Of a stretch of DNA of 64,000 nt, positions 1 to 64,000 are shown one piece after another. The stretch lies in the IMG/VR virus record IMGVR_UViG_3300030294_000676; one strand, given 5' to 3'. This DNA is from a virus. Taxonomy: Duplodnaviria; Heunggongvirae; Uroviricota; Caudoviricetes. Position 1 is the first letter of the stretch. Each line of letters opens with the position of its first letter. The notes beneath the pieces are model-generated. The model searched no databases. It was not told the origin of the DNA and saw nothing but the letters and a program-made list of their open reading frames with translations. Both the position numbers and the translations under genes were made by a program.

Positions 1-617
1 CCATATTTGTGTTTAATCAAATATCTTAGATACAATTTATTTTTTCCTTTATAGTTACTAAGTTCAGTATCTCCTTGAGTTATGTCCAAAAATACGTTAG
101 TCGCATACACGTCATTTTTATTATACTCTAGAACTGCTGCAATTTGACTTGCATCAATCCATTCAGTATGTTCAAATGGCATATCGGCGACTAAGGGTAA
201 ATTCATAGCTACTTCAAGATTTTTCAGTGAAGTTGCTTTGGCGACATTATCAAAATGCCATATTTTAAACAAATCAATTTGTTTGATATGTTTATTCCAT
301 TCAGCTACAGCTGAAAATTGAGTAGCAATTATTTCTTGTGATTTTGTATATATCTTTTGAGATAATTCATAACCACTTAAAAATTGATACTCATCGTAGT
401 GATTAATGAGATGATGAAGAATTGGATAATCATAACTATCGTTATTAAATCCAATCATTATCATATCTTTCTCACGACGAAGATGTGCTATAAAAGCAAT
501 GTAATCATTACGAGAACTATGAATTACGAATTGATGATAATCTTTTGTTTGTCTACAGTAACCTGTATAAGTAAATAAATTACTTAAACATTCGATATCA
601 TACACTTCACTTATCAT
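1..617 (-). CDS. Family A (T7 gp5-like) DNA polymerase, N-terminal 3'-5' exonuclease domain; partial, continues beyond the window start
   Basis: Not in the ORF track. Minus-strand ATG at 615-617 overlaps the TGA of the upstream gene (ATGA). Translation MISEVYDIECLSN... carries Exo I (DIE), Exo II (GFNNDSYDYPIL) and Exo III (YNKNDVYATNVFL), matching T7 gp5 (MIVSDIEANAL / YDVPAL / YNVQDVVVT). Confidence 0.7.
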   Translation of the reverse strand, partial: MISEVYDIECLSNLFTYTGYCRQTKDYHQFVIHSSRNDYIAFIAHLRREKDMIMIGFNNDSYDYPILHHLINHYDEYQFLSGYELSQKIYTKSQEIIATQFSAVAEWNKHIKQIDLFKIWHFDNVAKATSLKNLEVAMNLPLVADMPFEHTEWIDASQIAAVLEYNKNDVYATNVFLDITQGDTELSNYKGKNKLYLRYLIKHKY

Positions 618-862
618 TCTCTCACAATCATTTTAAAATCATCGAAATCTGGGCTAACTTCCCAATAATCCCATAATTCATTAAATGTACCGAAATCATC
701 AGATAAAAAATCTACAGTTTCAATAACCCAAACTTCTTTTTCTTCATAGTGGTAAACAAATCCTATAACGTCATTGCTTTCATTCAAAATAAGGAGAATT
801 CCGTAGAACTCTCCTTTTTGAACATCATCCACTAACTCTTTAGTTATGATTCTACTTGTCAT
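614..862 (-). CDS. hypothetical protein (82 aa)
   Basis: ORF track. Ends in TGA. Tightly packed in the minus-strand operon. Confidence 0.55.
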   Translation of the reverse strand: MTSRIITKELVDDVQKGEFYGILLILNESNDVIGFVYHYEEKEVWVIETVDFLSDDFGTFNELWDYWEVSPDFDDFKMIVRE

Positions 863-1098
863 GATTCAATTAGTCTATAAGTATATTGAGGATTATCTCT
901 AATAAGAGTTTCTAAACTAGAATCAGAATCTTTCCATTCTGTTCCAATTATTAAAGACCAATCACAATCTATATATTCAATAAATCCAACCATGTTATTA
1001 TCAAGATATACAATAATCATTTTATTAGGTCCAGGTTCAATAAGATTTGGATAAATATGACTATTAGTTGCTTCTGGTAATACAATTGCTCTTTCCAT
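859..1098 (-). CDS. hypothetical protein (79 aa)
   Basis: ORF track. ATGA overlap with the downstream gene. Confidence 0.55.
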   Translation of the reverse strand: MERAIVLPEATNSHIYPNLIEPGPNKMIIVYLDNNMVGFIEYIDCDWSLIIGTEWKDSDSSLETLIRDNPQYTYRLIES

Positions 1099-1101
1099 TT
1101 T

Positions 1102-1953
1102 TTATAATTTAAATCCTTTAAACTCAGCTACTGATTCGATTTCCTCCATTCTTTTTTCCCATGCTGAAATATGATCTTTAACAGTTTCTTCAAGGCTAAA
1201 TAAGATTCTATATCTTAAAGTTTCCAATTGATGAGTTGTTAGATCCATATATTTTTTATTAGGTTTAATATTAAGCATTGCTCGCATTTGTGTATAGTTC
1301 AAACCTTTAGAGTTAATATACAATTTCTCAATGTCTTTAATATTCAAACGTTCTCTAATAACTTCTAATCGATCTCTAGTTTCACCAGCTTCAGATTCTG
1401 CAAGTTCTTTAGATTCAGAGGGAGTCAACCAGATTCCTTGTTTAAGGATGAATGTTCTAGTTATGTGTTTTTTATTAAAAGTACCTAATCGATCAAGACA
1501 TCCGTCTATAATCATACTCAATGGAATTTTTGTAAATTCATTAGGTACACCCGAAAATACATCGCCTACCACAGGTTTGTAATTCTTAAAGGCTTCTTTG
1601 TTGTTTTTTAGGAATTCATTTATTGATCCTAATAGTGTAAAACGACTTAAATTATTTTTTTGATCAACATATCTCAAAAACAGTTCAGCTCCACACTTAT
1701 CTTTCTGGTCTGCAATTGTTTCTAAAACTACATATCTACCAGGATTTTGAATATCCTTGTTAAATAGCATAGTTTTACAATGGTCATAACATTCATTCAG
1801 TTCATATTCAATCATAGCCGTTAATTTCTTTTCGGTTTGTTTGTATTTTCCCTGTTCATCAAGAACTTTATTACCTTTCCAAATAAACGTATTAATGTCT
1901 ACTTGTTTTTTACCAATCGCTTCTTTCATTTTTTCTTCTATCAATGTACTCAT
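1102..1953 (-). CDS. hypothetical protein (283 aa)
   Basis: Long uninterrupted minus-strand ORF. No motif recognised. Confidence 0.6.
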   Translation of the reverse strand: MSTLIEEKMKEAIGKKQVDINTFIWKGNKVLDEQGKYKQTEKKLTAMIEYELNECYDHCKTMLFNKDIQNPGRYVVLETIADQKDKCGAELFLRYVDQKNNLSRFTLLGSINEFLKNNKEAFKNYKPVVGDVFSGVPNEFTKIPLSMIIDGCLDRLGTFNKKHITRTFILKQGIWLTPSESKELAESEAGETRDRLEVIRERLNIKDIEKLYINSKGLNYTQMRAMLNIKPNKKYMDLTTHQLETLRYRILFSLEETVKDHISAWEKRMEEIESVAEFKGFKL

Positions 1954-1956
1954 ATC

Positions 1957-2253
1957 TTACAATATTATTTCTTTATTTTTTAAAACATCTGTTTTATTTA
2001 CAAAATTCAAGAAATAAATACTGGAGTATTTATAAACCATTCGTTCTCCTTCCGGAGTAACATATTCATCACCCGCCTCAACAACTTGATAATTAACAAA
2101 GCCTTTATCCCCAACACTTATTTCTGGAACTTGCCAGTTAGGGGGTTTTGCACACATAATATATTCATGAGATTTAAAATCTTTAAAAACATATGTTGTA
2201 TATGTACCCTCTCTAACTGCTACTAATTCAACATACTTTACTTGTTCTACCAC
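1957..2253 (-). CDS. hypothetical protein (98 aa; probable GTG start)
   Basis: ORF track. The first codon appears to be GTG. Confidence 0.5.
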   Translation of the reverse strand: MVEQVKYVELVAVREGTYTTYVFKDFKSHEYIMCAKPPNWQVPEISVGDKGFVNYQVVEAGDEYVTPEGERMVYKYSSIYFLNFVNKTDVLKNKEIIL

Positions 2254-2428
2254 ACTGCTTCATCATCATCATCGTAAAAAAAGTCATCTTCATCAATAAT
2301 TAGATCTTTTTCTTCTTTAATAATGTGAGTAGGGTTTGCAGTTTTATAGTCATTTAATTCTTTATCAGAATTAAAATTAAGTACATCGAGTAGTTCCTCT
2401 TCTTCATTTAATACTAAATAGTTCATAT

Positions 2429-2932
2429 TTAATCTAAAAGTTCAAGAATCTTCTCAGCACGGACGTAGATATCGGCTTTTTCTTCAATAATGGTTTTAGC
2501 CATTCTTGAAACGTTTTCTTCTTCAATTTGTTCTTTGATCAATTTATCATATAACCATGAAGCAGTCATAAAATCTTTTTCAGCTAACGCAGCTTCATAA
2601 ATAGCATAAATCAGTTGTGTAGTCAAGATTTCTCTATCAACAGTTTGTGAAAATGGTACTTCATAAGATTCAAATTTCTCAGTGTTTAGTTCTACAGCAG
2701 GATATGTGAATTTATAATCAGCTTCTGACAGATAATCCATTATCCATTGGTGGTGATTTTTTTCTTCAGCTGCACGTTTTCTATAATATTCTTCTAAATC
2801 AGTAACACCTTCTACACTAAAATAATTAGCAAAACTCATATATAAATTGAAATTTTTCAATTCATGAGCTACTTGCTTTATTAATAATGTACCGAGGGTA
2901 TCGCTAATCAGACTTAGTTTTCTGTTTGGCAT
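2429..2932 (-). CDS. ferritin-like iron-storage protein
   Basis: EEKNHHQWIMDYL and WLYDKLIKEQIEEE resemble the bacterial ferritin FtnA di-iron site motifs (AQEEMTHMQRLFDYL; WYVSEQHEEE). Confidence 0.7.
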   Translation of the reverse strand: MPNRKLSLISDTLGTLLIKQVAHELKNFNLYMSFANYFSVEGVTDLEEYYRKRAAEEKNHHQWIMDYLSEADYKFTYPAVELNTEKFESYEVPFSQTVDREILTTQLIYAIYEAALAEKDFMTASWLYDKLIKEQIEEENVSRMAKTIIEEKADIYVRAEKILELLD

Positions 2933-3248
2933 TACCTTTAACCTTTACATTGTTTGTAACTTTCTCATCTTTTTTAGGTTTGGTATATCTTGTAAAACCA
3001 TTATCTATTAGCCATTGTTCAGGAGCCGCAAATAGTTCCGAACAAATTTGAATATGTGGAGTCTTCCAAAAAGATTCAACTACTCCATTAATTTCTCTAG
3101 GGTTAGAGAAATATTTTTGATTACAAAGTGCAAAGTAATCTTTATGATAAAGATATACACTTGATTCATAAACAAATAACCCAGATGGTTCAACCAAAAT
3201 AGTTAAATCATCCTTTATATAAGTTACATATTCAATAGACTTTTTCAT
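2904..3248 (-). CDS. hypothetical protein (114 aa)
   Basis: ORF track. Confidence 0.5.
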   Translation of the reverse strand: MKKSIEYVTYIKDDLTILVEPSGLFVYESSVYLYHKDYFALCNQKYFSNPREINGVVESFWKTPHIQICSELFAAPEQWLIDNGFTRYTKPKKDEKVTNNVKVKGNAKQKTKSD

Positions 3249-3820
3249 TAAAGAATTTTTGTGATAATTCCGTATGCTAGTGCTTCTTCAGCACTCATCC
3301 ATTTGTCACGATCACAATCTTTTTCAACTTGTTCGTAAGTTTGTCCCGTTCTTTCAGAAATAATATTATATAATTCTGTCTTAAGTAATAACATTTCTTC
3401 AAGTGTAATTTTGATATCAGATACTTGACCATCAGCACCACCAGATGGTTGATGAATCATAAATCTTGTACGTTTAGTAGCACAACGTTCTGTACCCATA
3501 AGTACTAATGGAACTCCCATAGAACAACATTTACCCATAGCTACAGTTCTAATAGGAGCTGAAATTTTTTCAGCAATATCATATATACCTAATCCATCAT
3601 ATACACTTCCACCATAAGTATTAATATAAATATTAATTGGTTTTACCTTGTCTAATGAATCAAGGTATAACATTTGAGCAATAATGCCATTTGCTAAGTC
3701 TTCATCAATAACCCCATCAATAAAAATAATTCTTTCTTGTACCAATTTTGAAAATACATCCATTACTGCTACGTTCTTAGGTCTTTCCTCTACAATTGTT
3801 CTAATCCCACTTCCTCTCAT
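3248..3820 (-). CDS. clpP: ATP-dependent Clp protease proteolytic subunit ClpP
   Basis: AMGKCCSMGVPLVLMG (catalytic Ser context) and IHQP (catalytic His), about 190 aa, typical ClpP/S14 peptidase layout. Confidence 0.8.
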   Translation of the reverse strand: MRGSGIRTIVEERPKNVAVMDVFSKLVQERIIFIDGVIDEDLANGIIAQMLYLDSLDKVKPINIYINTYGGSVYDGLGIYDIAEKISAPIRTVAMGKCCSMGVPLVLMGTERCATKRTRFMIHQPSGGADGQVSDIKITLEEMLLLKTELYNIISERTGQTYEQVEKDCDRDKWMSAEEALAYGIITKIL

Positions 3821-3825
3821 TTTTT

Positions 3826-4236
3826 CTAATCTTCTTTAAAATGTGATGCCTCTACAGCGAGTACATCACAAAGTTCATTATATTTATTTCCTTCGTGCCC
3901 TTTAACATGGGACCATGTAATATTCATTCCTTCAACAGCTTTATCCAATTCTGCTAATAGTTCTTTGTTTTTATTTCGTTTATTACCTAAACTAATAGCA
4001 CCGATAACATACATAGAATCACATAACATAGTTATTTCAGTATATCCAACACTTTTACACCATAAACAAGCTTCTAATGCAGCCATTATTTCAGCAACAT
4101 TATTAGTTCCTCCTGTTATAGGAAAAAATGCTGAATGAATTTTAATTTCGTCTTTTACAACAACAAATGCCCATCCTCCTTGATTTCTTGCAGAAGAATA
4201 AGCTCCGTCAGCATATACCAATATTTTACTCATCAA
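3826..4236 (-). CDS. rnhA: Ribonuclease HI
   Basis: DEDD residues present in VYADGAYS, NNVAEIMAALEA, CDSMYVIG and HVKGHEGNKYNELCDVLA. 136 aa. Confidence 0.75.
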   Translation of the reverse strand: MMSKILVYADGAYSSARNQGGWAFVVVKDEIKIHSAFFPITGGTNNVAEIMAALEACLWCKSVGYTEITMLCDSMYVIGAISLGNKRNKNKELLAELDKAVEGMNITWSHVKGHEGNKYNELCDVLAVEASHFKED

Positions 4237-4629
4237 TTACCAATCAATATTAATCATATACTCACCCGCTTCAATTAACCCTCTTTCATAAAGATCGTTT
4301 ACAATTGTTTCAATATGTGGATAAAAGTTTCTTTCCCACCATAAATCATTTTGACCTTTATAAGATTCAGGATGAAGTTCATTTATTTCTTCAACTGTAG
4401 TATTTAACCAAGTATCAAAAGAAACACCCATTTCATCACCATTTATTTCAAATTCTAATGAAGTATTTTCATAATAATCGGGTTCTCTTACAGGTATTGT
4501 TATATAATCTACTCCTCTACTTTTACAACCATCTTGTTGTTGAAACATATAAGGTTTTCCGTAAGTTTCTCTAATTAATCTATCAAGATCATATGAATTA
4601 ATTATTTTCTTTGTTTCGTATCTTAACAT
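4237..4629 (-). CDS. hypothetical protein (130 aa)
   Basis: ORF track. Confidence 0.55.
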   Translation of the reverse strand: MLRYETKKIINSYDLDRLIRETYGKPYMFQQQDGCKSRGVDYITIPVREPDYYENTSLEFEINGDEMGVSFDTWLNTTVEEINELHPESYKGQNDLWWERNFYPHIETIVNDLYERGLIEAGEYMINIDW

Positions 4630-4630
4630 G

Positions 4631-4945
4631 CTAAATTGTTTTTAAAGATTCTTGTAAAGCATCTTCTAATGCATCTTCATAATCTTCAAAGTCTTCTCCA
4701 TATATACCATCAGGTAATTGTTGGTGAGGTGTTGTTATATTATACATCCAAGATTCTTGAGAACAAGAATAAATTGTAATATGTATTTTATGTTTTTCTC
4801 TTAACCATCTTTGTAAAAGAGATTGAGGTGCATCATCATACACTAATGTAGGATGATATGGATCAAAAAATCCTTTTTCTTTAGCCAATACAGCAGTTTC
4901 AAAACTTATTGGCTCTTCTTCCATTAAAAATTCTTCATCTTCCAT
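4631..4945 (-). CDS. hypothetical protein (104 aa)
   Basis: ORF track. Confidence 0.55.
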   Translation of the reverse strand: MEDEEFLMEEEPISFETAVLAKEKGFFDPYHPTLVYDDAPQSLLQRWLREKHKIHITIYSCSQESWMYNITTPHQQLPDGIYGEDFEDYEDALEDALQESLKTI

Positions 4946-5035
4946 AACTATCTGTCAGCTTGTGAAAGTAACCACACAAGTCCTAAAATAACTCCTGTGA
5001 ATACTCCACCTATAAATGTTAGTAATAATCCCATA

Positions 5036-5896
5036 TTAATTAATTTTTTCATTACTGAAACTACTTGGATAAATACTCATATCTTTAAGATCTAAGAATT
5101 TACTCATAATTTCGGGTTCATATAAACTTATCTTTATATTGTGATCACCATCTTTAAGATAAGGATAGAAATTTGCACCAAATGCTATTTTACTCGCGTC
5201 TTCTGGTAACTGAGTTACAAGATAATCCCAATCAATTTCTTTATGAGGAGCACGTCCTACATTACCATAAGGAAGAAGTACAAAGTAATCAACTTTATCT
5301 TTCCACTCATTATAAATTTTAACAAAATCATCAATTGATTGTTTATCAGAAATTATATGATGAAAATTAAGTTTAATTCCATTTCCCACATAAAGTTTTG
5401 CTGCATTATCCCAATATTTTTTCAAATGTGGATGACAACTTATAGCAACTCCTCCACAATATTGTTTTGTAGCATTTAATAAATTTGCTTGTTCTTGAGG
5501 ATTAAATTCATCTAAATGATACCACATACCATTAGTAGTATAATTTGGAGTAATATCAAACTCTTCCTTACAAACTCTCATCAATTCAACAAAATCAGGA
5601 TGTGAAGTTGGTTCTCCACCACCAAATGCTATTTGAAAAGGTAATTGTTCTTTTGAAACATTACTGAAGAAAGTTTTAAATTTATCAACAATATTCTCAT
5701 AATGAGTTTCTTTCTTACTATCCATATAACACCACGGACATTCACCCTCACAATTTCCAGTAACTTTTACATCATAAAATTCTGGATACTTCAACTCAGT
5801 AATAGGTTTACTTGGATCAATTGCAAAACGAATTGTTTTACCATTACACCAAATAGCTCTATAATTAGCATCTTCTTCTTTTCTTCTTTTAATCAT
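5036..5896 (-). CDS. radical SAM domain protein
   Basis: CEGECPWC (Cx3Cx2C) followed by GGGEP. Subfamily not resolvable by eye (NrdG-like or QueE-like). Confidence 0.7.
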   Translation of the reverse strand: MIKRRKEEDANYRAIWCNGKTIRFAIDPSKPITELKYPEFYDVKVTGNCEGECPWCYMDSKKETHYENIVDKFKTFFSNVSKEQLPFQIAFGGGEPTSHPDFVELMRVCKEEFDITPNYTTNGMWYHLDEFNPQEQANLLNATKQYCGGVAISCHPHLKKYWDNAAKLYVGNGIKLNFHHIISDKQSIDDFVKIYNEWKDKVDYFVLLPYGNVGRAPHKEIDWDYLVTQLPEDASKIAFGANFYPYLKDGDHNIKISLYEPEIMSKFLDLKDMSIYPSSFSNEKIN

Positions 5897-6371
5897 AATG
5901 TTCAGCTGATTCAGAACTGTTTAAAAAACGTAATAATTTATCACACAATGGTTGGTAAATAGGATCTTTAGCCACAATATATAAGTTAGAATCAGCATAA
6001 CTATCATCTCTAACATATTCTTCAACTCTAGTCATCCATTCAGGTTTATCAACTCGATTATGTAATATATCTTCAATGATAGCTTTTACATAATCATAAG
6101 GAGTCAATGTACCTCTAGGAATATTTATACATTCCTCATAAGTAAATTCACCTATTTCATTATGATCTTCAAAAGTATCAATATATCTGTAAGAATCTAA
6201 AAAGACTCCGGCAATCATTATATCATCAAATTTTTCACCATGATTAAGTACTGATAACATCTCATTTATTAATTCTTTCAAAGGTCCAATACATCCATCA
6301 TGAAATGTATATATTGTAGTTGATGAATTAGTAATAAGATCAACTGCACTGTGTATTTTTATTTCAAACAT
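5889..6371 (-). CDS. hypothetical protein (160 aa)
   Basis: ORF track. Confidence 0.55.
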   Translation of the reverse strand: MFEIKIHSAVDLITNSSTTIYTFHDGCIGPLKELINEMLSVLNHGEKFDDIMIAGVFLDSYRYIDTFEDHNEIGEFTYEECINIPRGTLTPYDYVKAIIEDILHNRVDKPEWMTRVEEYVRDDSYADSNLYIVAKDPIYQPLCDKLLRFLNSSESAEHYD

Positions 6372-6674
6372 TTATAATATATTTATATAAGGTAAATATT
6401 GTTTTGCTTTTTGTAATAATTCAGGTTTCTTTTCCATAGTAGCCATTACGGTTATTAAAGATTCTGCTCCAAATTCATTTACAATTATTTGAACTGCTCG
6501 TAATAAAGCATATCCTTCTGCTTCACTTTTAATAACTGCTCTAAAAGTTAACTCTTCAACCATAGGATATGTTATAGGTTTTAAAGTTCCTGTACCTTGA
6601 ATTGCTTCTGATGCAGGTATTTTTGCAACGGGTAATTGAATCCCGTCTGTATTTATATTTGTATTCTCATCCAT
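6372..6674 (-). CDS. hypothetical protein (100 aa)
   Basis: ORF track. Confidence 0.55.
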   Translation of the reverse strand: MDENTNINTDGIQLPVAKIPASEAIQGTGTLKPITYPMVEELTFRAVIKSEAEGYALLRAVQIIVNEFGAESLITVMATMEKKPELLQKAKQYLPYINIL

Positions 6675-6679
6675 AATTT

Positions 6680-6716
6680 TTTAATAAAAAAGGAAGGAGT
6701 ATTACCCCTTCCTTAA
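6680..6716 (-). terminator. intrinsic terminator-like hairpin
   Basis: aaggaagg-agtattacc-ccttcctt (6690..6714) immediately after the stop of 6724..6927, followed on the minus strand by a U-rich tract. Confidence 0.5.
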
Positions 6717-6723
6717 ATAATTT

Positions 6724-6927
6724 TTAATTTTCACATTTCAAGATTTTTAAAATCTCACAGTCTTCAATAACATAAGTATCCATCACATCACTTGTAGGCT
6801 TACCTAAAGTTTCGAGATAATGTTTTCTTATTTTATTTCGTTCTTCCATAAGTATTAATTCAATAACTTTTACTAAAGGAATTTTTACATAGTCTTCAGT
6901 CATATTATTAAATTTTATACGTTTCAT
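6724..6927 (-). CDS. hypothetical protein (67 aa)
   Basis: ORF track. Confidence 0.5.
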   Translation of the reverse strand: MKRIKFNNMTEDYVKIPLVKVIELILMEERNKIRKHYLETLGKPTSDVMDTYVIEDCEILKILKCEN

Positions 6928-7234
6928 AAATTGCTAACGTACTTCCTGCTGCAGCTGAAATTGCCATAAAAGATGAAATAGAGTTTGTTTCAAAAGCTTC
7001 ACCACCTTCTTGAGATGATGATGCTGGAAATAATTGAACTTCATAATCAGTTGGAGATACAATAGAATAAGCTCCTTTTAAAGGAATTTTCTTCAAATAA
7101 ATTATATTCGGACTGGTATTTTGAAATCTAACATTAACTCTTTTTCTATTTTTTTCGACTACAATTGTAGCAGTAGTTCCTATTGTAATTGGGCTTGCCA
7201 TAATTTTAATTTTTTTTAAAATTATTTTAAACAA
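6908..7234 (-). CDS. hypothetical protein (108 aa)
   Basis: ORF track. Confidence 0.5.
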   Translation of the reverse strand: MFKIILKKIKIMASPITIGTTATIVVEKNRKRVNVRFQNTSPNIIYLKKIPLKGAYSIVSPTDYEVQLFPASSSQEGGEAFETNSISSFMAISAAAGSTLAIYETYKI

Positions 7235-8012
7235 CAGCAGTAGGAGTAAAGTGAGCTAAAATCGTACTTAATAGATATTGATTTTGTTCGTTATTACTTA
7301 CTTTACCGTTTGCAGTAGCAAGTTGATCACGTAAACTTTGAACATTCAAATCATTAATTAATGCACGAGTTGCTCCACCATCAGCAGCAATTGCTGATTT
7401 TATTTCACAACAGCATTGAGCCATTGCCATTGCATTAGCTGTACCTTGTGATATAATTTGATTTGTAGCGTTTTGATTTTGCATTGCTGCTCCATTAAAA
7501 CCTTGTAATGTTGTAGTTGTTAAATTATTAAATGAATTTAATTGTTGTAACTGACCTTGATTACTTTGTGCAGTAATATCACGACCTAAATCGTTAATTC
7601 CTTGCAAAGTAGTAAATGCTGATGTAGCTTGTGCTGTAGAAAGATTAGCTACCGAATTTAAAATGTCAGCAGAACTATTATCTATAGCGCTGTTAACTCT
7701 ACGAAATTCACTATTCAAGATACTATTTAAGTCACCAGAAGCAACTTGAGATCCTAAATTAGTAATTTGTGTTTGTAATGATTGAAAAGCAGGATTAAGA
7801 ACAACGTCAGTTGCTACAGCTGTTGCTGCAGGAGCTGCTCCGTATCCATTACCACCCCAACCACCACGATTGCCGAATAAACCACCTGCTAATGCTCCAC
7901 CAAGACCACCAGCTAAAAGTCCACCAAGAACTCCACCTCCAACGCCTAAACCTGCGCCAGATCCTCCTCCGAAATTAGGCATCGGAGTTGTGCCATCTAA
8001 TGTAAGTGCCAT
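7227..8012 (-). CDS. hypothetical Gly-rich / Gln-Asn-Ser-rich protein (261 aa)
   Basis: N-terminal about 60 aa is nearly pure Gly/Ala/Leu (GGGSGAGLGVGGGVLGGLLAGG...). Then a Q/N/S/T-rich region and an unusual QCCCEIK motif. Confidence 0.55.
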   Translation of the reverse strand: MALTLDGTTPMPNFGGGSGAGLGVGGGVLGGLLAGGLGGALAGGLFGNRGGWGGNGYGAAPAATAVATDVVLNPAFQSLQTQITNLGSQVASGDLNSILNSEFRRVNSAIDNSSADILNSVANLSTAQATSAFTTLQGINDLGRDITAQSNQGQLQQLNSFNNLTTTTLQGFNGAAMQNQNATNQIISQGTANAMAMAQCCCEIKSAIAADGGATRALINDLNVQSLRDQLATANGKVSNNEQNQYLLSTILAHFTPTAVV

Positions 8013-8094
8013 AATAAAAAAATATTAAATTGTTTGTAAAACTGAAATCTAGCTAGAACTTCAATACAAAAATAATATTTTTTAATGATAAATA

Positions 8095-8397
8095 TTAATG
8101 AATTTTTTCATCATTTAACTTGATGATTTCCAATGACTTACGTAAATCTGATAAATAGTATTCTTTTTCTTTAAAACCTTTTCGCTTTCTTGGTTCTTTA
8201 ATTACTCCAGAATCTTTTAATTCATGAAATTTAGTTAGTGACACTCCTAAAAATTTTGCTGCATCTTCTCGTCCAACAGTTTCAGGTTTATGAATCATTT
8301 CAGATAACATTTCCAATTCTTGTGGTGTTATGTTATCACAATTACCACTTCTACACATGGTTAATGCTTCAACAAGAAGTTTTTCTAATACTCCCAT
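8095..8397 (-). CDS. helix-turn-helix DNA-binding protein
   Basis: AAKFLGVSLTKFHELKDSGVI resembles MerR/excisionase-type HTH. Confidence 0.5.
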   Translation of the reverse strand: MGVLEKLLVEALTMCRSGNCDNITPQELEMLSEMIHKPETVGREDAAKFLGVSLTKFHELKDSGVIKEPRKRKGFKEKEYYLSDLRKSLEIIKLNDEKIH

Positions 8398-8743
8398 TTT
8401 TTATAAAAATTATTAATGCTAATATAGATGATAAACTAGTAATTAGTAACATCATCCGTATTGTCATTAAATTTGATGTTAATTTAAATAAAGTATTAAT
8501 CCAAGTAAAACTTGCAACCAATAATAAGTTAATTATTAATACTCTATGCCATAAACAAAATTTAAATATCTTTGAAAGAGAATATAATAAAATTCCCGTA
8601 ATGATAGAACTTGAAAATGGATAAAATATTTTTACTATATTAATTTCAAATAATGCAAAAATGAGTGAAATTATTATACAAAATGTTGAAAGAATTGGAA
8701 TACATCTTACTAAATTAATACAAAACTTAAATTTATTATCCAT
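8369..8743 (-). CDS. small multi-pass membrane protein (124 aa)
   Basis: Three to four hydrophobic segments. Confidence 0.5.
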   Translation of the reverse strand: MDNKFKFCINLVRCIPILSTFCIIISLIFALFEINIVKIFYPFSSSIITGILLYSLSKIFKFCLWHRVLIINLLLVASFTWINTLFKLTSNLMTIRMMLLITSLSSILALIIFIKNGSIRKTSC

Positions 8744-8833
8744 TAATTAACAGGAGTTATTGGAGGTACTGGATTTGGATCAATATCGGTATCAGTATTT
8801 GGATTTTCTATGTTTAGTTTAAAGTTTTTCATT

Positions 8834-9520
8834 TTATGAATTGTGTTTTTTAATTTTTCTATTTTTCATTATCTCTTTGATTTCATCCCAAGAATATGGA
8901 CGAAATTCTTCCCAATCTATACCAATATCCATTCTACGATATTTAGTATTTAATTCTTTATCATCAAATCTATGATGATTGTGACCATGTAAATGATATG
9001 ATCCTGTAAGATCCATCTCATACCATTCTTCAAAAGCATAGTGGGATAAGATTATAGTTTTCTTTTCAATTTTTAATTCAAGATATTTATCTACAGAAGT
9101 AAATAAATCTTGAGCTCTAACAGGATTAAGTGGATCTATAAAAGTTGCATCTTCAATATAATCATTTTGTATAGTATCACACCCATCTATTTTTACAACT
9201 TTAGTAACCCAATGACAATTAGGAAGAATTTTATTTTTCTTGATATGGTCATCGTGATTTCCGAGAATTAAATGAAAATTTTTACATTTGATTCTCTTAC
9301 GAAAATTCCAAATGTTTTCAATTCCTCCAAAACTTACATCACCATCGTGATACAATTCATCATCCTCCATAACATATTTGTTAATTGAGTTAACTACGGC
9401 ATCCGTCATTTCTTCAAGTGTTGGAAAATCACGACAACTAATGTCTTTATCGTCCCAAGTAGAGACACCTTTTGTTATATTCTTATGATACGCATGTGTA
9501 TCGCTTGTAAACCAAATCAT
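8834..9520 (-). CDS. calcineurin-like metallophosphoesterase
   Basis: IWFTSDTHAYH ... GDVSFGG ... GNHDDH motifs. Confidence 0.7.
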   Translation of the reverse strand: MIWFTSDTHAYHKNITKGVSTWDDKDISCRDFPTLEEMTDAVVNSINKYVMEDDELYHDGDVSFGGIENIWNFRKRIKCKNFHLILGNHDDHIKKNKILPNCHWVTKVVKIDGCDTIQNDYIEDATFIDPLNPVRAQDLFTSVDKYLELKIEKKTIILSHYAFEEWYEMDLTGSYHLHGHNHHRFDDKELNTKYRRMDIGIDWEEFRPYSWDEIKEIMKNRKIKKHNS

Positions 9521-9530
9521 CTTATTTCTT

Positions 9531-9878
9531 TTATTTACTAATTAAATAATCGTACAATTTTTCTGCGGTAGATAAATTAATATCATCTTCTTCTCCAGTA
9601 TCTTTATTCAAACACTTAATCATTCCAGGCTGCCACTCTTTTCCGAAATCTAAATCATACATAAAATACTCAATATCTTCTTCATCAAATAATAAAATTT
9701 TTAATAAATCTGTTAATGCGCAGATTATGCCATTATTTTTAGGATATCCTTGACCATCTTCAAATATTTCTTCAAGTAATTTATTTACTTTTCGATCATG
9801 TTCAAATTGTTCATAAATTATACTCATAATCTCAATAAATTTCTCTTTATTTAATAATATTGGATTTATTACTTTCAT
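9531..9878 (-). CDS. hypothetical protein (115 aa)
   Basis: ORF track. Confidence 0.55.
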   Translation of the reverse strand: MKVINPILLNKEKFIEIMSIIYEQFEHDRKVNKLLEEIFEDGQGYPKNNGIICALTDLLKILLFDEEDIEYFMYDLDFGKEWQPGMIKCLNKDTGEEDDINLSTAEKLYDYLISK

Positions 9879-10113
9879 TATTTCTCTTTTTATATAAATA
9901 TTTATTACAACGTTTACAGTAATATGTATGAAATGCTTTACTATTTAATGGATTAATATAATCCTTTATATAAGTTTCAACATGTGAACAACTATTTTGA
10001 AACGCCAATCTTCTATGTATTACTTTACTTGTAAACTGTTCATGTAATTCACAAGATTTTTTATACTCAAATTCCATTTCAATGATGTCTTGTAATTCTT
10101 TGTCTTCTTCCAT
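9847..10113 (-). CDS. hypothetical Cys/His-containing protein (88 aa)
   Basis: ORF track. CSHV ... CKRCNKY. Confidence 0.5.
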   Translation of the reverse strand: MEEDKELQDIIEMEFEYKKSCELHEQFTSKVIHRRLAFQNSCSHVETYIKDYINPLNSKAFHTYYCKRCNKYLYKKRNNESNKSNIIK

Positions 10114-10850
10114 TAGGCTTCGGTTTCTGGTTCTGTTACACTATCGTGTTCTAATTCAATATAAAATGGCGTATAAACAGGTTTGTAAAATTCATTTAAA
10201 TGACTTACATTTACTGCTTTCCATCCTTCATTATAAATATGATCACCACCGTGAATGTGTCCACAAATTAATAATTTATATTCTACATCAGTTATTCGTG
10301 CTCTTAACGGTTCATTACCTAAGTGTTGAAACATTCGTTGTGAACGATGTATAGGACCTTCTAAAATAACATCAGTATCACCTACTCCAAATGCTGGATC
10401 ATGTGTTATAATAATATCAACTTTATCAGGTATTTCTTTAAATTTATCGGTCATAAATTCTTCTGTTCTCATAAATGGCCAAGTACCAAATATATGACAA
10501 TAAGGTGTTCCAAATATAGACCATAATTGACCCCAATCATCATAATAATGAGTGGTTTCATTTTTTAAGTATGTGAGTTTACCACATGCTTGAGTGAATG
10601 CTAATATATTAGCTCTACTGGCACTTTCAAAATAAGCATCATGGTTACCAGCAACCAAAAATACTCTATCAACAGGTAAAGATTTCACCCATCCTGCAAA
10701 TTCAGTTTCTAACCATACTTTCATAGCAGGTTTATTAAATTGAATTTCTAATGGTGATATATCTCCTGCAATTATTGCTATGTTTGCGGATTCTATGACT
10801 TCTGGTAAATTACCATGCAAATCACTCATCGCCATTACTTTTAATTTCAT
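10113..10850 (-). CDS. calcineurin-like metallophosphoesterase
   Basis: MSDLHGN ... AGDISP ... AGNHDAY ... ITHDP ... GHIHGG motifs. Confidence 0.7.
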   Translation of the reverse strand: MKLKVMAMSDLHGNLPEVIESANIAIIAGDISPLEIQFNKPAMKVWLETEFAGWVKSLPVDRVFLVAGNHDAYFESASRANILAFTQACGKLTYLKNETTHYYDDWGQLWSIFGTPYCHIFGTWPFMRTEEFMTDKFKEIPDKVDIIITHDPAFGVGDTDVILEGPIHRSQRMFQHLGNEPLRARITDVEYKLLICGHIHGGDHIYNEGWKAVNVSHLNEFYKPVYTPFYIELEHDSVTEPETEA

Positions 10851-11062
10851 TTCTTTAATTTTAAAATTGATTGTCTATCAAGTGCATATTGTTTATCTTC
10901 ATGAGGAGGATCATAACATTCAGCATCATTAACAGCATCTTCAATTGCTTGATTATATGCATCTTTTTGAATTTCTTCAATTGCTTTTACATAATCATTA
11001 TAAGTGTAATCTTTAGTCGATTTCACTATTTTCGTCAAAACATACTTCTCCGGATTTATCAT
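10847..11062 (-). CDS. hypothetical protein (71 aa)
   Basis: ORF track. Confidence 0.45.
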   Translation of the reverse strand: MINPEKYVLTKIVKSTKDYTYNDYVKAIEEIQKDAYNQAIEDAVNDAECYDPPHEDKQYALDRQSILKLKK

Positions 11063-11312
11063 CTTCTAATTTTTTAATTCGTTCTTGTAAATTATGAAAT
11101 CCTTGAGTTTTAGTACTCATGTCACTCATAAATCTAAATCCCATTTCAGCATCTTTAAGACCTTGTAAATATGCATCATCTTGAATTTGTTTTATAAAGT
11201 CTGTAAATGGTAAATAATTTCCTTTACCTTTATTAGAATTCATATAATGTTCTTCTAATTCTTCTGGTGTTTTCATATTAAGCCCAATAATGGTTAAACA
11301 CTGTTCCGTCAA
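11013..11312 (-). CDS. hypothetical protein (99 aa)
   Basis: ORF track. Confidence 0.5.
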   Translation of the reverse strand: MTEQCLTIIGLNMKTPEELEEHYMNSNKGKGNYLPFTDFIKQIQDDAYLQGLKDAEMGFRFMSDMSTKTQGFHNLQERIKKLEDDKSGEVCFDENSEID

Positions 11313-11438
11313 ATTGCGGATTTCTTCTTCTCTTATTTAGTAATCGTTTTATAACTTTTTTAAGTCTACGTTTACTATGTTTATTTTTTGAATATCGACA
11401 TTGTTCACAATGACACGATCTTACTCTACAAGGTGGCA

Positions 11439-11714
11439 TTATTCTACTTGATTAATTGTGTCTAAAATTGATTGTTTGTCAATTGATACAAATTCTTCTT
11501 GTCCAACTTCAAATGTTTTAGATTTACATTCATTATAATGTGAACCACCAAAACCGGTTTCATATCGTTCTATATAAGCATTTTCAGCAGCTAATTCAAG
11601 GAGTTGTTTACATACTTCTTTCATTGCTTCAATTACAACTTCATTAATAGATAATTTTTCATCACCTAATTTTTCGGATAATATGTTTTGTAAATTTATT
11701 TTTCTTTCTGACAT
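11439..11714 (-). CDS. hypothetical protein (91 aa)
   Basis: ORF track. Confidence 0.5.
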   Translation of the reverse strand: MSERKINLQNILSEKLGDEKLSINEVVIEAMKEVCKQLLELAAENAYIERYETGFGGSHYNECKSKTFEVGQEEFVSIDKQSILDTINQVE

Positions 11715-11718
11715 AATT

Positions 11719-12069
11719 CTATTTGTTTAATAATTGAATTAATGATTCGATTAACATTTCCTTATTATCAAAATCAATTATTTCTTTATCCTTTAAATAA
11801 ATTCCTCCAGAATAATCTGAAAAATATCTTAATTCTAATTCAAAATAATCATCATTTAATAAAAGTTTTTCAATTAACCAATCAATTACTTGTTGCCAAA
11901 GAGGTGCTGAATACCATTCTTTTTTAATATCATTAATATTATTAGTATTCCAATTCACTCCTACATTATGAATATCAAGTTCTGGACAATAAATTCCTAA
12001 ACATTCTTCATCAAATCCTAATCTTTTTAATTGCTTAGCAATCTCATATGTTACAAATTGTTTTTCCAT
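11719..12069 (-). CDS. hypothetical protein (116 aa)
   Basis: ORF track. Confidence 0.55.
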   Translation of the reverse strand: MEKQFVTYEIAKQLKRLGFDEECLGIYCPELDIHNVGVNWNTNNINDIKKEWYSAPLWQQVIDWLIEKLLLNDDYFELELRYFSDYSGGIYLKDKEIIDFDNKEMLIESLIQLLNK

Positions 12070-12290
12070 TTTCTACATTTAGGTTTAAACATATCAATCA
12101 TAGCTTTCGGGTCACATGGTTTAAGTTTTGAATTCTTACAAAATCCAGCTTCACCATGATAATTTATAAAATTTTCACAAGAACCACAACATTTTTTAAA
12201 TGCAGCTTCTTCAATAAGTCTATCTTCTTCAGTATATTCTGGAATATTTGAAATAGGCCAACCTGTTTCATCAAAATTTAAATTATCCAT
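12051..12290 (-). CDS. hypothetical Cys-rich protein (79 aa)
   Basis: CCGSCENF ... FCKNSKLKPCD ... CRKW. Confidence 0.5.
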   Translation of the reverse strand: MDNLNFDETGWPISNIPEYTEEDRLIEEAAFKKCCGSCENFINYHGEAGFCKNSKLKPCDPKAMIDMFKPKCRKWKNNL

Positions 12291-12669
12291 AATAAACTAA
12301 ATTAAAACTTCCAAATAAAATACTTAAATGTAAAAACTGATCAAATCCAATACTTACAAAGAAGTCATGTACTTGTTTGTTATTCCATAGAATTGAGTTA
12401 ATTCTACTAGTTATTGCATCAATTGCAGTATGCGTTACAAACTGAATTAAAGCAAATAATAATGATGTATACCAATACTGTGCACCGAAGTAACCTACTT
12501 CTTGTAGGATTTGCATAGGCACATATAATATCAGCGAATAAATAGCTGCATGTGCTAATAAAGCTTTAAAACTTTTATGCTTATTTTTTGCTTGATAATC
12601 AGTTTGAAAAACAAAATCTGCTAACCAATGAAGAATAAGAATAAAGTAAATAACGATTATGTTAATCAT
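12283..12669 (-). CDS. membrane protein (128 aa)
   Basis: Multiple hydrophobic helices. Confidence 0.5.
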   Translation of the reverse strand: MINIIVIYFILILHWLADFVFQTDYQAKNKHKSFKALLAHAAIYSLILYVPMQILQEVGYFGAQYWYTSLLFALIQFVTHTAIDAITSRINSILWNNKQVHDFFVSIGFDQFLHLSILFGSFNLVYYG

Positions 12670-12670
12670 A

Positions 12671-13063
12671 TTAAGTTATATTATTGAATAATGACAACGC
12701 TTCAGAAAGAGCCCAAACAAAACTAGTTTTATTTCCGTAGAAACCACAATATAAACTAGCTGAATTAAGAAAGAAATATCCATCATCTTCACCTAATGTT
12801 ACTACTTGAGGACGTCCGTCTATTTGAATTATTGCAACTCCACCTTGTGATGTTAAACAATAAACTCTAATAGATTCGGCATTTCTATAGACTCTACTAA
12901 TTGGAAAGTTACTATACATTCCATCTTGTCCACCTACTTCATCATTAATTGTATTGATGTCTTCACCAATAATACAATCTAGATTCATATCTCTTGCACT
13001 AGCTTGAGTATGTTTTCTATATTCTATTAATTCTTGTTGCTCTAAATATTCAGCATGTGTCAT
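12671..13063 (-). CDS. hypothetical protein (130 aa)
   Basis: ORF track. Confidence 0.55.
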   Translation of the reverse strand: MTHAEYLEQQELIEYRKHTQASARDMNLDCIIGEDINTINDEVGGQDGMYSNFPISRVYRNAESIRVYCLTSQGGVAIIQIDGRPQVVTLGEDDGYFFLNSASLYCGFYGNKTSFVWALSEALSLFNNIT

Positions 13064-13073
13064 TATTTTAAGT

Positions 13074-13373
13074 TTAATAAGTTATGACTTGTTTTTTAAG
13101 GTCTGAAATCGGATTATAAATTGAATAAACTACAGCATTAAAATCACTCTTTGCTTTAGTATAAGATCTTAAATCGTGAGATAGCTGGGTATACGATTCA
13201 CCCCCAGTATATTTTTTATCTTTTCTTATAGTTACTATTGCTCTTAGAGCACTCTCTAATTGTAAGTAGTAACCTACGGGTTTTGATTTGTTGGTTTCTG
13301 ATCCTGTTGTTGAATACAAAACAAAATTTCCACCTTCATGTACTATTTTAAAATCCTTTTCTTCTATAATCAT
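13074..13373 (-). CDS. hypothetical protein (99 aa)
   Basis: ORF track. Confidence 0.55.
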   Translation of the reverse strand: MIIEEKDFKIVHEGGNFVLYSTTGSETNKSKPVGYYLQLESALRAIVTIRKDKKYTGGESYTQLSHDLRSYTKAKSDFNAVVYSIYNPISDLKKQVITY

Positions 13374-13383
13374 AGTTAGTTAA

Positions 13384-13409
13384 AATAGAGAGAGCCTAAG
13401 CTCTCTCTG
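13384..13409 (-). terminator. perfect 9-bp hairpin with tetraloop (agagagagc-ctaa-gctctctct), probably a bidirectional terminator
   Basis: Hairpin at 13386..13407 directly after the stop of 13416..13781, flanked by T-runs on both strands. Confidence 0.5.
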
Positions 13410-13415
13410 AATTTT

Positions 13416-13781
13416 TTAGACTGCAAATTTATTTGCAACCTTTTTGATAAGTTCATCTATATTCTGAACATCAATCGTAGCCAAGTGAATTTCATTTTCG
13501 ATATCCTCTGTACTAAAACTAGGAGCATCTTTAAGAATAGTTTCAAAATATGCAGAACGAATTTCATTCATAGTATCGTTTGTACGATATGAACGAACCT
13601 TCCATTTATCAGAAATCGTTTGTAACATAATACAATCTTCATTAAGTTCGAAGAAATTTTTGTATTCATCCGATTCTCTAATTGCAGCATTTGCAGCATA
13701 AATTGGATCTTGATACTTTTCTTTTAATTCTTTTTTAATCTTTGATGCTAAAGCACCTACTTGCGCATTTGATAATTTCAT
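13416..13781 (-). CDS. hypothetical protein (121 aa)
   Basis: ORF track. Confidence 0.55.
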   Translation of the reverse strand: MKLSNAQVGALASKIKKELKEKYQDPIYAANAAIRESDEYKNFFELNEDCIMLQTISDKWKVRSYRTNDTMNEIRSAYFETILKDAPSFSTEDIENEIHLATIDVQNIDELIKKVANKFAV

Positions 13782-13789
13782 CTTTATTT

Positions 13790-14161
13790 CTATTTATTTG
13801 TGAATAATTTACTTACTTGTTTACCATCATATAAACCAGCGTGATATTGTTTAAAATGTTTCATACATTCTCCAACTGAATTAAATTTATATTCATTTAG
13901 AATATCTTTAATATCTAAATCATTTAATTGTTGTGGTAAGAATTGTTCAAGTATAACATTTTCTTCTAAGTTAGTATTACATTCAATGTTACTAGCTATC
14001 ATCTTCTTAAGAACTGAAACAACTTCCTCGTCTGTAGCAATGTAACCTGCTACTTTCTTAGGACCTTTTTCAATTCTTTCAATTTCTCCAAGAACTACTC
14101 CTAAAAGTGTTCTTGTTTCTCGGTTAGTGAGCCTATGCTCTATTATTTGCTCTTTCAGCAT
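13790..14161 (-). CDS. hypothetical protein, possibly a GatB/YqeY-like domain (tentative)
   Basis: N-terminus MLKEQIIEHRLTNRETRTLLGVVLGEIERIEKG weakly resembles the YqeY family. Confidence 0.45.
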   Translation of the reverse strand: MLKEQIIEHRLTNRETRTLLGVVLGEIERIEKGPKKVAGYIATDEEVVSVLKKMIASNIECNTNLEENVILEQFLPQQLNDLDIKDILNEYKFNSVGECMKHFKQYHAGLYDGKQVSKLFTNK

Positions 14162-14414
14162 CTTTCATCATTTTTAATTCTGTTATTACATGTCTTAAAT
14201 CATCAACTGAATATCTTTCGATTTCTCTAATGAGTTCAAACTTTTCTTCATCAACACCCCAACTTGATACACAATTATCAGCATGTTTACTAAACAATGA
14301 AAAGAACCTACCTTTTATTGAATCACGTAATGCTCCATCAGATAATCCCATAAATGAATCTTTTTCTATAGGACCAATCATACATTTCCAATACCTTAAT
14401 TCTGGATTTTCCAT
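14133..14414 (-). CDS. hypothetical protein (93 aa)
   Basis: ORF track. Confidence 0.5.
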   Translation of the reverse strand: MENPELRYWKCMIGPIEKDSFMGLSDGALRDSIKGRFFSLFSKHADNCVSSWGVDEEKFELIREIERYSVDDLRHVITELKMMKDAERANNRA

Positions 14415-14481
14415 TAATCTTTATCAATTAAAATTGCAAATAATCCTATTAAAATAATTAATGCAATTAATATTATTTTTA

Positions 14482-14772
14482 TCATGCTTCTGCTTTTTCT
14501 AATACTTTATCGACCATTGGTTCTTTAATGTATACTTTTTTCAATGATTTCTGTCCTGATTCAAGCATTACTAATGAATCATATAATTCTTTATTAATGA
14601 ATTCACTATATAAAGTATTTGCCGAAGCTACTAATGCATCGCATTGTTCAATAAGTTTTCCAACTTGTATTTTAATTTCATCGTGTGTTAATACAACTTT
14701 TTTTTCTTCAGTAGTTTCTACTGGTTTTGCATTAACATCTTGTCCTAATTTATTCCAGGTTATATTATCCAT
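14482..14772 (-). CDS. hypothetical protein (96 aa)
   Basis: ORF track. Confidence 0.5.
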   Translation of the reverse strand: MDNITWNKLGQDVNAKPVETTEEKKVVLTHDEIKIQVGKLIEQCDALVASANTLYSEFINKELYDSLVMLESGQKSLKKVYIKEPMVDKVLEKAEA

Positions 14773-15139
14773 CTATTTCTTCAATTAAAAATTGATTAAC
14801 TTTCTTTTTAGTATATGTTGTATGATTAATAAAATCACATAAATCTTGATAAAATAAATCGCCAGCATCTCCAGAATGTTCATACTTATCATAATATACT
14901 TGTGCTACTAATTGTGTATAAATATGATCTCCATTACAAGAATCTATTAATTCTGGACCCCATTCAGGGTGTCTTGCTAAAGCAAAACCCATAAATTGAT
15001 ATGCAAATTTTTCATGATTTATATCTCCACAATAATCTAGGAAATCTTCACCTGCTTCAACCATCCAATCATTTATACGATCAAGAGTAATATCTTGTAA
15101 TAGATCTTCTTCGTTAATTATTAATATAGAATCATTCAT
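14765..15139 (-). CDS. hypothetical acidic protein (124 aa)
   Basis: ORF track. Confidence 0.55.
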   Translation of the reverse strand: MNDSILIINEEDLLQDITLDRINDWMVEAGEDFLDYCGDINHEKFAYQFMGFALARHPEWGPELIDSCNGDHIYTQLVAQVYYDKYEHSGDAGDLFYQDLCDFINHTTYTKKKVNQFLIEEIDG

Positions 15140-15473
15140 CTGAATCTTCTTTTACTTTTTTAGGTTTCTCTTCATTAGTAATTAATTTAGCAACTTCATC
15201 AACTACAGTTTTATACTTTGCAATAAATTCAGCAACAGTATAAACTCCATCTTTGTCAGCCATTTTAATTCCTACAATCTTCTGCATACATACTTCAAAA
15301 GGTAATCCGTGAGCTACTAATTTCATTTCTGTACGTTCAGTGTCCTTGCCCTCATTTACTTTTACAAGTAAACTTAAATCAAAAAATGGTCCAGTCGTAT
15401 TTGACTGAACCATTTCGAATTCTTTACCTTTAATTACAATCATCTTACTTATTTGCGTAGTAGATTTCAGCAC
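15132..15473 (-). CDS. hypothetical protein (113 aa)
   Basis: ORF track. Confidence 0.55.
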   Translation of the reverse strand: MLKSTTQISKMIVIKGKEFEMVQSNTTGPFFDLSLLVKVNEGKDTERTEMKLVAHGLPFEVCMQKIVGIKMADKDGVYTVAEFIAKYKTVVDEVAKLITNEEKPKKVKEDSDE

Positions 15474-15882
15474 GCTCCGTCATTTGTTCAAACAAGTTTG
15501 AAAGAGTGTACGGAACTTTTTTGTAGAAACTCACACGGTTTTCAGCATCCAATGATTGAGCAATTTTTGCACGTTGAAGTGCTTTGTCTAAACCAATTGC
15601 TTTGTCAAACGTATCACCAGGTACAGAAATAACTACAATTTCTCCAGATGTTTCAGCAACTGGAACCAATTGATCCTTTTTGTTACAAAGTGACCATCCG
15701 AATACTCCTGCACCAAGTGCAACAACTACTCCGATTCTTTCACCTTTTACTACTTCGAGGATAGCTTTTGGGCCACCTTCGCATCTATAATCAATTGCTG
15801 ATTGCAATCGATCATCTTCCTTTAAGTAAGATACTAATACCTTACCGTCAAAATCTTTAAGTGTTAAAGTTTTTTTCTGCAT
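15445..15882 (-). CDS. hypothetical protein (145 aa)
   Basis: ORF track. Confidence 0.55.
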   Translation of the reverse strand: MQKKTLTLKDFDGKVLVSYLKEDDRLQSAIDYRCEGGPKAILEVVKGERIGVVVALGAGVFGWSLCNKKDQLVPVAETSGEIVVISVPGDTFDKAIGLDKALQRAKIAQSLDAENRVSFYKKVPYTLSNLFEQMTERAEIYYANK

Positions 15883-15890
15883 AATCTATT

Positions 15891-16196
15891 TTATTTGTGT
15901 TTATGTTTATATTCATGAAACCATATATTGATTTCATGTGAGTCGTCATTCATATTATAAAGTTTTATACGACGATCTAAATCTCGTTCAGCATGTTGTC
16001 TAAGTTTATTTATAGATTCATCACCTGATACATGATTACATCTATTGTTTTCACATACGATTAAAGTTTTCATTTTACGAACAGAATTATTATCAAAAAT
16101 TATATATTCGATAATATAATCTTCAGATATCTTATAAGTACCTTTAATTTCTTTTTCTTCAGCTATTTCCCAATATATCCGTTTTAATTTCCTCAT
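15891..16196 (-). CDS. hypothetical protein (101 aa)
   Basis: ORF track. Confidence 0.55.
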   Translation of the reverse strand: MRKLKRIYWEIAEEKEIKGTYKISEDYIIEYIIFDNNSVRKMKTLIVCENNRCNHVSGDESINKLRQHAERDLDRRIKLYNMNDDSHEINIWFHEYKHKHK

Positions 16197-16202
16197 AATA
16201 TT

Positions 16203-16238
16203 TTTTAAATTAAAAAAGGAGACCTAATAGATCTCCTT
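16203..16238 (-). terminator. terminator-like hairpin downstream (minus sense) of the first tRNA block
   Basis: ggaga...tctcc hairpin (16217..16237) followed on the minus strand by UUUUUUAAUUU. Confidence 0.45.
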
Positions 16239-16243
16239 CTAAG

Positions 16244-16317
16244 CAGCTTGTACCGGGCTCAAACCGGCGACCTCCGCCGTGACAGGGCGGCATTCTAATC
16301 AACTGAACTAACAAGCT
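16244..16317 (-). tRNA. tRNA-Asp (anticodon GTC)
   Basis: Hand-folded cloverleaf. Acceptor AGCTTGT/ACAAGCT, anticodon loop CTGTCAC, T-arm GCCGG-TTTGAGC-CCGGT. Confidence 0.8.
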
Positions 16318-16384
16318 ATAGTGTGGATTCCTTTTAACCCACGAAGCCAACTTAAATAAATTAAGATTTACTAGTATTTTTAAG

Positions 16385-16476
16385 TATCTAAGGTGGGGAT
16401 CGAACCCACGGTGTTCACCACAAAGGGTATAAGATTTTAAGTCTTATGCGTTTCAGCCAAACTTCGCCACTTAGAC
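16385..16476 (-). tRNA. tRNA-Leu (anticodon TAA), type II
   Basis: Anticodon loop CTTAAAA, long variable arm, T-arm GTGGG-TTCGATC-CCCAC. Confidence 0.7.
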
Positions 16477-16630
16477 ATTTTACTACAGTTTATATCTGTA
16501 ACAAGAACATTTATCACAAGAAGGCATAGAAGCACATCCTGCATGTGACATACCATCTGCATCAGCAAAACAAGTCTTTTGTTTCTTTGGTTTCTTAAAC
16601 CATTTAATTAATTTTTTAATCATATTTTTA

Positions 16631-16978
16631 TTAAAAAGGTAATATTATCATTAATTCTTTTCTAATTTCATAACTTAGTTTTTCAAACCAACATATAAAT
16701 TCGTAATTATCTGTATTATTAGTTAATGCAAATAATTCATGATCATAACAACATGAACCAAAACCTCTAACATATCGACCACAAACTTCAATTTGTTGAC
16801 TATATATTAACTGATGTGGTTGATCTGGATCTTGATAACCATATACACAACAAAGTCCATCGGGTTCACTTTTGTAATAACATGTCCAAAATCACCATTC
16901 TGATTGTGGTACATCATCAAATTCTTCTTCAAGTCCAGATTCAGGATCTATATCTAAATTTACTGTTACTAATCTCAT
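16631..16978 (-). CDS. Cys/Trp-rich hypothetical protein with an in-frame TGA (codon 16892..16894). Paralog of 16989..17267
   Basis: Minus-strand ATG at 16976-16978 to TAA at 16631-16633. One internal TGA in ...PQSEW[TGA]FWTCYY.... Both paralogs share a Cys-rich core and end in LPF. Confidence 0.5.
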
Positions 16979-16988
16979 TATTCTATTT

Positions 16989-17267
16989 TTAAAAAGGTAA
17001 ATTATTTCTTATTTCATCAGGTAAGTTATTCATCCATTCTATAAATTTAGGATGATCTAAATGTTCATCAATAATAAGTAGTCCAACAGTTGCTGAACAT
17101 TGTCCAGGATAACCTCTTGTTCCATTTACTTTTATCATATCACTAAAACTAAATTTATCATAGCCAATATTACCACCATAAAGACAACAACTTGCATTAG
17201 CACATTCCATAAGACAACCTGTAAAGAAATACCATTTATACTCTGAATCTTCACCGTATTCATTCAT
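16989..17267 (-). CDS. Cys-rich hypothetical protein (92 aa), paralog of 16631..16978
   Basis: ORF track. ...EYKWYFFTGCLMECANASCCLYGG...LPF. Confidence 0.55.
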   Translation of the reverse strand: MNEYGEDSEYKWYFFTGCLMECANASCCLYGGNIGYDKFSFSDMIKVNGTRGYPGQCSATVGLLIIDEHLDHPKFIEWMNNLPDEIRNNLPF

Positions 17268-17289
17268 TATTTTATAATTTATAATTTAG

Positions 17290-17360
17290 TTGACCAACCA
17301 GGACTCGAACCTGGGCGACATCCGTCAAAGGGATGTGTGCTACCATTACACCATCGGTCA
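17290..17360 (-). tRNA. tRNA-Gln (anticodon TTG)
   Basis: Anticodon stem CATCC/GGATG, loop CTTTGAC, T-arm CCAGG-TTCGAGT-CCTGG. Confidence 0.8.
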
Positions 17361-17369
17361 ATATAGAAG

Positions 17370-17456
17370 CGTACACGGCAGGATTCGAACCTGCGGTGGA
17401 ATATTATTCACCAGGTTAACAGCCTGGACCTGTCGACCAACTAAGGCAACGTGTAC
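17370..17456 (-). tRNA. atypical tRNA with anticodon GTT (Asn-like) but a long variable-arm hairpin (type-II-like)
   Basis: Perfect acceptor GTACACG/CGTGTAC, anticodon stem CCAGG/CCTGG, loop CTGTTAA, extra arm GAAT-AAT-ATTC, T-arm GCAGG-TTCGAAT-CCTGC, G73. Confidence 0.6.
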
Positions 17457-17457
17457 A

Positions 17458-17631
17458 TTATTCTTCTGAATGTATTTCTCTGTGACAATTAGCACAGACC
17501 ATAATACATTTATCTAATTCTTCTTTAACTTTTTCTCATGCTCTAGTATATCCTTTTGCTGATATTCCAAAATCTTTTTCATTTGGATCTAAATGTTGTT
17601 TCACCATGTGTTTTACACACTCTCATTTCAT
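17458..17631 (-). pseudogene. HNH endonuclease C-terminal remnant with two in-frame TGA codons (17623..17625, 17536..17538)
   Basis: Translation MK[TGA]ECVKHMVKQHLDPNEKDFGISAKGYTRA[TGA]EKVKEELDKCIMVCANCHREIHSEE* ends in the HNH CxxCH...H motif. The N-terminal half of an HNH domain is missing. Confidence 0.45.
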
Positions 17632-17639
17632 CCATTTTT

Positions 17640-17662
17640 ACTAATTTTTACTTGTTTACTAA
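17640..17662 (-). other. orphan tRNA 5'-half fragment (acceptor 5' strand plus D-arm: GGTTCGTAGCTCAGTGGTTAGTA)
   Basis: Canonical acceptor/D-arm sequence with no anticodon or T-arm following. It abuts the HNH remnant. Confidence 0.4.
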
Positions 17663-17690
17663 CCACTGAGCTACGAACCTTTATACCATG

Positions 17691-18056
17691 TTAAAACCAA
17701 TGTTCTGTATTGGTTTCATCAATTGTACCAACTATAGAGCGACGGATTTCTCCACCTCTACGAGAATGATACACAAAAACTTTTTTATCTCGAAAGATTT
17801 GTGCTAAATGACTAAAATTATCACAATTGAAAAAATTGTGTTGATTTCCTTGAGTATCATCTAAATAAAATGATTGTCTCCTCCAACCCATTTGTCGCAT
17901 TGTTTCAGGTACAATTTCAATTACTTCTGGAATAATTGGAATAACTTCTGTATAATTACGTGTTGCTTTCACATAATCTTTTACTTTAATAAGACATAAT
18001 ACTTCTGAATACAATTCACGACCATCTGAATTTCTTTTAATTGCTTTGTAATACAT
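17691..18056 (-). CDS. hypothetical protein (121 aa)
   Basis: ORF track. Confidence 0.55.
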   Translation of the reverse strand: MYYKAIKRNSDGRELYSEVLCLIKVKDYVKATRNYTEVIPIIPEVIEIVPETMRQMGWRRQSFYLDDTQGNQHNFFNCDNFSHLAQIFRDKKVFVYHSRRGGEIRRSIVGTIDETNTEHWF

Positions 18057-18069
18057 AATTTAAAATTTA

Positions 18070-18153
18070 ATTGTTCTTGTGTGACACACGGGGATCGAAC
18101 CCGCAACGACCGGCACCACAAACCAGCGCTCTACCAATTGAGCTAATGTCACC
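18070..18153 (-). tRNA. tRNA-His (anticodon GTG) with an extra 5' G(-1)
   Basis: GGTGACAT...; anticodon loop TTGTGGT. The anticodon stem has G-U pairs. T-arm GCGGG-TTCGATC-CCCGT. Confidence 0.65.
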
Positions 18154-18160
18154 ATGTAAG

Positions 18161-18234
18161 AGCAGTAAGTGGGGTTCAAACCCACGACCCCAGGCTTGGA
18201 AGGCGAGTGCTCTGATCAACTGAGCTATTACTGC
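18161..18234 (-). tRNA. tRNA-Gly-like (anticodon TCC) with a weak anticodon stem
   Basis: Good acceptor, D-arm and T-arm (GTGGG-TTTGAAC-CCCAC). Anticodon loop CTTCCAA, but the stem has only 3 of 5 pairs. Confidence 0.5.
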
Positions 18235-18287
18235 ATGGTACGGGTAGGATCACTGTGCACGTGCCTACCGAGACTAGATCAGTCTTC

Positions 18288-18587
18288 TTACGAAGTTTCT
18301 CCAACACTTTTATCTTTAGGATTCGACGGTTTAGTCAAATTCTTTAATTCAATTACTTCTAAAGGTTCACCTGTTCCAGGAGCTTTAAAACTCTTTACAA
18401 GTTTGGCTTCTGTTACTATAAAACATTTACTAGAATCCCAATCAAAACCAAAATTAGTTCGAAGAATAGGTTCTGATATACGACTACCCATAGAAGGATA
18501 GTCTAAAGGAATAACAACTTCATCATCCCAATGTTGACTATTATAAGGTAATCCTCCTAAATACTCATATAATTCTCTTACTGTCAT
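18288..18587 (-). CDS. hypothetical protein (99 aa)
   Basis: ORF track. Confidence 0.55.
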   Translation of the reverse strand: MTVRELYEYLGGLPYNSQHWDDEVVIPLDYPSMGSRISEPILRTNFGFDWDSSKCFIVTEAKLVKSFKAPGTGEPLEVIELKNLTKPSNPKDKSVGETS

Positions 18588-18850
18588 TATTCTTTGTATT
18601 TAATGTTCATTGCCTTAGCTACTTCTATGACTTTTTCAATTTTAGCTCTTATATCAGCATCTAGAGCGTCATATTCTTCTTGTGAAAGTTTAAGAGTTGT
18701 CATATGTTCTGATAATATATTAACTGATTGACAATACAAACATATTGAAATATCACCAGGTCCAGCTTTAGTACCATCTGTACACGCTGTATTTGCATTT
18801 AATATAGCCCCACAATTAGGACAAATATTATCACTTTGATTTTTATCCAT
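18587..18850 (-). CDS. zinc-ribbon protein (87 aa)
   Basis: CPNCGA ... CLYCQS. Confidence 0.55.
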   Translation of the reverse strand: MDKNQSDNICPNCGAILNANTACTDGTKAGPGDISICLYCQSVNILSEHMTTLKLSQEEYDALDADIRAKIEKVIEVAKAMNIKYKE

Positions 18851-18852
18851 AA

Positions 18853-19233
18853 TTATAAATTAAATTTATTTAATTGTCTTACTAGTTCATAATAGTGTCT
18901 TGAATTTTTATCAGGTCTATCATTAACAATTTCTCTTGCTGTTCTAGGTTTATCAGCTTTTGTAAACCTTGAACATTCCCAATCAATAATAGCTTCTTCA
19001 TAATTACAATTCGTTTTATAAAATGTAATATGATGTCTATTAATCTTACGATGTATCATTTTAATTCGATGTGTTCCTATAAAAGGAATGAATAGATACA
19101 TTAACACTTTATCCAAATCATGAAACTTATACTTATAATAACCTAATAACTTCTTTTCAAGTTTTAAAAAAGCTATATAATGTTTCAATGTATATGGAAT
19201 ATGTTTCCAACTTTTAATAATGTTTTTAATCAT
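18853..19233 (-). CDS. hypothetical protein (about 126 aa; start moved to an internal Met to clear tRNA-Thr)
   Basis: ORF 18853..19308 overlaps tRNA-Thr. The internal ATG at 19231-19233 avoids the overlap. Confidence 0.5.
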   Translation of the reverse strand: MIKNIIKSWKHIPYTLKHYIAFLKLEKKLLGYYKYKFHDLDKVLMYLFIPFIGTHRIKMIHRKINRHHITFYKTNCNYEEAIIDWECSRFTKADKPRTAREIVNDRPDKNSRHYYELVRQLNKFNL

Positions 19234-19250
19234 CTCTTTATTTTTAATAG

Positions 19251-19322
19251 AGCCCAAGGTCGGGGTCAAACCGACGACAAATGGTTTACAATACCATTGC
19301 TCTATCACTGAGCTACTCGGGC
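19251..19322 (-). tRNA. tRNA-Thr (anticodon TGT)
   Basis: Anticodon stem ATGGT/ACCAT, loop ATTGTAA, T-arm GTCGG-TTTGACC-CCGAC. Confidence 0.8.
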
Positions 19323-19592
19323 GTGGTGGGAGGGCTCTTTTTTAAGTAGTGCTATCCCATGTTCTACTATCGCAATTTCGGTAATGCGACCCACCAGGAC
19401 ATCTACTCATCGAGCAGCGTCATTTATCCAGCCCATGTTGGAAGTTGACCAAATAATAATAATATTAAAAATGTTACAAAAACAACTCCTAATGCAGCTG
19501 TTATTCTCATTTCATTTTGTTCAGCCCATTCAGTTGCATGTCGTGGTGTTGCAAAGAACGTCCACTTTAGTTTTTTATACAGAGTCATAATT

Positions 19593-19790
19593 TTAATTTA
19601 AAATGTAAGCAATAATTCCAAATATAGCTAATGCTAATGTTAATATTGATGTAAATCTAAGAAATACTGCAATATTATACGTTATTTTATCCTTCTCTTC
19701 TTTAACAGTAGAAAGATCTGCTAAACCTGTAATAAGTAACAATGTTCCAGGTAATGTAAGAATTGAAAGTACTAATAATAATTTATCCAT
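19593..19790 (-). CDS. small membrane protein (65 aa)
   Basis: ORF track. Two hydrophobic helices. Confidence 0.45.
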   Translation of the reverse strand: MDKLLLVLSILTLPGTLLLITGLADLSTVKEEKDKITYNIAVFLRFTSILTLALAIFGIIAYILN

Positions 19791-19808
19791 TTTATTTTGT
19801 TTAGTTTG

Positions 19809-19881
19809 TCACGATGAAGAGATTTGAACTCCTGACCCGTCCTGCATGAAAGGACTACTCTACCAACTGAGCTACATCGTG
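19809..19881 (-). tRNA. tRNA-Met, or tRNA-Ile2 if lysidine-modified (anticodon CAT), elongator type
   Basis: Fully paired acceptor CACGATG/CATCGTG, anticodon stem GTCCT/AGGAC, loop TTCATGC. Confidence 0.75.
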
Positions 19882-19957
19882 TGAAAAGTATTATTGGTGA
19901 ACGCAAGTGCCACTCCTTATTTTTATCTTGCTTATTGTCTAAAGACTAATACTTTAG

Positions 19958-20041
19958 TGGGATGTGGTGGAGTCAAACCACCCGAGTCCGAAGACACCTA
20001 AGTTACAGTCAGGCCCGCTATAAGCTACGGTATAACATCCC
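19958..20041 (-). tRNA. tRNA-Tyr (anticodon GTA), type II
   Basis: Anticodon stem CCTGA/TTAGG, loop CTGTAAC, long variable arm, T-arm GGTGG-TTTGACT-CCACC. Confidence 0.8.
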
Positions 20042-20046
20042 ATTTT

Positions 20047-20991
20047 TCATACATTATGTACAATTATTTGTAAATCAGCAAATTGTGTGATTAACTTCTT
20101 ATGACCATTAATAAAATCTCTAGCTGACATAACCTTTTTATTAGGTAATTGTAATGAAACAATCTGAAGACTACTTTTATTACAATTTATAAAAAGTTTA
20201 TTATTTTCAACACAAATTAATTCTCCATCTAAGAAATCACCTTTAACACGTCCAGTATACATACATGCATCTTTAATTTTAACTTCAGTATTGTTATCTG
20301 GTAAATAAAAGAATACTCCGTGATTCGATTCATATGCCTTCATTTTTGCATATACATCATCAACATTTTTATTAAAATCAAGTAAACAATCATCTTTAGT
20401 TATTTTACAACAATATGTAGCTTCACTTTCTATCTGTGGTCTTAAAATAACTCCACGAGTATATTTAGTGATTGTTAGAAGAATATTTTCAGCAGCTAAG
20501 TTTGATAATTGATCAAGAAGCATAATATATCCCATTCCTACAGGTAGATACATTTTACGTTGAGTAATAATACTTCCAGCATCTACAGCAGCATTCATTT
20601 TAATAAATGTAACTCCTGTTTCAGAATCTCTATTCAAAATAGCAGCTTGAATACAAGAAGCACCTCTATACTTCGGTAATAATGAACCATGAATATTAAT
20701 TGCACCATATTTAGCAGAATCAAGTATTTTCATTTTAATTATTTGTCCATAAGATGCAACAACAATTAAATCAAAATCAGTACTAATTATACGATGTTCA
20801 AGTTCATTAATATCATTAGCAGTATATACTAAACAACCTAAAGCTTTACCAGCAATATAAATAGGTGTATTTTGTACTACTCTACCGAAACGTCGTGGTG
20901 GTGTTGTTATAACTGTAACTTGATAAATTTCATGTAATTTTTTTAATGCTGGAACTCCAAAAATTCCATTACCAATAAATAATATCTTCAT
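20047..20991 (-). CDS. fmt: methionyl-tRNA formyltransferase
   Basis: NIHGSLLPKYRGASCIQ, ETGVTFIKMNAAVDAGSII and the C-terminal VSLQLPNKKVMSARDF align closely with E. coli Fmt (NVHGSLLPRWRGAAPIQ; LSLQPAGKKAMSAQD). 314 aa. Confidence 0.85.
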   Translation of the reverse strand: MKILFIGNGIFGVPALKKLHEIYQVTVITTPPRRFGRVVQNTPIYIAGKALGCLVYTANDINELEHRIISTDFDLIVVASYGQIIKMKILDSAKYGAINIHGSLLPKYRGASCIQAAILNRDSETGVTFIKMNAAVDAGSIITQRKMYLPVGMGYIMLLDQLSNLAAENILLTITKYTRGVILRPQIESEATYCCKITKDDCLLDFNKNVDDVYAKMKAYESNHGVFFYLPDNNTEVKIKDACMYTGRVKGDFLDGELICVENNKLFINCNKSSLQIVSLQLPNKKVMSARDFINGHKKLITQFADLQIIVHNV

Positions 20992-21010
20992 CTGTTTATG
21001 TTTTAATTTG

Positions 21011-21096
21011 CGGAAATGTAGGATTCCAACTCCTATTCGCCTAAACGAACGCTTTGCTTAGCAGGCAAGCCTTACTTCTCGTAAGTTACTATTTCC
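21011..21096 (-). tRNA. tRNA-like, possibly Ser (anticodon GCT) with non-canonical D-arm and T-loop
   Basis: Acceptor pairs with one mismatch. 5-bp D-like hairpin CTTAC-GAGAA-GTAAG. Anticodon loop CTGCTAA on a bulged stem. Variable hairpin. T-stem TAGGA/TCCTA with loop GTTGGAA lacking TTC. Confidence 0.4.
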
Positions 21097-21109
21097 AGTT
21101 TAATTATTG

Positions 21110-21199
21110 TGGAAGAAGTGGGATTCCGACCCACGCACCGCTTTTACACGATCTAACGATTTTCAAGACCGTCCTCTTAAAGCACTTGAGTACTCTTCC
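21110..21199 (-). tRNA. tRNA-Ser (anticodon TGA), type II
   Basis: Acceptor GGAAGAG/TTCTTCC, anticodon loop CTTGAAA, long variable arm, T-arm GTGGG-TCGGAAT-CCCAC. Confidence 0.65.
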
Positions 21200-21206
21200 A
21201 TTTAAT

Positions 21207-21407
21207 TTATTGATTTGATTTTAAATAATTCTCATAAATAAGTTTAGATTCTTCTGTAAGAAAATTCTTATTAATCGGTTTGTGATTTAGATTAAAAGGA
21301 AATAATTTACCACATTCGGTACACCAACTAATTCCCCAATTATTAATTCTAGGAACACATCCTAATTTTACACATTTAGCTGCCATCTTAATTGTTATTT
21401 TCGTCAA
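21207..21407 (-). CDS. zinc-finger-like small protein (66 aa)
   Basis: CVPRINNWGISWCTECGK. Confidence 0.45.
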   Translation of the reverse strand: MTKITIKMAAKCVKLGCVPRINNWGISWCTECGKLFPFNLNHKPINKNFLTEESKLIYENYLKSNQ

Positions 21408-21822
21408 ATATTCCTTTTAAATACCAATAATCTTCACATTTTTTAGAATATGATTTACATTCATTTTCAATATGTCTCCAATTCTTTCTTACAAAAGAAG
21501 TTTCTTCATATTTAAAATAAGTTTTACCATCTATATAACTCTCGGGTTGTAAAAATCTAAATCCTTCAACTTCTATTTCTTTACGTTCAAAATTATATTT
21601 AGGTTTATCAGGAAAAATCGGAGGAGTTATAATCTGATTCCAACTTTTAGCTGAATGTTCTTTACGTCGACCATATTGAAAAGTGTAAGGATTATAATAA
21701 TTCTTACTATTCCATCGTTTGTCATATCTTTCACATACTGAAAGTTGAATCATTGCAGTTTTATGAACATTAGGGCCATTTAATTTAACTCCTATTCTTT
21801 TTAAATAATCTAAACATTTCAT
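21388..21822 (-). CDS. hypothetical protein (144 aa)
   Basis: ORF track. Confidence 0.55.
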   Translation of the reverse strand: MKCLDYLKRIGVKLNGPNVHKTAMIQLSVCERYDKRWNSKNYYNPYTFQYGRRKEHSAKSWNQIITPPIFPDKPKYNFERKEIEVEGFRFLQPESYIDGKTYFKYEETSFVRKNWRHIENECKSYSKKCEDYWYLKGIFDENNN

Positions 21823-21842
21823 TTTATCTATTTTTATATTTG

Positions 21843-21925
21843 TACTCGAGGTCGGACTCGAACCGACACATCTTTCGACATATGCTCCTAAGGCATACGC
21901 GTATTAACCATTTCGCCACTCAAGC
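21843..21925 (-). tRNA. tRNA-Leu (anticodon TAG), type II
   Basis: D-stem GCG/CGC, anticodon stem TATGC/GCATA, loop CTTAGGA, T-arm GTCGG-TTCGAGT-CCGAC. Confidence 0.75.
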
Positions 21926-21930
21926 ATTTG

Positions 21931-22012
21931 CACATCAGGTAGGATTTGAACCCACGAACCTTTCGGATTAGTTTTGGAGACTAACTACTTTAACCGCTTG
22001 TATACTGACATA
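21931..22012 (-). tRNA. atypical tRNA with anticodon CCA (Trp identity: CCA plus G73) but type-II-like architecture (3-bp D-stem, long variable hairpin)
   Basis: Anticodon stem TTAGT/ACTAA, loop CTCCAAA, variable arm TCCGAAAGGTTC, T-arm GTGGG-TTCAAAT-CCTAC, discriminator G. It is the only CCA-anticodon tRNA found in the array. Confidence 0.6.
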
Positions 22013-22017
22013 TTTGC

Positions 22018-22096
22018 TCCCCCAAGGAGGACTCGAACCCACATGTCTCTCGACATATTCCGAAGAATACGCGTCTGCCAATTACGCCATTGGGGA
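22018..22096 (-). ncRNA. tRNA-like RNA with normal acceptor, D-arm and T-arm, but with two tetraloop hairpins (UUCG and GAGA) in place of an anticodon arm
   Basis: TCCCCAA-TG-GCG...CGC, then TATTC-TTCG-GAATA and ATGTC-GAGA-GACAT, then T-arm GTGGG-TTCGAGT-CCTCC and TTGGGGG. Confidence 0.45.
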
Positions 22097-22102
22097 ATTT
22101 AG

Positions 22103-22191
22103 TGGGGGCGGAGGGCTTCGAACCCCCATGTCTCACGACCGCTATGGTCTAACCTATATTTAGCTGCGGCTACCAATTTCGCCACACCCCC
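22103..22191 (-). tRNA. Leu-type (type II) tRNA-like with non-canonical anticodon loop ATATAGG (apparent anticodon ATA)
   Basis: Acceptor GGGGGTG/CGCCCCC, D-arm GCG-AAATTGGTAGC-CGC, 4-bp anticodon stem CTAA/TTAG, T-arm GGGGG-TTCGAAG-CCCTC. Confidence 0.45.
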
Positions 22192-22207
22192 GATTGTTTT
22201 TTTTTTG

Positions 22208-22280
22208 TGATCTGACTGGGATTTGAACCCAGAACCCCCGCCTTAAAAGGGCGATGCTCTACCAGTTGAGCTATCAGATC
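22208..22280 (-). tRNA. tRNA-Lys (anticodon TTT)
   Basis: Acceptor GATCTGA/TCAGATC, anticodon stem TCGCC/GGCGG, loop CTTTTAA, T-arm CTGGG-TTCAAAT-CCCAG. Confidence 0.8.
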
Positions 22281-22288
22281 TTGTAAAT

Positions 22289-22339
22289 AACCACTTGGTT
22301 GTAGCGACACTACCAAGTGGTTTGTTGCCGAAACAACAA
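22289..22339 (-). other. two strong hairpins between tRNA-Lys and tRNA-Phe (possible processing or attenuation element)
   Basis: Perfect 11-bp inverted repeat aaccacttggt / accaagtggtt (22289..22322) and a 6-bp hairpin ttgttg-ccgaaa-caacaa (22322..22339). Confidence 0.4.
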
Positions 22340-22356
22340 CGGTCCTAAACCGTAAG

Positions 22357-22429
22357 TGGACTCTGTTGGTTTTGATCCAACCTCTCATGCTCTTCAGGCA
22401 TACGCTTTCACCAGATTAGCTTAGAGTCC
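22357..22429 (-). tRNA. tRNA-Phe (anticodon GAA)
   Basis: Acceptor GGACTCT/AGAGTCC, anticodon stem TATGC/GCATG, loop CTGAAGA, T-arm GTTGG-ATCAAAA-CCAAC (non-canonical T-loop). Confidence 0.7.
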
Positions 22430-22434
22430 TTAAA

Positions 22435-23214
22435 TTATATTTTATCCCATTCATCATCAGACAAACTATTTATTTCTTTCTTTGAAGAAGGTATATTAAA
22501 ATGTTTACACCATTTTCTAATAGCATTATCTGATCTATTGTATAATTTACCAATATTAATAAATGTTTCTGTGCGAACTAAAGTTTTTAAATATTCACGA
22601 GTTATACCAAGTTCATCGTAAAAATCATTAGCTATTCGTTTAGCAGAACAACTTAAACATAAACCACTTACAGAAGAACTTGTTATAGTATTACCACAAG
22701 AATTACAATATAATGCATCTATAACTTTATCTTTAACATTTTTACCTTTATAATTATCAGTAAAAGCATGACAGTTTGGACATAATAATTTAAGATTATT
22801 TAATTCATTATTAGTTTTAATACCATCTATGTGGTGTGTTTCTAATGGAATAGGTTCTCCCATTCATTTAGTATTATCACAACATTCACATTTATGTTCT
22901 TTTAGATTATTTTTTAATAATTTATCTCTTAACTTACTTGTTTGTGTATATGCTGAATCTTTACAAAAGATTGTATCTAAAGTGTACACATTCTTAGTTT
23001 CATTTGAAGAATTTCTTTTAAAATGAATTGTGCTAATTTGATGTTTTTTTATCTTAGTTTGAATTGTTTCATAATTACCAGCAGTTAAAGGCAACCCATA
23101 ATATCTACACACATCTGCAAAAGAATAACTTTCTTTTACAATTTTTTCTAAATTTTCTTTTGAATATTTGTTTTCCATAAATTGAACTATTATATTAATA
23201 GTACAAAGATACAA
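22435..23214 (-). CDS. HNH homing endonuclease with an in-frame TGA (22864..22866) at a conserved Trp position. Listed as two ORFs in the track
   Basis: ...KEHKCECCDNTK[TGA]MGEPIPLETHHIDGIKTNNELNNLKLLCPNCH.... The CxxC...HH...N...CPNCH motif spans the TGA. Related HNH proteins have ...EW.GKP... at this point. Confidence 0.65.
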
Positions 23215-23261
23215 AAAATTTTCGAAAGTGCAAAATATATTTAGTTAAATATTGTTAATAG

Positions 23262-23290
23262 CAGAAAGAAACCACCGAAGTGGTTTATTC
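23262..23290 (-). terminator. terminator hairpin with cgaa tetraloop overlapping the stop codon of 23285..23821
   Basis: aaaccac-cgaa-gtggttt (23269..23286), followed on the minus strand by CUUUCUGCUAUU. Confidence 0.5.
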
Positions 23291-23821
23291 AAATAATCCT
23301 GAAGGTGTATTATGAAATTTATTATATAAAACATCTAATGTATAGGATTCATTATCTTTATTAACAAATAATAATTCTTCATCAATTATTGTCGGAGTGT
23401 AATTCTCCTTTAATACTTGTAAAAATGATTTAGTTCTTGTTACTGTGCCCCCAAATCTTGGATCATCTCCATAATTAATGATATAAGTTCCTGACGATGG
23501 TGTCATACTAGCAAGAACATCATTATGAACATATTCTGATCTACCATCATGAGTTATTGTTTGACTAAATTCTTCAAGTAAACCTCTAATCATATCATTA
23601 CTGATATTAAATTCATTAGCTCCTGATATTTTATATTTATCCTCATCATTCATAGATTGACTACTCATAGTAATTGTTTGAACTTTTCCAAACAATCTAC
23701 GCATGCTTTCAACAACTCCAAAAAGAGGTCTTGGACCTCGTCCATTTAATGCATCTTCAAACCATTCTAAAGACTGCATTAATACTTTATCACCTACTTT
23801 ATATCGCTCTGTACCTCTCAT
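23285..23821 (-). CDS. paralog family A member 1 (178 aa)
   Basis: Shares N-terminal RYKVGDKVLMQSLEWFED and C-terminal NESYTLDVLYNKF with the next three genes. Confidence 0.6.
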   Translation of the reverse strand: MRGTERYKVGDKVLMQSLEWFEDALNGRGPRPLFGVVESMRRLFGKVQTITMSSQSMNDEDKYKISGANEFNISNDMIRGLLEEFSQTITHDGRSEYVHNDVLASMTPSSGTYIINYGDDPRFGGTVTRTKSFLQVLKENYTPTIIDEELLFVNKDNESYTLDVLYNKFHNTPSGLFE

Positions 23822-24176
23822 ATATTTCTTTTAAACTATATGCATCATTATTATCATTTATAAAATACAATCCACCTTCATCAATAAGTGGTGTATAATT
23901 CTTTTCTACATATTCAGGAAAAGATGAAGCTATTCCTTCAATCATATCATTACTAAAATTCCAATGACGTGGATCATCTACTAAGTGATATAAAGGTATA
24001 TATGCATAACCTGCTTCATTATTTGAAATTACTTGTTCTTTACCAAAAAACTGACGCATATCATAAATTAATCCACCTTCAACAGCTACATGATTTTCCA
24101 TCATTTCATCAAACCAAGCTAATGATTTTAGTCTAACAACATCACCAATTTTATACTTCTTTAAAGAACTCATCAA
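23799..24176 (-). CDS. paralog family A member 2 (125 aa)
   Basis: KYKIGDVVRLKSLAWFDE ... NDAYSLKEIYERY. Confidence 0.6.
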   Translation of the reverse strand: MMSSLKKYKIGDVVRLKSLAWFDEMMENHVAVEGGLIYDMRQFFGKEQVISNNEAGYAYIPLYHLVDDPRHWNFSNDMIEGIASSFPEYVEKNYTPLIDEGGLYFINDNNDAYSLKEIYERYRAI

Positions 24177-24609
24177 ATATTTCTTTTAAAGTAAATGAAT
24201 TATTATCTTTATCAGTAAATGTTAAAGTTTCACCATCAAGAAATGGAGTATAATTCTTTTCAAGATGTTCAGGAAATTTATTTGGAGTAATAACATCCCA
24301 TGAATATTGATCAGGATCAATTATATTTTCATGTCTATGTATTAATTCAGAAGTTTTTATATTATCAATCATTTGATCAGTATACGTATATTCATTATCA
24401 CTACCACCACTGCAACCTGCTAAAACATATCCACAATAATTTGTATCAACATGAGTAATAACTTGAATTGTTCCAAAATAAGGTCTCATATCACTAGCTA
24501 AACCTAATCTAACATCACCTCTATCGTCATGTACATCAAACCAATCTTTAGATTTCAAATGTACACATTGTCCTACTTTATACTTAACTGTTGGTAGTGA
24601 ATCTCTCAT
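24151..24609 (-). CDS. paralog family A member 3 (152 aa)
   Basis: KYKVGQCVHLKSKDWFD ... NNSFTLKEIFDEFF. Confidence 0.6.
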   Translation of the reverse strand: MRDSLPTVKYKVGQCVHLKSKDWFDVHDDRGDVRLGLASDMRPYFGTIQVITHVDTNYCGYVLAGCSGGSDNEYTYTDQMIDNIKTSELIHRHENIIDPDQYSWDVITPNKFPEHLEKNYTPFLDGETLTFTDKDNNSFTLKEIFDEFFKEV

Positions 24610-25153
24610 ATAACTGTGTTAAAGTAAATGAATTATTTTCATTATCTGTATAAGTTACAACTCCATCATAAGCAAATGGAACAAACTTCTCAACATATTG
24701 TATAAATGCTTTAACGTGAATTGAAAGACTGTTTGAAAAACCTAATAATCCACTAAAATCAGTAGTACCTCTCATTCTACCTCTCAATTCTTGTAATGAA
24801 AGTTGTTCATACATACTTAAAGCACTTGACATACTTGAAGTACCTGAAGTTAAACTAGATCCTATGGTATTATACATACTTACTAATCTATCATATCCAT
24901 TAGTTGTAATTGGCATATCATAATACTTATCAACCATATCTATTGAGAAATACCAACCTTTAGAATCACTTTCAATATTAAATAATTCAACACCTCTTAA
25001 TTGAGATCCTCCAATTTTTACAGATTTTATAATATGTTCTTTACCAAAATATTGTTCCATATCATTAGTCAATATTGGCAAGAAATCTGCTTTTTTCTCA
25101 TCATACCATTCTTTAGGTTTTAATAAAACCTTCATTCCTTGTTTTAAAATCAT
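24584..25153 (-). CDS. paralog family A member 4 (189 aa)
   Basis: GMKVLLKPKEWYDE ... NNSFTLTQLYERF. Confidence 0.6.
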   Translation of the reverse strand: MILKQGMKVLLKPKEWYDEKKADFLPILTNDMEQYFGKEHIIKSVKIGGSQLRGVELFNIESDSKGWYFSIDMVDKYYDMPITTNGYDRLVSMYNTIGSSLTSGTSSMSSALSMYEQLSLQELRGRMRGTTDFSGLLGFSNSLSIHVKAFIQYVEKFVPFAYDGVVTYTDNENNSFTLTQLYERFTTNS

Positions 25154-25204
25154 TTTCCATCTTCATTTAACTTGGGTAATCATCCCAATTTTACCTAATT
25201 TATT

Positions 25205-25276
25205 TGTAAGAGCAGAGAGAATTGAACTCCCGACATCTTCCATGTAAGGGAAGCGTTCCACCACTGAACTATGCTC
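25205..25276 (-). tRNA. tRNA-Val (anticodon TAC)
   Basis: Anticodon stem CTTCC/GGAAG, loop CTTACAT, T-arm GGGAG-TTCAATT-CTCTC. Confidence 0.8.
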
Positions 25277-25336
25277 TCGGTTGTATTGTAGACAGTACTA
25301 TCTTGTAGAACCAATACTAATTTTATATCTACTTTG

Positions 25337-25410
25337 TGTTCACAACAGGACTTGAACCTGTGACCCCCAACTTATCAGGCTGGTGCTCTAACCAACTGAG
25401 CTACGCAAAC
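25337..25410 (-). tRNA. tRNA-Ile (anticodon GAT)
   Basis: Anticodon stem CCAGC/GTTGG, loop CTGATAA, T-arm ACAGG-TTCAAGT-CCTGT. Acceptor has G-U pairs. Confidence 0.7.
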
Positions 25411-25502
25411 AGTTAAACAGTAACTATTCTTAGACTTTCGACATCCTTAATAGCTTTCCAATGATAACTAATTGCTGTTTACCAATTAGCTTCTTCGAAG
25501 AG

Positions 25503-25576
25503 TGGAATCTGTGGGTTTCGAACCCACCACCTATTGCTTGCAAAGCAATCGCTCTAGCCAAATGAGCTAAGACCCC
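25503..25576 (-). tRNA. tRNA-Ala (anticodon TGC)
   Basis: Acceptor GGGGTCT/AGATTCC (G3-U70 present), anticodon stem ATTGC/GCAAT, loop TTTGCAA, T-arm GTGGG-TTCGAAA-CCCAC. Confidence 0.8.
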
Positions 25577-25741
25577 GATTTAAAGTTTTTTGTGCCACGG
25601 TGATTGTATGCCAAACTGGTAAAAACTTAATAATACCCATGCGCCAAATACGATGCGCGAGACAAGTATGCATAAACTATCAAACTTTCGTTATTAAGTT
25701 CCTAGGCCTTCTCAATCTACGTTCAGTTGTTCCTACTGGTT

Positions 25742-25957
25742 TTATTTAATTATTTCAAGTTCTTCTGGAGAATAACCATATCTTAATTTAGAAGGTAACC
25801 ATCTAACATTCCATTCATCACCTTCACCATCAGGATATACTAAATCTTCAACTATACCTATACACTTTCCAAATTCATCAACATGATCTTTACAATCATT
25901 TGCAATTAATCCTCTTTTAAAGGATTTAGTCATTTTAACTATATCTCCTGATTTCAT
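25742..25957 (-). CDS. hypothetical protein (about 71 aa; start moved to an internal Met to clear tRNA-Cys)
   Basis: ORF 25742..26032 overlaps tRNA-Cys. Internal Met at 25955-25957. Confidence 0.45.
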   Translation of the reverse strand: MKSGDIVKMTKSFKRGLIANDCKDHVDEFGKCIGIVEDLVYPDGEGDEWNVRWLPSKLRYGYSPEELEIIK

Positions 25958-25973
25958 AATTTTATTTATTTTG

Positions 25974-26046
25974 AGCCCATACCAAGATTCGAACTTGGGC
26001 GTGCGATTTTTGCAGAATCGAATGTTAACCACTTCACCATACGGGC
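25974..26046 (-). tRNA. tRNA-Cys (anticodon GCA)
   Basis: Anticodon stem CGATT/AATCG, loop CTGCAAA, T-arm CCAAG-TTCGAAT-CTTGG. Confidence 0.75.
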
Positions 26047-26526
26047 TTATCTATTATTAATAATATTACTAATGGTTCCTTTACTACTAATATTATATTT
26101 TTCCATAATTTCTTTATAAGTATGCCCTAAATTTCGGTATGCTTTAATTTCTAAAACTAATTCATCAGAATATTTTTTATTAGCATTAGATGCAATTCTA
26201 ATTCTTTCTTCTTTAGGTTTATCCATCATATTATCACTATATGATCCAATTTCAATATTATCCCAAGAATTATTTAATCCGTTACCATCTAAATGTCTAA
26301 CTACTATATCTTCGTTAAAAATAATTTCTCCAAATTTTTGATATGCTTGTAATCTATGTACTTTAACTGGAATATGTTTTTCATTTAATCTAATATTAAA
26401 TTTTTTATAATTTTTATTATAAATAGTTCCTGTTAAAATTTTTTCTTTAGGATTTAAAATATCACCATTTATAGTTATTTTATATCCTTTTTCAATTGCT
26501 AATAATTCATTTTTACTTCTTTCCAT
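26047..26526 (-). CDS. HNH homing endonuclease (about 159 aa; start moved to an internal Met)
   Basis: VVRHLDGNGLNNSWDNIEIGSYSDN (HNH), with a C-terminal DNA-binding-like tail. It abuts the tRNA-like element at 26531. Confidence 0.65.
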   Translation of the reverse strand: MERSKNELLAIEKGYKITINGDILNPKEKILTGTIYNKNYKKFNIRLNEKHIPVKVHRLQAYQKFGEIIFNEDIVVRHLDGNGLNNSWDNIEIGSYSDNMMDKPKEERIRIASNANKKYSDELVLEIKAYRNLGHTYKEIMEKYNISSKGTISNIINNR

Positions 26527-26530
26527 ATTG

Positions 26531-26607
26531 TACCTACTCCTGGGATTGAACCAGGCTGTCACCAAATAACCTTTCAACAAGATATAAGCTTGAGGGTATA
26601 AGTAGGC
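26531..26607 (-). ncRNA. aberrant tRNA-like (76 nt). Good acceptor and T-arm, but no canonical D-arm; internal hairpin CAAG-CTTATAT-CTTG
   Basis: GCCTACT...AGTAGGT acceptor, T-arm CCTGG-TTCAATC-CCAGG. The middle does not fold as a cloverleaf. Confidence 0.4.
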
Positions 26608-27580
26608 ATAAAAAATCTCTTTATTCACTTTAAGCAGAGTGGAATAATTATATTGACTTAGGTCATAACGAAGGCTTTTCTGCGAACACTAACCATATCA
26701 TAACTACATTTACCAAAACATTCAACCACTGCTATGGTTTATAACCTACGTACTCAACTTTCGTCCTTACCCCTTATTGGGTTGGGTGTCTCCCCCTGGT
26801 TACCGTTTTGCTTCAATTAAAGAGATTTTATTTGTTCAACTTAGAGTAGTCACGGCTACCTCTGATCTCTAAGTCTAATACTAACAGTGGCAAAATGTAG
26901 CTCGACCCTAGTTAGTTTTGTTAATTGGTATGGGCAATAACTTTATAAGTTAAGACTACAACCCCATCTTTGATGGTTTATTCTATCGTAGCTAATAATA
27001 AATAAACCTAGTTGTACTCCAAGCTGGACTTGAACCAGCGACCCTCGGTTTAGAAAACCGATGCTCTATCCACTGAGCTACTGGAGCATTTTAAAAATGA
27101 GTAACGGGAGGGACAATTACACGCATGTTATCCACGGGACTACACCTACATCTTTTCGTTAGGGATATCTGGACTTAATTCCTCATTCTAAGTCAGCATT
27201 GGGTTCCCCTCTTACCTGACTCACCGACCATTCTCGGATGTTACTCATTTAATTTTTAAAAATATTGATGTGCTATTACGCCAAAGGGATTTCAGTCCTT
27301 ACCAGTTACGGGGTGACCTCCAACTTACCTTACCACATTAAATTCCAACTTGAATTGGTTTATCAACGTAGTCTCGTCCCACTCTTTAGATGATTGCTGC
27401 TTCCAAGCCAACATTTCAATATTTTATATTTTAAAAAAGATATACTAATTGCGATTGTATATTATAGAAACATCATCGACGATAATAAATTACCATTCTA
27501 GATATAACATTCACCAATACTTTAAATACGGAGGAATTCCAGAGTCACTTCCCTCATATACAATTAGAGCCCTCTGGACC
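26608..27580 (-). ncRNA. ORF-free, GC-clustered structured region (about 970 nt) embedding tRNA-Arg. Candidate large structured ncRNA (GOLLD/ROOL-like) or intron-like element
   Basis: Stop codons in all six frames. Base composition unlike the flanking AT-rich coding sequence. Long-range complementary pairs, e.g. AAATGAGTAAC...GTTACTCATTT around 27090..27250, and many GC-rich hairpins. Confidence 0.4.
27015..27087 (-). tRNA. tRNA-Arg (anticodon TCT)
   Basis: Anticodon stem TCGGT/ACCGA, loop TTTCTAA, T-arm GCTGG-TTCAAGT-CCAGC. Confidence 0.8.
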
Positions 27581-27795
27581 TAGACTGTTTCTTCTTTTAA
27601 TTTTTTATTCCATTTTAAAAATCCTCTAATATTTAAAACTGTAAATGCTAAATACATTATAACTATTGAAATCATATTCCAGAATAATATTATTCCAAGA
27701 ATACTTCCAATTGCTCCAAGTATGAAGCCAATTATTCTCTTATTACTTATCAAATAATAAGCGTATAAGTTTAAAATCATTAAAATCCAATCCAT
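27580..27795 (-). CDS. small membrane protein (71 aa)
   Basis: ORF track. Two transmembrane helices. Confidence 0.5.
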   Translation of the reverse strand: MDWILMILNLYAYYLISNKRIIGFILGAIGSILGIILFWNMISIVIMYLAFTVLNIRGFLKWNKKLKEETV

Positions 27796-27998
27796 TATCT
27801 ATTTGTTTAAGTTTTAAAAAGGGTTGGGTATATAGTAGAACTTTAATCAACTTATACGTTTATGAATTACACATAATTGCTATCTACCACCCTTTATTTT
27901 AACATCCCTCTCTGCCGCAATCAAGTTTCGGCTGTCTTGTGCTTTGTTTGAACCATTATCAATTGCCGATTTATGGTCACAGAGTTGAGGATATTTAG

Positions 27999-28071
27999 TT
28001 GCGAAGGAGGGAATTGAACCCCCGACCTCAAGGTTATGAGCCTTGCGAGCTACCACTGCTACCACTTCGCG
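27999..28071 (-). tRNA. initiator tRNA-fMet (anticodon CAT)
   Basis: Near-identical in layout to E. coli tRNA-fMet: CGCGAAGTGGTAGCAGTGGTAGCTCGCAAGGCTCATAACCTTGAGGTCGGGGGTTCAATTCCCTCCTTCGCAA, with the C1:A72 mismatch and variable loop GGTC. Confidence 0.8.
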
Positions 28072-28081
28072 ATATATTTTG

Positions 28082-28154
28082 TATAGATGGTGAGACTCGA
28101 ACTCACGACCCCTTGCTCCCAAAGCAAGAACGCTACCAACTGCGCCACATCTAT
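28082..28154 (-). tRNA. tRNA-Pro (anticodon TGG)
   Basis: Perfect acceptor ATAGATG/CATCTAT, anticodon stem CTTGC/GCAAG, loop TTTGGGA, T-arm GTGAG-TTCGAGT-CTCAC. Confidence 0.8.
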
Positions 28155-28157
28155 ATT

Positions 28158-28376
28158 TTAATTATTGAATATTTCACAAATTAATTCTTCAGAAATCCAT
28201 TCTTCAATTACATCTTTACTATCATTTTCAGTAATAAAAAATATTTCATGATCTTCTATAGCATCTTTTAAATATCTTGAAACTTTATTAAGATCTGATA
28301 TGCTTGAAGACTTAAAAATAAGTCTTGGTGTTTCACGATTACTTATTCTAAGTAAATAATATTTTTTTTCTATCAT
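28158..28376 (-). CDS. hypothetical protein (72 aa)
   Basis: ORF track. Confidence 0.5.
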   Translation of the reverse strand: MIEKKYYLLRISNRETPRLIFKSSSISDLNKVSRYLKDAIEDHEIFFITENDSKDVIEEWISEELICEIFNN

Positions 28377-28397
28377 AATTAATTTATCAATATTTTG

Positions 28398-28469
28398 TAT
28401 TCGGACGGGGAATCGAACCCCGCTTGCTGGGATGAAAACCCAGATTACTAGCCGCTATAAGACCCGAAC
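28398..28469 (-). tRNA. tRNA-Glu (anticodon TTC)
   Basis: Anticodon stem CTGGG/CCCAG, loop TTTTCAT, T-arm CGGGG-TTCGATT-CCCCG. Confidence 0.7.
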
Positions 28470-28588
28470 ATATATTTTTTATTGGGACTACAAAAGTACA
28501 ACAATAAGAACAATAAAAACCCATAAATTATCAATTTATGATAAAATAATGATCTAACTGTTCTTATTGTTATATCTTTCAATAAATT

Positions 28589-28975
28589 TTACTTCACATC
28601 GATATCGTATATCTTATAAAGTAGTTGTGCATCTTGGTAAGTTAATGACATATAAATATCACCATTATTTAAAATAGTAATAGTCAGTTGTCCAACTTCT
28701 TTGTGGTGATTTATAAATTTTCCACTAAATATAGTACTTTCATTAAACTTTTTTATTTCTAATTGGTTATAACTAATATACTGAATATCAGTAGAATAAA
28801 TCGTAATCTTGTCTCTAACATTATCCCATACTAGAACAACATTAGATTTTTGCCATCCACCCCATTCTCCATTTAAAACTTTAGCATTAAATAATTCAGT
28901 TTTAAACCGTTTAATTTCTGCTGAAGCTGAACATAGTGATATCAATAAGGCAATAATTACCAAGATTCTTTTCAT
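28589..28975 (-). CDS. secreted protein with an N-terminal signal peptide (128 aa)
   Basis: MKRILVIIALLISLCSASA... Confidence 0.55.
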   Translation of the reverse strand: MKRILVIIALLISLCSASAEIKRFKTELFNAKVLNGEWGGWQKSNVVLVWDNVRDKITIYSTDIQYISYNQLEIKKFNESTIFSGKFINHHKEVGQLTITILNNGDIYMSLTYQDAQLLYKIYDIDVK

Positions 28976-29214
28976 TACTCAACTAATTTAGTAAGATTTT
29001 CGATAAATCGAGTGTTTTGAGCCTGAATAGATGAATGATCATCAATTTCTTTCAGAATAGCAGCGCGTTTGGCTTCTTTTTCATCAATACTTGCTTTTAA
29101 TTCAGCGTCGAGTTTTTGAGCATCAGATAATGCTTTTGTAAAAGTTCCCATAATTTTAGCACGTTTAGCACCAAAATCAACTGACTTGAACAAGTTTGTA
29201 ATAAATTTAAACAT
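28975..29214 (-). CDS. hypothetical coiled-coil protein (79 aa)
   Basis: ORF track. Confidence 0.5.
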   Translation of the reverse strand: MFKFITNLFKSVDFGAKRAKIMGTFTKALSDAQKLDAELKASIDEKEAKRAAILKEIDDHSSIQAQNTRFIENLTKLVE

Positions 29215-29239
29215 TTTGTTAAATTTTTAAAAGTTAATA

Positions 29240-29578
29240 CTATTGAACGAAGTCATACTTAACTCCGAAACCTTCATCATATCGATTGACATGAGATTTA
29301 AATCTTTGATCTTTCGACATAGATTTCCATTGAGCAGGTTTCTCCCAATGTGGACAGTCCGGTTTGTTCCATTCATTTACCACTTCTTCAGAAATTCGCA
29401 CTTTACGAACGCATTCCGAAGGATAGCGATCAGAGTGTTTGATTTTTCTGGAAATGAAATTTGGATGTTTTGCTCCAACTTCTGAGACGTCAACAGTGAC
29501 AATTTGATTGTCAACATGTTTTTGAAAACCCATAAGGTTTCCTTTAAGATTAACGGTTAATAATACACCTAAACCCAT
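29240..29578 (-). CDS. hypothetical protein (112 aa)
   Basis: ORF track. Confidence 0.55.
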   Translation of the reverse strand: MGLGVLLTVNLKGNLMGFQKHVDNQIVTVDVSEVGAKHPNFISRKIKHSDRYPSECVRKVRISEEVVNEWNKPDCPHWEKPAQWKSMSKDQRFKSHVNRYDEGFGVKYDFVQ

Positions 29579-29975
29579 TTTGTTTTCTCATGCCCTTGAG
29601 ATATTTTAATTAGTGGCCAAATTACAGTTCTTAATACTGTCAAGCACATGTGTTTTCATCTAGAGCTACTATTGTTCACTCAAACACACAAAAGATCATT
29701 TTTCAGAATCTAGAAATTCATATGGTTCAGTATGATTATTAAATACTTCAATAATTTCAGCAATAATAACTTGATCAGAACCGGTCGCAATTATTTTATA
29801 TTTGCGAAAGATTTTTAAAAGTTCTTCTTCCATATTTTATATATAAAGTCTTATTTCAAATTTACCAATCGCAAACTTATATCCAATACACTGTATATTC
29901 ATCATTTTTTCAAATCTGAACCATTTACCACCAATTAGATATTTTCTATTTACTATTCGAATTCGCATAAGATTA

Positions 29976-30218
29976 TTATGGTACAAATGGTTTAAACGTT
30001 ACGCTTACACATTTACCACTTTCCCAAACAGGAATCATTTCACTTAACTCTTCTTCTGAGTCTATGTAAACTACACGCATGTCGGTAATTTCCTCAGAAT
30101 CATTTATTTCAGTTAAAACATTCTCTGCATCATTTGTTACAGACATGTTTCCTAAATTTAAGTCGACAATATTAATGATACCATCGGCGTTTGTGTATAC
30201 GTAATCAGCTTTTACCAT
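29976..30218 (-). CDS. hypothetical protein (80 aa)
   Basis: ORF track. Confidence 0.5.
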   Translation of the reverse strand: MVKADYVYTNADGIINIVDLNLGNMSVTNDAENVLTEINDSEEITDMRVVYIDSEEELSEMIPVWESGKCVSVTFKPFVP

Positions 30219-30231
30219 TTTATTTTATTTG

Positions 30232-30639
30232 TTAATGAATTGTTTGTAATATACTCACACAATCAGCAGCTTCTTTTAAACCAAAACGTGATATTTCTTT
30301 AAGAATCTTTACAGCTGCAAGTTTAGAACCAGCATCAAATTCTGTTATTATTCTATCAAGTTCTTTATTATCAACACTATAACCAAAATCAGTATTGACT
30401 TTTGTGATTTCTTTTCTTAATGCAGAACGTTTTGTAATACGTAAAGATAATACAGCATCAAGACCTGCGTCAACTTCAGGTTCTGTGTTATTAGCATTAT
30501 TAGCTTCAGTTAAATCCAATGGAATTCCTGCAGCCATACCTTTAAGTAATGTGATTAATGCGGAATTAAATCCAACATCCTTATCATTCTTAGGATTCGT
30601 AATCAACGCTCCTATTATATATTTCTCAATATCAGTCAT
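30232..30639 (-). CDS. hypothetical protein (135 aa)
   Basis: ORF track. Confidence 0.55.
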   Translation of the reverse strand: MTDIEKYIIGALITNPKNDKDVGFNSALITLLKGMAAGIPLDLTEANNANNTEPEVDAGLDAVLSLRITKRSALRKEITKVNTDFGYSVDNKELDRIITEFDAGSKLAAVKILKEISRFGLKEAADCVSILQTIH

Positions 30640-30643
30640 TATT

Positions 30644-31144
30644 CTATTCTTTAGGGAATTCTAGTTCTTGTTGAACTTTTTTTGGTGGAACTTTATAGTT
30701 CATTGGCATCATTGTTATAATACCATTTCTTACATACATCTCAGCACAACGATTATCATCATCAAATGCCATAAGAATGTCATACTCTTCTTGAAGCTTC
30801 TTTAAAGTAGCTTCTTTCGATAAATATGATTTAGTATAGTCTATACCTTGTTTCATGAATAATTTATATTCATCATCATACAGAAGTCCTCCGTCTTCTA
30901 GTTTTTCAATTAACCATGCTTCGGTTTGAGGTCTTACTCGTTCAGGTCTCCCTGTAACAAGTAAAATCATATATCCTTGCATAGCTAGTGATTGCATTAG
31001 TTCACCAACACTTTTAATAAGCACGTCACCTGATAAATCACTCCAATCAAAAGGACTTCTGTTAGTATGATACAAAGTAGTAAGATCTAAATCAAAGATT
31101 ACTGCTTTTTCTTTTTCCATAAGTTTTTTAAACTTGGTTTCCAT
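30644..31144 (-). CDS. HAD-superfamily phosphatase (polynucleotide 3'-phosphatase-like)
   Basis: AVIFDLDLTT (motif I DxDxT) ... LLVTGRPE (motif II). Confidence 0.65.
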   Translation of the reverse strand: METKFKKLMEKEKAVIFDLDLTTLYHTNRSPFDWSDLSGDVLIKSVGELMQSLAMQGYMILLVTGRPERVRPQTEAWLIEKLEDGGLLYDDEYKLFMKQGIDYTKSYLSKEATLKKLQEEYDILMAFDDDNRCAEMYVRNGIITMMPMNYKVPPKKVQQELEFPKE

Positions 31145-31326
31145 TTAAATATTTTTGATATTGTAATAATGTAATAAATACTAAAAATTACAACAATCCA
31201 ACTCATGAAAGCCCAGGCAACTTCACATTTTTCATAATCATGATCACACAAATCATTAACAAATGATAACATGAATATTGATAATATTACTCCGATAAAA
31301 TACCAGATTAAAAATGTTATAAACAT
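31099..31326 (-). CDS. small membrane protein (75 aa)
   Basis: Two hydrophobic helices. Confidence 0.45.
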   Translation of the reverse strand: MFITFLIWYFIGVILSIFMLSFVNDLCDHDYEKCEVAWAFMSWIVVIFSIYYIITISKIFKWKPSLKNLWKKKKQ

Positions 31327-31375
31327 AATGTTAGTATAAAAATTACACTGGGAAATTAATCCCAGTGTAATTTAG

Positions 31376-32806
31376 TTATTTACTTGTTTTTAAATCGGCT
31401 TCAAGATAACTCTTAGCAATAGTGCGAATTTCTGTCCAATGTTGATCTCTCATTAATTTACCATTACGATAAACTATTTCAAGTTCATCAGCATATCCAT
31501 TATTAATACCATATTGTTCTTTAGAACTTTCGATAGTAATGAATTCTGATCCGGCTTTATGAAGTTTCAAAATACCAGCTTTTGAAGCTTTAGTCATATC
31601 TCCTTTAGGAGATTTACGAATATCTTTTGATTCTCCATCAATTACAGCGAAACAGCATTTTACTGCCCAACGATCTGTATCTCTGGTCAATCCTTCAACA
31701 AGCAAACCACCACCTGAACCAACCGCAAAGTTTTCACAAGACCAACCAGTTTTAATGTATTCTGAATAAATATCAACGATTGAATTTTCATTCATACCAT
31801 CTCCTTGAATTAAGCCTACATTATGATTAATTACTCTGTAATCTACTTCATTTAAGTGATATCCAAAAATATTACCAAGCATTTCAGAATACTTAATCAT
31901 ATTTGTTAACGGAACACCAGAATCCGGACGTAAAATAGTTCTACCTGGACGTGCGATAATACGTTGTTTGATTGCTTCTGAACCAATAACATTTTTAATG
32001 AAATTAGTATCATCATAAGAATCAATAACAATTGATACCATAGCATCGTCACCAGCGCGATCAAATTGAGCATTGACATAATCAAATTCTCCCTGACCAG
32101 GACCAAATACAGTTGCTACTGAGTGTTCAGTTGCCCATACAGATTTTCCTACGGTTGCATCTCCGTAATAGTCTTCAATAAATTCCATTGCTGGAACATT
32201 ATCAGAACCATCAGAAAAGATTAAAGCAGCAGAACCACCTAAACAAGCAGCTTCATGACCTTGAGCACCTCTTAATCCAAAATCATTAACTACATAATCC
32301 AACATAGCGTTGTTAGTAGAGATTTTGAATGATGGAGTAATACCTTTATGAATATTATACATACGAGTAGCAACGGCAACTGGATACCAATTCCACATTA
32401 ACCAAGGTTCGAAGTGACTAACCATTGGTGCAAACCACTCTTCAGTAGCTTCAATTGTATAACAAACATTACCAGTTGGAACAACAGTTCCTTCTTTTAC
32501 AGCTTTGATTTCTAAAGGATAATATCCTAAATCGCGAACTTTTTCCCAAATTTCTTGAGGGAAATAACCAGGGTTACCAAAAGTATTTAAACTTCTACGA
32601 GCACCACGTTCAATATCTTCATTAGTGACAACAGTCATAAAATATTCTTTTATGAAATATTGTATACCATAGAAAACAATATGAGAGTGTTGACCTCCTA
32701 CACGAGGTTCTCCATAAGACATAAGTCTTGTCAATCCCGAAGGACGTTGCGTCCAATGCACAAATTTATATGCATCAGTTGCGGTTGTTGGATGAAATTT
32801 TGGCAT
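31376..32806 (-). CDS. nadV: nicotinamide phosphoribosyltransferase (NadV-type)
   Basis: 476 aa. N-terminal ATDAYKFVHW matches the NAMPT signature (ATDSYK.TH). Size and layout match phage KVP40 NadV. Confidence 0.8.
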   Translation of the reverse strand: MPKFHPTTATDAYKFVHWTQRPSGLTRLMSYGEPRVGGQHSHIVFYGIQYFIKEYFMTVVTNEDIERGARRSLNTFGNPGYFPQEIWEKVRDLGYYPLEIKAVKEGTVVPTGNVCYTIEATEEWFAPMVSHFEPWLMWNWYPVAVATRMYNIHKGITPSFKISTNNAMLDYVVNDFGLRGAQGHEAACLGGSAALIFSDGSDNVPAMEFIEDYYGDATVGKSVWATEHSVATVFGPGQGEFDYVNAQFDRAGDDAMVSIVIDSYDDTNFIKNVIGSEAIKQRIIARPGRTILRPDSGVPLTNMIKYSEMLGNIFGYHLNEVDYRVINHNVGLIQGDGMNENSIVDIYSEYIKTGWSCENFAVGSGGGLLVEGLTRDTDRWAVKCCFAVIDGESKDIRKSPKGDMTKASKAGILKLHKAGSEFITIESSKEQYGINNGYADELEIVYRNGKLMRDQHWTEIRTIAKSYLEADLKTSK

Positions 32807-33253
32807 TTATTTAAATTTATTTTTAAATTCTTCAATACTATTGTATAAAGGAATATTATATTTAGAACATACAATTTCTATATTACCTTTTCTCCAAAAT
32901 CCTTCAGGACAAATTACATGTAACTTTTTAGAAGTTGCATATAAACCTAATTCTAATAAACTAATTGGAGACATAGTTTTAGGATCAAAATACATAATAA
33001 TTATATCAGAAAAATCTAATGCGTGTAATTCCCAAGAAACTTGTTGAAAAAATTCAGGATTATCAAAAGATTGAACCCAAGAACTATCCCAATTATCTCT
33101 ACGAGGATTAAATATATTAAAATCTTTTTCAAAATATTTTGTCATAGTATCTTGCCAATTTTCAGCTTGACCCATTTCAATACTACCTGCTAAAAACATA
33201 GAAGGTTTATGTATATCTCGTTGATTTATATTATTTGGAGCTTTAATTACCAT
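32807..33253 (-). CDS. nucleoside 2-deoxyribosyltransferase-like (PF05014 fold) protein
   Basis: SMFLAGSIEMG (like the NDT N-terminal IYLAGP.F) and DPKTMSPISLLELGLYATSKKLHVICPEG (like D.GTAFEIGYA...GKPV, Glu conserved). Confidence 0.55.
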   Translation of the reverse strand: MVIKAPNNINQRDIHKPSMFLAGSIEMGQAENWQDTMTKYFEKDFNIFNPRRDNWDSSWVQSFDNPEFFQQVSWELHALDFSDIIIMYFDPKTMSPISLLELGLYATSKKLHVICPEGFWRKGNIEIVCSKYNIPLYNSIEEFKNKFK

Positions 33254-33381
33254 TGTTTAAATATGATCGTTAATGTTTTTAATGAATGTACCTAATACAA
33301 TTATTACAACGATACAAATACCTGTAAAAATTATACCTTCTTGTAAATTCATTGTAGTAATTGCGTTAAAGTACGTTTCCA

Positions 33382-33720
33382 TTATAGTTTTATTAATTTA
33401 ATAAATTTTGAAGTGTCTTGTTTAATAACATCGTGTTGAAATCTTTCATAAAATTTAATATCAACTGCTTCAAATTCATGAACAAACCATCCAAATTTTT
33501 GAAGTTTAATAATATCTGCTTTAGGAAACCATTGATATAAACCCTCTAATGATTCAGTAACTGATAACCAGCCTACTAATTTAGGATCAAAATCCATTTC
33601 AAGTTTTGAATTTAAACAAAAATTAAAATCATTATGAATTAATCCTGTAAAAATACCTTTATAATCATACCATAAACCTTGATGGGTATTTATGTTACAT
33701 ACTCTGTAGTATTTTTTCAT
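33382..33720 (-). CDS. hypothetical protein (112 aa)
   Basis: ORF track. Confidence 0.55.
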   Translation of the reverse strand: MKKYYRVCNINTHQGLWYDYKGIFTGLIHNDFNFCLNSKLEMDFDPKLVGWLSVTESLEGLYQWFPKADIIKLQKFGWFVHEFEAVDIKFYERFQHDVIKQDTSKFIKLIKL

Positions 33721-34616
33721 TTTTCAGTATTTTTTAATAAGTCAACTAATAACTTTTTATGTTCTCCAACCAAGATTTTGTCTAGCTCAGGACCGTATGG
33801 GAACCATTTTAAGGCAGCAATATCATCTTGAGGTTGTGGACTACCAAAAGTATATTTACATTTGTATAAATGCGTCATAATTTTAGCATCATGTGAATTC
33901 TTATATCGCCAATCTTCTACACGTTTTGAACAAACGAATTCAAAGTCAGCAAGTTCAAGACCTGTTTCTTCTCTACCTTCACGACGAGCAGCAGCTTCAT
34001 CGGATTCATCAGTAACATCAACAAATCCTCCAACAAAACACCATTCTTTTTCATCAGGTTTTTGACCTAATAGAATTTCACCTTTTTCATTAAAGATTGC
34101 AACATCAACTGTTGAAAATGATCGGGGATATTGTGAAAAAACCGAATAAATTATACCAGCTCTGAAATCAGATGATGCTAATATACGTCCGGCAACTTTC
34201 TTTCTAATATCTGTTGCAGATATATAGACTTCTGGTTCAAGTTCAGTTGTTTTCCAATTTCCAGTATAATATGGAATAAACGAATCTTTACCTCCATAAA
34301 GAGTAACTGTTCCAGATGGAAAAATATCTCTTACTTTAGTACGAATTTGAGTAGACCATACTTCATTGGATTTACAATCAGCAAGTGGTACAATTGAAGA
34401 TATTCTATTTCTAAAATGTGCTTCGATCATAGCTTTACGGGTAATAAAATCCAATGGATTTCTTTGAGTACCCATTGCAGATGTAGTTCCTAAGAATAAA
34501 ATTACCTTTTCGTGGTTTGCAAGAACATGTTCAATTAACTTGATATGTTCAGTATGCAATTCGTGTAGCTGAAATCTCCCGATAACAACTCCAATTTCTG
34601 TTTGAGTTTCGTTCAT
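33717..34616 (-). CDS. natV: bifunctional NMN adenylyltransferase / Nudix hydrolase (NatV/NadM-Nudix type)
   Basis: GVVIGRFQLHELHTEH (nucleotidyltransferase HxGH-type motif) and the Nudix box GGFVDVTDESDEAAARREGREETGLE. Confidence 0.8.
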   Translation of the reverse strand: MNETQTEIGVVIGRFQLHELHTEHIKLIEHVLANHEKVILFLGTTSAMGTQRNPLDFITRKAMIEAHFRNRISSIVPLADCKSNEVWSTQIRTKVRDIFPSGTVTLYGGKDSFIPYYTGNWKTTELEPEVYISATDIRKKVAGRILASSDFRAGIIYSVFSQYPRSFSTVDVAIFNEKGEILLGQKPDEKEWCFVGGFVDVTDESDEAAARREGREETGLELADFEFVCSKRVEDWRYKNSHDAKIMTHLYKCKYTFGSPQPQDDIAALKWFPYGPELDKILVGEHKKLLVDLLKNTEK

Positions 34617-34984
34617 TATGGATTTAAAAATTGTTTTAGCAATTCATCATTTAATATTGTGTCTGAATTATTTGCATAAAATTCCGCAAAATCAAACATT
34701 TGTTGTTTAGTAAATTTAGGAATATTAATAAAATATAATTCTTTAAATTGTTCAAAAGTAATTTCTTCTCCTCTAAGTTGATCAAATATACCTTGTACAA
34801 TATCTGATCCAGATCTCGCCTCAAGATTATTTACTACAATAGAAATATCATTACTATCTGAATGTTCTTTAATGTTAGTTGTGTGTGATCCTACCCATGA
34901 ACAATTATTTTTAAATATTATTTCTTGAACAAATTTAAATTGATCCCTAGTAAGATGATGTATTTTAAAATTTTCGATTATCAT
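34616..34984 (-). CDS. paralog family B member 1 (122 aa)
   Basis: MIIENFKIHHL...VQEIIF ... C-terminal ...LNDELLKQFLNP. One of five tandem paralogs. Confidence 0.6.
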   Translation of the reverse strand: MIIENFKIHHLTRDQFKFVQEIIFKNNCSWVGSHTTNIKEHSDSNDISIVVNNLEARSGSDIVQGIFDQLRGEEITFEQFKELYFINIPKFTKQQMFDFAEFYANNSDTILNDELLKQFLNP

Positions 34985-35352
34985 AATTTTAAGAAGTCAG
35001 TTAATACATCATCTGGAGATGATGCGCCAACTATATTGTTAGTGTAATATTCAGCAAATGCAAGGATTTTCTCTCTAGATATACGTAAAGTATTAGCATA
35101 TTTTTCTTTAAATTGATCATATGTTAATTCTTCTCCTTCAAGACCATCAAATGTACTTTGGGTAACTACTACACCGGATCTTAACATACCTTTAGATGTC
35201 ATACATAAAGTAATAGTATTACTAGGACTAAACATTCTTAAATCTTTATCTAAGCTGCTTCCCCATCCACCACCATCGCGAAATACCATATTTTGAACAA
35301 TTTTAGATTGTTCATTATCAAGATGATATATTTTAAAAGGTTTTATTTCCAT
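34981..35352 (-). CDS. paralog family B member 2 (123 aa)
   Basis: MEIKPFKIYHL...VQNMVF. Confidence 0.6.
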   Translation of the reverse strand: MEIKPFKIYHLDNEQSKIVQNMVFRDGGGWGSSLDKDLRMFSPSNTITLCMTSKGMLRSGVVVTQSTFDGLEGEELTYDQFKEKYANTLRISREKILAFAEYYTNNIVGASSPDDVLTDFLKL

Positions 35353-35725
35353 TTTTTGGTTTTATAAAGTTATCAAATAATTGTTCTATTGTTAATTCAT
35401 CATTTAAATGATCCATACAATATTTAGCAAAATCAATACAAGTTTGTCTACTTGTTTCACCTTTACCAAAATATCTAATTTTAAATTCTTCTAATGTTAT
35501 TTCAGGATTATCATGATTATGAAAATATCCTCCAATAGTTGCATCACCAGTTATAGTATTATTTAAATAATGATATAACCCTTTCCACGAACTACCTTGG
35601 CTATCAACAAGATTAACTTCTGATTTACCATTTCTCCATTTTGAACCATTTTGAAATAATAGTTTTTGAACAAATATGGACTCTTCTGGATTATTTACTC
35701 TTATTTTAAAATTCTCATTTATCAT
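35333..35725 (-). CDS. paralog family B member 3 (130 aa)
   Basis: MINENFKIRV...VQKLLF ... MDHLNDELTIEQLFD. Confidence 0.6.
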   Translation of the reverse strand: MINENFKIRVNNPEESIFVQKLLFQNGSKWRNGKSEVNLVDSQGSSWKGLYHYLNNTITGDATIGGYFHNHDNPEITLEEFKIRYFGKGETSRQTCIDFAKYCMDHLNDELTIEQLFDNFIKPKNGNKTF

Positions 35726-36110
35726 TTTTCAGATTTAATATATATTCATCATATAATTCTTCAAATGTTTTTTCATCATTTAAATGGTTCATACAATATT
35801 GTACAAACAAAACATATTTATTTTTTTCTGAATGAATAGAGTCAGTTACATATTTACTACAAAAATCTGCAAATGATATTTCATTTTTATCATGTCTATT
35901 AAACGATGATGTAGAAGTTATATCAGTAAATCCTCCAATTTTTTTAGTTACAGAATTATATTCAAGTCCATTCCAATTTATATTTGGATTAGGTCCAAAT
36001 AAAACTGTTTCTTGACCTTCTCTCCATTTAGCTCCATTAGAAAACAAAGTTTCTTGAACTATTTTATGTTCTCTTTCATCTGCAATTTTAATTTTAAAAC
36101 TTTCAATCAT
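35715..36110 (-). CDS. paralog family B member 4 (about 131 aa; start set to the internal Met matching the paralog N-termini)
   Basis: MIESFKIKIADEREHKIVQETLF ... MNHLNDEKTFEELYDEY. The ORF-track start at 36176 would overlap member 5. Confidence 0.55.
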   Translation of the reverse strand: MIESFKIKIADEREHKIVQETLFSNGAKWREGQETVLFGPNPNINWNGLEYNSVTKKIGGFTDITSTSSFNRHDKNEISFADFCSKYVTDSIHSEKNKYVLFVQYCMNHLNDEKTFEELYDEYILNLKNDK

Positions 36111-36471
36111 TTTTCCAATCTTTAAATAGTTCTTGTGGCGTTTTTTCATCATTAAGGTGATCCATGTAATATTCAATGAATTTAAACATGATATCAGTAG
36201 TAATTATAACATTTTTAGTTGAAACATTAAAAATATCATATTTTTCAATAAATTCATCATAAGTAATTTCTTTATGCTCATGATCATCAAAATGTACATT
36301 AGTATTTCCAAAACCAGTCATTTGTTTTGAATGATATCTATAACAAATTCCTTCATAATAAAATGAAGATAAAAATTTCTCTAATAAACCCATACTACTT
36401 AATATTCTCTGAACAGTTTTTATTTGATCAGGATTACTAACTTTCATCTTAAAATTTTCTACTATTTCCAT
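36103..36471 (-). CDS. paralog family B member 5 (122 aa)
   Basis: MEIVENFKMKV...VQRIL ... MDHLNDEKTPQELF. Confidence 0.6.
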   Translation of the reverse strand: MEIVENFKMKVSNPDQIKTVQRILSSMGLLEKFLSSFYYEGICYRYHSKQMTGFGNTNVHFDDHEHKEITYDEFIEKYDIFNVSTKNVIITTDIMFKFIEYYMDHLNDEKTPQELFKDWKND

Positions 36472-36486
36472 TTAATTTCAATTTAA

Positions 36487-36893
<407 letters not shown>

Positions 36894-36914
36894 GAGTATT
36901 TTAAAAAGAACAAC

Positions 36915-37187
36915 CTATCGGTTGTTCTCTCTATGTGCTAATTCTAATTCAAAAAAATCTTGAAGACTTTTATCACATTTAATATCACCACGTTGCATTG
37001 CTGCAATAATGTTACTAACGTGTTTATCGTCTAAATCAGGAACTTTAACTTTTTTACCAGCTTTAGTTATCCAATTCATACGATCTCTATCTTCTAGACT
37101 ATAAGGTCCAACAGTACTAGCTGTTGCTACACCTTCGAGTAATATAATTTCTTTACTCATGTTCTTTGGATATGGTAATAGTTTCAA
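36915..37187 (-). CDS. hypothetical protein (90 aa)
   Basis: ORF track. Confidence 0.5.
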   Translation of the reverse strand: MKLLPYPKNMSKEIILLEGVATASTVGPYSLEDRDRMNWITKAGKKVKVPDLDDKHVSNIIAAMQRGDIKCDKSLQDFFELELAHRENNR

Positions 37188-37440
37188 TAGGTTTCTCTTT
37201 ATTTACTTGTTTTACAAGTTCAATAGTATCATCGGAACCTTTTTTGTAACCTTCTTTATATCCTTTAAGATTCTCATTAACACCTAAAATAGCTAGTGCA
37301 ATAGAAAGTACTATCCATCCGATTACATTTAACCAGTTTGGTGCAGAAACACTAAAAGGTTTAAATGATATTTTTAATTCAGACATTAATACTAATGCTG
37401 CAACTGCTAAAATAATTGTAATAATTGTTCCCATTTTCAT
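37153..37440 (-). CDS. membrane protein (95 aa)
   Basis: Two transmembrane helices. Confidence 0.5.
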   Translation of the reverse strand: MKMGTIITIILAVAALVLMSELKISFKPFSVSAPNWLNVIGWIVLSIALAILGVNENLKGYKEGYKKGSDDTIELVKQVNKEKPIETITISKEHE

Positions 37441-37441
37441 T

Positions 37442-37759
37442 TTAATGAAGTTTTAATTTAAGTGTATCCTTTTGTAATTTTAACGTCTTGATTAATTCTT
37501 TATGACGTTGAATATTATCCCAAAGATCTTGGGATTCTCCATCACCCCAATAATACTGACGTTTAATTTTACATATGTATATTTTTGCTTTAACGTATTT
37601 TTTCAACAATTCACAATAATCACAGTCGCAAAATTCATTGTGAGCATCTATCATTTTCAGATAGACGCCCACAATTATTTCTTGTGACGATTTTTTAACG
37701 ATAGCATCTACTTTTCGTTGTAAAGTCGCCAGTTTCATACTACTTTGATGCTTCCGCAA
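37442..37759 (-). CDS. hypothetical protein (105 aa)
   Basis: ORF track. Confidence 0.5.
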   Translation of the reverse strand: MRKHQSSMKLATLQRKVDAIVKKSSQEIIVGVYLKMIDAHNEFCDCDYCELLKKYVKAKIYICKIKRQYYWGDGESQDLWDNIQRHKELIKTLKLQKDTLKLKLH

Positions 37760-38084
37760 GTTTGTTGTACGAGTCAGCTGTGTTAGCTGCTAAAGCAATT
37801 TCAATAGCTTTAGTAAGTTTTTCCAAACTTTCTTTAGCTTTTTTGATTTCTTTATAACGAGCTTCTGACATTTTAGTCTTTGGCTCGCCATCAACATATT
37901 CAGTAATATCATCATAATTGATTTTACTTAATGCGGCTTTAGCAGCATCTTGTTTTTCAATTGATTTAAACAAAATATCAACACGTTTGTTAATTTCAGT
38001 ATTAGCCATTTTGTCTATTACTGCGGCTGAGATAGTATCGTTACTTCCAGCAATTTTTTCTGCTACTTTTTCTTGAATAGTCAT
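37740..38084 (-). CDS. hypothetical coiled-coil protein (about 115 aa; start moved to the internal Met)
   Basis: The ORF-track start at 38216 overlaps the AAA gene by 113 nt. MTIQEKVAEK... at 38082-38084 avoids it. Confidence 0.5.
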   Translation of the reverse strand: MTIQEKVAEKIAGSNDTISAAVIDKMANTEINKRVDILFKSIEKQDAAKAALSKINYDDITEYVDGEPKTKMSEARYKEIKKAKESLEKLTKAIEIALAANTADSYNKLAEASK

Positions 38085-38103
38085 CTTTTTTTGTTTTGAT
38101 TTT

Positions 38104-39123
38104 TTAGAATGATAATGCGTAAGAACTTTTTGAAAGTTTAATTTCAACACCTTCAGCATATTTACAAACAACCACACCATCAATAATAGAATATGGTCGT
38201 TCGAATAATTTAACACTGGTATAATCCGGCAATAATTTTGTCAATTCTTTTGGATAACCAGATTGATAATATGCAATAATTACAGGGTTCTTACGATAAT
38301 TTACAAATTGACCATCACATTTATAATCAGTTCCTTTATAAGTAACTGTAATATTGAAATATTCAGGTTCAGCGGTCAAGTTAAGGAACTTGGCGCATTC
38401 AAGAGCAGATTCATCAAATAAATTTACTTCCCGGATAATAGATGTAAGTACATCCATTGTCAACATATCAACAGTTTCAACAAATTTGTCAACTGAATCA
38501 CGATATGCAGGTTTTTTAAGTAAATCATCAACAATTTCAGCAACTGTAGCGGCATCAAGTTTACTGTAAATTTTGTGATATTTAACACGATTCAAACGAT
38601 TTTTCAATTTGTTATTAATTGAAGAAGGATCGTTTGCAGTTAATAAGAAAATCAATTTAGTATGATACATACCATCCATTAATGTCAATAATGAATTTGA
38701 TTCTTCATCACGACGATATACTTTCTCAAATTCATCAATAAAGATAATAGAATCAGAAAAGTGTGGATCAGAAATGAATGCTTCAAAACCGGGACCATTG
38801 TATGCTTCAGTGATAAAAATAACAGGTTTGTTCATTCTTTGACAGAATAACTGAGCAGCTACTGTTTTACCTGTTCCTTTTGTACCAGATAATAAAATAC
38901 CAAGATTTTTAGCACTATTGTGTTCGTAAGATTTAATCCAACGATCAATAAAGTTGAAATCACCATAAAGTTTTGAAGGTAATTTAAAATCAATTTGTTG
39001 AGTAAGGAAAAATTGTTCATTACTTTCATTAAATTGTAAGGCATAATTACCAACGGGTAATTTATCGTGAGAACCAGTAATATTGCCTATAGTATAGACT
39101 TTATTATTTTGAATAATTGGCAT
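38104..39123 (-). CDS. AAA-family ATPase
   Basis: Walker A GTKGTGKT and Walker B IIFIDEFE. Confidence 0.7.
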   Translation of the reverse strand: MPIIQNNKVYTIGNITGSHDKLPVGNYALQFNESNEQFFLTQQIDFKLPSKLYGDFNFIDRWIKSYEHNSAKNLGILLSGTKGTGKTVAAQLFCQRMNKPVIFITEAYNGPGFEAFISDPHFSDSIIFIDEFEKVYRRDEESNSLLTLMDGMYHTKLIFLLTANDPSSINNKLKNRLNRVKYHKIYSKLDAATVAEIVDDLLKKPAYRDSVDKFVETVDMLTMDVLTSIIREVNLFDESALECAKFLNLTAEPEYFNITVTYKGTDYKCDGQFVNYRKNPVIIAYYQSGYPKELTKLLPDYTSVKLFERPYSIIDGVVVCKYAEGVEIKLSKSSYALSF

Positions 39124-39149
39124 ATCTAATATTTTATTTGTTTTTGTTT

Positions 39150-39195
39150 TTGATTTAAAAAAGATCCGCTCTCACACATAGGAGAGCAGATCTTT
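39150..39195 (-). terminator. intrinsic terminator
   Basis: 12-bp hairpin agatccgctctc / gagagcagatct (39162..39193) after the stop of 39215..40090, followed on the minus strand by UUUUUUAAAUCA. Confidence 0.55.
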
Positions 39196-39214
39196 ACAAT
39201 TTTTCAATTTATTA

Positions 39215-40090
39215 TTACTTCATTTGCATCATGAAGCTATTACCGGCAGCACCAGTAACATAAGTAGGAACGTGTGAACCACCTTCTTGCCATGCTTCAA
39301 TCCAACGCATTTGAACCAACAACGGAGTTAAAGTAGAATTCTTAAGTTTATTAGCTTCAGCTTCTGCACGTGCATTAGTAAGCATAGCTTCAGCATCACC
39401 TTGTGCTTTAGCTACTTTAATTTTAGCTTCTGCTTCGGCTTTAACAACCTCATTTTGCGCACGTTGCGCATCTTGTGTCATCTGAACTTTAGAATTCAAC
39501 GCATCTTTAATAGATTGAGGTATACGTACTGATCCAATTAAAGATAGACGATCTACTACAATTCCATTAGGAGCGAGTTGAGCTTTAACAAGTTTTGATA
39601 CTGTGTCAATTAGTAAACCTTTACCGTTACCATAAACAGATTCAACCGGCATATTACCAGCTACTCTATTCAAAGCATCACGAATGGCATTACGAACTAC
39701 AGTACCACGAATTTCTTCTACGCCTTTACGATAAGTTGTATACATTTTCGGCAATTTATCCATATCAAAGTGCATAGCAAGACCTAAATCTACTCCACAT
39801 TCCATACCTTCTTTGGTTTGAAATGTAAATTCTTCATTAGTGTCAGAGCCTTCAGATTTGTCATGAGTAAATGTCCAGTTTACTTGGAAAGTAGGAAAAT
39901 CGAAATAATCCTGACCAAAACCAGAGTAATAAGTACCGGGGCCTACTGGAACTGGTTGAACACCTTTGTCTGAACCATAACGTTCATTAATTACAGAGGC
40001 ATAACCCGGATCAGTTGTGTGCATACAAGAAGTTAAAGACATTGAGAGAACAGCAATTACGCAAATTGCTAAAAACTTGAAGTTTTTCAT
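39215..40090 (-). CDS. SPFH/band-7 (prohibitin/HflK-like) lipoprotein
   Basis: Lipobox signal peptide ...LSMSLTSC. Central region resembles the SPFH domain. Ala/Glu-rich coiled-coil AEAEAKIKVAKAQGDAEAMLTNARAEAEA typical of HflKC/stomatin. Confidence 0.65.
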   Translation of the reverse strand: MKNFKFLAICVIAVLSMSLTSCMHTTDPGYASVINERYGSDKGVQPVPVGPGTYYSGFGQDYFDFPTFQVNWTFTHDKSEGSDTNEEFTFQTKEGMECGVDLGLAMHFDMDKLPKMYTTYRKGVEEIRGTVVRNAIRDALNRVAGNMPVESVYGNGKGLLIDTVSKLVKAQLAPNGIVVDRLSLIGSVRIPQSIKDALNSKVQMTQDAQRAQNEVVKAEAEAKIKVAKAQGDAEAMLTNARAEAEANKLKNSTLTPLLVQMRWIEAWQEGGSHVPTYVTGAAGNSFMMQMK

Positions 40091-40101
40091 TTTTTGTTGT
40101 T

Positions 40102-40314
40102 TTAATTAAGAAATTGTTTAGAGAATTTTTGAATTGTTCTGATAATAGAATATAGCCAAAAAAACATTACTGCGATTGTGCCGATAAAACCGACAGCTAC
40201 CAAAGTATTGCTTGGATAACTCACAAGAAAAGGTGCGACAATGCCGAACCACGCAAATAAAATAAGGAGATACCCTATAATTTTTGCTACGAAAATAAAA
40301 ATTAATTTTACCAT
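40102..40314 (-). CDS. small membrane protein (70 aa)
   Basis: Two transmembrane helices. Confidence 0.5.
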   Translation of the reverse strand: MVKLIFIFVAKIIGYLLILFAWFGIVAPFLVSYPSNTLVAVGFIGTIAVMFFWLYSIIRTIQKFSKQFLN

Positions 40315-40574
40315 TTTTTGTTTAAAAATTTAAGGATTCGACCTGGCTTGTAATAGATTTCTTCATCAAGTAATAACCTTATCAGCATATACATGAAAAA
40401 ACATACTCCAAGAGTATTTATAATAGGAATAAATGTAATCACCATTCCTAATGCATAAAATCCTATTGTACCTTGAACTTTTTCAAGATAATTAGGATCT
40501 TCATAAAGTTTTACTTTTACGATATACATTATATATATCATTAAAAGAATTGAAATAAAATAAATTAACCACAT
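40308..40574 (-). CDS. membrane protein (about 88 aa; start moved to an internal Met)
   Basis: ORF 40308..40646 overlaps 40585..40860. An internal Met removes the overlap. Confidence 0.45.
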   Translation of the reverse strand: MWLIYFISILLMIYIMYIVKVKLYEDPNYLEKVQGTIGFYALGMVITFIPIINTLGVCFFMYMLIRLLLDEEIYYKPGRILKFLNKKW

Positions 40575-40584
40575 ATAATTAAAT

Positions 40585-40860
40585 TTAGTTTGAATTTGAA
40601 GTTCCGTTTGGATTAATAAGATCGTCCATACGTTTAAGATCATCAATCTTTTTAGTCATTAATACAGCAGTTTCTGGATTAGGTGCAATGTTTTTAGCCA
40701 TGACTAATGAACATACTACTTCTAATCTTTTATAAGCTTGTGCTTTATCGGTTGCTGTTTTATACCCATTTAGAGCACCATCAAGCAATTCAATAATTTT
40801 TTCTACAGACATAGTTGATGCTACCATCAATATTGTCTTTCCGTTATCGTTATTCGTCAT
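40585..40860 (-). CDS. hypothetical protein (91 aa)
   Basis: ORF track. Confidence 0.5.
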   Translation of the reverse strand: MTNNDNGKTILMVASTMSVEKIIELLDGALNGYKTATDKAQAYKRLEVVCSLVMAKNIAPNPETAVLMTKKIDDLKRMDDLINPNGTSNSN

Positions 40861-41197
40861 CTTTTTCTTTAATTACTTTATAAATTTCTTTTAATACTTT
40901 CTGTAATTCAATTAATTGTTTTTTAGAACTAACTACTAAGTATGCTAATTCTCTTTTGTTAAAGATAGATTCAATCAACTCTGTTTCTTCTGACAATGTT
41001 GAACAATCTATATCTTTTAATTTTGCAAACTTATCAGGTGATGGTTTTTCAACTCCACACCCTCTCAATGAACTATCTTCTTCATGATTATAAGGCTTGC
41101 TGTTTGCAATAAAATTTTCTAATGCTGTAATTAAATCATTATCAGTTGCTGATTGATTATCTAAAATTACATCAATTAATTTAATTCTGTTTAACAC
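40850..41197 (-). CDS. paralog family C member (115 aa)
   Basis: IESIFNKRELAYLVVSSKKQ matches IEKTLTKRELALCIAKEHC (44807..45274) and IEKTMTKRETAYALVCSIAQ (45701..46063). Confidence 0.55.
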   Translation of the reverse strand: MLNRIKLIDVILDNQSATDNDLITALENFIANSKPYNHEEDSSLRGCGVEKPSPDKFAKLKDIDCSTLSEETELIESIFNKRELAYLVVSSKKQLIELQKVLKEIYKVIKEKDDE

Positions 41198-41300
41198 GTA
41201 TTACGCTCTTTAATATTTTTTTCATCTTTATCTATGTGTTTTTTAATTATTTTTGTTCCGCACCGTATTTCTACGGATTGGAATCAAAAACAAAATGAAA

Positions 41301-41362
41301 TGGAGGGATAGAGAGATTCAAACTCCCGACCCTAGGCTCTTTTCGGCTGAGCTATATCCCTC
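41301..41362 (-). ncRNA. 62-nt tRNA-like minihelix (acceptor, one hairpin, T-arm; no separate anticodon arm)
   Basis: GAGGGAT-ATA-GCTC-AGCCGAAAA-GAGC-CTAGGGTC-GGGAG-TTTGAAT-CTCTC-T-ATCCCTC-CA. Perfect 7-bp acceptor and encoded CCA. Confidence 0.4.
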
Positions 41363-41678
41363 TTTTTAATTGATTCACTAATGCATCAAAAGCACTAATA
41401 CGTGGTTTAGCATTATGTACATCCCACCAATAAGTGATAGTTATTAACTGACACTTAGGTTCTTCGAAATTATACTGTGATGCTAATTTACACACGTTTT
41501 CATAAGTAAATGTTGGAAGAAAATCATCTATCTCAAAAATTGAGGATTTATAACCCTTATCTTTAAGAGTGATATTCAAACTCCAACACATACTACAGAA
41601 ATTCAAAGCATTCTGATAGATTAAATACCTAGCTTTAGCTTCTTCAAATATTGCTATTTGATCATTTACGGGAATCAT
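41352..41678 (-). CDS. hypothetical protein (108 aa)
   Basis: ORF track. Confidence 0.55.
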   Translation of the reverse strand: MIPVNDQIAIFEEAKARYLIYQNALNFCSMCWSLNITLKDKGYKSSIFEIDDFLPTFTYENVCKLASQYNFEEPKCQLITITYWWDVHNAKPRISAFDALVNQLKRGI

Positions 41679-42009
41679 TCTTTTTTGGTTTAACGAGTTC
41701 TTTGTTTAAAAACTTACCAATAGGAGTAAATATAGTCGGTTTATCAAATTTACCAAATACTTCACTCCAACCTTCTAATGATATTTGTACAGCCAACCAA
41801 ATTAATGAAACGAATATACAAGCAACATTGGCAAAAGGTATAATTGATATGCTTACAATTAACATTAATGTCCAAACTTTTAAACCTATAGGTTTAAATT
41901 CATCTGGACTATAATAATCAAAATCATCTGCAACTTTGGGTACTCTTACGTACCAAATAAAATAAATAAGTGCGATAAACGGAAATCCAAATAACATAAA
42001 TACTCCCAT
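41662..42009 (-). CDS. membrane protein (115 aa)
   Basis: Three hydrophobic helices. Confidence 0.5.
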   Translation of the reverse strand: MGVFMLFGFPFIALIYFIWYVRVPKVADDFDYYSPDEFKPIGLKVWTLMLIVSISIIPFANVACIFVSLIWLAVQISLEGWSEVFGKFDKPTIFTPIGKFLNKELVKPKKNDSRK

Positions 42010-42022
42010 AACTTTTTAAATT

Positions 42023-42448
42023 TTAAAAACGTTCTTTTTTACGCACATTAAAACGTTCACCATCAGTAGACGCTAACGTGTGTTGAGCTTCTGCAGCAGT
42101 GTTATCTGATGCATCACCTTCACTACTGTCGTCATAAGGATCTCCCCCATTCAGACCTTCTAATTGTTCACGCGCTTCTTGAATTTTCCTCAAGAATTCT
42201 GACATATCGCCAACTCCACCTTTACCTGTACCTTCACCTTCTCCATCACCTTGTCCGTCTCCTTCCTCAGGTAAATGAATATAGTCTCTTGTAATTGTAA
42301 TTTTACGGGGGATAATAGCAATAACTTCTTCTACTTGTTCTTCAACAACATCTTCACTTTCAGATAAAGCAATTCCATCATCTTGAACTATGACAGCAGG
42401 AAACGTATCAAACGTTTCAACTGCGTCATATACAACTTCTTCTTCCAT
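42023..42448 (-). CDS. acidic hypothetical protein (141 aa)
   Basis: ORF track. D/E-rich. Confidence 0.55.
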   Translation of the reverse strand: MEEEVVYDAVETFDTFPAVIVQDDGIALSESEDVVEEQVEEVIAIIPRKITITRDYIHLPEEGDGQGDGEGEGTGKGGVGDMSEFLRKIQEAREQLEGLNGGDPYDDSSEGDASDNTAAEAQHTLASTDGERFNVRKKERF

Positions 42449-42460
42449 AATTTTTACTTG

Positions 42461-43285
42461 TTAACGGAGCATGCCGATTTTTAATATTTTACTTACTAAA
42501 GGTGATCCTTCTTGATGTCCAGCTTGATCTAACAAGATATTTCCACCAATAACATCATACATAGTACCTAAATCTCTGATAATTCTACTTTGATCTAGGA
42601 ATGTTCCAATACGTCTTTGATCTCCAGATGCCGAATATCCATTGAATAATGTCATTCTGAAGAATTCTCTATGAGATGCTGCTAAGATCTCCCGAAAGTT
42701 TAATTTTTCAGAAGATTTAGCAACATTTACCATAACGTAAGAAGCTTTGTTACCAATTGCTTGTGTATCTGAATCAAACATATCAATGTTAACACTTATG
42801 TTCATTGCTTGACACATAAGAATGGTTTTCAAAATCTTAGTAAACGAACCACTATAGTTACCTCCAACGAAGGTACCTACTTGGAATGCCATATTAAGAG
42901 TTTGTTTTTTAGCTCCAGGCATAGATTTCTTAAAAATCTTATCACAATTAGAAGCATAATGAGACATTGACAAATTACCACTAAATTTATTTAAGTCGAA
43001 CTTACGTTTCTGACTCTTACCTTTATAAACAAGTTCAAGAAATTCCTTGTCAATAGACAATTCTTTCTGAGCCTTATTTACAAGAGCTATTTTACTTTTA
43101 GTAAATGTCGCACGTTCTTCAAAATATCTCCTTGCCGATTCTGGTTCTTCTCTGACTGTACTCATACCTAAACCTCTAGGGTTTGTAGTAATATCGTCAA
43201 ATTCAAAGATAGCTTGTAAAGATTCAAATCTTACAAAGTTAGCTCCAGATGGAAGTACTTTTGATACAAACTTTGGCGTACTCAT
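42461..43285 (-). CDS. hypothetical protein (274 aa), adjacent partner of the MoxR-like ATPase
   Basis: ORF track. No clear MIDAS/VWA motif seen. Confidence 0.55.
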   Translation of the reverse strand: MSTPKFVSKVLPSGANFVRFESLQAIFEFDDITTNPRGLGMSTVREEPESARRYFEERATFTKSKIALVNKAQKELSIDKEFLELVYKGKSQKRKFDLNKFSGNLSMSHYASNCDKIFKKSMPGAKKQTLNMAFQVGTFVGGNYSGSFTKILKTILMCQAMNISVNIDMFDSDTQAIGNKASYVMVNVAKSSEKLNFREILAASHREFFRMTLFNGYSASGDQRRIGTFLDQSRIIRDLGTMYDVIGGNILLDQAGHQEGSPLVSKILKIGMLR

Positions 43286-44541
43286 TATGCTACAACTTGC
43301 ATTTCACGGTTAACAGCTTTTGCACCTTCTTCATCCATATCTTCCAATACCATCTTCAAAATAGTTTGAGTTGTTACACCCGCTCTAATTAAGTTAGACA
43401 TATCTTCAATATTTCTGGTAGATAAATAACTACCGGTCTTTTCTAATGATGCTCTCAATTTAGTTGCGAAATTATGATGAGGTCCCATTAATTCTTTTTC
43501 AAGACTTAAGTGATACCCAACATGATGACGACAAAAACGGAACCTGTCCATTAATGCTAAATCTTGAAAGTCACGACCAGAATACTCGATAGACCCTTTA
43601 CCCCAGGTATTACCACACATTACAAGATGGAAGTCTTTGTGTTTCTGTGCAATAGGTTTGTCATCGCGGTGAGGAATAGAAATAAACTTTGATGAATCTG
43701 CGATACCATTAAAGAATAAGGCCATATCACCTGACATTGCATCATACTCATCCACCAAGAAAATACCTCCATTTTCATAAGCTTTCAAGAACGTAGTTTC
43801 CAAATATGTTTCAGATCTTGGTTGTTTATAACCAATCAAATCATGCACAGATGAATCTCTCGAACAAGAATACTTGTAAAAATCTAAGCCCATTCTATCG
43901 GATAAAGATGCAATCATATAAGTTTTACCAGTACCTGCAGGACCAACTAACATAGCTTTGTGGTGTAGGTTAAGTGACTTAACTACATCAGCTAATACAG
44001 GGTGATCTGAATGCTGGATACTAACATCAACCATACCAGGCATAGTAATAGTGGTGTGACCACGTCTTACTTCAGCAAGTAAACTTGTTCTGATATCACG
44101 GAAAATAAGATCTACTTGATTCTTATATTCCTTTACTCGTTGTTCAGTGACTGTGTTTAAGTTAGTTGTTAACTCAACATATTTTTGGTCCGTTTCATCC
44201 AAACGTTCCGCAAACATTTCATCAATCTCTTTAGACAAGCGTTGTAAATCAAATTCAGGAACAGGGATAGATTCAATAGGACCTCTCACAGGTATATTCT
44301 GCCGTGCAGGTGGTCTTGATGAAACTTCTTCACCAACATAATACTTAGGTGTGATGGTCCAAGAGTCAAATCTAAAAGATTGTCCTTGTTCACAAGACGT
44401 AATAAACGCACCATCAATGGTTTTACCCAATAAATAGTTCATTTTCTTTTGTCCATTCCATCCCACGGGAGTACCAGTTGTTGTTGCCCACAATCCTTCT
44501 CTCGTAAATTCTTCCTCTGTTTTAAATCTCCACTTTTTCAT
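43285..44541 (-). CDS. MoxR/AAA_5-like ATPase
   Basis: Walker A LVGPAGTGKTYM and Walker B GIFLVDEYDAMS. 418 aa. Confidence 0.7.
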   Translation of the reverse strand: MKKWRFKTEEEFTREGLWATTTGTPVGWNGQKKMNYLLGKTIDGAFITSCEQGQSFRFDSWTITPKYYVGEEVSSRPPARQNIPVRGPIESIPVPEFDLQRLSKEIDEMFAERLDETDQKYVELTTNLNTVTEQRVKEYKNQVDLIFRDIRTSLLAEVRRGHTTITMPGMVDVSIQHSDHPVLADVVKSLNLHHKAMLVGPAGTGKTYMIASLSDRMGLDFYKYSCSRDSSVHDLIGYKQPRSETYLETTFLKAYENGGIFLVDEYDAMSGDMALFFNGIADSSKFISIPHRDDKPIAQKHKDFHLVMCGNTWGKGSIEYSGRDFQDLALMDRFRFCRHHVGYHLSLEKELMGPHHNFATKLRASLEKTGSYLSTRNIEDMSNLIRAGVTTQTILKMVLEDMDEEGAKAVNREMQVVA

Positions 44542-44592
44542 TAATCTTCTTTCTTTTATTTATAATCATTATTTTTTCTGTTCATGTGATAA

Positions 44593-44805
44593 TCAGTCAC
44601 ATGTAATATTTGATGGGGGCATAAACCACCCTTTATACCTAAATCCTCCGAAACGTATATCATACTCAATAGTATCATCAATAAGTTGTCCTATTAATGG
44701 ATTCATAAGTTTTCTAATGTTCCAGTGTAAGGGAGTTTCATATTCATAGTTCCATAAACAATCTCGTATGAATTCCTCTTTAGTTTTAATTCTTATTATA
44801 CTCAT
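44593..44805 (-). CDS. hypothetical protein (70 aa)
   Basis: ORF track. Confidence 0.45.
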   Translation of the reverse strand: MSIIRIKTKEEFIRDCLWNYEYETPLHWNIRKLMNPLIGQLIDDTIEYDIRFGGFRYKGWFMPPSNITCD

Positions 44806-44806
44806 T

Positions 44807-45274
44807 TTAATTCAAATTGAAACCTTTAAATTTTGTACAAGTTGGTTTCTTTCTGCATTTCCAGCATTCAGAATCATCTTCTTCTTTACAGTCAGATGAA
44901 GAATTACGCGGTGTTCCAAACATTTTATCTTTACCTTCTCTTGAATTCATGATTTCAGATAAAAGTTGTTTTAGTTCTTCAGGCATATCATCTTCGTCAA
45001 CTACAACTTTACAGTGTTCTTTTGCGATACAAAGTGCAAGTTCACGTTTGGTAAGAGTTTTTTCAATTTCTTCAATTGCATGTGTAATAGAACCTCTTGT
45101 TTCTAATTTAAGAATAATAGGTTCGTGTAATCCACATGACTCAAATCCAGGTTTATCACTATTGTGATCAAAAGGTCTAACTTTAGCTAATTCAGCTTCA
45201 ATAGCCACAACTAGATCTTTACCTTCTAAACTTGAATTACATAGTTCGATAATTTTTTGTTTTTCTTTTGACAT
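44807..45274 (-). CDS. paralog family C member (155 aa) with a Cys-rich C-terminus
   Basis: ...IEEIEKTLTKRELALCIAKEHC...CWKCRKKPTC. Confidence 0.55.
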   Translation of the reverse strand: MSKEKQKIIELCNSSLEGKDLVVAIEAELAKVRPFDHNSDKPGFESCGLHEPIILKLETRGSITHAIEEIEKTLTKRELALCIAKEHCKVVVDEDDMPEELKQLLSEIMNSREGKDKMFGTPRNSSSDCKEEDDSECWKCRKKPTCTKFKGFNLN

Positions 45275-45639
45275 TATAATAATGTTTTAAGTTTATTATT
45301 TGGTGTGAAATCATATTTGTCTAATTCAACAATCATATCTTTAAGTATTTCAGAAGTTAAAGGTTCAGAACCAATAACTTCTACAATACCTGCTTCTGCA
45401 GTATCAAACATAATATGCAGTTTTATTTTTAATTGTTGACTATGAACATACTTAGCAATCATATTGTTTTTCTTAGTATATCCACAGAAATATAAACTTC
45501 CCATTATGATATAAAACGAACAACAGTTTTGGACACTTGTAAAACAAAAACAGCACCAAAGAAAGCAACCAATAAGATTGGATATTTTTCTGGATGACAT
45601 GCTGCAAATACAGTAATTAAGCCCATTAATAATGACCAA
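45274..45639 (-). CDS. hypothetical protein (121 aa)
   Basis: ORF track. Confidence 0.5.
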   Translation of the reverse strand: MVIINGLNYCICSMSSRKISNLIGCFLWCCFCFTSVQNCCSFYIIMGSLYFCGYTKKNNMIAKYVHSQQLKIKLHIMFDTAEAGIVEVIGSEPLTSEILKDMIVELDKYDFTPNNKLKTLL

Positions 45640-45700
45640 AATACTTCGATAATTTTAATTTTTGTTGTTGACATTTGTTTTATATTTAAAAAGTTAAATA

Positions 45701-46063
45701 CTATTCATCTCTAAAATCTTCACCATCTTCTTGTTGTGATTTCATAATCATTTTAACAAGTGGATGTTGTGATATTTTTGTTATTTGTGCAATTGAACAA
45801 ACTAATGCATACGCAGTTTCACGTTTGGTCATTGTTTTTTCAATTTGTTCAACGGCAACTGAAAGTTTACCGGCAAATTCACCTTGTGGTAAAACATTAC
45901 GTAAATCACGAATACCTAATGCTTCTTCTGATTTTCGTTCTTCATGTTTAATTGGGTGAAGTTTTGTTAATTCTTTTTCAACTAATAATGTGAATTCATC
46001 AATTGGGGTTTCACATTCATGGGCTAATTTAATAACCTCTACTAAATTTGTTACATCATACAT
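45701..46063 (-). CDS. paralog family C member (120 aa)
   Basis: ...VEQIEKTMTKRETAYALVCSIAQ... Confidence 0.55.
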   Translation of the reverse strand: MYDVTNLVEVIKLAHECETPIDEFTLLVEKELTKLHPIKHEERKSEEALGIRDLRNVLPQGEFAGKLSVAVEQIEKTMTKRETAYALVCSIAQITKISQHPLVKMIMKSQQEDGEDFRDE

Positions 46064-46149
46064 TTCTTTTTATCATTTTGTGTTTAACCTACACGAATTG
46101 TGTAACGCACTAAGCTTAATAACTTTATACTCCCTTAGTGGAGTTAAAA

Positions 46150-46186
46150 CGAGGATGCTATAGAATCGTGATCCCATAGCATCCCT
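46150..46186 (-). terminator. 9-bp hairpin (ggatgctat / atagcatcc) after the stop of 46194..48347
   Basis: Hairpin at 46153..46184, followed on the minus strand by GUUUUAA. Confidence 0.4.
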
Positions 46187-46193
46187 ATTCTAT

Positions 46194-48347
46194 TTAGATA
46201 ATTGTTGAGATTTTCAACAACTTTTTCTTCTTATCAATACTTTTAAAAGCATTAGGTGATAACATTTCACAAGTTGTTCTATATAAACCACCTACTTTAC
46301 GTAATTTCTCTAATTGAACTTTTAATTCTTCAGTAGATAAAACTGTGGTTGGCTCAAAAAAAGGTTTAATGTGCTTAACTTCTTGTTTTTCATACTCATC
46401 TTTATTAATAAAGAAAGTTTGATTTCCAACAGATACTGGAATAGAATCTAAAGTTCTAGCAAAAGCTTCTGCTTCTCCTAAAGTTTTAAACCATTTTAAT
46501 CCAATAGAATCTTTATTTCCAGACCAATTCACACCTTTAAGATGAATTGCTTTAGGAGAATCAAATTTAAAACATGATTCACTAATACCAATTCCAATAT
46601 CACCTTTTTTCATAATAGATACACCTACAGGATCATTATCAATTGCAACAAAATAACCAAATTCACTAAGTTTTTCAATAATGATTTTATCAGGATGTTC
46701 TTTAGGAAGATATTGTTGAATTTCAGATAAATCAGTAATTAAAACTGGAGTATAATCTTTTAAACTTAAATATCCTTTTTTATCATGAAATTTAGAATCT
46801 GTATTTATATTTTCACCCCAAAACTGATAAGAATTTTCTAAATGTGAAAATTTACTAATCCAAACACCTAATTTATACCATTTACCAACTTCAAATCTAG
46901 ATACTTCTTTAGCCCAAACACCGTTATTAAATATCCTTGCACTAGCATTAGCACGTACAGGATTTGGATCAACAGGAATATAAATTTGAGTACTTTTATT
47001 ATTGAAACTAAGATTATAATTCTTAATATCAAAATCTAAAGTATTACGTAAATCAGTAAATCTTTTAAGAGGATATCTCTTTAGTATTTCTGTTTTAAAT
47101 AACTCATGAGAATCATATTCAGAAGTTGGAATTAAACCTTCTTCAGAAAATCCTTCAGATTCAAACCATTGTCCTTTATGAAATCCCCAAACAGAGTTTC
47201 TATGATACAAATGAACGATGTAATCTTTCTTTTTATACCATTGCCCCCAAGGTAAATCTTTTTTAATAGGTTCAACAAATGGAGTAGTATCTTCAGGAAT
47301 TTTTTCAGCCCATTTACCAGTATAAGCATTATAAATAATACCATTAGTGCCATTATCTTTAGTACCGATATTTCCACTACTATTAAATTTAGGAATATCT
47401 TTAACACATATACCTGTAATTGAAACTAAACCTGAAGTTGCAGAATTAAATTTAGTACCAATAGGATATTCTTTAATGGCACGTTCTAATAATGCAATTT
47501 TTGGATCTATAGGTTTTTCATCAGTTAAACGAGAAACTAATTCAAATTCCTCAAAAAATGTAGATGAATCACCAGCAAAACTAATTTTTTTACATTTTGA
47601 AAAATCAATATCAATTGTAAGAATTTCTCCAATTTTACGAGAAACATATCCATTTACATTACCAATACATTTTACTTTATCACCAATTTTAAGAGTTTCA
47701 TACCATTTAGGTTTATTGACTGAATAATTATTCTCTTTACACCAAACTTCAAATGATAAAATTTCATAAGAACTAGCTTTATTAGAAGTACTAAAAAATG
47801 AATTATTAGGAGAATTAATATCAATAATATCACCACACTCTCTATAACCAACTTTATCAATTCTTTTGAGCTTTGAAGCAGCAAAATCCCATTGTTGTTG
47901 ATTAGCACAGTGAACACCTTTAGGTTTATCAATAAATTCAGTAAGTTTACACATTTGTTCATAATTCATATCAAATTCAAACGTGTTGACACAAACTGCA
48001 CCAATTCTTGTTTTATTACAAATACGAACATTAATTTGTTCCATTTTTATAAAAACAAACTCTCTTTTAAGATAATTGATAATAACAATTGTTTTTTTGC
48101 TTTTTTCTTTTTCCCATTTTTTGATTGCTTTGTATTGTCCACGTCCAACAGTTATTCTTGGAATAACATCACAACCTTCTGGTGGAATAATATATAGCAG
48201 ATCACAGCCCAACATCTGCTCATTAGGATCAGCAGGATCATATTCAAATACGAGACATCCTCTTTTTTTAAGAATGTCTCGTATAATTTGAACATTAATC
48301 GGATTAGCAGATTTGGATGCTGAAAGAAATACTTTCAACTGTCCCAT
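46194..48347 (-). CDS. large repeat-containing protein (717 aa), paralogous to 59804..62461
   Basis: Shares YPIGTK motifs (AIKEYPIGTKF; ILKRYPLKRF), GKWAEK, and C-terminal KWFKTLGEAEAFARTL (compare KWFATKSEAEAFAKTQ in the 885-aa protein). Confidence 0.65.
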   Translation of the reverse strand: MGQLKVFLSASKSANPINVQIIRDILKKRGCLVFEYDPADPNEQMLGCDLLYIIPPEGCDVIPRITVGRGQYKAIKKWEKEKSKKTIVIINYLKREFVFIKMEQINVRICNKTRIGAVCVNTFEFDMNYEQMCKLTEFIDKPKGVHCANQQQWDFAASKLKRIDKVGYRECGDIIDINSPNNSFFSTSNKASSYEILSFEVWCKENNYSVNKPKWYETLKIGDKVKCIGNVNGYVSRKIGEILTIDIDFSKCKKISFAGDSSTFFEEFELVSRLTDEKPIDPKIALLERAIKEYPIGTKFNSATSGLVSITGICVKDIPKFNSSGNIGTKDNGTNGIIYNAYTGKWAEKIPEDTTPFVEPIKKDLPWGQWYKKKDYIVHLYHRNSVWGFHKGQWFESEGFSEEGLIPTSEYDSHELFKTEILKRYPLKRFTDLRNTLDFDIKNYNLSFNNKSTQIYIPVDPNPVRANASARIFNNGVWAKEVSRFEVGKWYKLGVWISKFSHLENSYQFWGENINTDSKFHDKKGYLSLKDYTPVLITDLSEIQQYLPKEHPDKIIIEKLSEFGYFVAIDNDPVGVSIMKKGDIGIGISESCFKFDSPKAIHLKGVNWSGNKDSIGLKWFKTLGEAEAFARTLDSIPVSVGNQTFFINKDEYEKQEVKHIKPFFEPTTVLSTEELKVQLEKLRKVGGLYRTTCEMLSPNAFKSIDKKKKLLKISTII

Positions 48348-48349
48348 AA

Positions 48350-48697
48350 CTACTCAGCTTTAGGTGCTTTTTCTTTACCTTCTGAAAACCAATTTGTATA
48401 AGTTTTCTTAGCGACTTTCAAGTCAACTTCAGCGGCAAGTAATTCCACTTCAAGATCGTGAAGTTCAGCAGCCCATTTTTCTGCGTTGAAACCTGGTTTT
48501 ACAACTTGTAGAGATAAAGTTGTTTCCGGTGATAAATCAGATAATTGAGTAATTTGACGTTTGATGTCACGAACTTTCTTTTCGTTGGCACGTACGATTT
48601 CTTCAGTAGCGATTTTACAATCTTCTGCTACGTCTTTGGCTCTTTGAGCTTGAATTGCTTCTGGCTTACCAGCCAACATTGCTTCAAATTTATTCAT
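48350..48697 (-). CDS. coiled-coil hypothetical protein (115 aa)
   Basis: ORF track. Confidence 0.55.
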   Translation of the reverse strand: MNKFEAMLAGKPEAIQAQRAKDVAEDCKIATEEIVRANEKKVRDIKRQITQLSDLSPETTLSLQVVKPGFNAEKWAAELHDLEVELLAAEVDLKVAKKTYTNWFSEGKEKAPKAE

Positions 48698-48706
48698 TGT
48701 TTTTAA

Positions 48707-49639
48707 TTATTTAAGAGAATTAATAATGTTTTCTTTTTTCGATTTAAACACTTGTTCTGTGTGATCAGATGTAAATCCGTATTCAGCAACTAAGTGAGGA
48801 CATTTCATAACCTTATTATACAAATTGTTAGGAAATGTATCTAACATAATATTGTTAGCTGCGGCAATAGTTTGACATTCTTTTTCAAGATTAAAATAGC
48901 CTTCACGTTGAGATTCAATAAAGTTACTTAGGTCTACATAGAATCGAGTAAATTGATCATAAGGAATTTGTTGATTTTCTTGCATCCATTTCCAGGTTAC
49001 ATTTTGACCATCTTTACGATTTTCCATAATGATTTTAGTTACTTGAATGAACATATCTTTGTCCATACCGGTAATCTTTTCTTTAGTTGAATAAGTTTTC
49101 CACATTTTATCAAAAAAACCTTTCTTTTCTTTAACCTTTTGGTCAAGAGCGTGTGTATAAGTTACATTTTGATTATAAACAACGGATGCTTTTTCAAAGT
49201 GACCATAAGCGATAGTACCAATCCAATATAGACCAAATATAATCACTAAACCAATAAAGTATTTCTTAACTGAAAACTTTTTATCGGGAACATCATCATC
49301 ATCATCTTCAATTATATTATCTGTAAACGGTCCATCTTCACCTGTTCCATTACAGATCAGTTGAATTACATACAACATACAAGCAACACCTGAGAAGATG
49401 TACCAAACGATGTTAAACATGATATGAAATGCCCCAAAGGAACCATTTAAATCATGAGGGAATTCCATGTAATAAGTTAAACACGAAATAAAAAGAATCA
49501 CTGAACATATCAATCCACCTAATAAGGCAAATTGACCTTTTGTAAATTTTGTTTTCATTGTTTTTGTTTTGTTTTGTTTTGATTTAAAAATTGAAATGCA
49601 TTCCATAGCCTTACATAGTGGCAGTATAAAGAGTTTCAC
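48707..49639 (-). CDS. membrane protein (310 aa)
   Basis: Several transmembrane helices in the N-terminal half. Confidence 0.6.
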   Translation of the reverse strand: MKLFILPLCKAMECISIFKSKQNKTKTMKTKFTKGQFALLGGLICSVILFISCLTYYMEFPHDLNGSFGAFHIMFNIVWYIFSGVACMLYVIQLICNGTGEDGPFTDNIIEDDDDDVPDKKFSVKKYFIGLVIIFGLYWIGTIAYGHFEKASVVYNQNVTYTHALDQKVKEKKGFFDKMWKTYSTKEKITGMDKDMFIQVTKIIMENRKDGQNVTWKWMQENQQIPYDQFTRFYVDLSNFIESQREGYFNLEKECQTIAAANNIMLDTFPNNLYNKVMKCPHLVAEYGFTSDHTEQVFKSKKENIINSLK

Positions 49640-49709
49640 CTATATACCAAACCATCCACTATTCAGAGGGTTCCTATATGCTAACCGAGAGTTACGCGCT
49701 TCCTTTCAA

Positions 49710-50039
49710 TTAAATTTCGACAGCTAAATACATATTAAGTAAGGATTGATGTCCATTACCTAATGATCCAACTGGTCGTGTATTATTTTGTAAATCAATA
49801 TACGAGAATTTACCGGATGTTTCATCATATAATAATGATACAATGTTTAATCCATCTTCTTTAAGTTTTTCAGTTAATCCTGCTGAAAGATCTTTAACAG
49901 TCATTGCAAAATTCTGAATAGTAAGACAATGAAGTAAATCAAATAACATACAATGTTTAAGAATTTCACCTTTTGGTAATACTTTAAATAATGTAAGAAT
50001 TGATTCCATTGCAGTAAATAATCGAGTTGTGGTTGACAT
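49710..50039 (-). CDS. hypothetical protein (109 aa)
   Basis: ORF track. Confidence 0.5.
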   Translation of the reverse strand: MSTTTRLFTAMESILTLFKVLPKGEILKHCMLFDLLHCLTIQNFAMTVKDLSAGLTEKLKEDGLNIVSLLYDETSGKFSYIDLQNNTRPVGSLGNGHQSLLNMYLAVEI

Positions 50040-50107
50040 GTATTTTGGATAGGTGCCCTCTTTAACATCAGCATTATATGTTACAAGAAGTTCTTTAACT
50101 TTGCCTT

Positions 50108-50452
50108 CTACAATACGACAACTAAATGTTCCATTTTCAAAAACACAGTCATTTTACCTGATATTTCTTCAGGATTAATAAACGTATGATTGAATATAAA
50201 TTGACACAAATCTTCACCAGTTTCACCAATATAACCTAAGTCAGCAAACATTCCTGAATACTTACCTAAATCAATAAATGTAAACATTGAAGAAAAATAT
50301 ACAATTTTATTAATCATTGTTTTACCTGAACCATTTTCACCACACATTAAAGACAATGATCTTAATTCCATTGTACTTATATGCATTTTTAATGGTTGAT
50401 CAAGCTCGCATTCAATGTTACGAGCTTGACCTAATGCTGTTTTGTCAACCAT
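50108..50452 (-). CDS. hypothetical protein (114 aa)
   Basis: ORF track. Confidence 0.5.
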   Translation of the reverse strand: MVDKTALGQARNIECELDQPLKMHISTMELRSLSLMCGENGSGKTMINKIVYFSSMFTFIDLGKYSGMFADLGYIGETGEDLCQFIFNHTFINPEEISGKMTVFLKMEHLVVVL

Positions 50453-50826
50453 TACTTACGTAATTTTTCCAATTCTTCAATTGAAAGACCTTCACGAGCT
50501 TCACCTTGTTTCTTAGCAATAAGGGCATCGATTTCAGCATTATGTTTTTTGACATCAGCAGCAGTTTTACGTGCTTCTTGTTCTGCAACAAGGGTATCAA
50601 GAACATCGCTTACAATAGCTAATTTCAATTTTAAAATTTCAGTATCTTTTGATTTAACTTGAGTAGCTCTACGAGAGGTCTTTTCAAGTTTTGATACTTC
50701 TTCTTGAAGTAATTCTTCTGTGTTAATAAGGTCATTAACATTAGCAGACCATAACTGCTCAACTGATAATAAACCTACGCCAATAACGGCGATACGTAAT
50801 TTTGCTTTACTCGCTTGTTTGTACAT
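50452..50826 (-). CDS. coiled-coil hypothetical protein (124 aa)
   Basis: ORF track. Confidence 0.55.
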   Translation of the reverse strand: MYKQASKAKLRIAVIGVGLLSVEQLWSANVNDLINTEELLQEEVSKLEKTSRRATQVKSKDTEILKLKLAIVSDVLDTLVAEQEARKTAADVKKHNAEIDALIAKKQGEAREGLSIEELEKLRK

Positions 50827-51015
50827 AAGCTTTTTTGTTTTAATTAATAATTGTGTATTTTAAAAAATGGTGTGTATTTTCACTCACATCTAATATAACC
50901 CTAAGAAGATTACTAAGTTAATGTGTGAGTATCGATCAATTGTTTCCAATTGGCTGAATCCAGCAGCGACGTCTTCCCGTTTTATACACATACGCGTTTT
51001 TACCATTTTATTTTG

Positions 51016-51101
51016 TATGGATAAAAGGATTTGAACCTCCGACCTCCGGCTAATGTTTTTGTCTTGCTGCCGACGCTCTAACCAGGCTGAGCTATATCCA
51101 A
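51016..51101 (-). ncRNA. tRNA-like RNA with canonical acceptor, D-arm, variable loop and T-arm, but an expanded 18-nt anticodon loop
   Basis: TTGGATA-TA-GCTC-AGCCTGGTT-AGAGC-G-TCGGC-[AGCAAGACAAAAACATTA]-GCCGG-AGGTC-GGAGG-TTCAAAT-CCTTT-TATCCAT. Confidence 0.45.
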
Positions 51102-51270
51102 AGGGTTTTTATGCTTCAGAGTACTTCTTACCCATTTGTACCATAAGTACGCAATCGGTATTAGTTACTCCATTAGCAATCGCGTGAGCGGATACATTAG
51201 ATCCTGATGCAACATATGCATTGTAAAAATCAACTAATTGTTTTTTCATTTGTTTGAATTATTTTAGAAT

Positions 51271-51486
51271 TTAATTTTTAAGTTCACTATATGTTGCAAC
51301 TCCATCTTTAATGGTTACTACAACTTTAATATCAATTCCTCTTACTCCTTCTTCAGTAGTAAGTTCGTAATTTTTGCCATTGAATTTAATATCAATAACA
51401 TAACCACCCCAAGTTCCACTATAAATTCCATCAGGAAGTGTTACTTCCTGTGGAACTTTTACTGTTATTTTTGTGATTTTTCCCAT
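51271..51486 (-). CDS. hypothetical protein (about 71 aa; start moved to an internal Met)
   Basis: The ORF-track start at 51561 overlaps the upstream 718-aa gene. The internal ATG at 51484-51486 lies just after that gene's stop. Confidence 0.45.
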   Translation of the reverse strand: MGKITKITVKVPQEVTLPDGIYSGTWGGYVIDIKFNGKNYELTTEEGVRGIDIKVVVTIKDGVATYSELKN

Positions 51487-51487
51487 C

Positions 51488-53644
51488 TTAAAACTTAATT
51501 TTAAGCATACGTTTAAATGAACCTTGTACTTTGACAATAAGTTCATCACGAACAGTTGCATTGAAACCTAAACCAGATAACTGCTTATCTGCCGGTGCTA
51601 TCATAGTGGTGTTACCCAATACTTCAAGTACTTTACGATGTTCTGCTAATTCAGGTATTAAGTTCTCTGCGTGGAAACTACGAATAGAAGATGGAGATTT
51701 ACATTTGTCTAACATGAAGAAGTAATGTTTGTTTCCAACATTATTATCTCCCCAATGATTCGGACTCAAGCAAACTAAGTTTACTTTATGAAATTCATTG
51801 GTTTGTATATTGTAAAGTTCTCTTGAACCATTAACTGGTTCAATTTTATGATCAATAGTAAATTTACCATTTTTCAATGTAACTTCAGCAATAGTAACCC
51901 ATTGATGACATTTAGTTGCAGGATATTCATATTGAAAGATTTCTCCATCAAATTCAATTTCTGCTTTACCACGACCACCTGTTGTTCTAAAATTCCAATT
52001 ATGAATTTTACAAATATACTTACCTTCTGGCATTTTGTTAATGTCAGGAAAAGTAATATTCTCAACAGGAATATATCCTGCTGGGGCTGCTGAAGTATAA
52101 TCAACATCTTGAACGCCACCAGATTGACTATCAGTACGATTATTCCAACCAACACGTCGTCCAGAACCATATGTATTATGAACAATATCATCGGCACGAT
52201 GAGAATTACCAGGCATGAATACATGTAAATCCATTAATGATTGATTAGGTTCTAGTTCATTCCAAGAATGACTAAAACGAAATACACCATCAACACGACC
52301 ACCTGATGCAGAAACTGCTTCACGTAACTGAGATTTACCAGCTAAATTACCATTGAACGTCCAACTATAGTTGTTATCCCATTTAAATATTGACTTAGAA
52401 TCCGGATTATTAGCAGTAGTTAATGACACCATATTACCACCGTGATTGTTTGCTAAGAAAGCTTCAACTGATATACAAGCAGGAAGGATATCCTTCATAA
52501 ATGATTCAATAGATACTTCTTTAACATCATCAAACTCGCTACGTTTGTGACGAGTTGACACAGCCGGTTTAACAGAATCAAAAATTGATACAGATGGAAT
52601 ACTACCATCACCTACATTACTATGGAGAATTTCAGCAACTTTGATGTCGTCGAGAATTGCAAAACGTCGATTAAACGATTCAGTGTATCCGTTATTTTCC
52701 ACAAACTTTTGAGCTTCCTCAATTTGTTTCTTAGTAATAGGTGCGACAGCTTTCATATAGTTAGCCGGATCAACACGTTTGTTCCAAGATTGGACAGCAG
52801 CATTTAACTCTTTACCTTCTGATAACTCCGAGCATAACACTCCAAGTAACTCATTTCTGAATTTTGCAATAGGTAAATTGTAAGATTTTATCCAACACCA
52901 TGCAGCACGTTTGTTAGCAGCAAGAGCATCATATTCTTTTTTCAAAGGTATGAATTGCTCAACTTTATACAAATGTGTTTGACCATCAAGTAATGAACCT
53001 TGAATAATCAAATCTTTTACAAGATTCAATGTATCAATGTGAATTTCTTGCATGGCGCGTTCAAATACTTCTTTCGAAGATCTGAAATCAGCCATAATTG
53101 TTGCACTTGACTTACCAGTCTTATCAACATACATAGCTGGAATATCCAGGTGCATATGATTGAATGTAACTACTTCGTTAGGTTTAACAACACCGAATTT
53201 TTCAGCTTCTTCTCTGGTATAACGTTTATCGTTTTTGTCAATACCTAAACGAAACTTAGTAAGAGTTTTCTTACATTGTTCATAAGGTAATGAATTCAAT
53301 TCATCATACGTTTCCGTGAAAATGTTTGCTATTGGAGCTTTACTTAAAGCAGCAGACAACGCGATTGTTACAGGTAAGAATTCACCAGGGCCTTCAAAAT
53401 CAAATAATGAAAGAATTCCATTAGCTGGTGTGATTGCTACGATATTACCGTAACGACGAAGGAAATTCTTACACAAATTACAATTGTGTTCAGAACTTTC
53501 CGGATCTCTAAACATAGGATCATCTTCAAATGATTTGAGATATAAATCCCACACTTGATCACCCGTCATTTCAGACCTGAAAAGTTTACCCACTTCACAC
53601 ATTAGTGCAAGTTGGGCTTGAAGTTGTTTGTTAAAATTTAACAT
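51488..53644 (-). CDS. large hypothetical protein (718 aa)
   Basis: Long intact ORF. No catalytic motif recognised by eye. Confidence 0.65.
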   Translation of the reverse strand: MLNFNKQLQAQLALMCEVGKLFRSEMTGDQVWDLYLKSFEDDPMFRDPESSEHNCNLCKNFLRRYGNIVAITPANGILSLFDFEGPGEFLPVTIALSAALSKAPIANIFTETYDELNSLPYEQCKKTLTKFRLGIDKNDKRYTREEAEKFGVVKPNEVVTFNHMHLDIPAMYVDKTGKSSATIMADFRSSKEVFERAMQEIHIDTLNLVKDLIIQGSLLDGQTHLYKVEQFIPLKKEYDALAANKRAAWCWIKSYNLPIAKFRNELLGVLCSELSEGKELNAAVQSWNKRVDPANYMKAVAPITKKQIEEAQKFVENNGYTESFNRRFAILDDIKVAEILHSNVGDGSIPSVSIFDSVKPAVSTRHKRSEFDDVKEVSIESFMKDILPACISVEAFLANNHGGNMVSLTTANNPDSKSIFKWDNNYSWTFNGNLAGKSQLREAVSASGGRVDGVFRFSHSWNELEPNQSLMDLHVFMPGNSHRADDIVHNTYGSGRRVGWNNRTDSQSGGVQDVDYTSAAPAGYIPVENITFPDINKMPEGKYICKIHNWNFRTTGGRGKAEIEFDGEIFQYEYPATKCHQWVTIAEVTLKNGKFTIDHKIEPVNGSRELYNIQTNEFHKVNLVCLSPNHWGDNNVGNKHYFFMLDKCKSPSSIRSFHAENLIPELAEHRKVLEVLGNTTMIAPADKQLSGLGFNATVRDELIVKVQGSFKRMLKIKF

Positions 53645-53648
53645 GATT

Positions 53649-53855
53649 TTACTTGTTACGAGTTAATCGATTTTTTAACGTTTCAAGTTCTTTTTGAATA
53701 CGTGCACGATCAGCATCAGTAAGTGGTACAATACCAGCAGTTTTAGTTTGCTTAGTACCAGCTTTTAACTGTGTTTCCAATCTTTCGATTACTGATTTGC
53801 GACGTATAATTACTTTCAACTCCATTGAGTGGTTAACTCCATTCTTCTTCTTCAT
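53649..53855 (-). CDS. hypothetical basic protein (68 aa)
   Basis: ORF track. Confidence 0.5.
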   Translation of the reverse strand: MKKKNGVNHSMELKVIIRRKSVIERLETQLKAGTKQTKTAGIVPLTDADRARIQKELETLKNRLTRNK

Positions 53856-54237
53856 AAGAACTTCTTTGTTAATTTATTAATAATATTGATTTGTTTTGAA
53901 AAAACCTATTAGCACAAAGTCCTTTCGGTATCTCTGACTTCAAAGACAGGCTAGGACTCGAACCTATATCTCACTTTCATGTATGCTATTGTAGCGACTC
54001 TACAGCTACTCCATTTACTTAACCACATGCCCAACTAATAAGTTTAAAAAAAGAATTGTCAATCCTTTCCAAAGAGATTGAAATTATATTAACCATAAAA
54101 ATAATATATCTATAACTCTAATATTTGATCTATGGAATTAATGAACTCATACCATTTCAAGTATAATGCTAAGGTGAGGACTTTGGTTTCTCACAATATT
54201 TATTCACGATCAACTAATTAGCAATTCTCTTATTTGT

Positions 54238-55344
54238 TTACTGAATGATATGAGGTACAAAATACGACATGTTGTCAGTAATTCTTGACGATGTTTCACG
54301 GATACCAAAACCACAAGACTCTCCACCAATAACCCACGATCCTAAGATCGGATACATTCCATCAAAAGACGGTATATCAACAAGTTCTTGGAAGATAAAT
54401 CCTTCTTCTCCATATTCACCTTCAGTTTCTTCAAGAACTTCACCATTTTTTACAAGGGTTACGTTAGCACCTTCTCTTGAGAATATTGGTTTTTTACAAT
54501 AGTTACCAGGAAGCGGTTGATCAGAAGCTTTTAATACGTATGGAGAATTAGGAAACAATTTGGCTACAATAGTAAGTAAATACTTGTTGCTCATAACGGC
54601 TTTCCAAAGAGGTTCGATGAATGTTGTTGCACATACAGGAATAGTTTTTCCAAACTCTTCGTTGAACATCCATTCATATGGATACAATTTAAAAAGAACA
54701 TCAAGGTTATTACCATCAGCGTCAGTAAACAATTCATCATTCGAATGAATTTCTTCAACATCCATCAACGTTACATTCAATCCAGCTTCAGCAGCAGTTG
54801 ATAGTATGTATGCAGTGGTAGTATGATCTTCAAGATTTTCTTTACCACATGCAAAATAATACATATCCGATTGATATTGTGTATGAATGTCTTTCCAACT
54901 TTGAATAAGGGCTTCATGAATTGAATTGAACTGATCATTACCAGGATATACTTCTTCTTTCCACATCCATTGTACAATGGCTGCTTCAAATAGAGATGTC
55001 GGGGTATCAGCATTAAATTCAAGACATTTTGGAACACCATTGATAAATGCAAAATCAAAGCGACCATACAGTGACAATTCATCACTATTCCACGAGTCAA
55101 CGATTACTGGAATCATTTCAGCGGGGATATGTAATTTGTCCCAAAGATTATTATCAATAACATGTTGTACGGCAGCACAATACATTTGATAACATTCAAC
55201 AGTTGCTTTTTCAATTTCTTCAATTTCTTTTGATGAAAAAGAATACACGGCATTTTCGAGCCAATAGTTTTCATTGAATTCGAAACCTAAATCAGATAAT
55301 TTTTGTTTATAATCTGATCTAGGATTTATTTTAAGTCTAATCAT
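54238..55344 (-). CDS. glutathionylspermidine synthase-like (pre-ATP-grasp) protein
   Basis: GRFDFAFINGVPKCLEFNADTPTSLFEAAI matches the GSP-synthetase family signature (RFDF...L.EYNADTPT). Confidence 0.7.
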   Translation of the reverse strand: MIRLKINPRSDYKQKLSDLGFEFNENYWLENAVYSFSSKEIEEIEKATVECYQMYCAAVQHVIDNNLWDKLHIPAEMIPVIVDSWNSDELSLYGRFDFAFINGVPKCLEFNADTPTSLFEAAIVQWMWKEEVYPGNDQFNSIHEALIQSWKDIHTQYQSDMYYFACGKENLEDHTTTAYILSTAAEAGLNVTLMDVEEIHSNDELFTDADGNNLDVLFKLYPYEWMFNEEFGKTIPVCATTFIEPLWKAVMSNKYLLTIVAKLFPNSPYVLKASDQPLPGNYCKKPIFSREGANVTLVKNGEVLEETEGEYGEEGFIFQELVDIPSFDGMYPILGSWVIGGESCGFGIRETSSRITDNMSYFVPHIIQ

Positions 55345-55420
55345 TTTATGTTTTGTAAATGTTTTTGTTAAATAATTGAGGGATTTAACAATGTAAATCC
55401 CTCATTTTCTTTATCGAAAA

Positions 55421-55831
55421 TCAACCACCGAAACCGTGACCACCACCGAAGCTATGACCTGATGATCCAAATCCACCTGAGCGAGATGATGAACCAGTAC
55501 TATGTGAACCACTGAACATTGATGAACGAGTTGGTGCTGCAGTACGGAAAGCCGGTACAGATGACGGACGAGTAATTACATGATTTGCAGAATTACGATA
55601 AGTTCCAGAAGAAGGATAATAATGGGTTACACCTGAAGGACGACCGTTCATAGATGAATAAATCATCCAATAACCAGCGCTATTCCATACAGAGCGATTA
55701 CCACTTTCATCATAGTATTCTTGCCCCGCTGTTGGTGACATAGGATACCCTGAATTTCTTCTACAAGAAGTTGCGCTTCCTGCTACCGCTAAAGCTACTA
55801 AAGCGGCAAAAATTGCATGCGTTTTTTTCAT
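55421..55831 (-). CDS. lipoprotein with Gly/Ser-rich C-terminus (136 aa)
   Basis: Lipobox signal peptide MKKTHAIFAALVALAVAGSATSC, then ...SRSGGFGSSGHSFGGGHGFGG. Confidence 0.6.
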   Translation of the reverse strand: MKKTHAIFAALVALAVAGSATSCRRNSGYPMSPTAGQEYYDESGNRSVWNSAGYWMIYSSMNGRPSGVTHYYPSSGTYRNSANHVITRPSSVPAFRTAAPTRSSMFSGSHSTGSSSRSGGFGSSGHSFGGGHGFGG

Positions 55832-55862
55832 AAAAACTTTATTTAATTAAACTTAGAATTTT

Positions 55863-56999
55863 TTATTTAATAATGAAAAGATCACATCGTCTATTAGGAC
55901 GATATTTCATTTTTGGATCATTAAGTTTACCACGTCCATCAGTACAAATCCTTTTAGGATCTATTCTCCAGATTTCAACCAACTCTTTTTTAACACGAGC
56001 AACACGTTTGTCACTTAGTTTAAAATTGTAAGGTTCGTTACCAATATAATCACAATAACCTAAAATATCAACTTTAAATTTAGGATTATCTTGTAGAATT
56101 TCTGCAAATTTAGATATAGTAATAAGAGCCCAATCATCAAGATCAGCTTTATCAAAATCAAAATATACTGCGGGAATGTCTTCAACAAGAATATTAGTAT
56201 CTTTGATACAAGTATTTTCTGTCCGGTTTAACACATAAGAAGTTAAAGTATCCAATTTATCCGATTGTTTTTTAACCTTTTTATTAAGATCATAAACACG
56301 TGCAGATACTTTTGATAATTCTAATTGTAATGTATTATCTTTAACAGGATAACGTTTAGGGTTAAATTTATATGAAATAAATATAGTTCCTAAACCTACT
56401 CGGTCATTAGTAACACCTTTCCATCCATGTAATCCTTCTAAGTTATCTTTATTAAAACATATATAAGATACCTTAGCGCCAACATCAATCCGATCTGAAG
56501 CATTATACTTCAGAGAAATTGATGTTGGCATGGTAACGGCATTGCCGTATGAATCAGGTAATGAATGAAATCCATATTTATAATATGCATAACCAATTCC
56601 TATAGACCCATTAACAGTCCATTTAGTTTTAGTATATGGAAACATTAAATGTGTAAAATCAACAGTACCATTAATAGCTATTGTAGATATTTTAGTTGTA
56701 ACATTAATCAAAGAACTTTGAGCTAATGGTATAATATAATATTGAGTATTAGCATTAATAGGTACATAATATCCATTTAAACTTAAACCATATACTGGAG
56801 TTAGTTTATATTCAATATTACCACCAATTGTAGGATTCCAATTTGAGGTTGGAAATGTGTTTACAAGAGCTTGATTGATGTCACCATCAAAACGATTAAC
56901 ACCAGCTTCTACTGTTGCAGTCCATTTGGAATACATTGGTTTAAAAGCGAACATACTCATACTTAATGAGAGTAATACAATGATTAAAACTTTTTTCAT
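55863..56999 (-). CDS. OmpA-family outer-membrane protein (beta-barrel plus C-terminal OmpA peptidoglycan-binding domain)
   Basis: Signal peptide MKKVLIIVLLSLSMSMFA. Alternating-hydrophobic beta-strand N-terminal half. C-terminal ILGYCDYIGNEPYNFKLSDKRVARVKKEL...TDGRGK matches the OmpA_C motif (GHTD..G...YN..LS..RA..V). Confidence 0.7.
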   Translation of the reverse strand: MKKVLIIVLLSLSMSMFAFKPMYSKWTATVEAGVNRFDGDINQALVNTFPTSNWNPTIGGNIEYKLTPVYGLSLNGYYVPINANTQYYIIPLAQSSLINVTTKISTIAINGTVDFTHLMFPYTKTKWTVNGSIGIGYAYYKYGFHSLPDSYGNAVTMPTSISLKYNASDRIDVGAKVSYICFNKDNLEGLHGWKGVTNDRVGLGTIFISYKFNPKRYPVKDNTLQLELSKVSARVYDLNKKVKKQSDKLDTLTSYVLNRTENTCIKDTNILVEDIPAVYFDFDKADLDDWALITISKFAEILQDNPKFKVDILGYCDYIGNEPYNFKLSDKRVARVKKELVEIWRIDPKRICTDGRGKLNDPKMKYRPNRRCDLFIIK

Positions 57000-57278
57000 T
57001 TATTTTGTATTTTTAGGCCAAGTTAAGGCTGTTAGAATTGCTTTTAATTTTTCTTCGGTTAATAAACCATCATGATCAAAATTATGAATACAAATTAAAT
57101 CTGTAATCTTTTTAGGATCTTTATGATCAGAAGAACAAATCCATATCATTTCATTTGCTTCACCAACACATCCTAATGACAGATGCCTATCACGACCTAA
57201 GTCATAGATTAAAGCACCTGTTATTGTAAAATGTGGGAGTGGATTAAATCCTAAAGCTATTGCTTCGTCTTTAGTCAT
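57000..57278 (-). CDS. hypothetical protein (92 aa)
   Basis: ORF track. Confidence 0.5.
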   Translation of the reverse strand: MTKDEAIALGFNPLPHFTITGALIYDLGRDRHLSLGCVGEANEMIWICSSDHKDPKKITDLICIHNFDHDGLLTEEKLKAILTALTWPKNTK

Positions 57279-57280
57279 TA

Positions 57281-57505
57281 TTAAGAAAATTTATATTGTT
57301 TATTAAGAAAATTATTTAAATCATTTAAAGAAATATTATTATCTTTATAAGGAAATGCTAAACCTTGTCTTTCATCTTCAATATAATAATTTCCTAACCA
57401 AAGAATTCCATTAATCCATTTATATTGAACATAAGTTTGTTCAACAATTCCTGTTTCAATTGCTTCAATTTCTTTTAAAGCAAGTATTACTTCATCTTTG
57501 GACAT
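57281..57505 (-). CDS. hypothetical protein (74 aa)
   Basis: ORF track. Confidence 0.5.
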   Translation of the reverse strand: MSKDEVILALKEIEAIETGIVEQTYVQYKWINGILWLGNYYIEDERQGLAFPYKDNNISLNDLNNFLNKQYKFS

Positions 57506-58269
57506 AATTTAAAATTTTTGAATAAAACATATATCATAGCTAAAGCTACTAGTATGAAAATACCATCACCAACAGGTACACCTGGAGGACAATCTTCATA
57601 AACATATTCCCAATATCCATCAACCCAATGTTTACCTTGACATCCCCACCAATAACTCCAATAACCTTCATGCCAAACCCAACGACCACAATCTTGTGAA
57701 TGATCGTTACATCTTTGAGCTATGTTCAATGCTTCTACTTTATCTTCAGATTTAGTTTCTGATAAAGATACAGCTGATTCAGTAGGAGTAGATTGTGACA
57801 TAGATTGACTATGTGAAGTATTAGTTAATAAGGGAATATTTGGATAATTTGGAGATGTTACAGAAGTATTTTCATGACTATAGTTTGAAACACTTTGTTG
57901 TTGTGTTGAAACTTGTGATGAAGTAGAATTCATATGTGAAGTTATATTAGATACATTCACATTAGATGTTTGAATAGGTTCAGCTTGATATTCTACAGTA
58001 GTACTAGCTTTATAATTTAAACCAGCACTTGAGGGCAATGCTTCATACTTTGGAGTATGATAAGTAATCGTATGAGAATCCGATTGGTAATTCGAAGGAC
58101 TACCAATTGGTGAGTATAATATTACAAGTAAAATAATACTTAATAAAATACCTAAAATAGTTAAGAGTTTTTTCATATTATTTTGTATCAGGTTCGTAAT
58201 AAACTTTGTCTGGAGTTGATGGTCCACTAAAGATTTTAACCGCAGCAAAGCCAAATACAAGTGCACCAA
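57487..58269 (-). CDS. membrane-anchored Ser/Thr-rich protein with a Cys/Trp-rich domain (260 aa)
   Basis: N-terminal transmembrane helix, long S/T/N/Q low-complexity stretch, CNDHSQDCGRWVWHEGYWSYWWGCQGKHW..., C-terminal transmembrane helix. Confidence 0.55.
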   Translation of the reverse strand: MVHLYLALLRLKSLVDHQLQTKFITNLIQNNMKKLLTILGILLSIILLVILYSPIGSPSNYQSDSHTITYHTPKYEALPSSAGLNYKASTTVEYQAEPIQTSNVNVSNITSHMNSTSSQVSTQQQSVSNYSHENTSVTSPNYPNIPLLTNTSHSQSMSQSTPTESAVSLSETKSEDKVEALNIAQRCNDHSQDCGRWVWHEGYWSYWWGCQGKHWVDGYWEYVYEDCPPGVPVGDGIFILVALAMIYVLFKNFKLCPKMK

Positions 58270-58676
58270 GTGCTACTAATACTATAAACAGAAAAGAGTA
58301 AACAGATTTCTTTTTAAATTTTGTCATGATTAATTAGTTTTAAAAGTAAAACGGGGTGAAGATTTTATTGCCATTGTTATTTAATTCATTCAATGCATGG
58401 ACTTATATCTTCACCCCTCAATAGTTTAATAAACAACCTACGCTTAGGTTGAGTGAACTTCAAAGCTACCAACTTTTTTATATTCAAATAATGTCTTTAC
58501 TCTTAAAGACCAATTTCTGAACTTTTTAGCACCCTTTTCATTAGCTACATACTTTATCAGTGTACTGCTTATGAAGTTAGGGTCTTGCTGAGAACTTCCA
58601 ATAGTTTAATAGTTGCATATCTCATACAGCAACATCTATTCTTTATATTACTATAAAGTTTCTAATCAGGATTTAG

Positions 58677-59087
58677 TTATTTATATCGAGGTAAATCTTG
58701 TTTAATTTTACTATATTCATTTCCTCCAATCATTAATCCATTTTTGTAAGCATGAATTTTATTTTCAGAATCAGTACACCATTCAAGATTTACTAATGAA
58801 TTATTTAATTTATTTCCATCTATATGATTTACTTGTAAATTTTCAAAGATTGGTCTAAATGTTAACATTACTATTCTATGAACATGTAATGTTTTTATTC
58901 CATTTCTATTTTCAGCAGTAAATCTTAAATATCCAAATTTATTAGGAGATAATTTTAATATTTTCCCTTTTAATTTTCTTCCAATTTTAGATATTCTATT
59001 TAAACTTCTTATTCTTCCTAAATTAGAAACTTGATATATTTCTTCATATTCAGGAATGTCTTTTCAGATTTCTTCTATTTCTTGCAT
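58677..59087 (-). CDS. NUMOD4 + HNH_3 homing endonuclease with an in-frame TGA (59064..59066) at the universally conserved Trp. The ORF track shows only the C-terminal 63 aa
   Basis: Minus-strand ATG at 59085-59087 gives MQEIEEI[TGA]KDIPEYEEIYQVSNLGRIRSLNRISKIGRKLKGKILKLSPNKFGYLRFTAENRNGIKTLHVHRIVMLTFRPIFENLQVNHIDGNKLNNSLVNLEWCTDSENKIHA.... Matches the NUMOD4 consensus EIWKDIPGYEGLYQVSNLGRVRSL with the TGA in the W position. Confidence 0.65.
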
Positions 59088-59294
59088 AATTATTATTTCA
59101 GGAGGTATCCTGTATGTTTTATTTAAATGTATAAGCAGTATCCTTGTGCAAAGGGCTGGTGATATACATCGAGAATATATTAACGACATGCCTTATGGCG
59201 GAATCGAATATACTATCTCATATAGCTTCATACGCTATACTACCTATTTATACACTGTATGAACGAGTATTTATCAGGATTTTTTGTTGTATTT

Positions 59295-59753
59295 TTAAAC
59301 TAATTCGCTAATTTTAGCGATCCGGGCTTCATACTTAGCGATTTTTTCTTGACGATTTTTCAATTCTTCGTCATAAGCTTCTTGTTTAGCTTTCATGGTT
59401 TCTTTCAAAGCTGTAATATCATCTTCTTTCGATTTGATATTATTCCAATAAATATCGGAAAATGCTTTGATCGCATCATTCGAACTGATTTCATCCGGCT
59501 TAATAGCAAGATAAGCTTCTTCCAATGCTTCTTCAGCATCTTCTAAAGCATCGGCATGTTTGTCGGTAATTAGCGCGAATTGAGTTTTGGCAGATGACAT
59601 GTTTTGTTCAACTGCTTTGATTTTGTCGCGGAACATTTTGATTTGTTTATCAAAGAACTTGTCAACACGACCACTGTCGTCTAACTTCAAAAATGCCATT
59701 ACTTTGGCTACTACTTTTTTCAATACTGGAGCTGATTCTTGTTGTTCACTCAT
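59295..59753 (-). CDS. coiled-coil hypothetical protein (152 aa)
   Basis: ORF track. Confidence 0.55.
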   Translation of the reverse strand: MSEQQESAPVLKKVVAKVMAFLKLDDSGRVDKFFDKQIKMFRDKIKAVEQNMSSAKTQFALITDKHADALEDAEEALEEAYLAIKPDEISSNDAIKAFSDIYWNNIKSKEDDITALKETMKAKQEAYDEELKNRQEKIAKYEARIAKISELV

Positions 59754-59803
59754 AACTTTAATTTTTAAAAATTTAATTGATTTATTTTAATTATTTTTAT
59801 TTG

Positions 59804-62461
59804 TTAATCTTCTGAAAGATAAATAAAATCGATTTCATCATCAAAATTCTTTGATGCTATAACAGAATGTTCTGATGCAAATTTATAAGGAATATTCAAT
59901 AATTTATTCATTTCATTGTGGATTAAATTACCAATCTCTTCAGATGTAGCTTTACGAACGCAACTATTTTTAAGCATGTGATCTAAAGACCAACCACCAT
60001 CACCAGCTTCAATATGACAATCGAAACCGTCTATTTTAATTCTAGTAATTTTTGCTGTAAATGGATATGATACTTTAGTAAGTAGATTTTTACGATTACA
60101 ACGACTTGACCACAATTTAGGTTCTCTAGTAATTGTAATATAATCACCAACAGTATAACCTTCATATAATTTTGATTTAGGTTCAGTTCGTGAAATATGA
60201 TCATTAATAATCTTATTAACAACTTCCATATCAGCTAAATGCGGAGTATCCCAATAAGTATGTGCTGAATCTTTTTTCCATACTCCACGATTAATACATT
60301 CATCATATTCAAAATGATCTGTATGAACCTTAAAACATTTACGAAAATTCTTAGCATTTCCACTAGCATCTTGCGAATACCATTTACTTACTTCGAATTT
60401 TGATGGTGTTTCAGATTTTGGTTGAGTATATATCTTACAATACAATTCAGAATAATCACGTTTTACTGTTTCAAATGGAACTCGTTCACATACAGTTATA
60501 TCTTTTAAATAAATAAATCCACCGTTCTCAAGACATTTTTTATTACAACAATCATAATAAATTATTGTATCTATTCTTTCTTTTTCTAATTTTGCATCAG
60601 TAAATAGAAAGATATAACTATACTTTGATAAAGTTACCCTATAAAATTCATTATGTTGAAAATTCAAATTAGGTGATGTACTTTCTGGTTTATAATCCTT
60701 TGGTAACACTTCAAAATCAGATGAAGTAGAATTGTTTGTTGTATAAGTCCAACCTTTTTCAATTTGATAAGAAACAAGTGAAAATTGATCAAGAATTTTA
60801 ATAATATCACCTTTTTTTAATGATGTACTTTGTGGATGATCCACAGTTGCTCTTAAATATCGACCGGTTAAATCGTCTTCTGTTGACATAGGTTCTTCAA
60901 ATTGAGTTTTTGCAAATGCTTCAGCTTCAGATTTAGTAGCAAACCATTTAGCTTCACTAGCTTTAGATAAATTACAATAATCAGTTCCATTATAAGGAAG
61001 TGATACTTTAACAGTTACTGGACCATTATCTCTTATTATTTTATCAATAGTTCCTTTAGGATGTCCACCATAATCTTTTAAAAGCACAACATAAGTGCCA
61101 ACAGACCATTTTTCAGGTTGAGTTTCTTTAACAATTTCTGCCCAAGTATTTTTATCAAAGTCAAATAATGTAACTTTTTTGTCACCATCTGTTATAACTC
61201 TTTTATTTTCTTTAAAAAATGCAGGAGTTTTTAAAACAGTATATTTATCATTTGAAACCACAGGAGACATAACAATAGTACCAATAGGATAACGACGAAT
61301 TGCTTCGTCTAAAACTTCTTGAGTATCACGTTCATTCCAATCTTTTTTCGCTAATTCAACTATTTCAGCCCATTTACCACAAAGAAATACATGACATTGT
61401 CTAGCTTCATCACATACATTATTTCTTGGATCAATTGTTAATTTAGATCCTAATGTATATATTGATCCAGTTGGTTTATTTCTGTATTTAGTTCCAATAG
61501 GATACCTTTTATTAGCTTCAGCAAGAAGTTCTTCTTTAGAAACTTTAGTCCAATCCTTTTCTGTATTAGTTGAAGTTTCTTTCAAAACATATTGTTTGAA
61601 TTGAGTAAAAGTTATTTCTTCATATTCACTAAGCTTATCAGTATTTTTTGACAAACTATTAAACTTACCAGGACTTATACATAACCAATAATTTTGTACA
61701 TTACTGTTAGTCCACCCTTTTGATTTAAATAATTCATTAGCATAAGGAATAAGAAGTTTACCTTCAGCTTCAGAAGTAGCTATAACACGCCATTTTAATG
61801 GTAATGTGAATTCTTTAGGTTTAAATACCCATTTTTTAAACTGATCCATTGTGAGTTCAGGAACTTCTAAATGATTTATATTATTCCAAGCACCATCTTC
61901 AAATAAATAACCGGCAGTTCCTCTATATTCATCATCATAACGAGATGTTTTTTTTCGCCATTCACTAATCAATTCAAAATCAGGCATAAGTTTATTAACA
62001 GCAATACACCATTTTTTAGGTAATGAAGTTAATTCAGAATTCCATAAATCATAAAGAATTTGAGCTCTTTCTTTAGGATTACTTCCTTTTAATTTTAAAT
62101 AAACTTCTTCATATGGACAAGTTGCACCTAATGAAATATGATTTTCTAATCCGTATAAAGAAAATGATCTTTCTTTGGTTTCTTTAAGCCACCTTTCTAA
62201 TAAATCATCAGAAACAAATGGATCATAACCTAAAAGTTCTTGAATAGTTATTTCTGTTTTATTATTACTATTATGTCTTGAATAAAATTCTTTTTCTCTA
62301 GTATTAACTATATAAGGCCATGTTCCTCCACTAAATTGACGATATAAAGTATCTTTAGGAACAGAAGTATTCCATCCTTGACCTATTAATTTATCATATA
62401 CTTTTTCAAATATTTCAAAAGTAATAGACGGATTATATTTTAAATATTTATTCTTTAACAT
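59804..62461 (-). CDS. very large repeat-containing protein (885 aa), paralogous to 46194..48347
   Basis: Two RYPIGT modules (EANKRYPIGTKY; EAIRRYPIGTIV), GKWAEIVE / TWAEIVKE, and C-terminal KWFATKSEAEAFAKT shared with the 717-aa protein. Confidence 0.7.
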   Translation of the reverse strand: MLKNKYLKYNPSITFEIFEKVYDKLIGQGWNTSVPKDTLYRQFSGGTWPYIVNTREKEFYSRHNSNNKTEITIQELLGYDPFVSDDLLERWLKETKERSFSLYGLENHISLGATCPYEEVYLKLKGSNPKERAQILYDLWNSELTSLPKKWCIAVNKLMPDFELISEWRKKTSRYDDEYRGTAGYLFEDGAWNNINHLEVPELTMDQFKKWVFKPKEFTLPLKWRVIATSEAEGKLLIPYANELFKSKGWTNSNVQNYWLCISPGKFNSLSKNTDKLSEYEEITFTQFKQYVLKETSTNTEKDWTKVSKEELLAEANKRYPIGTKYRNKPTGSIYTLGSKLTIDPRNNVCDEARQCHVFLCGKWAEIVELAKKDWNERDTQEVLDEAIRRYPIGTIVMSPVVSNDKYTVLKTPAFFKENKRVITDGDKKVTLFDFDKNTWAEIVKETQPEKWSVGTYVVLLKDYGGHPKGTIDKIIRDNGPVTVKVSLPYNGTDYCNLSKASEAKWFATKSEAEAFAKTQFEEPMSTEDDLTGRYLRATVDHPQSTSLKKGDIIKILDQFSLVSYQIEKGWTYTTNNSTSSDFEVLPKDYKPESTSPNLNFQHNEFYRVTLSKYSYIFLFTDAKLEKERIDTIIYYDCCNKKCLENGGFIYLKDITVCERVPFETVKRDYSELYCKIYTQPKSETPSKFEVSKWYSQDASGNAKNFRKCFKVHTDHFEYDECINRGVWKKDSAHTYWDTPHLADMEVVNKIINDHISRTEPKSKLYEGYTVGDYITITREPKLWSSRCNRKNLLTKVSYPFTAKITRIKIDGFDCHIEAGDGGWSLDHMLKNSCVRKATSEEIGNLIHNEMNKLLNIPYKFASEHSVIASKNFDDEIDFIYLSED

Positions 62462-62700
62462 GTCTTTTTAGATTTAATTAATAACTCTGGTACATAATAC
62501 CGTTGAATACACGCATGAAATTGATTTCTACTATTAGATACTCGAGCAAGATCAGCTTCATTACAATTAAATTGCAACATAACATAATCAGGCAAAAGTT
62601 CTAAGTTCTGTAACTGACGACACACTATTTGGGATAACGGAGCAACAGCTTCGTCAGTCCAAATAGCATTAGTGTCATTAAATGTTATGAGTTTTATCAT
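62455..62700 (-). CDS. hypothetical protein (81 aa)
   Basis: ORF track. Confidence 0.5.
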   Translation of the reverse strand: MIKLITFNDTNAIWTDEAVAPLSQIVCRQLQNLELLPDYVMLQFNCNEADLARVSNSRNQFHACIQRYYVPELLIKSKKTC

Positions 62701-62702
62701 AT

Positions 62703-63119
62703 TTAAAAATTATCGTACCACCATTTTTTGGTGAACACATGACTACCACAAATTAACCACAATAAAGTTATTCCAAATAAAAGTATAGATGATATAATAC
62801 CACATATATAAGAACATTTAAAAATAATTGGAAGTTCTATCTCTTTGGTTTTATTACCAATATATGAATCTTTAAGTTTTATTTTATTAAATTCTTTACG
62901 AGGAACATCAATAAATTCACCAAAATCATCTTTATATGTAACAAAAATTTGTAAATCATTGTCACCAAGATCCCACATTCCAGTAACAGTACCTTTTTGA
63001 TGAATAATCGTACCTTGACAACTTGGATTATAACAAAAATATCCAAATGAAAAACACATAAAAAAGAATATTGCAATAAATATTCCTTGTCTTACGTAAT
63101 CTAATATTTTAATTATCAT
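62703..63119 (-). CDS. membrane protein (138 aa)
   Basis: N- and C-terminal transmembrane helices. Confidence 0.55.
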   Translation of the reverse strand: MIIKILDYVRQGIFIAIFFFMCFSFGYFCYNPSCQGTIIHQKGTVTGMWDLGDNDLQIFVTYKDDFGEFIDVPRKEFNKIKLKDSYIGNKTKEIELPIIFKCSYICGIISSILLFGITLLWLICGSHVFTKKWWYDNF

Positions 63120-63199
63120 ACTATCTAGATTTAATGATGTTAGTTATCATCACTGCAGCTATCGCTACAATGATGATGATTCCTAAGGATAATTGCATG

Positions 63200-63520
63200 T
63201 TACAATTTATTAATGAATTTGTAATAAGAATCAAAATTAGAATTACCTCGATCAGGAGACATATATTCACATTCCCAACCAGCTTTGTGATAAAGAGATT
63301 CGAAATCTAAATATTTTTTATCATATAAATGTCTTTCAAATGATGAACGATTTTCATATTCAGTTTGATCCGGATGATTAAAAGCTTTAGTAATGATTTC
63401 TTTCTTTGTAATTGTAAAAGACCCACCATTATATCTTTCTTCAATCAATTGATTCACTGAATCAATGATATAATCAGGTAAAATACGTTTAACCTGATTT
63501 GGTCTAATTGGTTCAATCAT
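63200..63520 (-). CDS. hypothetical protein (106 aa)
   Basis: ORF track. Confidence 0.55.
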   Translation of the reverse strand: MIEPIRPNQVKRILPDYIIDSVNQLIEERYNGGSFTITKKEIITKAFNHPDQTEYENRSSFERHLYDKKYLDFESLYHKAGWECEYMSPDRGNSNFDSYYKFINKL

Positions 63521-63765
63521 TTTACTTGTAAGATATTAAAGTATCAGACTTTGCATTCCATGCTTTACGCATAATTTGCTTTTCATTTTGAGATGAGGTT
63601 AATATTTTACCTGCTTTAACCTTTTTGTGTTTAGTAACCACTTCGGATAATACAATAGTTTTTTCCATTTTTAATTTGTTTTGAGTTTATACATAATGTG
63701 TTTCGTCCAGCCTCTTCAGTAAACTTTTTAGCCTCTTCTGGATGAGGTGAATAAAAACGCAGCGG

Positions 63766-63797
63766 ACGTTATAACCGCTGCGTTTAAATCAAATAAT
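63766..63797 (-). terminator. 10-bp hairpin (aacgcagcgg / ccgctgcgtt), likely a terminator after the partial gene at the window end
   Basis: Strong GC-rich inverted repeat in an AT-rich intergenic region, flanked by A/T runs. Confidence 0.45.
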
Positions 63798-63873
63798 AAT
63801 ACTAATATACTTCACATTTCACAATGTTCTGTATAAATCCAATAAAAATTTACAAATACTAACTATGGCTTAG

Positions 63874-64000
63874 TTATTTTAAGAGAATTTTAGCAAATGA
63901 TGTATCATTCTTCATTTTCTCAATGAGTTCTTTAGAAGACATTTTCTTGGCTTCATCAAGTAATTTATTTTGTTGATCGACAACACCTAAGCTTGTTTTA
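63874..64000 (-). CDS. C-terminal end of a gene that continues beyond the window (partial)
   Basis: Open minus-strand frame ...KMSSKELIEKMKNDTSFAKILLK* with TAA at 63874..63876. Confidence 0.4.
   Translation of the reverse strand, partial: KTSLGVVDQQNKLLDEAKKMSSKELIEKMKNDTSFAKILLK

Follow-up and report, generated by a model that had tools for sequence, protein, structure and literature searches.

An HNH homing endonuclease gene with an in-frame TGA at a conserved tryptophan codon in a phage that probably reads TGA as tryptophan in part of its genome

Results

The endonuclease gene and its surroundings

The stretch of DNA analysed here, which is called the window throughout, is 64 kb long, has a G+C content of 30% and carries all of its genes on the minus strand. 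It contains tRNAs, genes of nucleotide and NAD metabolism and then replication genes. The 24 tRNA genes and the tmRNA gene make the window look like part of a large phage genome.

Within the phage tRNA cluster, two open reading frames abut in the same frame on the minus strand without any gap: ORF 22864..23214 (116 aa, from a TTG) and ORF 22435..22863 (142 aa, from an ATG). They had been taken from the letters alone to be one HNH gene, and this was borne out by the database searches. The bridged translation of 247 residues matched the profile phrog_10822 ('HNH endonuclease') with residues 3-225 on profile positions 6-243 of 245 (E 1.3e-45), and residues 7-222 aligned as a single tblastn piece with hegA (F-TflIV) of T5/BF23 at about 30% identity. 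The full gene, designated HEG#2, occupies positions 22435..23178 of the minus strand and consists of 247 codons plus TAA, with one in-frame TGA among its three Trp codons. Its true start is probably the ATG at 23178 (MENKYSK...), because the closest full-length homologs (P0001 and P0002) begin there with MENKYSK.

The in-frame TGA is codon 105 (22864..22866, minus strand), which lies in the nucleotide context AAA TGA ATG GGA. In the protein, KCECCDNTK is followed by the stop and then by MGEPIPLETHHIDG...LLCPNCH. The N-terminal 104 codons (22867..23178, minus strand; P0242) end with the first CxxC zinc-ligand pair (KCECC), while the C-terminal 142 codons (22435..22863, minus strand; P0241, called on 23 contigs) encode the HH...N...CPNCH catalytic core, a second pair of CxxC motifs and a DNA-binding-like C-terminal tail. 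The arrangement described earlier, with a CxxC pair upstream and the HH/N/CxxCH motifs downstream of the TGA, is thus seen in the translation. The residues C97, C100, H116, N128, C133, N135, C136 and H137 do not vary among 119 sequences, and HEG#2 has every one of them, so that its CxxC...HH...N...CxxCH beta-beta-alpha-metal core is complete. The number of homologs found at E<=1e-5 was 637. Since the scores of HEG#2 with the Pfam models HNH and HNH_3 were below the cut-offs, the family call rests on PHROGs and on the homologs, according to which HEG#2 is a predicted member of the hegA/F-TflIV-like HNH homing endonucleases.

The gene for tRNA-Phe(GAA) (22356..22429, minus strand) is situated 5 nt downstream of HEG#2, and the same order, endonuclease and then tRNA-Phe, was found in L002, one of its closest relatives. 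Sequence comparison showed that the region upstream of the gene (23179..23260, minus strand) is conserved along with it in L002 and in the other close relative, L003. This region includes a single promoter-like match to TTTG-N19-TAnnTTTG at 23204-23234. The motif (TTTG-N18-20-TAnnTTTG) was not enriched across the window, where four matches were found and 2.5 were expected. A promoter role of the match upstream of HEG#2 is only a guess, and the assignment of a host from this Bacteroidetes-type motif was left aside as unsupported.

Codon 105 in homologs and in the phage population

The column of the alignment that corresponds to the TGA contained W in 117 of the 118 aligned homologs and Q in the remaining one. 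This agrees with the Trp before the G(K/E)P motif that the sequence-only reading had given for related HNH proteins. The similarity to HNH proteins also covers the upstream half of the gene; the residue in the homologs and the N-terminal similarity were the two points on which that reading had staked itself. A change from TGG to TGA at a Trp codon had been proposed as well, and TGG is indeed the codon at this position in the two nearest relatives, L002 and L003 (78% and 75% amino acid identity, respectively), whose endonucleases share the tRNA neighbourhood of HEG#2. The TGA was present in every near-identical assembly examined, and no TGG allele at codon 105 was seen in the phage population.

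It had also been suggested to look for the same TGA in related phages. Of 80 distant relatives obtained from metagenomes, 60 have TGG and three have TGA at the Trp codon. Two of these three hold further in-frame TGAs (two and three in all), and in both at least one extra TGA falls on a Trp position; by their sequences, these two relatives clearly stem from TGA-recoded phages. The third, L013 (a 165-kb contig of a related phage), contains a diverged homolog whose only TGA occupies the same Trp codon, and the L013 gene also reads TGA-ATG.

Allele variation and selection

The TGA might be explained as the mark of a pseudogene: a G>A nonsense change (TGG>TGA) would have killed a dispensable selfish homing endonuclease, which would now be decaying. 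Homing endonucleases often degenerate, and some features of the population are in line with such a history. Three of the first four near-identical assemblies compared have A6 instead of A7 at 23044-23050 (minus strand), in the N-terminal part of the gene, which causes a frameshift, and each of the three point differences that separate those assemblies is nonsynonymous. The absence of a TGG allele from the population also points in this direction. The A6 frameshift led us to favour this explanation at first. It lost ground when the in-frame A7 was recognized as the major allele and was dropped when an acetyltransferase gene with five TGAs, a tRNA with the anticodon UCA and a recoded terminase (see below) were found in the same phage. 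That A7 is the major allele and A6 occurs in a minority of assemblies was concluded from the cluster membership of the predicted proteins (the 104-aa P0242 on 17 contigs and the 247-aa P0243 on 13 contigs).

Selection on the gene also argues against decay. The dN/dS ratio on the window branch of HEG#2 was ~0.33, like that of intact relatives (0.24 and 0.32), and the TGA is the only lesion in the window allele. Several lesions and a dN/dS near 1, which would characterize a pseudogene, were thus not found in HEG#2. Moreover, the gene-internal stops are all TGA, with no TAA or TAG among them, although TAA is the commonest neutral outcome, and TGA means Trp elsewhere in this phage, which encodes a tRNA(UCA). 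We therefore regard a pseudogene as unlikely, although some copies of HEG#2 may really be decaying, given the minority A6 frameshift.

Code use in the window and other genes with TGA

In the window as a whole, 248 TGG codons were counted against three in-frame TGAs. TGA terminates 12-14 of the window ORFs (12 of the 88 ORFs with at least 100 aa), some of them with ATGA stop/start overlaps. The fmt gene ends in TGA, 5 nt ahead of tRNA-Tyr, and treating TGA as a sense codon made the window ORFs hardly longer. Recoding of TGA throughout the window was thus rejected, because TGA is a normal stop there.

A stop scan was performed in which TAA, TAG and TGA were treated alike and in which a coding signal on both sides together with the lack of a restart served as the criterion. 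Exactly three gene-internal stops were found in the window and all of them are TGA (first bases 22866, 59066 and 16894), while every TAA or TAG 'pair' proved to be a couple of neighbouring genes, the next ATG lying 0-4 codons away. Under the neutral nonsense spectrum of these genes, TAA would make up 51-56% of the new stops and TGG>TGA 2-12%. The TGA-only pattern of the gene-internal stops exceeds chance.

The stop at 59066 belongs to HEG#1 (58677..59087, minus strand), a NUMOD4 + HNH_3 homing endonuclease gene of 136 aa, whose single TGA (59064-59066) falls on the conserved, near-invariant Trp of the 'WKDIP' motif. HEG#1 was identical in all seven assemblies with DNA compared. The sequence-only reading had counted HEG#2 as the second endonuclease with a TGA at a conserved Trp, and this holds with HEG#1 as the other. 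The remaining stop lies in a small Cys-rich gene of 115 aa (16631..16978, minus strand; TGA 16892-16894). Its paralog at 16989..17267 aligns across this TGA and has Tyr in that column. As the sole paralog has Tyr, Trp at 16892-16894 was not accepted as established. Neither of these two genes has a start codon after the TGA. HEG#3 (26047..26526, minus strand), an HNH_3 + HTH homing endonuclease gene of 159 aa, is a contrast case with no TGA. The endonuclease genes of the window contain two TGA and four TGG codons, compared with one and 244, respectively, elsewhere (Fisher p=0.0014). The median distance to the next TAA or TAG was six codons after TGA stops and eight after TAA stops, which gave no clear signal.

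The window encodes a tRNA-Trp(CCA) (21930..22011, minus strand; 43.5 bits with the Rfam tRNA model), an ordinary reader of UGG, and no suppressor tRNA with a UCA anticodon was found within the window. Three odd tRNAs adjoining HEG#2, called as 'Tyr(ata)', '?(tc)' and Trp(cca) with a long variable arm, were considered for this role and discarded, none of them having the anticodon UCA.

Public pipelines translated the JGI, ENA and Logan contigs in code 4, in which case fmt runs into tRNA-Tyr. The idea that these code-4 gene calls are merely a low-GC artefact of Prodigal had to be given up, as they are wrong for fmt and yet correct for the late arm of the phage. The public calls were therefore excluded as evidence in either direction.

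The suppressor tRNA and the late arm beyond the window

The genome of the phage is ~175 kb long with 30% G+C. Metagenome assemblies from JGI, ENA and Logan frequently contain this phage (99.9-100% identity). In the GenBank phage collection, megablast with positions 21800-24200 found no close relative and tblastn with an 885-aa protein gave no match; an exact 29-mer search of IMG/VR found it absent. The genome was followed beyond the window by walking public contigs outward from the genes at the window edges. L093 overlapped the window at 53200-64000 with 99.98% identity, and L102 and L103 extended the chain from L093 at 100% identity. The coordinates of L102 are related to those of the window by an offset of 63,042 on the same strand. 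The direction of the genes flips ~6-7 kb past position 64000, where a divergent arm begins, and the arm junction is identical between the JGI and ENA assemblies. By these overlaps, the window and the divergent arm are parts of the same phage, the link being made through assemblies of metagenomes in which the population is nearly clonal.

A tRNA gene of 74 nt with the anticodon UCA (ARAGORN tca) was found at 11924..11997 of L102, which corresponds to window positions 74,966-75,039, ~11 kb past the window end. With the Rfam tRNA model the score was 62.9 bits, and a cloverleaf was obtained as the minimum-free-energy fold of the tRNA. The pair A1:U72, the base G73 and an anticodon loop of CUUCAAA are present, and the sequence aligns without gaps to what we take to be the sequence of E. 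coli tRNA-Trp. These features suggest that the tRNA(UCA) has Trp identity.

The genes of the divergent arm use TGA in quite another way than those of the window. A gene for a GNAT-type acetyltransferase contains five in-frame TGAs and no TGG, and phoH contains one TGA which is spanned by the Pfam match. The late genes come after the tRNA(UCA). Among them, the large terminase gene (phrog_6681, E 1.8e-70) has ten TGA and four TGG codons, the portal gene (phrog_6547) has two and one, a GIY-YIG endonuclease gene has four and none, and the TGA/TGG counts of two further ORFs are 4/0 and 5/1. Altogether, in-frame TGA was found in nine of the 11 late-arm ORFs of at least 70 aa (10 kb), and this 10-kb region contains 30 TGA compared with seven TGG codons. 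When the terminase was compared with 41 homologs, Trp was the most frequent residue in nine of its ten TGA columns, and in all ten the most frequent residue was aromatic, although many of these homologs may belong to recoded phages whose genes were translated in code 4, so that their 'W' is not fully independent.

The replication arm on the other side of the window (L095 and L101) contains one in-frame TGA, which lies in a GIY-YIG + NUMOD3 homing endonuclease gene. In roughly 115 kb of the phage, neither a release factor gene nor a TrpRS gene was seen, and no RF-like GGQ motif was found.

Discussion

The arm represented by the window is compatible with the standard code, whereas the late arm mostly uses TGA for Trp. 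Because the late genes use TGA as Trp and the phage carries a tRNA expected to read UGA, the TGA of HEG#2 can be understood in the same way. We thus consider it very probable that HEG#2 is an intact gene in which TGA is a Trp codon, and that the phage reassigns TGA to Trp (code 4) in part of its genome. The description of the gene as 'split', which seemed plausible from its own sequence, could not be upheld: HEG#2 is most likely intact, the late genes of the phage use TGA for Trp, and the gene of an opal-suppressor tRNA is present outside the window. The host appears to use the standard code, because the early arm has TGA stops, ATGA overlaps and a near absence of in-frame TGA.

Leaky readthrough could also provide some full-length protein. 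In such a case, the ordinary Trp-tRNA(CCA), both that of the host and the phage copy at 21930..22011, would misread UGA and produce a little of the complete endonuclease. The phage does have its own tRNA-Trp(CCA) and the base following the UGA in HEG#2 is A; UGA-A is a leaky context in E. coli. The outcome at UGA in this bacterium is set by the competition of Trp-tRNATrp with RF2, and readthrough rises with the overexpression of tRNATrp (PMC10570021). HEG#2 resembles cases of leaky UGA readthrough in that Trp would be inserted at UGA against RF2 and the competition would set the amount of the full-length product (PMC7026636, PMC10570021). However, a dedicated tRNA(UCA) exists in this phage, and late genes with up to ten TGAs are beyond near-cognate leakage, which makes this explanation very unlikely for HEG#2. 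In the Q-beta A1 protein, a leaky UGA is read by near-cognate tRNA-Trp. In that type of readthrough, a complete protein is extended at low yield by means of an ordinary tRNA, whereas the UGA of HEG#2 is internal, stands in place of a conserved Trp and is matched by a cognate tRNA(UCA). Leakage may add some expression before the suppressor builds up, but it is unnecessary for explaining HEG#2.

It is also conceivable that translation stops at the UGA and restarts at the adjoining AUG, giving proteins of 104 aa and 142 aa that act separately or are reassembled by zinc. An ATG directly follows the TGA in HEG#2 and likewise in the L013 gene. This Met after Trp is nevertheless ancestral, as L002 and L003 have W-M and 15 of the 118 homologs have M at this position, so the ATG did not arise as a restart site. 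The ATG is not preceded by a Shine-Dalgarno-like sequence, and the other TGA-bearing genes of the window have no start codon after the TGA. Moreover, within one beta-beta-alpha-metal fold, the break would fall between the first CxxC zinc ligands and the His-His strand. Taking these points together, we consider the production of two polypeptides highly improbable.

A Mollicutes-like host with code 4, in which TGA would mean Trp throughout and nothing would be regulated, is barely credible: of the database phages for which table 4 is predicted, the majority have Mycoplasma or Spiroplasma as hosts (PMC11210395) and the G+C content of 30% is low, but the ratio of TGG to in-frame TGA in the 64 kb, the ORFs ended by TGA, the ATGA overlaps and the entry into tRNA-Tyr that readthrough of fmt would bring about all contradict it, phages that share the code of their host (the code 25 case) have in-frame TGA in ~90% of their genes (10.1101/2021.08.26.457843), and the sharp contrast between the arms suits a standard-code host.

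Reassignment of TGA to Trp, which we prefer, is known but uncommon among phages, and the phage with HEG#2 adds a case. Predictions of code 4 amount to 0.08% among gut vOTUs and 0.13% among database phages, and a Sup-TCA tRNA was found in only 15% of the phages predicted to use table 4 (PMC11210395). [quoted passage not shown] In code 15 crAss-like phages, the amino acid inserted at the recoded stop was examined by proteomics (PMC9523058). The phage studied here is similar to the Agate and Jade clades of Borges et al., in which TGA is recoded to Trp although the hosts use the standard code, in its low G+C content, its large genome, a phage tRNA with the anticodon UCA, the concentration of in-frame TGA in structural genes, whereas early and replication genes keep the standard code, and a homing endonuclease within the early region that uses TGA for Trp. 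There are also differences. Our phage was found in environmental metagenomes (JGI, ENA and Logan) and theirs in gut sets, and TGA ends about 13% of the early-arm genes here, unlike in the close, standard-code relative of Agate (2.7%). Free-standing endonucleases of three families, with one TGA each, were found here in contrast to Agate and Jade, and neither an RF1 nor a TrpRS gene was seen in roughly 115 kb.

Other systems share some of these traits. The hegA gene of T5/BF23 belongs to the same family, has the same domain order and is also free-standing among phage tRNA genes, but it has an ordinary TGG-type Trp where HEG#2 has TGA, and T5 uses the standard code. In Mycoplasma and Spiroplasma phages TGA means Trp, as in the late arm here; there, however, one code applies to the complete genome and to the host, whereas in our phage TGA is a stop in one arm and Trp in the other.

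If HEG#2 is read in this way, its expression would depend on the stage of infection. Early in infection, the host RF2 would terminate translation at the UGA and a 104-residue fragment lacking the His-His catalytic strand would be produced. Once the tRNA(UCA) was expressed and charged with Trp, as we assume, it would compete with RF2, and the full-length endonuclease would then appear alongside the late proteins. The full-length product would need the tRNA(UCA) to outcompete the host release factor 2. The need for the opal suppressor may thus delay endonuclease synthesis, and the single TGA would act as a gate that sets the timing or dosage of the endonuclease.

Three unrelated endonuclease types of this phage, the hegA-like HNH, the NUMOD4 + HNH_3 and the GIY-YIG with NUMOD3, contain one TGA each, while their neighbours contain none. 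The single TGA at the same Trp codon in L013 would fit with selection for a gate. On the other hand, the genome is AT-rich, TGG>TGA is a G>A substitution, and the single TGA could be neutral or tolerated synonymous drift in a gene which tolerates late or low expression. The proposal that a recoded phage keeps a single opal codon as a 'time lock' on those free-standing homing endonucleases that lie in its standard-code arm is accordingly tentative, and we consider it possible but doubtful.

For the annotation of such genomes, a single code fails. Under table 11 the genes for the terminase, the portal and three endonucleases are broken up, and table 4 over-extends early genes, e.g. fmt into tRNA-Tyr. 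The analysis adds an environmental 175-kb phage, found in many samples, to the rare phages with an opal suppressor that use TGA for Trp. It also provides a second independent hint that homing endonucleases carry the recoded codon in an otherwise standard-code region; the proposal of Borges et al. (10.1101/2021.08.26.457843) had rested on one intron endonuclease family. If the time lock is real, cleavage would be delayed until the suppressor tRNA is available, which would, for example, spare unreplicated or unmodified phage DNA, and such a gate would represent a simple timing of selfish nucleases via a code switch.

A predicted opal-suppressor tRNA gene with anticodon UCA and tRNA-Trp-like features is located about 11 kb past window position 64000 (11924-11997 of the metagenome contig L102, plus strand). 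It lies in the divergent late arm, away from the cluster of 24 tRNA genes. On the same strand of L102, a GNAT acetyltransferase gene (8909-9280) contains five in-frame TGA codons and no TGG, and the PhoH gene (15210-15920) contains a single in-frame TGA. Further along the late arm (13042-19965 of contig L103, plus strand), the genes for a GIY-YIG endonuclease, the large terminase and the portal protein and two further ORFs carry 2-10 in-frame TGA codons each. These TGA-bearing genes of the late arm are broken into fragments by gene calls made with the standard bacterial code (code 11).

Outside the late arm, TGA-bearing genes were also found. In the replication arm, which lies past window position 1, the gene of a GIY-YIG + NUMOD3 homing endonuclease (17267-18154 of contig L101, plus strand) has one in-frame TGA at '...RKYG*NVFE...'; its remaining Trp codons are TGG, and the replication genes around it have no in-frame TGA. 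A small Cys-rich gene in the window (16631-16978, minus strand) also contains one in-frame TGA (16892-16894), and its paralog at 16989-17267, which can be aligned through this stop, has Tyr in the TGA column.

The hegA-like HNH homing endonuclease of the window (22435-23178, minus strand) has relatives in other phages. One of them, 38% identical, is encoded at 1501-2286 of L013 (contig Ga0302173_10000002, 165.7 kb), which belongs to a large related phage that also carries a tRNA cluster. The sole TGA of this gene occurs at the same Trp codon and ATG again comes next. At the DNA level, the two genes are far more similar in the HNH core than elsewhere, a pattern suggestive of exchange between copies. 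The hegA-like genes of the metagenomic phages L034, L036 and L038 carry several in-frame TAG codons and those of L045 and L077 several in-frame TGA codons, some of which fall where homologs have Gln or Trp; the family thus recurs in both TAG- and TGA-recoded phages.

The length of a poly-A run inside the endonuclease gene of the window (23044-23050) alternates between A7 and A6 among independent assemblies, and the A6 allele shifts the reading frame. Since A6 is present on two different haplotype backgrounds, the change is either recurrent or recombined. Two long assemblies, L097 and L098 (contigs Ga0311335_10000051 and Ga0302271_10000012), are broken near the endonuclease, one beginning 2 kb upstream and the other stopping 356 nt downstream of it. 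These breaks are a hint that the tRNA/endonuclease region is heterogeneous in the population or contains repeats. Directly upstream of the gene, four tandem paralogs of 125-189 aa (23285-25153, minus strand) gave no Pfam match; more tandem paralog families are found near 34616-36471.

Beside the endonuclease, four class-II-like tRNA genes spaced by 4-5 nt form a tandem (21842-22191, minus strand) of 'Tyr(AUA)', an anticodon-less member, Trp(CCA) and Leu(UAG). The anticodon AUA is unusual in tRNA-Tyr, and so are, in tRNA-Trp, the long variable arm and 3-bp D stem of the Trp(CCA) gene. In the anticodon-less member (22016-22097, minus strand; ARAGORN anticodon '(tc)'), the acceptor, D and T arms are normal and the variable arm is long; where the anticodon loop would be, there is an 8-bp helix capped by a UUCG tetraloop. 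This gene scores under the threshold of the Rfam tRNA model. It could represent a tRNA that has decayed or an RNA that is shaped like a tRNA and serves a different function. A normal tRNA-Tyr(GUA) is encoded at 19957-20041. Within the tRNA cluster, the methionyl-tRNA formyltransferase gene (20047-20991, minus strand) ends with TGA 5 nt ahead of tRNA-Tyr; public gene calls made with code 4 (TGA read as Trp) extend it by 31 codons through that tRNA.

NAD-salvage-type genes occupy 31376-34616 (minus strand): one with NAMPT_N and NAPRTase domains according to Pfam (31376-32806), a nucleoside deoxyribosyltransferase-like gene (32807-33253) and a gene that, judged by its sequence alone, resembles one for an NMN adenylyltransferase + Nudix protein (33717-34616). 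The window also encodes a tmRNA (36487-36893, minus strand; Rfam 107 bits) with the tag peptide GNKTISFARTAFMAAA, which is of note in a phage that alters the reading of stop codons.

Follow-up and report, generated by a model that had tools for sequence, protein, structure and literature searches.

The longest stretch without open reading frames (ORFs) in the 64-kb window, by which we mean the whole stretch of viral DNA analysed here, is, in the reading that we favour on balance, a segment of a tRNA operon that carries independent small RNA genes, one of which is a copy of the GTPase-associated centre (GAC) of 23S rRNA with a decoy function that we infer. This copy is a 167-nt RNA on the minus strand (27259-27425, hereafter the GAC mimic) that comprises the end of H42, H43, and H44 together with an inserted arm. 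It is the sole rRNA-like segment in the window, and the other modules of the region had no significant similarity to 16S rRNA or to the remainder of 23S rRNA.

Positions 26527-27579 contain no ORF of at least 60 aa on either strand under the standard code, and recoding TAG, TGA, or TAA as sense gained no ORF of at least 100 aa in the region, such that the lack of ORFs described in the earlier note holds under all stop-codon readings. That note had called this the only long stretch of its kind; the ORF-poor gap is real, but it is more accurately the longest (1194 nt without an ORF of at least 80 aa), since the window has ten other gaps of 333-578 nt. The composition was also found to be unlike that of the flanks, as claimed, with a G+C content of 0.34-0.43 over the region against 0.19-0.30 in the coding DNA on either side, and the complementary segments described as lying about 140 nt apart correspond to an exact inverted repeat (AAATGAGTAAC/GTTACTCATTT; 27095-27105 and 27240-27250) with 134 nt between its arms. 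The tRNA-Arg(UCU) reported in the middle of the region (27014-27087, minus strand) was confirmed by both ARAGORN and the Rfam tRNA model (69.1 bits). All tRNAs in the window (24 detected by ARAGORN and one more by Rfam only) and all of the RNA modules lie on the minus strand, and the same phage also encodes a tmRNA and a Met-tRNA formyltransferase. The proposal of structured non-coding RNA among phage tRNA genes is likewise upheld, with support for structure that is comparative rather than energetic: minimum free energy (MFE) z-scores gave no sign of unusual thermodynamic stability of the region on the minus strand (+0.41 and +0.10) or on the plus strand (-0.41 and -0.33), and single modules (z-scores of -0.45 and -1.25) had folding energies no better than those of shuffled sequence. 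No close relatives of the window lineage were found in INPHARED or IMG/VR, and the 71-aa and 128-aa ORFs, when used as protein anchors, led to near-identical relatives only.

Nucleotides 1051-1108 of 23S rRNA, which span the end of H42, H43, and H44, form the domain that binds uL11 and thiostrepton. By BLAST, the window is identical to E. coli 23S rRNA at 29 of 32 positions over nt 1054-1085 (90.6%, E=5e-6), and its GCGUAAUAGC is identical to nt 1088-1097; the best match to E. coli 23S rRNA in the whole family is that of locus L049 (34/35, 97%, E=3e-13). Along the minus strand, the GAC mimic opens with the 5′ strand of a closing helix, P1 (AAAAUAUUGA, 27416-27425), which forms an inverted repeat with its pairing partner UCAAUAUUUU (27259-27268); the counterpart of this closing helix in the rRNA domain is 1051-1055/1104-1108. 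This is followed by the copy of H43 including the 1067 loop (AAUGUUGGCUUGGAAGCAGCAAUCAUCUAAAGAGU, 27381-27415), which was identified by BLAST to E. coli 23S rRNA; the helix is nearly invariant in the family, and the window copy has one G.A mismatch (columns 20-34 pair). The UAAAGAG junction strand of the 23S domain is kept. At a point corresponding to about nt 1086/1087, H43 is separated from H44 by an inserted, lineage-specific arm of 98 nt (27283-27380), the ends of which pair (GGGA/UCCC). The copy of H44 with the 1095 loop (GGCGUAAUAGCACA, 27269-27282) comes next; in it, GCGTAATAGC is identical to nt 1088-1097 and the GUAAUA (1095) loop of the hairpin is present. Metagenomic copies, including that of the window, have two changes relative to E. 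coli in common, A1064G and U1098A; the cultured phages GAP32, XaC1, and RSP15 retain A at 1064. The sequence of the H43/H44 insert differs among lineages, and its length is 73-354 nt in the 14 family members measured by script and about 40 nt, by reading of the sequence, in the shorter insert of L045. The junction of H43 and H44 (about nt 1082-1087), which is uninterrupted in the natural domain, is broken in the window by the 98-nt insertion. Given that the tertiary contacts of this junction hold the natural domain, neither a compact GAC fold nor uL11 binding can be taken for granted.

The core pattern of the GAC mimic was matched in 13 IMG/VR contigs, with 10 distinct versions recovered, and the family comprises loci L004, L010, L016, and L045-L057 together with cultured phages. 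The cultured jumbo phages GAP32 (JN882285.1, around 289,510-289,760), XaC1 (OR258281.1, around 312,930-313,200), and RSP15 have the full RNA with a paired closing helix, and CBB and fHe-Yen9-03/04 gave core matches only; no feature is annotated at the GAC-mimic loci of any of these phages. In the metagenomic L046-type RNAs, the insert contains UAGUACGAGAGGA, the sequence of the 23S sarcin-ricin loop (SRL); no SRL was found in the window. The GAC mimic often lies before a tRNA-Arg. The closing helix ends 5 nt before tRNA-Arg in L010, is directly followed by a tRNA in L046, and in L049 begins at the 3′ end of one tRNA and stops 4 nt before the next. Punctuation by tRNAs is not universal, with no tRNA within 1.5 kb of the GAC mimic in GAP32 and none within 1.2-1.5 kb in XaC1. 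At every inspected locus a tRNA or a hypothetical ORF lies downstream, and no ribosomal-protein gene was found there. We left Paenibacillus phage Pd_22F out of the family, as its record ends in a genuine contiguous 23S fragment; in contrast, the flanking 23S sequence does not continue beyond 27259-27425 in the window. A full-text literature search returned no description of a phage rRNA mimic or GAC mimic.

To evaluate base pairing we used an alignment (A5) of 12 phage sequences and E. coli with inserts excised. All nine pairs of closing helix P1 change on both sides over the 12 phage rows, and the second pair of the H44 stem covaries as well (C-G, U.G, and U-A). Paired cells made up 88.3% in A5, compared to 74.6% in shuffles and 27-59% in slid controls, and the covariation score was 0.405 compared to 0.167, with none of 500 shuffles reaching the observed value. 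Comparative covariation had been suggested for the region as a whole, and covarying helices were indeed found, module by module. The G.U pairs in P1 and in the P2 helix of the Y-family RNA described below would be A.C mismatches on the opposite strand, and the G.U pairs in P1 and the Y-family helices thus identify the minus strand as the sense strand. Both the sequence copy of the GAC and its fold are direct results of this analysis.

The other modules of the region have their own structures. Block A (27519-27579, minus strand) is a conserved non-coding sequence just after the 71-aa ORF and is possibly a hairpin or pseudoknot (UCCAGAG/CUCUGGA); its identity is about 100% in L004 and L010 and falls to 91.6% in the diverged L016; there it directly adjoins the equivalent of window positions 27892-27949. 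Module X (156 nt, 27095-27250, minus strand) is G+C-rich, has an exact 11-bp closing helix, and lies directly 5′ of tRNA-Arg; no homologue was found outside the window lineage, and its fold is without comparative support. A variable spacer, S1 (26916-27013, minus strand), is weakly conserved in L004 and L010. L015, L016, and L017 have no such spacer, and their C motif stands directly 3′ of a tRNA-Arg; in the window group, the C motif always comes after a tRNA-Arg(UCU). The C motif itself (26838-26915, minus strand) consists of two hairpins, H1 (CUAAC/GUUAG) and H2 (GACUUAGAG/CUCUAAGUU), with invariant loops (UAGGGUCGAGCUACAUUUUGCC and AGAGGUAGCCGUGACU) that can pair with each other through GCUAC/GUAGC plus GUC/GAC. 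In L016 and in the unrelated phages L019-L023, both stems are swapped for other complementary sequences and the loops are kept. The Y-family RNA (218 nt, 26612-26829, minus strand) has a closing helix P1, conserved stretches, and hairpins P2, P3, and P5; the conserved stretches are AUUGAAGCAAAAC before P2 and GAAUGUUUUGGUAAAU between P3 and P5, P2 (26741-26803) is variable, and the loops of P3 (26724-26739) and P5 are complementary. Comparison of the window, L010, L015, L016, and the paralogous extra module of L004 and L010 revealed compensatory changes in P1, P2, P3, and P5 and in the loop-loop pairing. The C motif and the Y family are new covarying folds that belong to no Rfam family.

Several apparent likenesses of these modules were set aside. 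The C-motif loop-loop helix and the Y-family stretches CACAACGAACAAAGCUUAUUA and AGUGAAUG recall RNase P, but the topology differs, and RNase P models gave no match at E<=10 on 296 nt. The C-motif loops may also resemble the SRP Alu domain, a resemblance from which we make no claim. Pattern-scan matches at L018, L024-L026 (bacterial MAGs), L027, and L028 are chance occurrences in coding DNA, as are L029-L044 from the Y-family pattern scan. No repeat copies of the modules were found elsewhere in the window, and Smith-Waterman comparison among them showed no paralogy except in the common ends of Y and the extra L010 module.

The earlier note had proposed that the region is either one large ornate RNA of about 950 nt or an intron-like element with its homing endonuclease, and neither proposal survived comparison with relatives and Rfam. 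A single GOLLD- or ROOL-like RNA embedding tRNA-Arg would suit a long, ORF-free, G+C-richer region that adjoins phage tRNAs and has several long-range complementary segments. Yet the Rfam search that had been suggested (Rfam 15, positions 26400-28000) returned tRNA-Arg only, both at gathering thresholds and at E<=10, with no match to GOLLD, ROOL, HEARO, group I or II introns, or RNase P even at the latter level. The sequence corresponding to window positions 27608-26925 is wholly missing in L014, L015, and L017; a further module, about 210 nt long and missing from the window, is present in L004, L010, L014, and L015; and the spacers between the conserved blocks contain indels and are about 50% identical. 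Each of the modules has a closing helix of its own, and the C motif and the GAC mimic are found apart in other phages. This independent gain and loss of sub-blocks (L004, L010, and L014-L017) points to an array of separate minus-strand modules rather than one RNA, and the single large RNA, already largely refuted, is in our judgement highly improbable. A group I or group II intron bearing an HNH homing endonuclease would draw on the adjacent HNH gene and on a tRNA half-like element at the edge; the note had described the HNH gene and an aberrant tRNA-like element, and both are real. The gene encodes a 159-aa endonuclease (26047-26526, minus strand; Pfam HNH_3, E=4.6e-8) and sits between a decayed tRNA and tRNA-Cys. 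In the decayed element (26529-26607, minus strand), the acceptor stem and T arm are well formed but the D and anticodon arms are degenerate; ARAGORN called it only in metazoan-mitochondrial mode or, with other boundaries, in intron-allowing mode, and it was missed by default ARAGORN and by the Rfam tRNA model at E<=10. In L010, a normal tRNA(CAU) occupies this position and tRNA-Cys comes immediately after it, the HNH gene being missing and the RNA blocks retained, and L017 keeps both the HNH gene and the blocks; the HNH gene is therefore a free-standing insertion between tRNA genes. Moreover, the edge element is a whole decayed tRNA and not a split exon, the intact tRNA-Arg indicates that nothing is being spliced, and no catalytic-core model (group I P3-P9 or group II domain V) matched at E<=10, leaving an intron with only a minute probability. 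HEARO or an IscB omega RNA was also rejected, with no Rfam match and with an adjacent protein that is a 159-aa HNH_3 endonuclease.

Three further explanations were also weighed. The GAC mimic could be a functionless captured fragment of host 23S rDNA, with the other blocks being decaying tRNA genes or junk; phage records can hold real host rRNA pieces, as that of Pd_22F does, and the H43 mismatch of the window copy and the decayed tRNA nearby would be in keeping with decay. Against this, only the 58-nt domain is present and always with a new covarying closing helix, of which at least eight distinct versions occur in phages of different hosts, while its two hairpins are fixed; the stems of the C motif and the Y family covary too, and between relatives the identity of the non-coding blocks (98-100%) is above that of coding DNA (87-93%). 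We thus consider a captured fragment very unlikely. An ORF-free island with inverted repeats in an AT-rich phage might instead be a DNA-level element such as a replication origin, packaging site, or endonuclease target, but the helices tolerate G.U on one strand only, iterons and tandem repeats are absent, and conservation tracks RNA helices and loops, so that we give this possibility almost no weight. Lastly, the modules may act in cis on the tRNA operon as processing stalks, folding chaperones, or sites for antitermination or uL11-dependent regulation. Their tight linkage to the tRNAs on the same strand fits this explanation, as do the constant place of the C motif after tRNA-Arg(UCU) in the window group, the frequent position of the GAC mimic before a tRNA-Arg, and the long closing helices, which are like the RNase III stalks of rRNA operons; cis-regulatory ribosomal-protein leaders that mimic rRNA sites are also well established. 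However, the mimics of GAP32 and XaC1 stand without a tRNA for 1.2-1.5 kb around them, the inspected loci are not followed by a ribosomal-protein gene, and a near-perfect copy of both functional loops, with the SRL in some members, exceeds what a processing stalk needs. Action in cis therefore appears unlikely to us, though it deserves to be taken seriously.

In the explanation that we favour, the minus-strand tRNA operon would carry several independent, compactly folded small RNA genes between its tRNAs. Each module has its own terminal helix and is bounded by A/U-rich linkers or directly by tRNAs, which suggests that release from a polycistronic precursor is most likely the work of the tRNA-processing enzymes RNase P and RNase Z. 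The free GAC copy would then most likely be a decoy of the ribosomal site, probably for uL11 or other ligands of that site; besides uL11, candidates are the stringent factor, a translational GTPase, or a ribosome-targeting host toxin, and the ligand may be kept from host ribosomes, or its action there altered, during infection. We infer both the ligand and the benefit to the phage. In the longer, SRL-bearing relatives, the imitation would extend to the entire factor-binding site. The same operon would supply two further structured RNAs, the C motif and the Y-family RNA, and the HNH gene and decayed tRNA may be by-products of endonuclease-driven turnover of the tRNA array. The G.A mismatch in H43 of the window and the A1064G and U1098A departures count against a decoy, and any such RNA must compete with tens of thousands of ribosomes. 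As a more tentative generalization, which we hold with somewhat less than even confidence, large phages may encode a free-standing RNA copy of the factor-docking site (GAC or GAC plus SRL), which would mature from tRNA operons and serve as a trans decoy that either blunts the starvation alarm of the host by taking up uL11 or the stringent factor or absorbs host immune toxins directed at this region of the ribosome; in the window, the C motif and the Y family would accompany it.

Comparison with known systems places the GAC mimic in context. It has in common with the 23S GAC a three-helix plan with a closing helix, H43 with the 1067 loop, the UAAAGAG junction, and H44 with the 1095 loop; it differs in standing alone, in its unrelated and covarying closing helix, in the arm of 40-354 nt between H43 and H44, and, in metagenomic copies, in A1064G and U1098A. 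Autoregulatory leaders of ribosomal proteins, such as the L10 leader and the L1 site on the L11-operon mRNA, mimic rRNA binding sites and are likewise RNAs that imitate a protein-binding site of rRNA. They are, however, cis-acting 5′ leaders of ribosomal-protein operons that copy a small motif only, whereas the phage RNA lies in tRNA arrays with no ribosomal-protein gene downstream and copies a whole domain almost base for base. The tRNA cluster of T4 includes the stable species 1 and 2 RNAs (rnaC/rnaD), which are also non-tRNA structured RNAs among same-strand phage tRNA genes, presumably matured by the tRNA machinery; direct tRNA flanks on the same strand, as for these species, were found in L049 and L010, and we know of no report of rRNA mimicry for the T4 RNAs, to which we would expect no relationship in sequence. 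GOLLD (RF01998) and ROOL (RF03087) are also structured phage RNAs close to tRNA genes, but each is one RNA of 600-800 nt, whereas the window modules are independent, 80-220 nt long, and without a model match. Synthetic GAC and sarcin-ricin domain RNAs reportedly bind EF-G (the "ribosome-in-pieces" work attributed to Munishkin and Wool, 1997); the phage RNAs may similarly be isolated GAC or SRL RNAs that serve factors as free ligands, L046-type RNAs hold both sequences, and in place of laboratory constructs they would be a natural version.

Genes for tRNAs, tmRNA, and a small number of ribosomal proteins were already familiar in phages, but to our knowledge pieces of rRNA kept under selection as separate phage genes were not known before. 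A stand-alone copy of the GAC points to a new form of viral interference with translation control, the stringent response, or ribosome-directed immunity, and, if it does function as a decoy, it would represent a new class of phage counter-host RNA. The GAC mimic is also a compact natural candidate ligand for uL11, thiopeptides, and translation factors, and because the same RNA is present in phages that can be cultured, with Cronobacter, Xanthomonas, and Ralstonia as hosts and probably Pectobacterium and Yersinia as well, these possibilities are directly testable. Beyond the GAC mimic, the window provides two more covarying RNA folds without an Rfam family. It also encodes a 135-aa protein with a sub-threshold match to the bL12 C-terminal domain; no homologue of this protein was found near other GAC mimics, and bL12 domains encoded by phages are known (PMC6375957).

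No other ORF-poor gap in the window is as long as 26527-27579, which contains no ORF of at least 60 aa, even if TAG, TGA or TAA is taken to be a sense codon. The features that the earlier note listed for this stretch and its surroundings are confirmed: G+C is 0.34-0.43 in the region vs 0.19-0.30 in the flanks, the long-range complementary segments include an 11-bp inverted repeat, tRNA-Arg(UCU) lies at 27014-27087, the aberrant edge element is a decayed tRNA-like element (26529-26607), and an HNH_3 gene is adjacent (26047-26526). Folding energies of the region were no better than those of shuffled sequence on either strand, and tRNA-Arg was the sole Rfam match in 26400-28000 (Rfam 15, gathering thresholds and E<=10). 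The proposal that the region is a single RNA of ~950 nt, or an intron, is excluded, because the blocks come and go independently among relatives.

An exact-protein look-up with the flanking 71-aa ORF recovered L001-L003 and L005-L009, eight contigs that are the same as the window or almost so, along with L004 and L010, relatives whose identity is about 80-90%; other anchors and one metagenome scan supplied further variants (L011-L017). Between the window and L004, coding DNA is 87-93% identical and several non-coding blocks, separated by indel-rich spacers, are 98-100% identical; at the level of sequence, the non-coding blocks are under stronger selection than the neighbouring genes. In L014, L015 and L017 the 71-aa gene is followed by a different tRNA-Arg(UCU) and then directly by block C, without the window's 27608-26925. 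L004, L010, L014 and L015 each carry one more module, about 210 nt long, and the 156-nt module X (27095-27250) is found in the window lineage only. The tRNA-operon region is organised as independent modules. At the site of the window's decayed tRNA, L010 has a normal tRNA(CAU) with tRNA-Cys immediately after it, and the HNH gene is therefore an insertion.

The tRNA that takes the ordinary tRNA-Arg(UCU) place just upstream of the C motif in L015 (1458-1542; identical in L014) is 85 nt long, with anticodon UCU and an apparent long variable arm; L017 has a third, different tRNA-Arg(UCU) upstream of the motif. The 71-aa ORF itself (27580-27795, minus strand) is PnuC-like, matching NMN_transporter at 26.1 bits, just under the cut-off. 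In the diverged relative L016, block A (27519-27579) is directly joined to the sequence that lies upstream of this ORF in the window (27892-27949), and the ORF looks like an insertion in a conserved non-coding block.

Block 27259-27425 (minus strand) survives in L016 only at its ends. Scanning IMG/VR with its shared 5' end (25 specified bases), we recovered contigs from large phages, all 13 of which start with (G)GAUGUDGGCUUGGAAGYAGCCAUCAUYUAAAGAGU; the 3' end is UUUGGYGUAAYAGCACAC in nearly all (L045 has UUUAGCG, and L050 one A fewer). The 5' part, searched in complete E. coli genomes, matches nothing but the 23S rRNA genes, the median being seven sites per genome. Compared with an E. coli rrn operon (L058), the window is identical to 23S 1054-1085 at 29/32 positions (E=5e-6) and its GCGUAAUAGC equals 23S 1088-1097, while L049, another phage contig, is identical to E. 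coli 23S at 34/35 positions (E=3e-13). The matched positions are helices 43 and 44 with the 1067 and 1095 loops, established to be the 58-nt uL11- and thiostrepton-binding domain. No other rRNA-like segment occurs anywhere in the window. A lineage-specific arm is inserted between the two hairpins. Its length is 98 nt in the window; a script gave 73-354 nt for 14 relatives, and L045 has a shorter arm of about 40 nt. These matches identify module 27259-27425 as a sequence copy of the GTPase-associated centre (GAC) of 23S rRNA, hereafter the GAC mimic.

Its fold was evaluated in an alignment of 12 phage sequences and E. coli with the arm excised. All pairs of the closing helix (9/9) change on both sides, with variants including AUAUUGA/UCAAUAU, AGAGGG/CCCUCU, ACUUGG/CCAAGU, CUAUUGUG/CACAAUAG and AUAGAG/CUCUAU; one H44 pair covaries (C-G, U.G, U-A), and H43 is nearly invariant across the family. 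Paired cells amount to 88.3%, where shuffles give 74.6% and slid controls 27-59%, and the covariation score was matched by 0 of 500 shuffles. Given the G.U pairs, the GAC mimic lies on the tRNA strand. By this comparative evidence, the GAC mimic folds into three helices, of which the closing one covaries, and its sense strand is fixed.

We also searched GenBank phages with the 37-nt GAC core. It occurs in Cronobacter phage GAP32, Xanthomonas phage XaC1 and Ralstonia phage RSP15, whose complete RNAs have closing helices that pair, and, as a core match alone, in Pectobacterium phage CBB and Yersinia phages fHe-Yen9-03 and fHe-Yen9-04; no feature is annotated at any of these sites. The family is widely distributed beyond the window lineage, including in culturable phages. 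Short records and Paenibacillus phage Pd_22F were left out as real host 23S sequence; the deposited Pd_22F genome (L061, MZ092003.1 about 82.8-84.0 kb) ends in long contiguous genuine 23S rRNA, which may reflect either carried-over host DNA or a true capture. RSP15 (L060 about 1815-2040) has an unannotated tRNA-like gene directly after the GAC mimic, with an acceptor stem and T arm (GCGGGUUCGAUUCCCGC) and split by a ~200-nt internal insertion. The phage of L049 carries, besides its GAC mimic, an amber-reading suppressor tRNA with anticodon CTA (332-407; tRNA-Pyl according to ARAGORN), which hints at stop-codon recoding.

At most metagenomic loci the RNA lies within a tRNA array; the closing helix adjoins one tRNA on either side in L049 and stops 5 nt before tRNA-Arg in L010, and neither GAP32 nor XaC1 has a tRNA closer to it than 1.2-1.5 kb. 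A cis role in operon processing is a serious rival explanation, which we nevertheless consider rather unlikely. We favour a decoy, because the sequence of both functional loops is almost fully preserved, because some relatives add the sarcin-ricin loop (SRL), completing the factor-binding site, and because the RNA is not positioned as a cis regulator of ribosomal-protein genes. The SRL sequence, UAGUACGAGAGGA, is located in a hairpin of the insert in RNAs of about 400 nt (L046 about 6896-7300; relatives L047, L048, L050-L052, L054, L056 and L057); in L052, L054 and L057 its GAGA tetraloop is GGGA, altering the base equivalent to A2660. In the decoy model, RNases P and Z would excise the GAC mimic from the tRNA precursor; once freed, it would bind uL11 or another GAC ligand in trans. 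It may titrate a translational GTPase, a toxin that targets the ribosome, or uL11, in which case the stringent response would be affected.

Nearest to the GAC mimic are the rRNA domain itself, ribosomal-protein leaders that mimic rRNA sites, the stable RNAs, so far unexplained, from the tRNA cluster of T4, and GOLLD and ROOL; in membership tests none of these fits as its family, and no Rfam 15 model covers it. Phages that encode bL12 and uL11 proteins have been recorded (PMC6375957, PMC13157829). We found no report of a phage RNA copying an rRNA centre in the openly accessible full-text literature, and on that scope we rate such an RNA as categorically new.

The C motif (26838-26915) comprises two hairpins with long invariant loops. 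Its stems are AUAUCAUAA/UUAUGAUAU and AACUCAGAG/CUCUGAGUU in L016, and UGUGA/UCACA and UUGGAAA/UUUCCAA in L019-L023, unrelated phages of higher G+C in which it lies inside a 371-nt ORF-free RNA (L019 2183-2553) between tRNA-Gly(UCC) and tRNA-Asp. That RNA, matched neither in Rfam nor in GenBank phages, has further hairpins covarying among three variants. The C-motif loops, which never vary, are complementary (GCUAC/GUAGC plus GUC/GAC), a candidate pairing only. The Y-family RNA (26612-26829), compared among the window, L010, L015, L016 and the paralogous extra module, has compensatory changes in its closing helix P1, in hairpins P2, P3 and P5, and in a pairing between the P3 and P5 loops. Rfam has no family for either fold. 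Module X and block A, which are conserved or simply present, have at most a putative structure. Downstream of its Y-family RNA, L016 has a further 480 nt free of ORFs (6515-6995, minus strand) with closing helices of its own, such as AAUUAGC/GCUAAUU; the window has no counterpart.

Located 3 kb from the GAC mimic, a gene at 30232-30639 (minus strand) encodes a protein of 135 aa. Its C-terminus, DAGSKLAAVKILKEISRFGLKEAADCV, matches the ribosomal L7/L12 C-terminal domain below threshold (E=4.2e-4; 21 bits, the cut-off being 25.9), and no homologue turned up near the other GAC mimics. The window is an AT-rich segment of an uncultured large phage, one of its proteins being present on contigs up to 213 kb, and its genes include NAMPT/NUDIX genes for NAD salvage and one for a Met-tRNA formyltransferase. 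ARAGORN detected 24 tRNA genes, all on the minus strand, and missed a 25th at 51016-51101 (minus strand), found by Rfam only (47.5 bits). Two odd tRNAs lie at 22016-22097 and 22102-22191 (minus strand), one with a 2-nt 'anticodon' and one called tRNA-Tyr with anticodon ATA. Both ARAGORN and Rfam identified a tmRNA at 36485-36893 (minus strand; tag peptide GNKTISFARTAFMAAA), of which L004 and L016 have diverged copies. A Pistol self-cleaving ribozyme is present at 46083-46144 (minus strand; Rfam RF02679, 41.6 bits vs a gathering score of 34.5).

Follow-up and report, generated by a model that had tools for sequence, protein, structure and literature searches.

Introduction

In the Mycoplasmatota (genetic code 4), UGA is read as tryptophan throughout the genome by a tRNA-Trp with a UCA anticodon, and RF2 has been lost. 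Recoding can also be partial; partial TGA recoding with a phage-encoded suppressor tRNA is already known, and what we describe here involves no new mechanism. [quoted passage not shown] 2021; PMC7886860). In the Agate phages, a group I intron homing endonuclease situated in an early gene is preferentially TGA-recoded for Trp, and it was proposed that this recoding delays production of the endonuclease until late infection (Borges et al.; 10.1101/2021.08.26.457843).

Here we describe a phage homing-endonuclease gene, HNH1, that lies in a 64,000-nucleotide stretch of DNA (IMG/VR record IMGVR_UViG_3300030294_000676). We refer to the whole of this stretch as the window. An earlier sequence-only reading of the window had noticed a TGA at a conserved Trp position of HNH1, and had offered two explanations for it: either UGA is decoded as Trp in this gene, or the gene is a very recent pseudogene created by a single G-to-A change. 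We think it probable that the window is a standard-looking early and accessory block, and that it belongs to a large phage (at least 175 kb) with a packaging module of crAss-like type and with TGA partly reassigned to Trp.

This phage shares with the crAss-like phages (PMC7886860) a crAss-like TerL, a large, tRNA-rich genome and a suppressor tRNA(UCA). In both cases recoding is concentrated in the late block and the rest of the genome looks standard, with mobile endonuclease ORFs also carrying TGA. Unlike those of the crAss-like study, the present contigs do not come from its human-gut datasets (PMC7886860), and, unlike in crAss-like phages, many of the window genes resemble genes of non-crAss Cellulophaga phages; the likeness to the crAss-like groups is one of TerL similarity (29-44% identity). 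With the Agate phages, our phage has in common a homing endonuclease in an early region with an in-frame TGA at a Trp position, and the same proposed consequence, namely that no endonuclease would be made until the suppressor acts late. Unlike in the Agate phages, the HNH endonucleases here appear to be free-standing and have a single TGA each, and the lineage and habitat differ. As under code 4 of the Mycoplasmatota, a tRNA with the anticodon UCA would translate UGA as Trp, but in the phage the reassignment is partial and block-wise, the window having 99% TGG among its Trp codons and 13 terminal TGAs. Finally, HNH1 matches free-standing NUMOD4 + HNH_3 phage homing endonucleases in its domain order, its size and its invariant catalytic residues, but its invariant N-terminal Trp is encoded by TGA rather than TGG. 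Recoding of this kind has been seen mainly in gut phages; the present case would add a large phage found in many metagenomes.

Results and discussion

A single TGA interrupts HNH1 at an invariant tryptophan

HNH1 (positions 58677-59087, minus strand) is a NUMOD4 + HNH_3 homing-endonuclease gene of 136 codons, one of which is an in-frame TGA. Its frame opens with an ATG at 59087-59085, runs through six sense codons to the TGA at 59066-59064 (codon 8), and continues through 128 open codons to a TAA at 58679-58677. The sequence-only reading had started from a 63-aa HNH ORF and argued that its upstream extension restores a full-length NUMOD4 + HNH_3 gene; the frame from the ATG at 59087 to the TAA at 58677 bears this out. 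The list of ORFs contains just the 63-aa fragment because there is no ATG, GTG or TTG in the 65 codons past the TGA. The encoded peptide, MQEIEEI*KDIPEYEEIYQVSNLGRIRSL, has the N-terminus that was originally reported, and across the TGA with W inserted it reads EEIWKDIPEYEEIYQVSNLGR.

When the TGA is read as W, both domains are recognized above their Pfam gathering scores, which was one of the checks that had been suggested for this gene. NUMOD4 (PF07463) matches over profile positions 1-45 (2.2e-17, 63.4 bits; cut-off 23.4), and HNH_3 (PF13392) matches with 42.1 bits (6.9e-11; cut-off 24.8). Removal of the first eight residues lowers the NUMOD4 score to 52.4 bits. In an alignment with 35-36 homologues, the TGA falls exactly at W8, the invariant NUMOD4 Trp, as had been claimed, and the remainder of the gene is intact and in frame. 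Residues H70, N87, H88, N100 and H112, which are invariant across 36 aligned homologues, are all present in HNH1. The TGA at codon 8 is therefore the sole defect of the gene. Group I and group II introns were not detected by Rfam models on the flanks of HNH1, which appears from its sequence context to be free-standing rather than intron-borne.

We found the same gene, TGA included and without a single difference, in seven contigs from seven samples, and the flanks of these copies differ by 0-2 bases per 10 kb. Because seven contigs assembled independently from seven samples carry the identical codon, the TGA is not an assembly error. The exact 136-aa protein with W is present in a public protein collection, and all seven source contigs of these entries carry TGA. 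Since these contigs match the window across the gene, the 136-aa entries represent code-4 calls from a near-clonal phage, and not independent TGG alleles. Public calls of HNH1 conflict with each other (L024 versus L025): one JGI assembly has the 63-aa product of the standard code, and ENA, Logan and short JGI contigs have the 136-aa product with W (code 4).

For the three closest HNH1 homologues with readable DNA (79, 76 and 75% identity), the codon in question is TGG, and none of them contains an in-frame TGA. Comparison with orthologues had been proposed in the sequence-only reading, with TGG expected if the codon stands for Trp and with orthologues likewise truncated if HNH1 is a simple pseudogene. 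TGG is what the closest homologues have, and none of these three is truncated. TGG in orthologues does not, in itself, separate recoding from a recent pseudogene; recoding elsewhere in the genome does.

The pseudogene alternative holds that HNH1 is a selfish gene, expressed early and dispensable, in which TGG became a functional stop through one G-to-A change, and that full-length enzyme is no longer made in useful quantity. Homing endonuclease genes commonly decay as part of the homing cycle, which speaks for this alternative. TGG in the closest homologues indicates that the change is recent, and the identity of all HNH1 copies would, under this alternative, reflect that there has been no time for further damage. 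Because all of the recovered copies are identical, they hold no evolutionary record of purifying selection after the TGA arose. We nevertheless regard a pseudogene as unlikely on the strength of the evidence from other parts of the phage that is presented below.

The window is largely written in the standard code

Almost all genes of the window (30.8% G+C) lie on the minus strand. Under the standard code, the combined length of ORFs of 100 aa or more equals 84% of the window. Its Trp codons consist of 277 TGG and 3 TGA (99% TGG). There are 13 window genes that end in TGA, each of which has a TAA or TAG 0-30 codons further on. The second stop is at most 11 codons away in 12 of the 13 and at +30 in the remaining one, and we found nothing distinctive in the distance from terminal TGA to next stop among these genes. 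In three of them on the minus strand (614-862, 14482-14772 and 34981-35352), TAA or TAG follows the terminal TGA directly.

The existence of 13 genes ending in TGA means that suppression cannot be complete while those genes are translated. The closeness of the second stops, in turn, means that late readthrough would add little to their products (0-30 residues). Reading the whole window in code 4 was rejected on the basis of the ORF coverage under the standard code (84%), the 277 TGG codons and the 13 terminal TGAs. The otherwise standard code of the window, with its three TGA-Trp codons against 277 TGG and its 13 terminal TGAs, counts in favor of HNH1 being a pseudogene, and we counted the 13 terminal TGAs against recoding as an explanation.

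The RNA genes of the window comprise 24 tRNA genes and a tmRNA. None of the tRNA genes of the window has the anticodon UCA. The only tRNA-Trp(CCA) in the window (21930-22011, minus strand; 82 nt) reads UGG, and its structure is odd: the variable arm is long (CCGAAAGG hairpin), and the D stem has 3 bp. The tRNA-Trp of Cellulophaga phage phi17:2 is normal, at 73 nt.

The sequence-only reading had pointed to this tRNA(CCA) as a possible reader of the HNH1 UGA. Changes in the D arm of E. coli tRNA-Trp allow it to read UGA, and the long variable arm, 82-nt length and 3-bp D stem of the phage tRNA could be taken to mean that it is a Hirsh-type UGA suppressor, which by near-cognate, low-level readthrough would yield a trickle of full-length HNH1. 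We consider such a scenario very unlikely. The same genome encodes a dedicated tRNA with the cognate UCA anticodon (see below), TGA makes up a share of the late-block Trp codons that is beyond near-cognate leakage, and the odd shape of tRNA(CCA) is not needed to explain the data.

Two further odd tRNA-like genes are located beside tRNA-Trp(CCA). In the first (22016-22097, minus strand), acceptor, D and T arms accompany a long variable arm. A C(UUCG)G tetraloop closes the 7-bp stem of its anticodon arm and leaves it without an anticodon; ARAGORN assigns the gene a 2-base anticodon, and it scores 28.2 bits against the Rfam tRNA model, for which the threshold is 29. The second (22102-22191, minus strand; 90 nt) is of type II, and is called tRNA-Tyr(AUA) by ARAGORN; its anticodon stem contains a mismatch, and the Rfam tRNA model does not recover the gene. 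Both were rejected as candidate suppressors, given the UUCG tetraloop of the first and the anticodon AUA of the second.

Two other genes in the window have TGA at a conserved tryptophan

The sequence-only reading had claimed that the same pattern recurs in the window, and had leaned toward decoding on that account. We found two such genes. The first, HNH2 (22435-23178, minus strand; 247 codons including one in-frame TGA), is a second HNH endonuclease gene that belongs to a different family from HNH1. Alignment with homologues places its TGA (22864-22866) at W105, in the motif CECCxNTxW-MGEPIPLExHHIDG. This is the W of KCECCxNTxW-xGxPIPLExHHIDG, a Trp whose conservation across 24 homologues is at least 90%, and the two closest homologues (79% and 75% identity) have TGG at the position. 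An ATG lies immediately 3' of the TGA. The second is a small ORF inside the tRNA island (16631-16978, minus strand; 115 codons including one in-frame TGA), in which the TGA (16892-16894) aligns with the second W of a conserved SEWWFW motif. This ORF has only two detectable homologues; both have W at the TGA position, and in one of them (P0241) the two Trp codons of the motif are TGG TGG. A third HNH_3 gene (26047-26628, minus strand), which serves as a comparison, has no in-frame TGA, and both of its Trp codons are TGG.

Every stop codon in the window and in 10 kb of each flank (~83 kb) was checked for an extended open frame that continues unshifted to either side of it. The scan returned three interrupted genes, HNH1, HNH2 and the small ORF, all of them within the window and all interrupted by TGA. 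In the same ~83 kb, there were no genes broken by TAA, by TAG or by a frameshift. The joint chance that three random nonsense mutations would all be TGG to TGA is 2e-5 if rates are equal and 0.018 if only transitions are allowed. That all three interrupted genes have TGG changed to TGA at a conserved Trp, with no TAA, TAG or indel among them, argues against the pseudogene alternative even at the transitions-only figure. TGA-Trp codons are enriched in the HNH genes of the window, where they account for 2 of 7 Trp codons, versus 1 of 273 elsewhere (p = 0.0016). The base that follows the TGA in the three genes is A, A and T, which is not distinctive.

The history of HNH2 complicates matters. In two variant strains (L034 and L035) that are 99.3-99.6% identical to positions 22400-23300 of the window, the TGA of HNH2 is kept, and a 1-nt deletion in an A7 run upstream of it causes a frameshift. 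HNH2 also has three coding SNPs in these strains, all of them non-synonymous. HNH2 is thus decaying in at least one lineage, and a TGA in a mobile gene of the early block is no proof of function. The frameshift on top of the TGA also counts on the side of HNH1 being a pseudogene.

A linked contig encodes a tRNA(UCA)

We next looked beyond the window in other assemblies. Searches with the terminase of phi17:2 as a route to the structural genes (protein, contig and metagenome searches) led to other phages only. An exact-pattern search for the start of HNH1 in IMG/VR gave no matches, the matching IMG/VR contig stopping inside the neighboring gene, which encodes an 885-aa protein. It was a search with this 885-aa protein that identified the contig, UViG_3300028734_000023 (64,836 bp; L075), which is 100% identical to the window and its flank over 10,478 nt. 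We followed this contig outward from window position 64000. The phage recurs across many public metagenomes with 0-2 differences per 10 kb.

This contig encodes a tRNA with the anticodon UCA (L075 positions 11924-11997, ~11 kb past the window end), which is oriented opposite to the window genes. Its 74 nt fold into a class I cloverleaf, which scores 62.9 bits against the Rfam tRNA model and has A1-U72 as its first pair and G73 as its discriminator. A1-U72 and G73 are identity features of bacterial tRNA-Trp. ARAGORN labels it tRNA-SeC, an assignment that we rejected because its acceptor stem has 7 bp and its variable region is short; its single Rfam match is to the general tRNA model, RF00005. 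Comparison by overall sequence identity singled out no particular tRNA as the closest relative of tRNA(UCA). We conclude that this canonical tRNA(UCA), and not tRNA(CCA) as had been suggested, is the likely reader of the HNH1 UGA.

The presence of tRNA(UCA) also bears on whether HNH1 is a pseudogene. Where such a tRNA is present, a change from TGG to TGA is close to synonymous, and the phage not only has its own tRNA(UCA) but also uses TGA for Trp in essential genes, as described in the next section.

One gene near this tRNA is less straightforward. A PhoH-like ATPase gene (L075 15138-15920, ~78.2-79.0 kb in window numbering) has one in-frame TGA (L075 15543), which sits in mid-domain between Walker A and Walker B. 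Translated with W at the TGA, the gene matches PF02562 (2.9e-57) in one stretch across the TGA. In distant homologues (at most 39% identity), this TGA aligns with Asp or His and not with Trp, an observation that we counted against recoding as an explanation.

The terminase/portal block is readable only with TGA as a sense codon

In-frame TGAs become numerous in UViG_3300028734_000023 from ~20 kb past the window end. We read 20 kb of this block, which includes the terminase gene. TerL is crAss-like and has 702 codons, 10 of them TGA and 4 TGG. The portal-like gene has 731 codons, 2 of them TGA, and gave no match to Pfam. A GIY-YIG endonuclease in the block has 4 TGA and no TGG, and several further ORFs are also affected. 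Across a 10-kb recoded block, the TGA:TGG ratio is 31:7, so that ~80% of Trp codons are TGA, as opposed to 3:277 in the window (Fisher's test, p = 7e-33). ORFs of 100 aa or more cover 49% of the recoded block under code 11 and 89% under code 4.

A full-length alignment of TerL with a homologue in the standard code is obtained only if TGA counts as sense. With W at these codons, the protein forms a one-piece alignment over 96% of its length, at 43.7% identity, with the standard-code TerL MT835470.1 from an unclassified gut phage. Against annotated Crassvirales TerL proteins (tblastn), identity is 27-30% over 84-89% of the protein. Opposite the 10 TGAs of TerL, MT835470.1 has W, W, F, Y, Y, V, Y, F, W and R, and the residues opposite the four TGG codons of TerL form a very similar pattern.

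Because the phage has a tRNA(UCA), and because its terminase/portal block can be read in no other way, it decodes TGA as a sense codon. Judged from these alignments and from the identity features of the tRNA, TGA in this phage almost certainly stands for Trp specifically. Other readings of the codon, as glycine (code 25) or as selenocysteine, or as a product of sequencing or assembly error, strike us as highly improbable, more so than any other alternative considered here. Code 25 phages do exist, and ARAGORN labels tRNA(UCA) as tRNA-SeC. The tRNA is, on the other hand, a 74-nt class I molecule (62.9 bits) that has neither the long variable arm nor the extended acceptor stem of a selenocysteine tRNA; the Trp at the TGA position is invariant among homologues of HNH1, at least 90% conserved among those of HNH2 and found in both homologues of the small ORF; and the TGAs of TerL lie opposite Trp or aromatic residues. 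An artefact sits badly with the seven assemblies that agree on the codon.

Of the two explanations first offered for HNH1, decoding of UGA as Trp is favored over a G-to-A pseudogene by the recurrence in three genes, by tRNA(UCA) and by the recoded terminase/portal block. The presence in this phage of a UGA-reading tRNA and of packaging genes full of in-frame TGAs makes it most likely that the HNH1 stop codon is read as tryptophan. Translation of HNH1 through the TGA is something we infer from sequence, and the protein is a putative enzyme whose cleavage and homing activities are predicted.

Possible consequences of TGA in early-block genes

A working model is that HNH1 expression would depend on the supply of tRNA(UCA). 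In the absence of a suppressor tRNA, translation of HNH1 would end after 7 residues. The arrival of tRNA(UCA) would allow UGA to be read as Trp and the full 136-residue HNH1 to be made. This dependence on UGA would be expected to delay or limit production of the endonuclease. The terminase/portal block is, from its gene content, probably expressed late; there TGA serves as the main Trp codon, and in the window nearly all Trp codons are TGG, with TGA still a terminator.

There are two ways to view the three TGAs of the window. First, the in-frame TGAs of HNH1, HNH2 and the small ORF might be selected translational timers rather than the result of drift, which we put forward as a tentative idea, less likely than not. 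If they are timers, selfish or toxic HNH nucleases (2 of the 3 HNH genes) and a small protein would be held untranslated until tRNA(UCA) accumulates. Such sentinel codons would mark genes that are needed late though they reside in early transcription units. Second, the three TGAs could be tolerated drift in dispensable genes, made near-neutral by the suppressor. Because HNH2 decays in variant strains, they could indeed be mere drift. Among the 277 TGG codons of the window block, the three TGA exceptions include two homing endonuclease genes, and the phage offers a clean natural test of whether stop-codon recoding gates the timing of particular proteins.

Regardless of which is the case, the partial recoding has practical consequences for annotation. 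Standard-code gene calling mis-annotates this phage, reporting HNH1 as a 63-aa fragment and the terminase block in pieces. Reading with TGA in mind repairs the annotations of both.

Other features of the window

The phage-encoded tmRNA (36487-36893, minus strand) has the predicted tag peptide GNKTISFARTAFMAAA, and is worth noting in a phage that also promotes readthrough of stop codons. A 71-aa ORF in the region 27088-27798 (minus strand) matches only positions 1-69 of the 175 in an NMN-transporter (PnuC) profile; 3' of it are ~490 nt without an ORF, between two tRNA genes. This region may be what remains of a gene, or it may encode an RNA that is not recognized.

The window also encodes NAD-salvage enzymes, a glutathionylspermidine synthase, an OmpA-domain protein and AAA ATPases. 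An auxiliary metabolism cluster (31376-34643 and 54238-55401, minus strand) includes a nicotinamide phosphoribosyltransferase, a cytidylyltransferase/Nudix fusion and the glutathionylspermidine synthase, the fusion being likely an NMN adenylyltransferase-Nudix enzyme.

Several window proteins are closest to those of the non-crAss Cellulophaga phages phi17:2 and phi4:1 and of a 462-kb uncultured phage. A 724-aa window protein, for instance, has 59% identity to its counterpart in phi17:2 and 63% identity to that of the 462-kb uncultured phage. The genome is mosaic, in that the terminase on the same contig is crAss-like.
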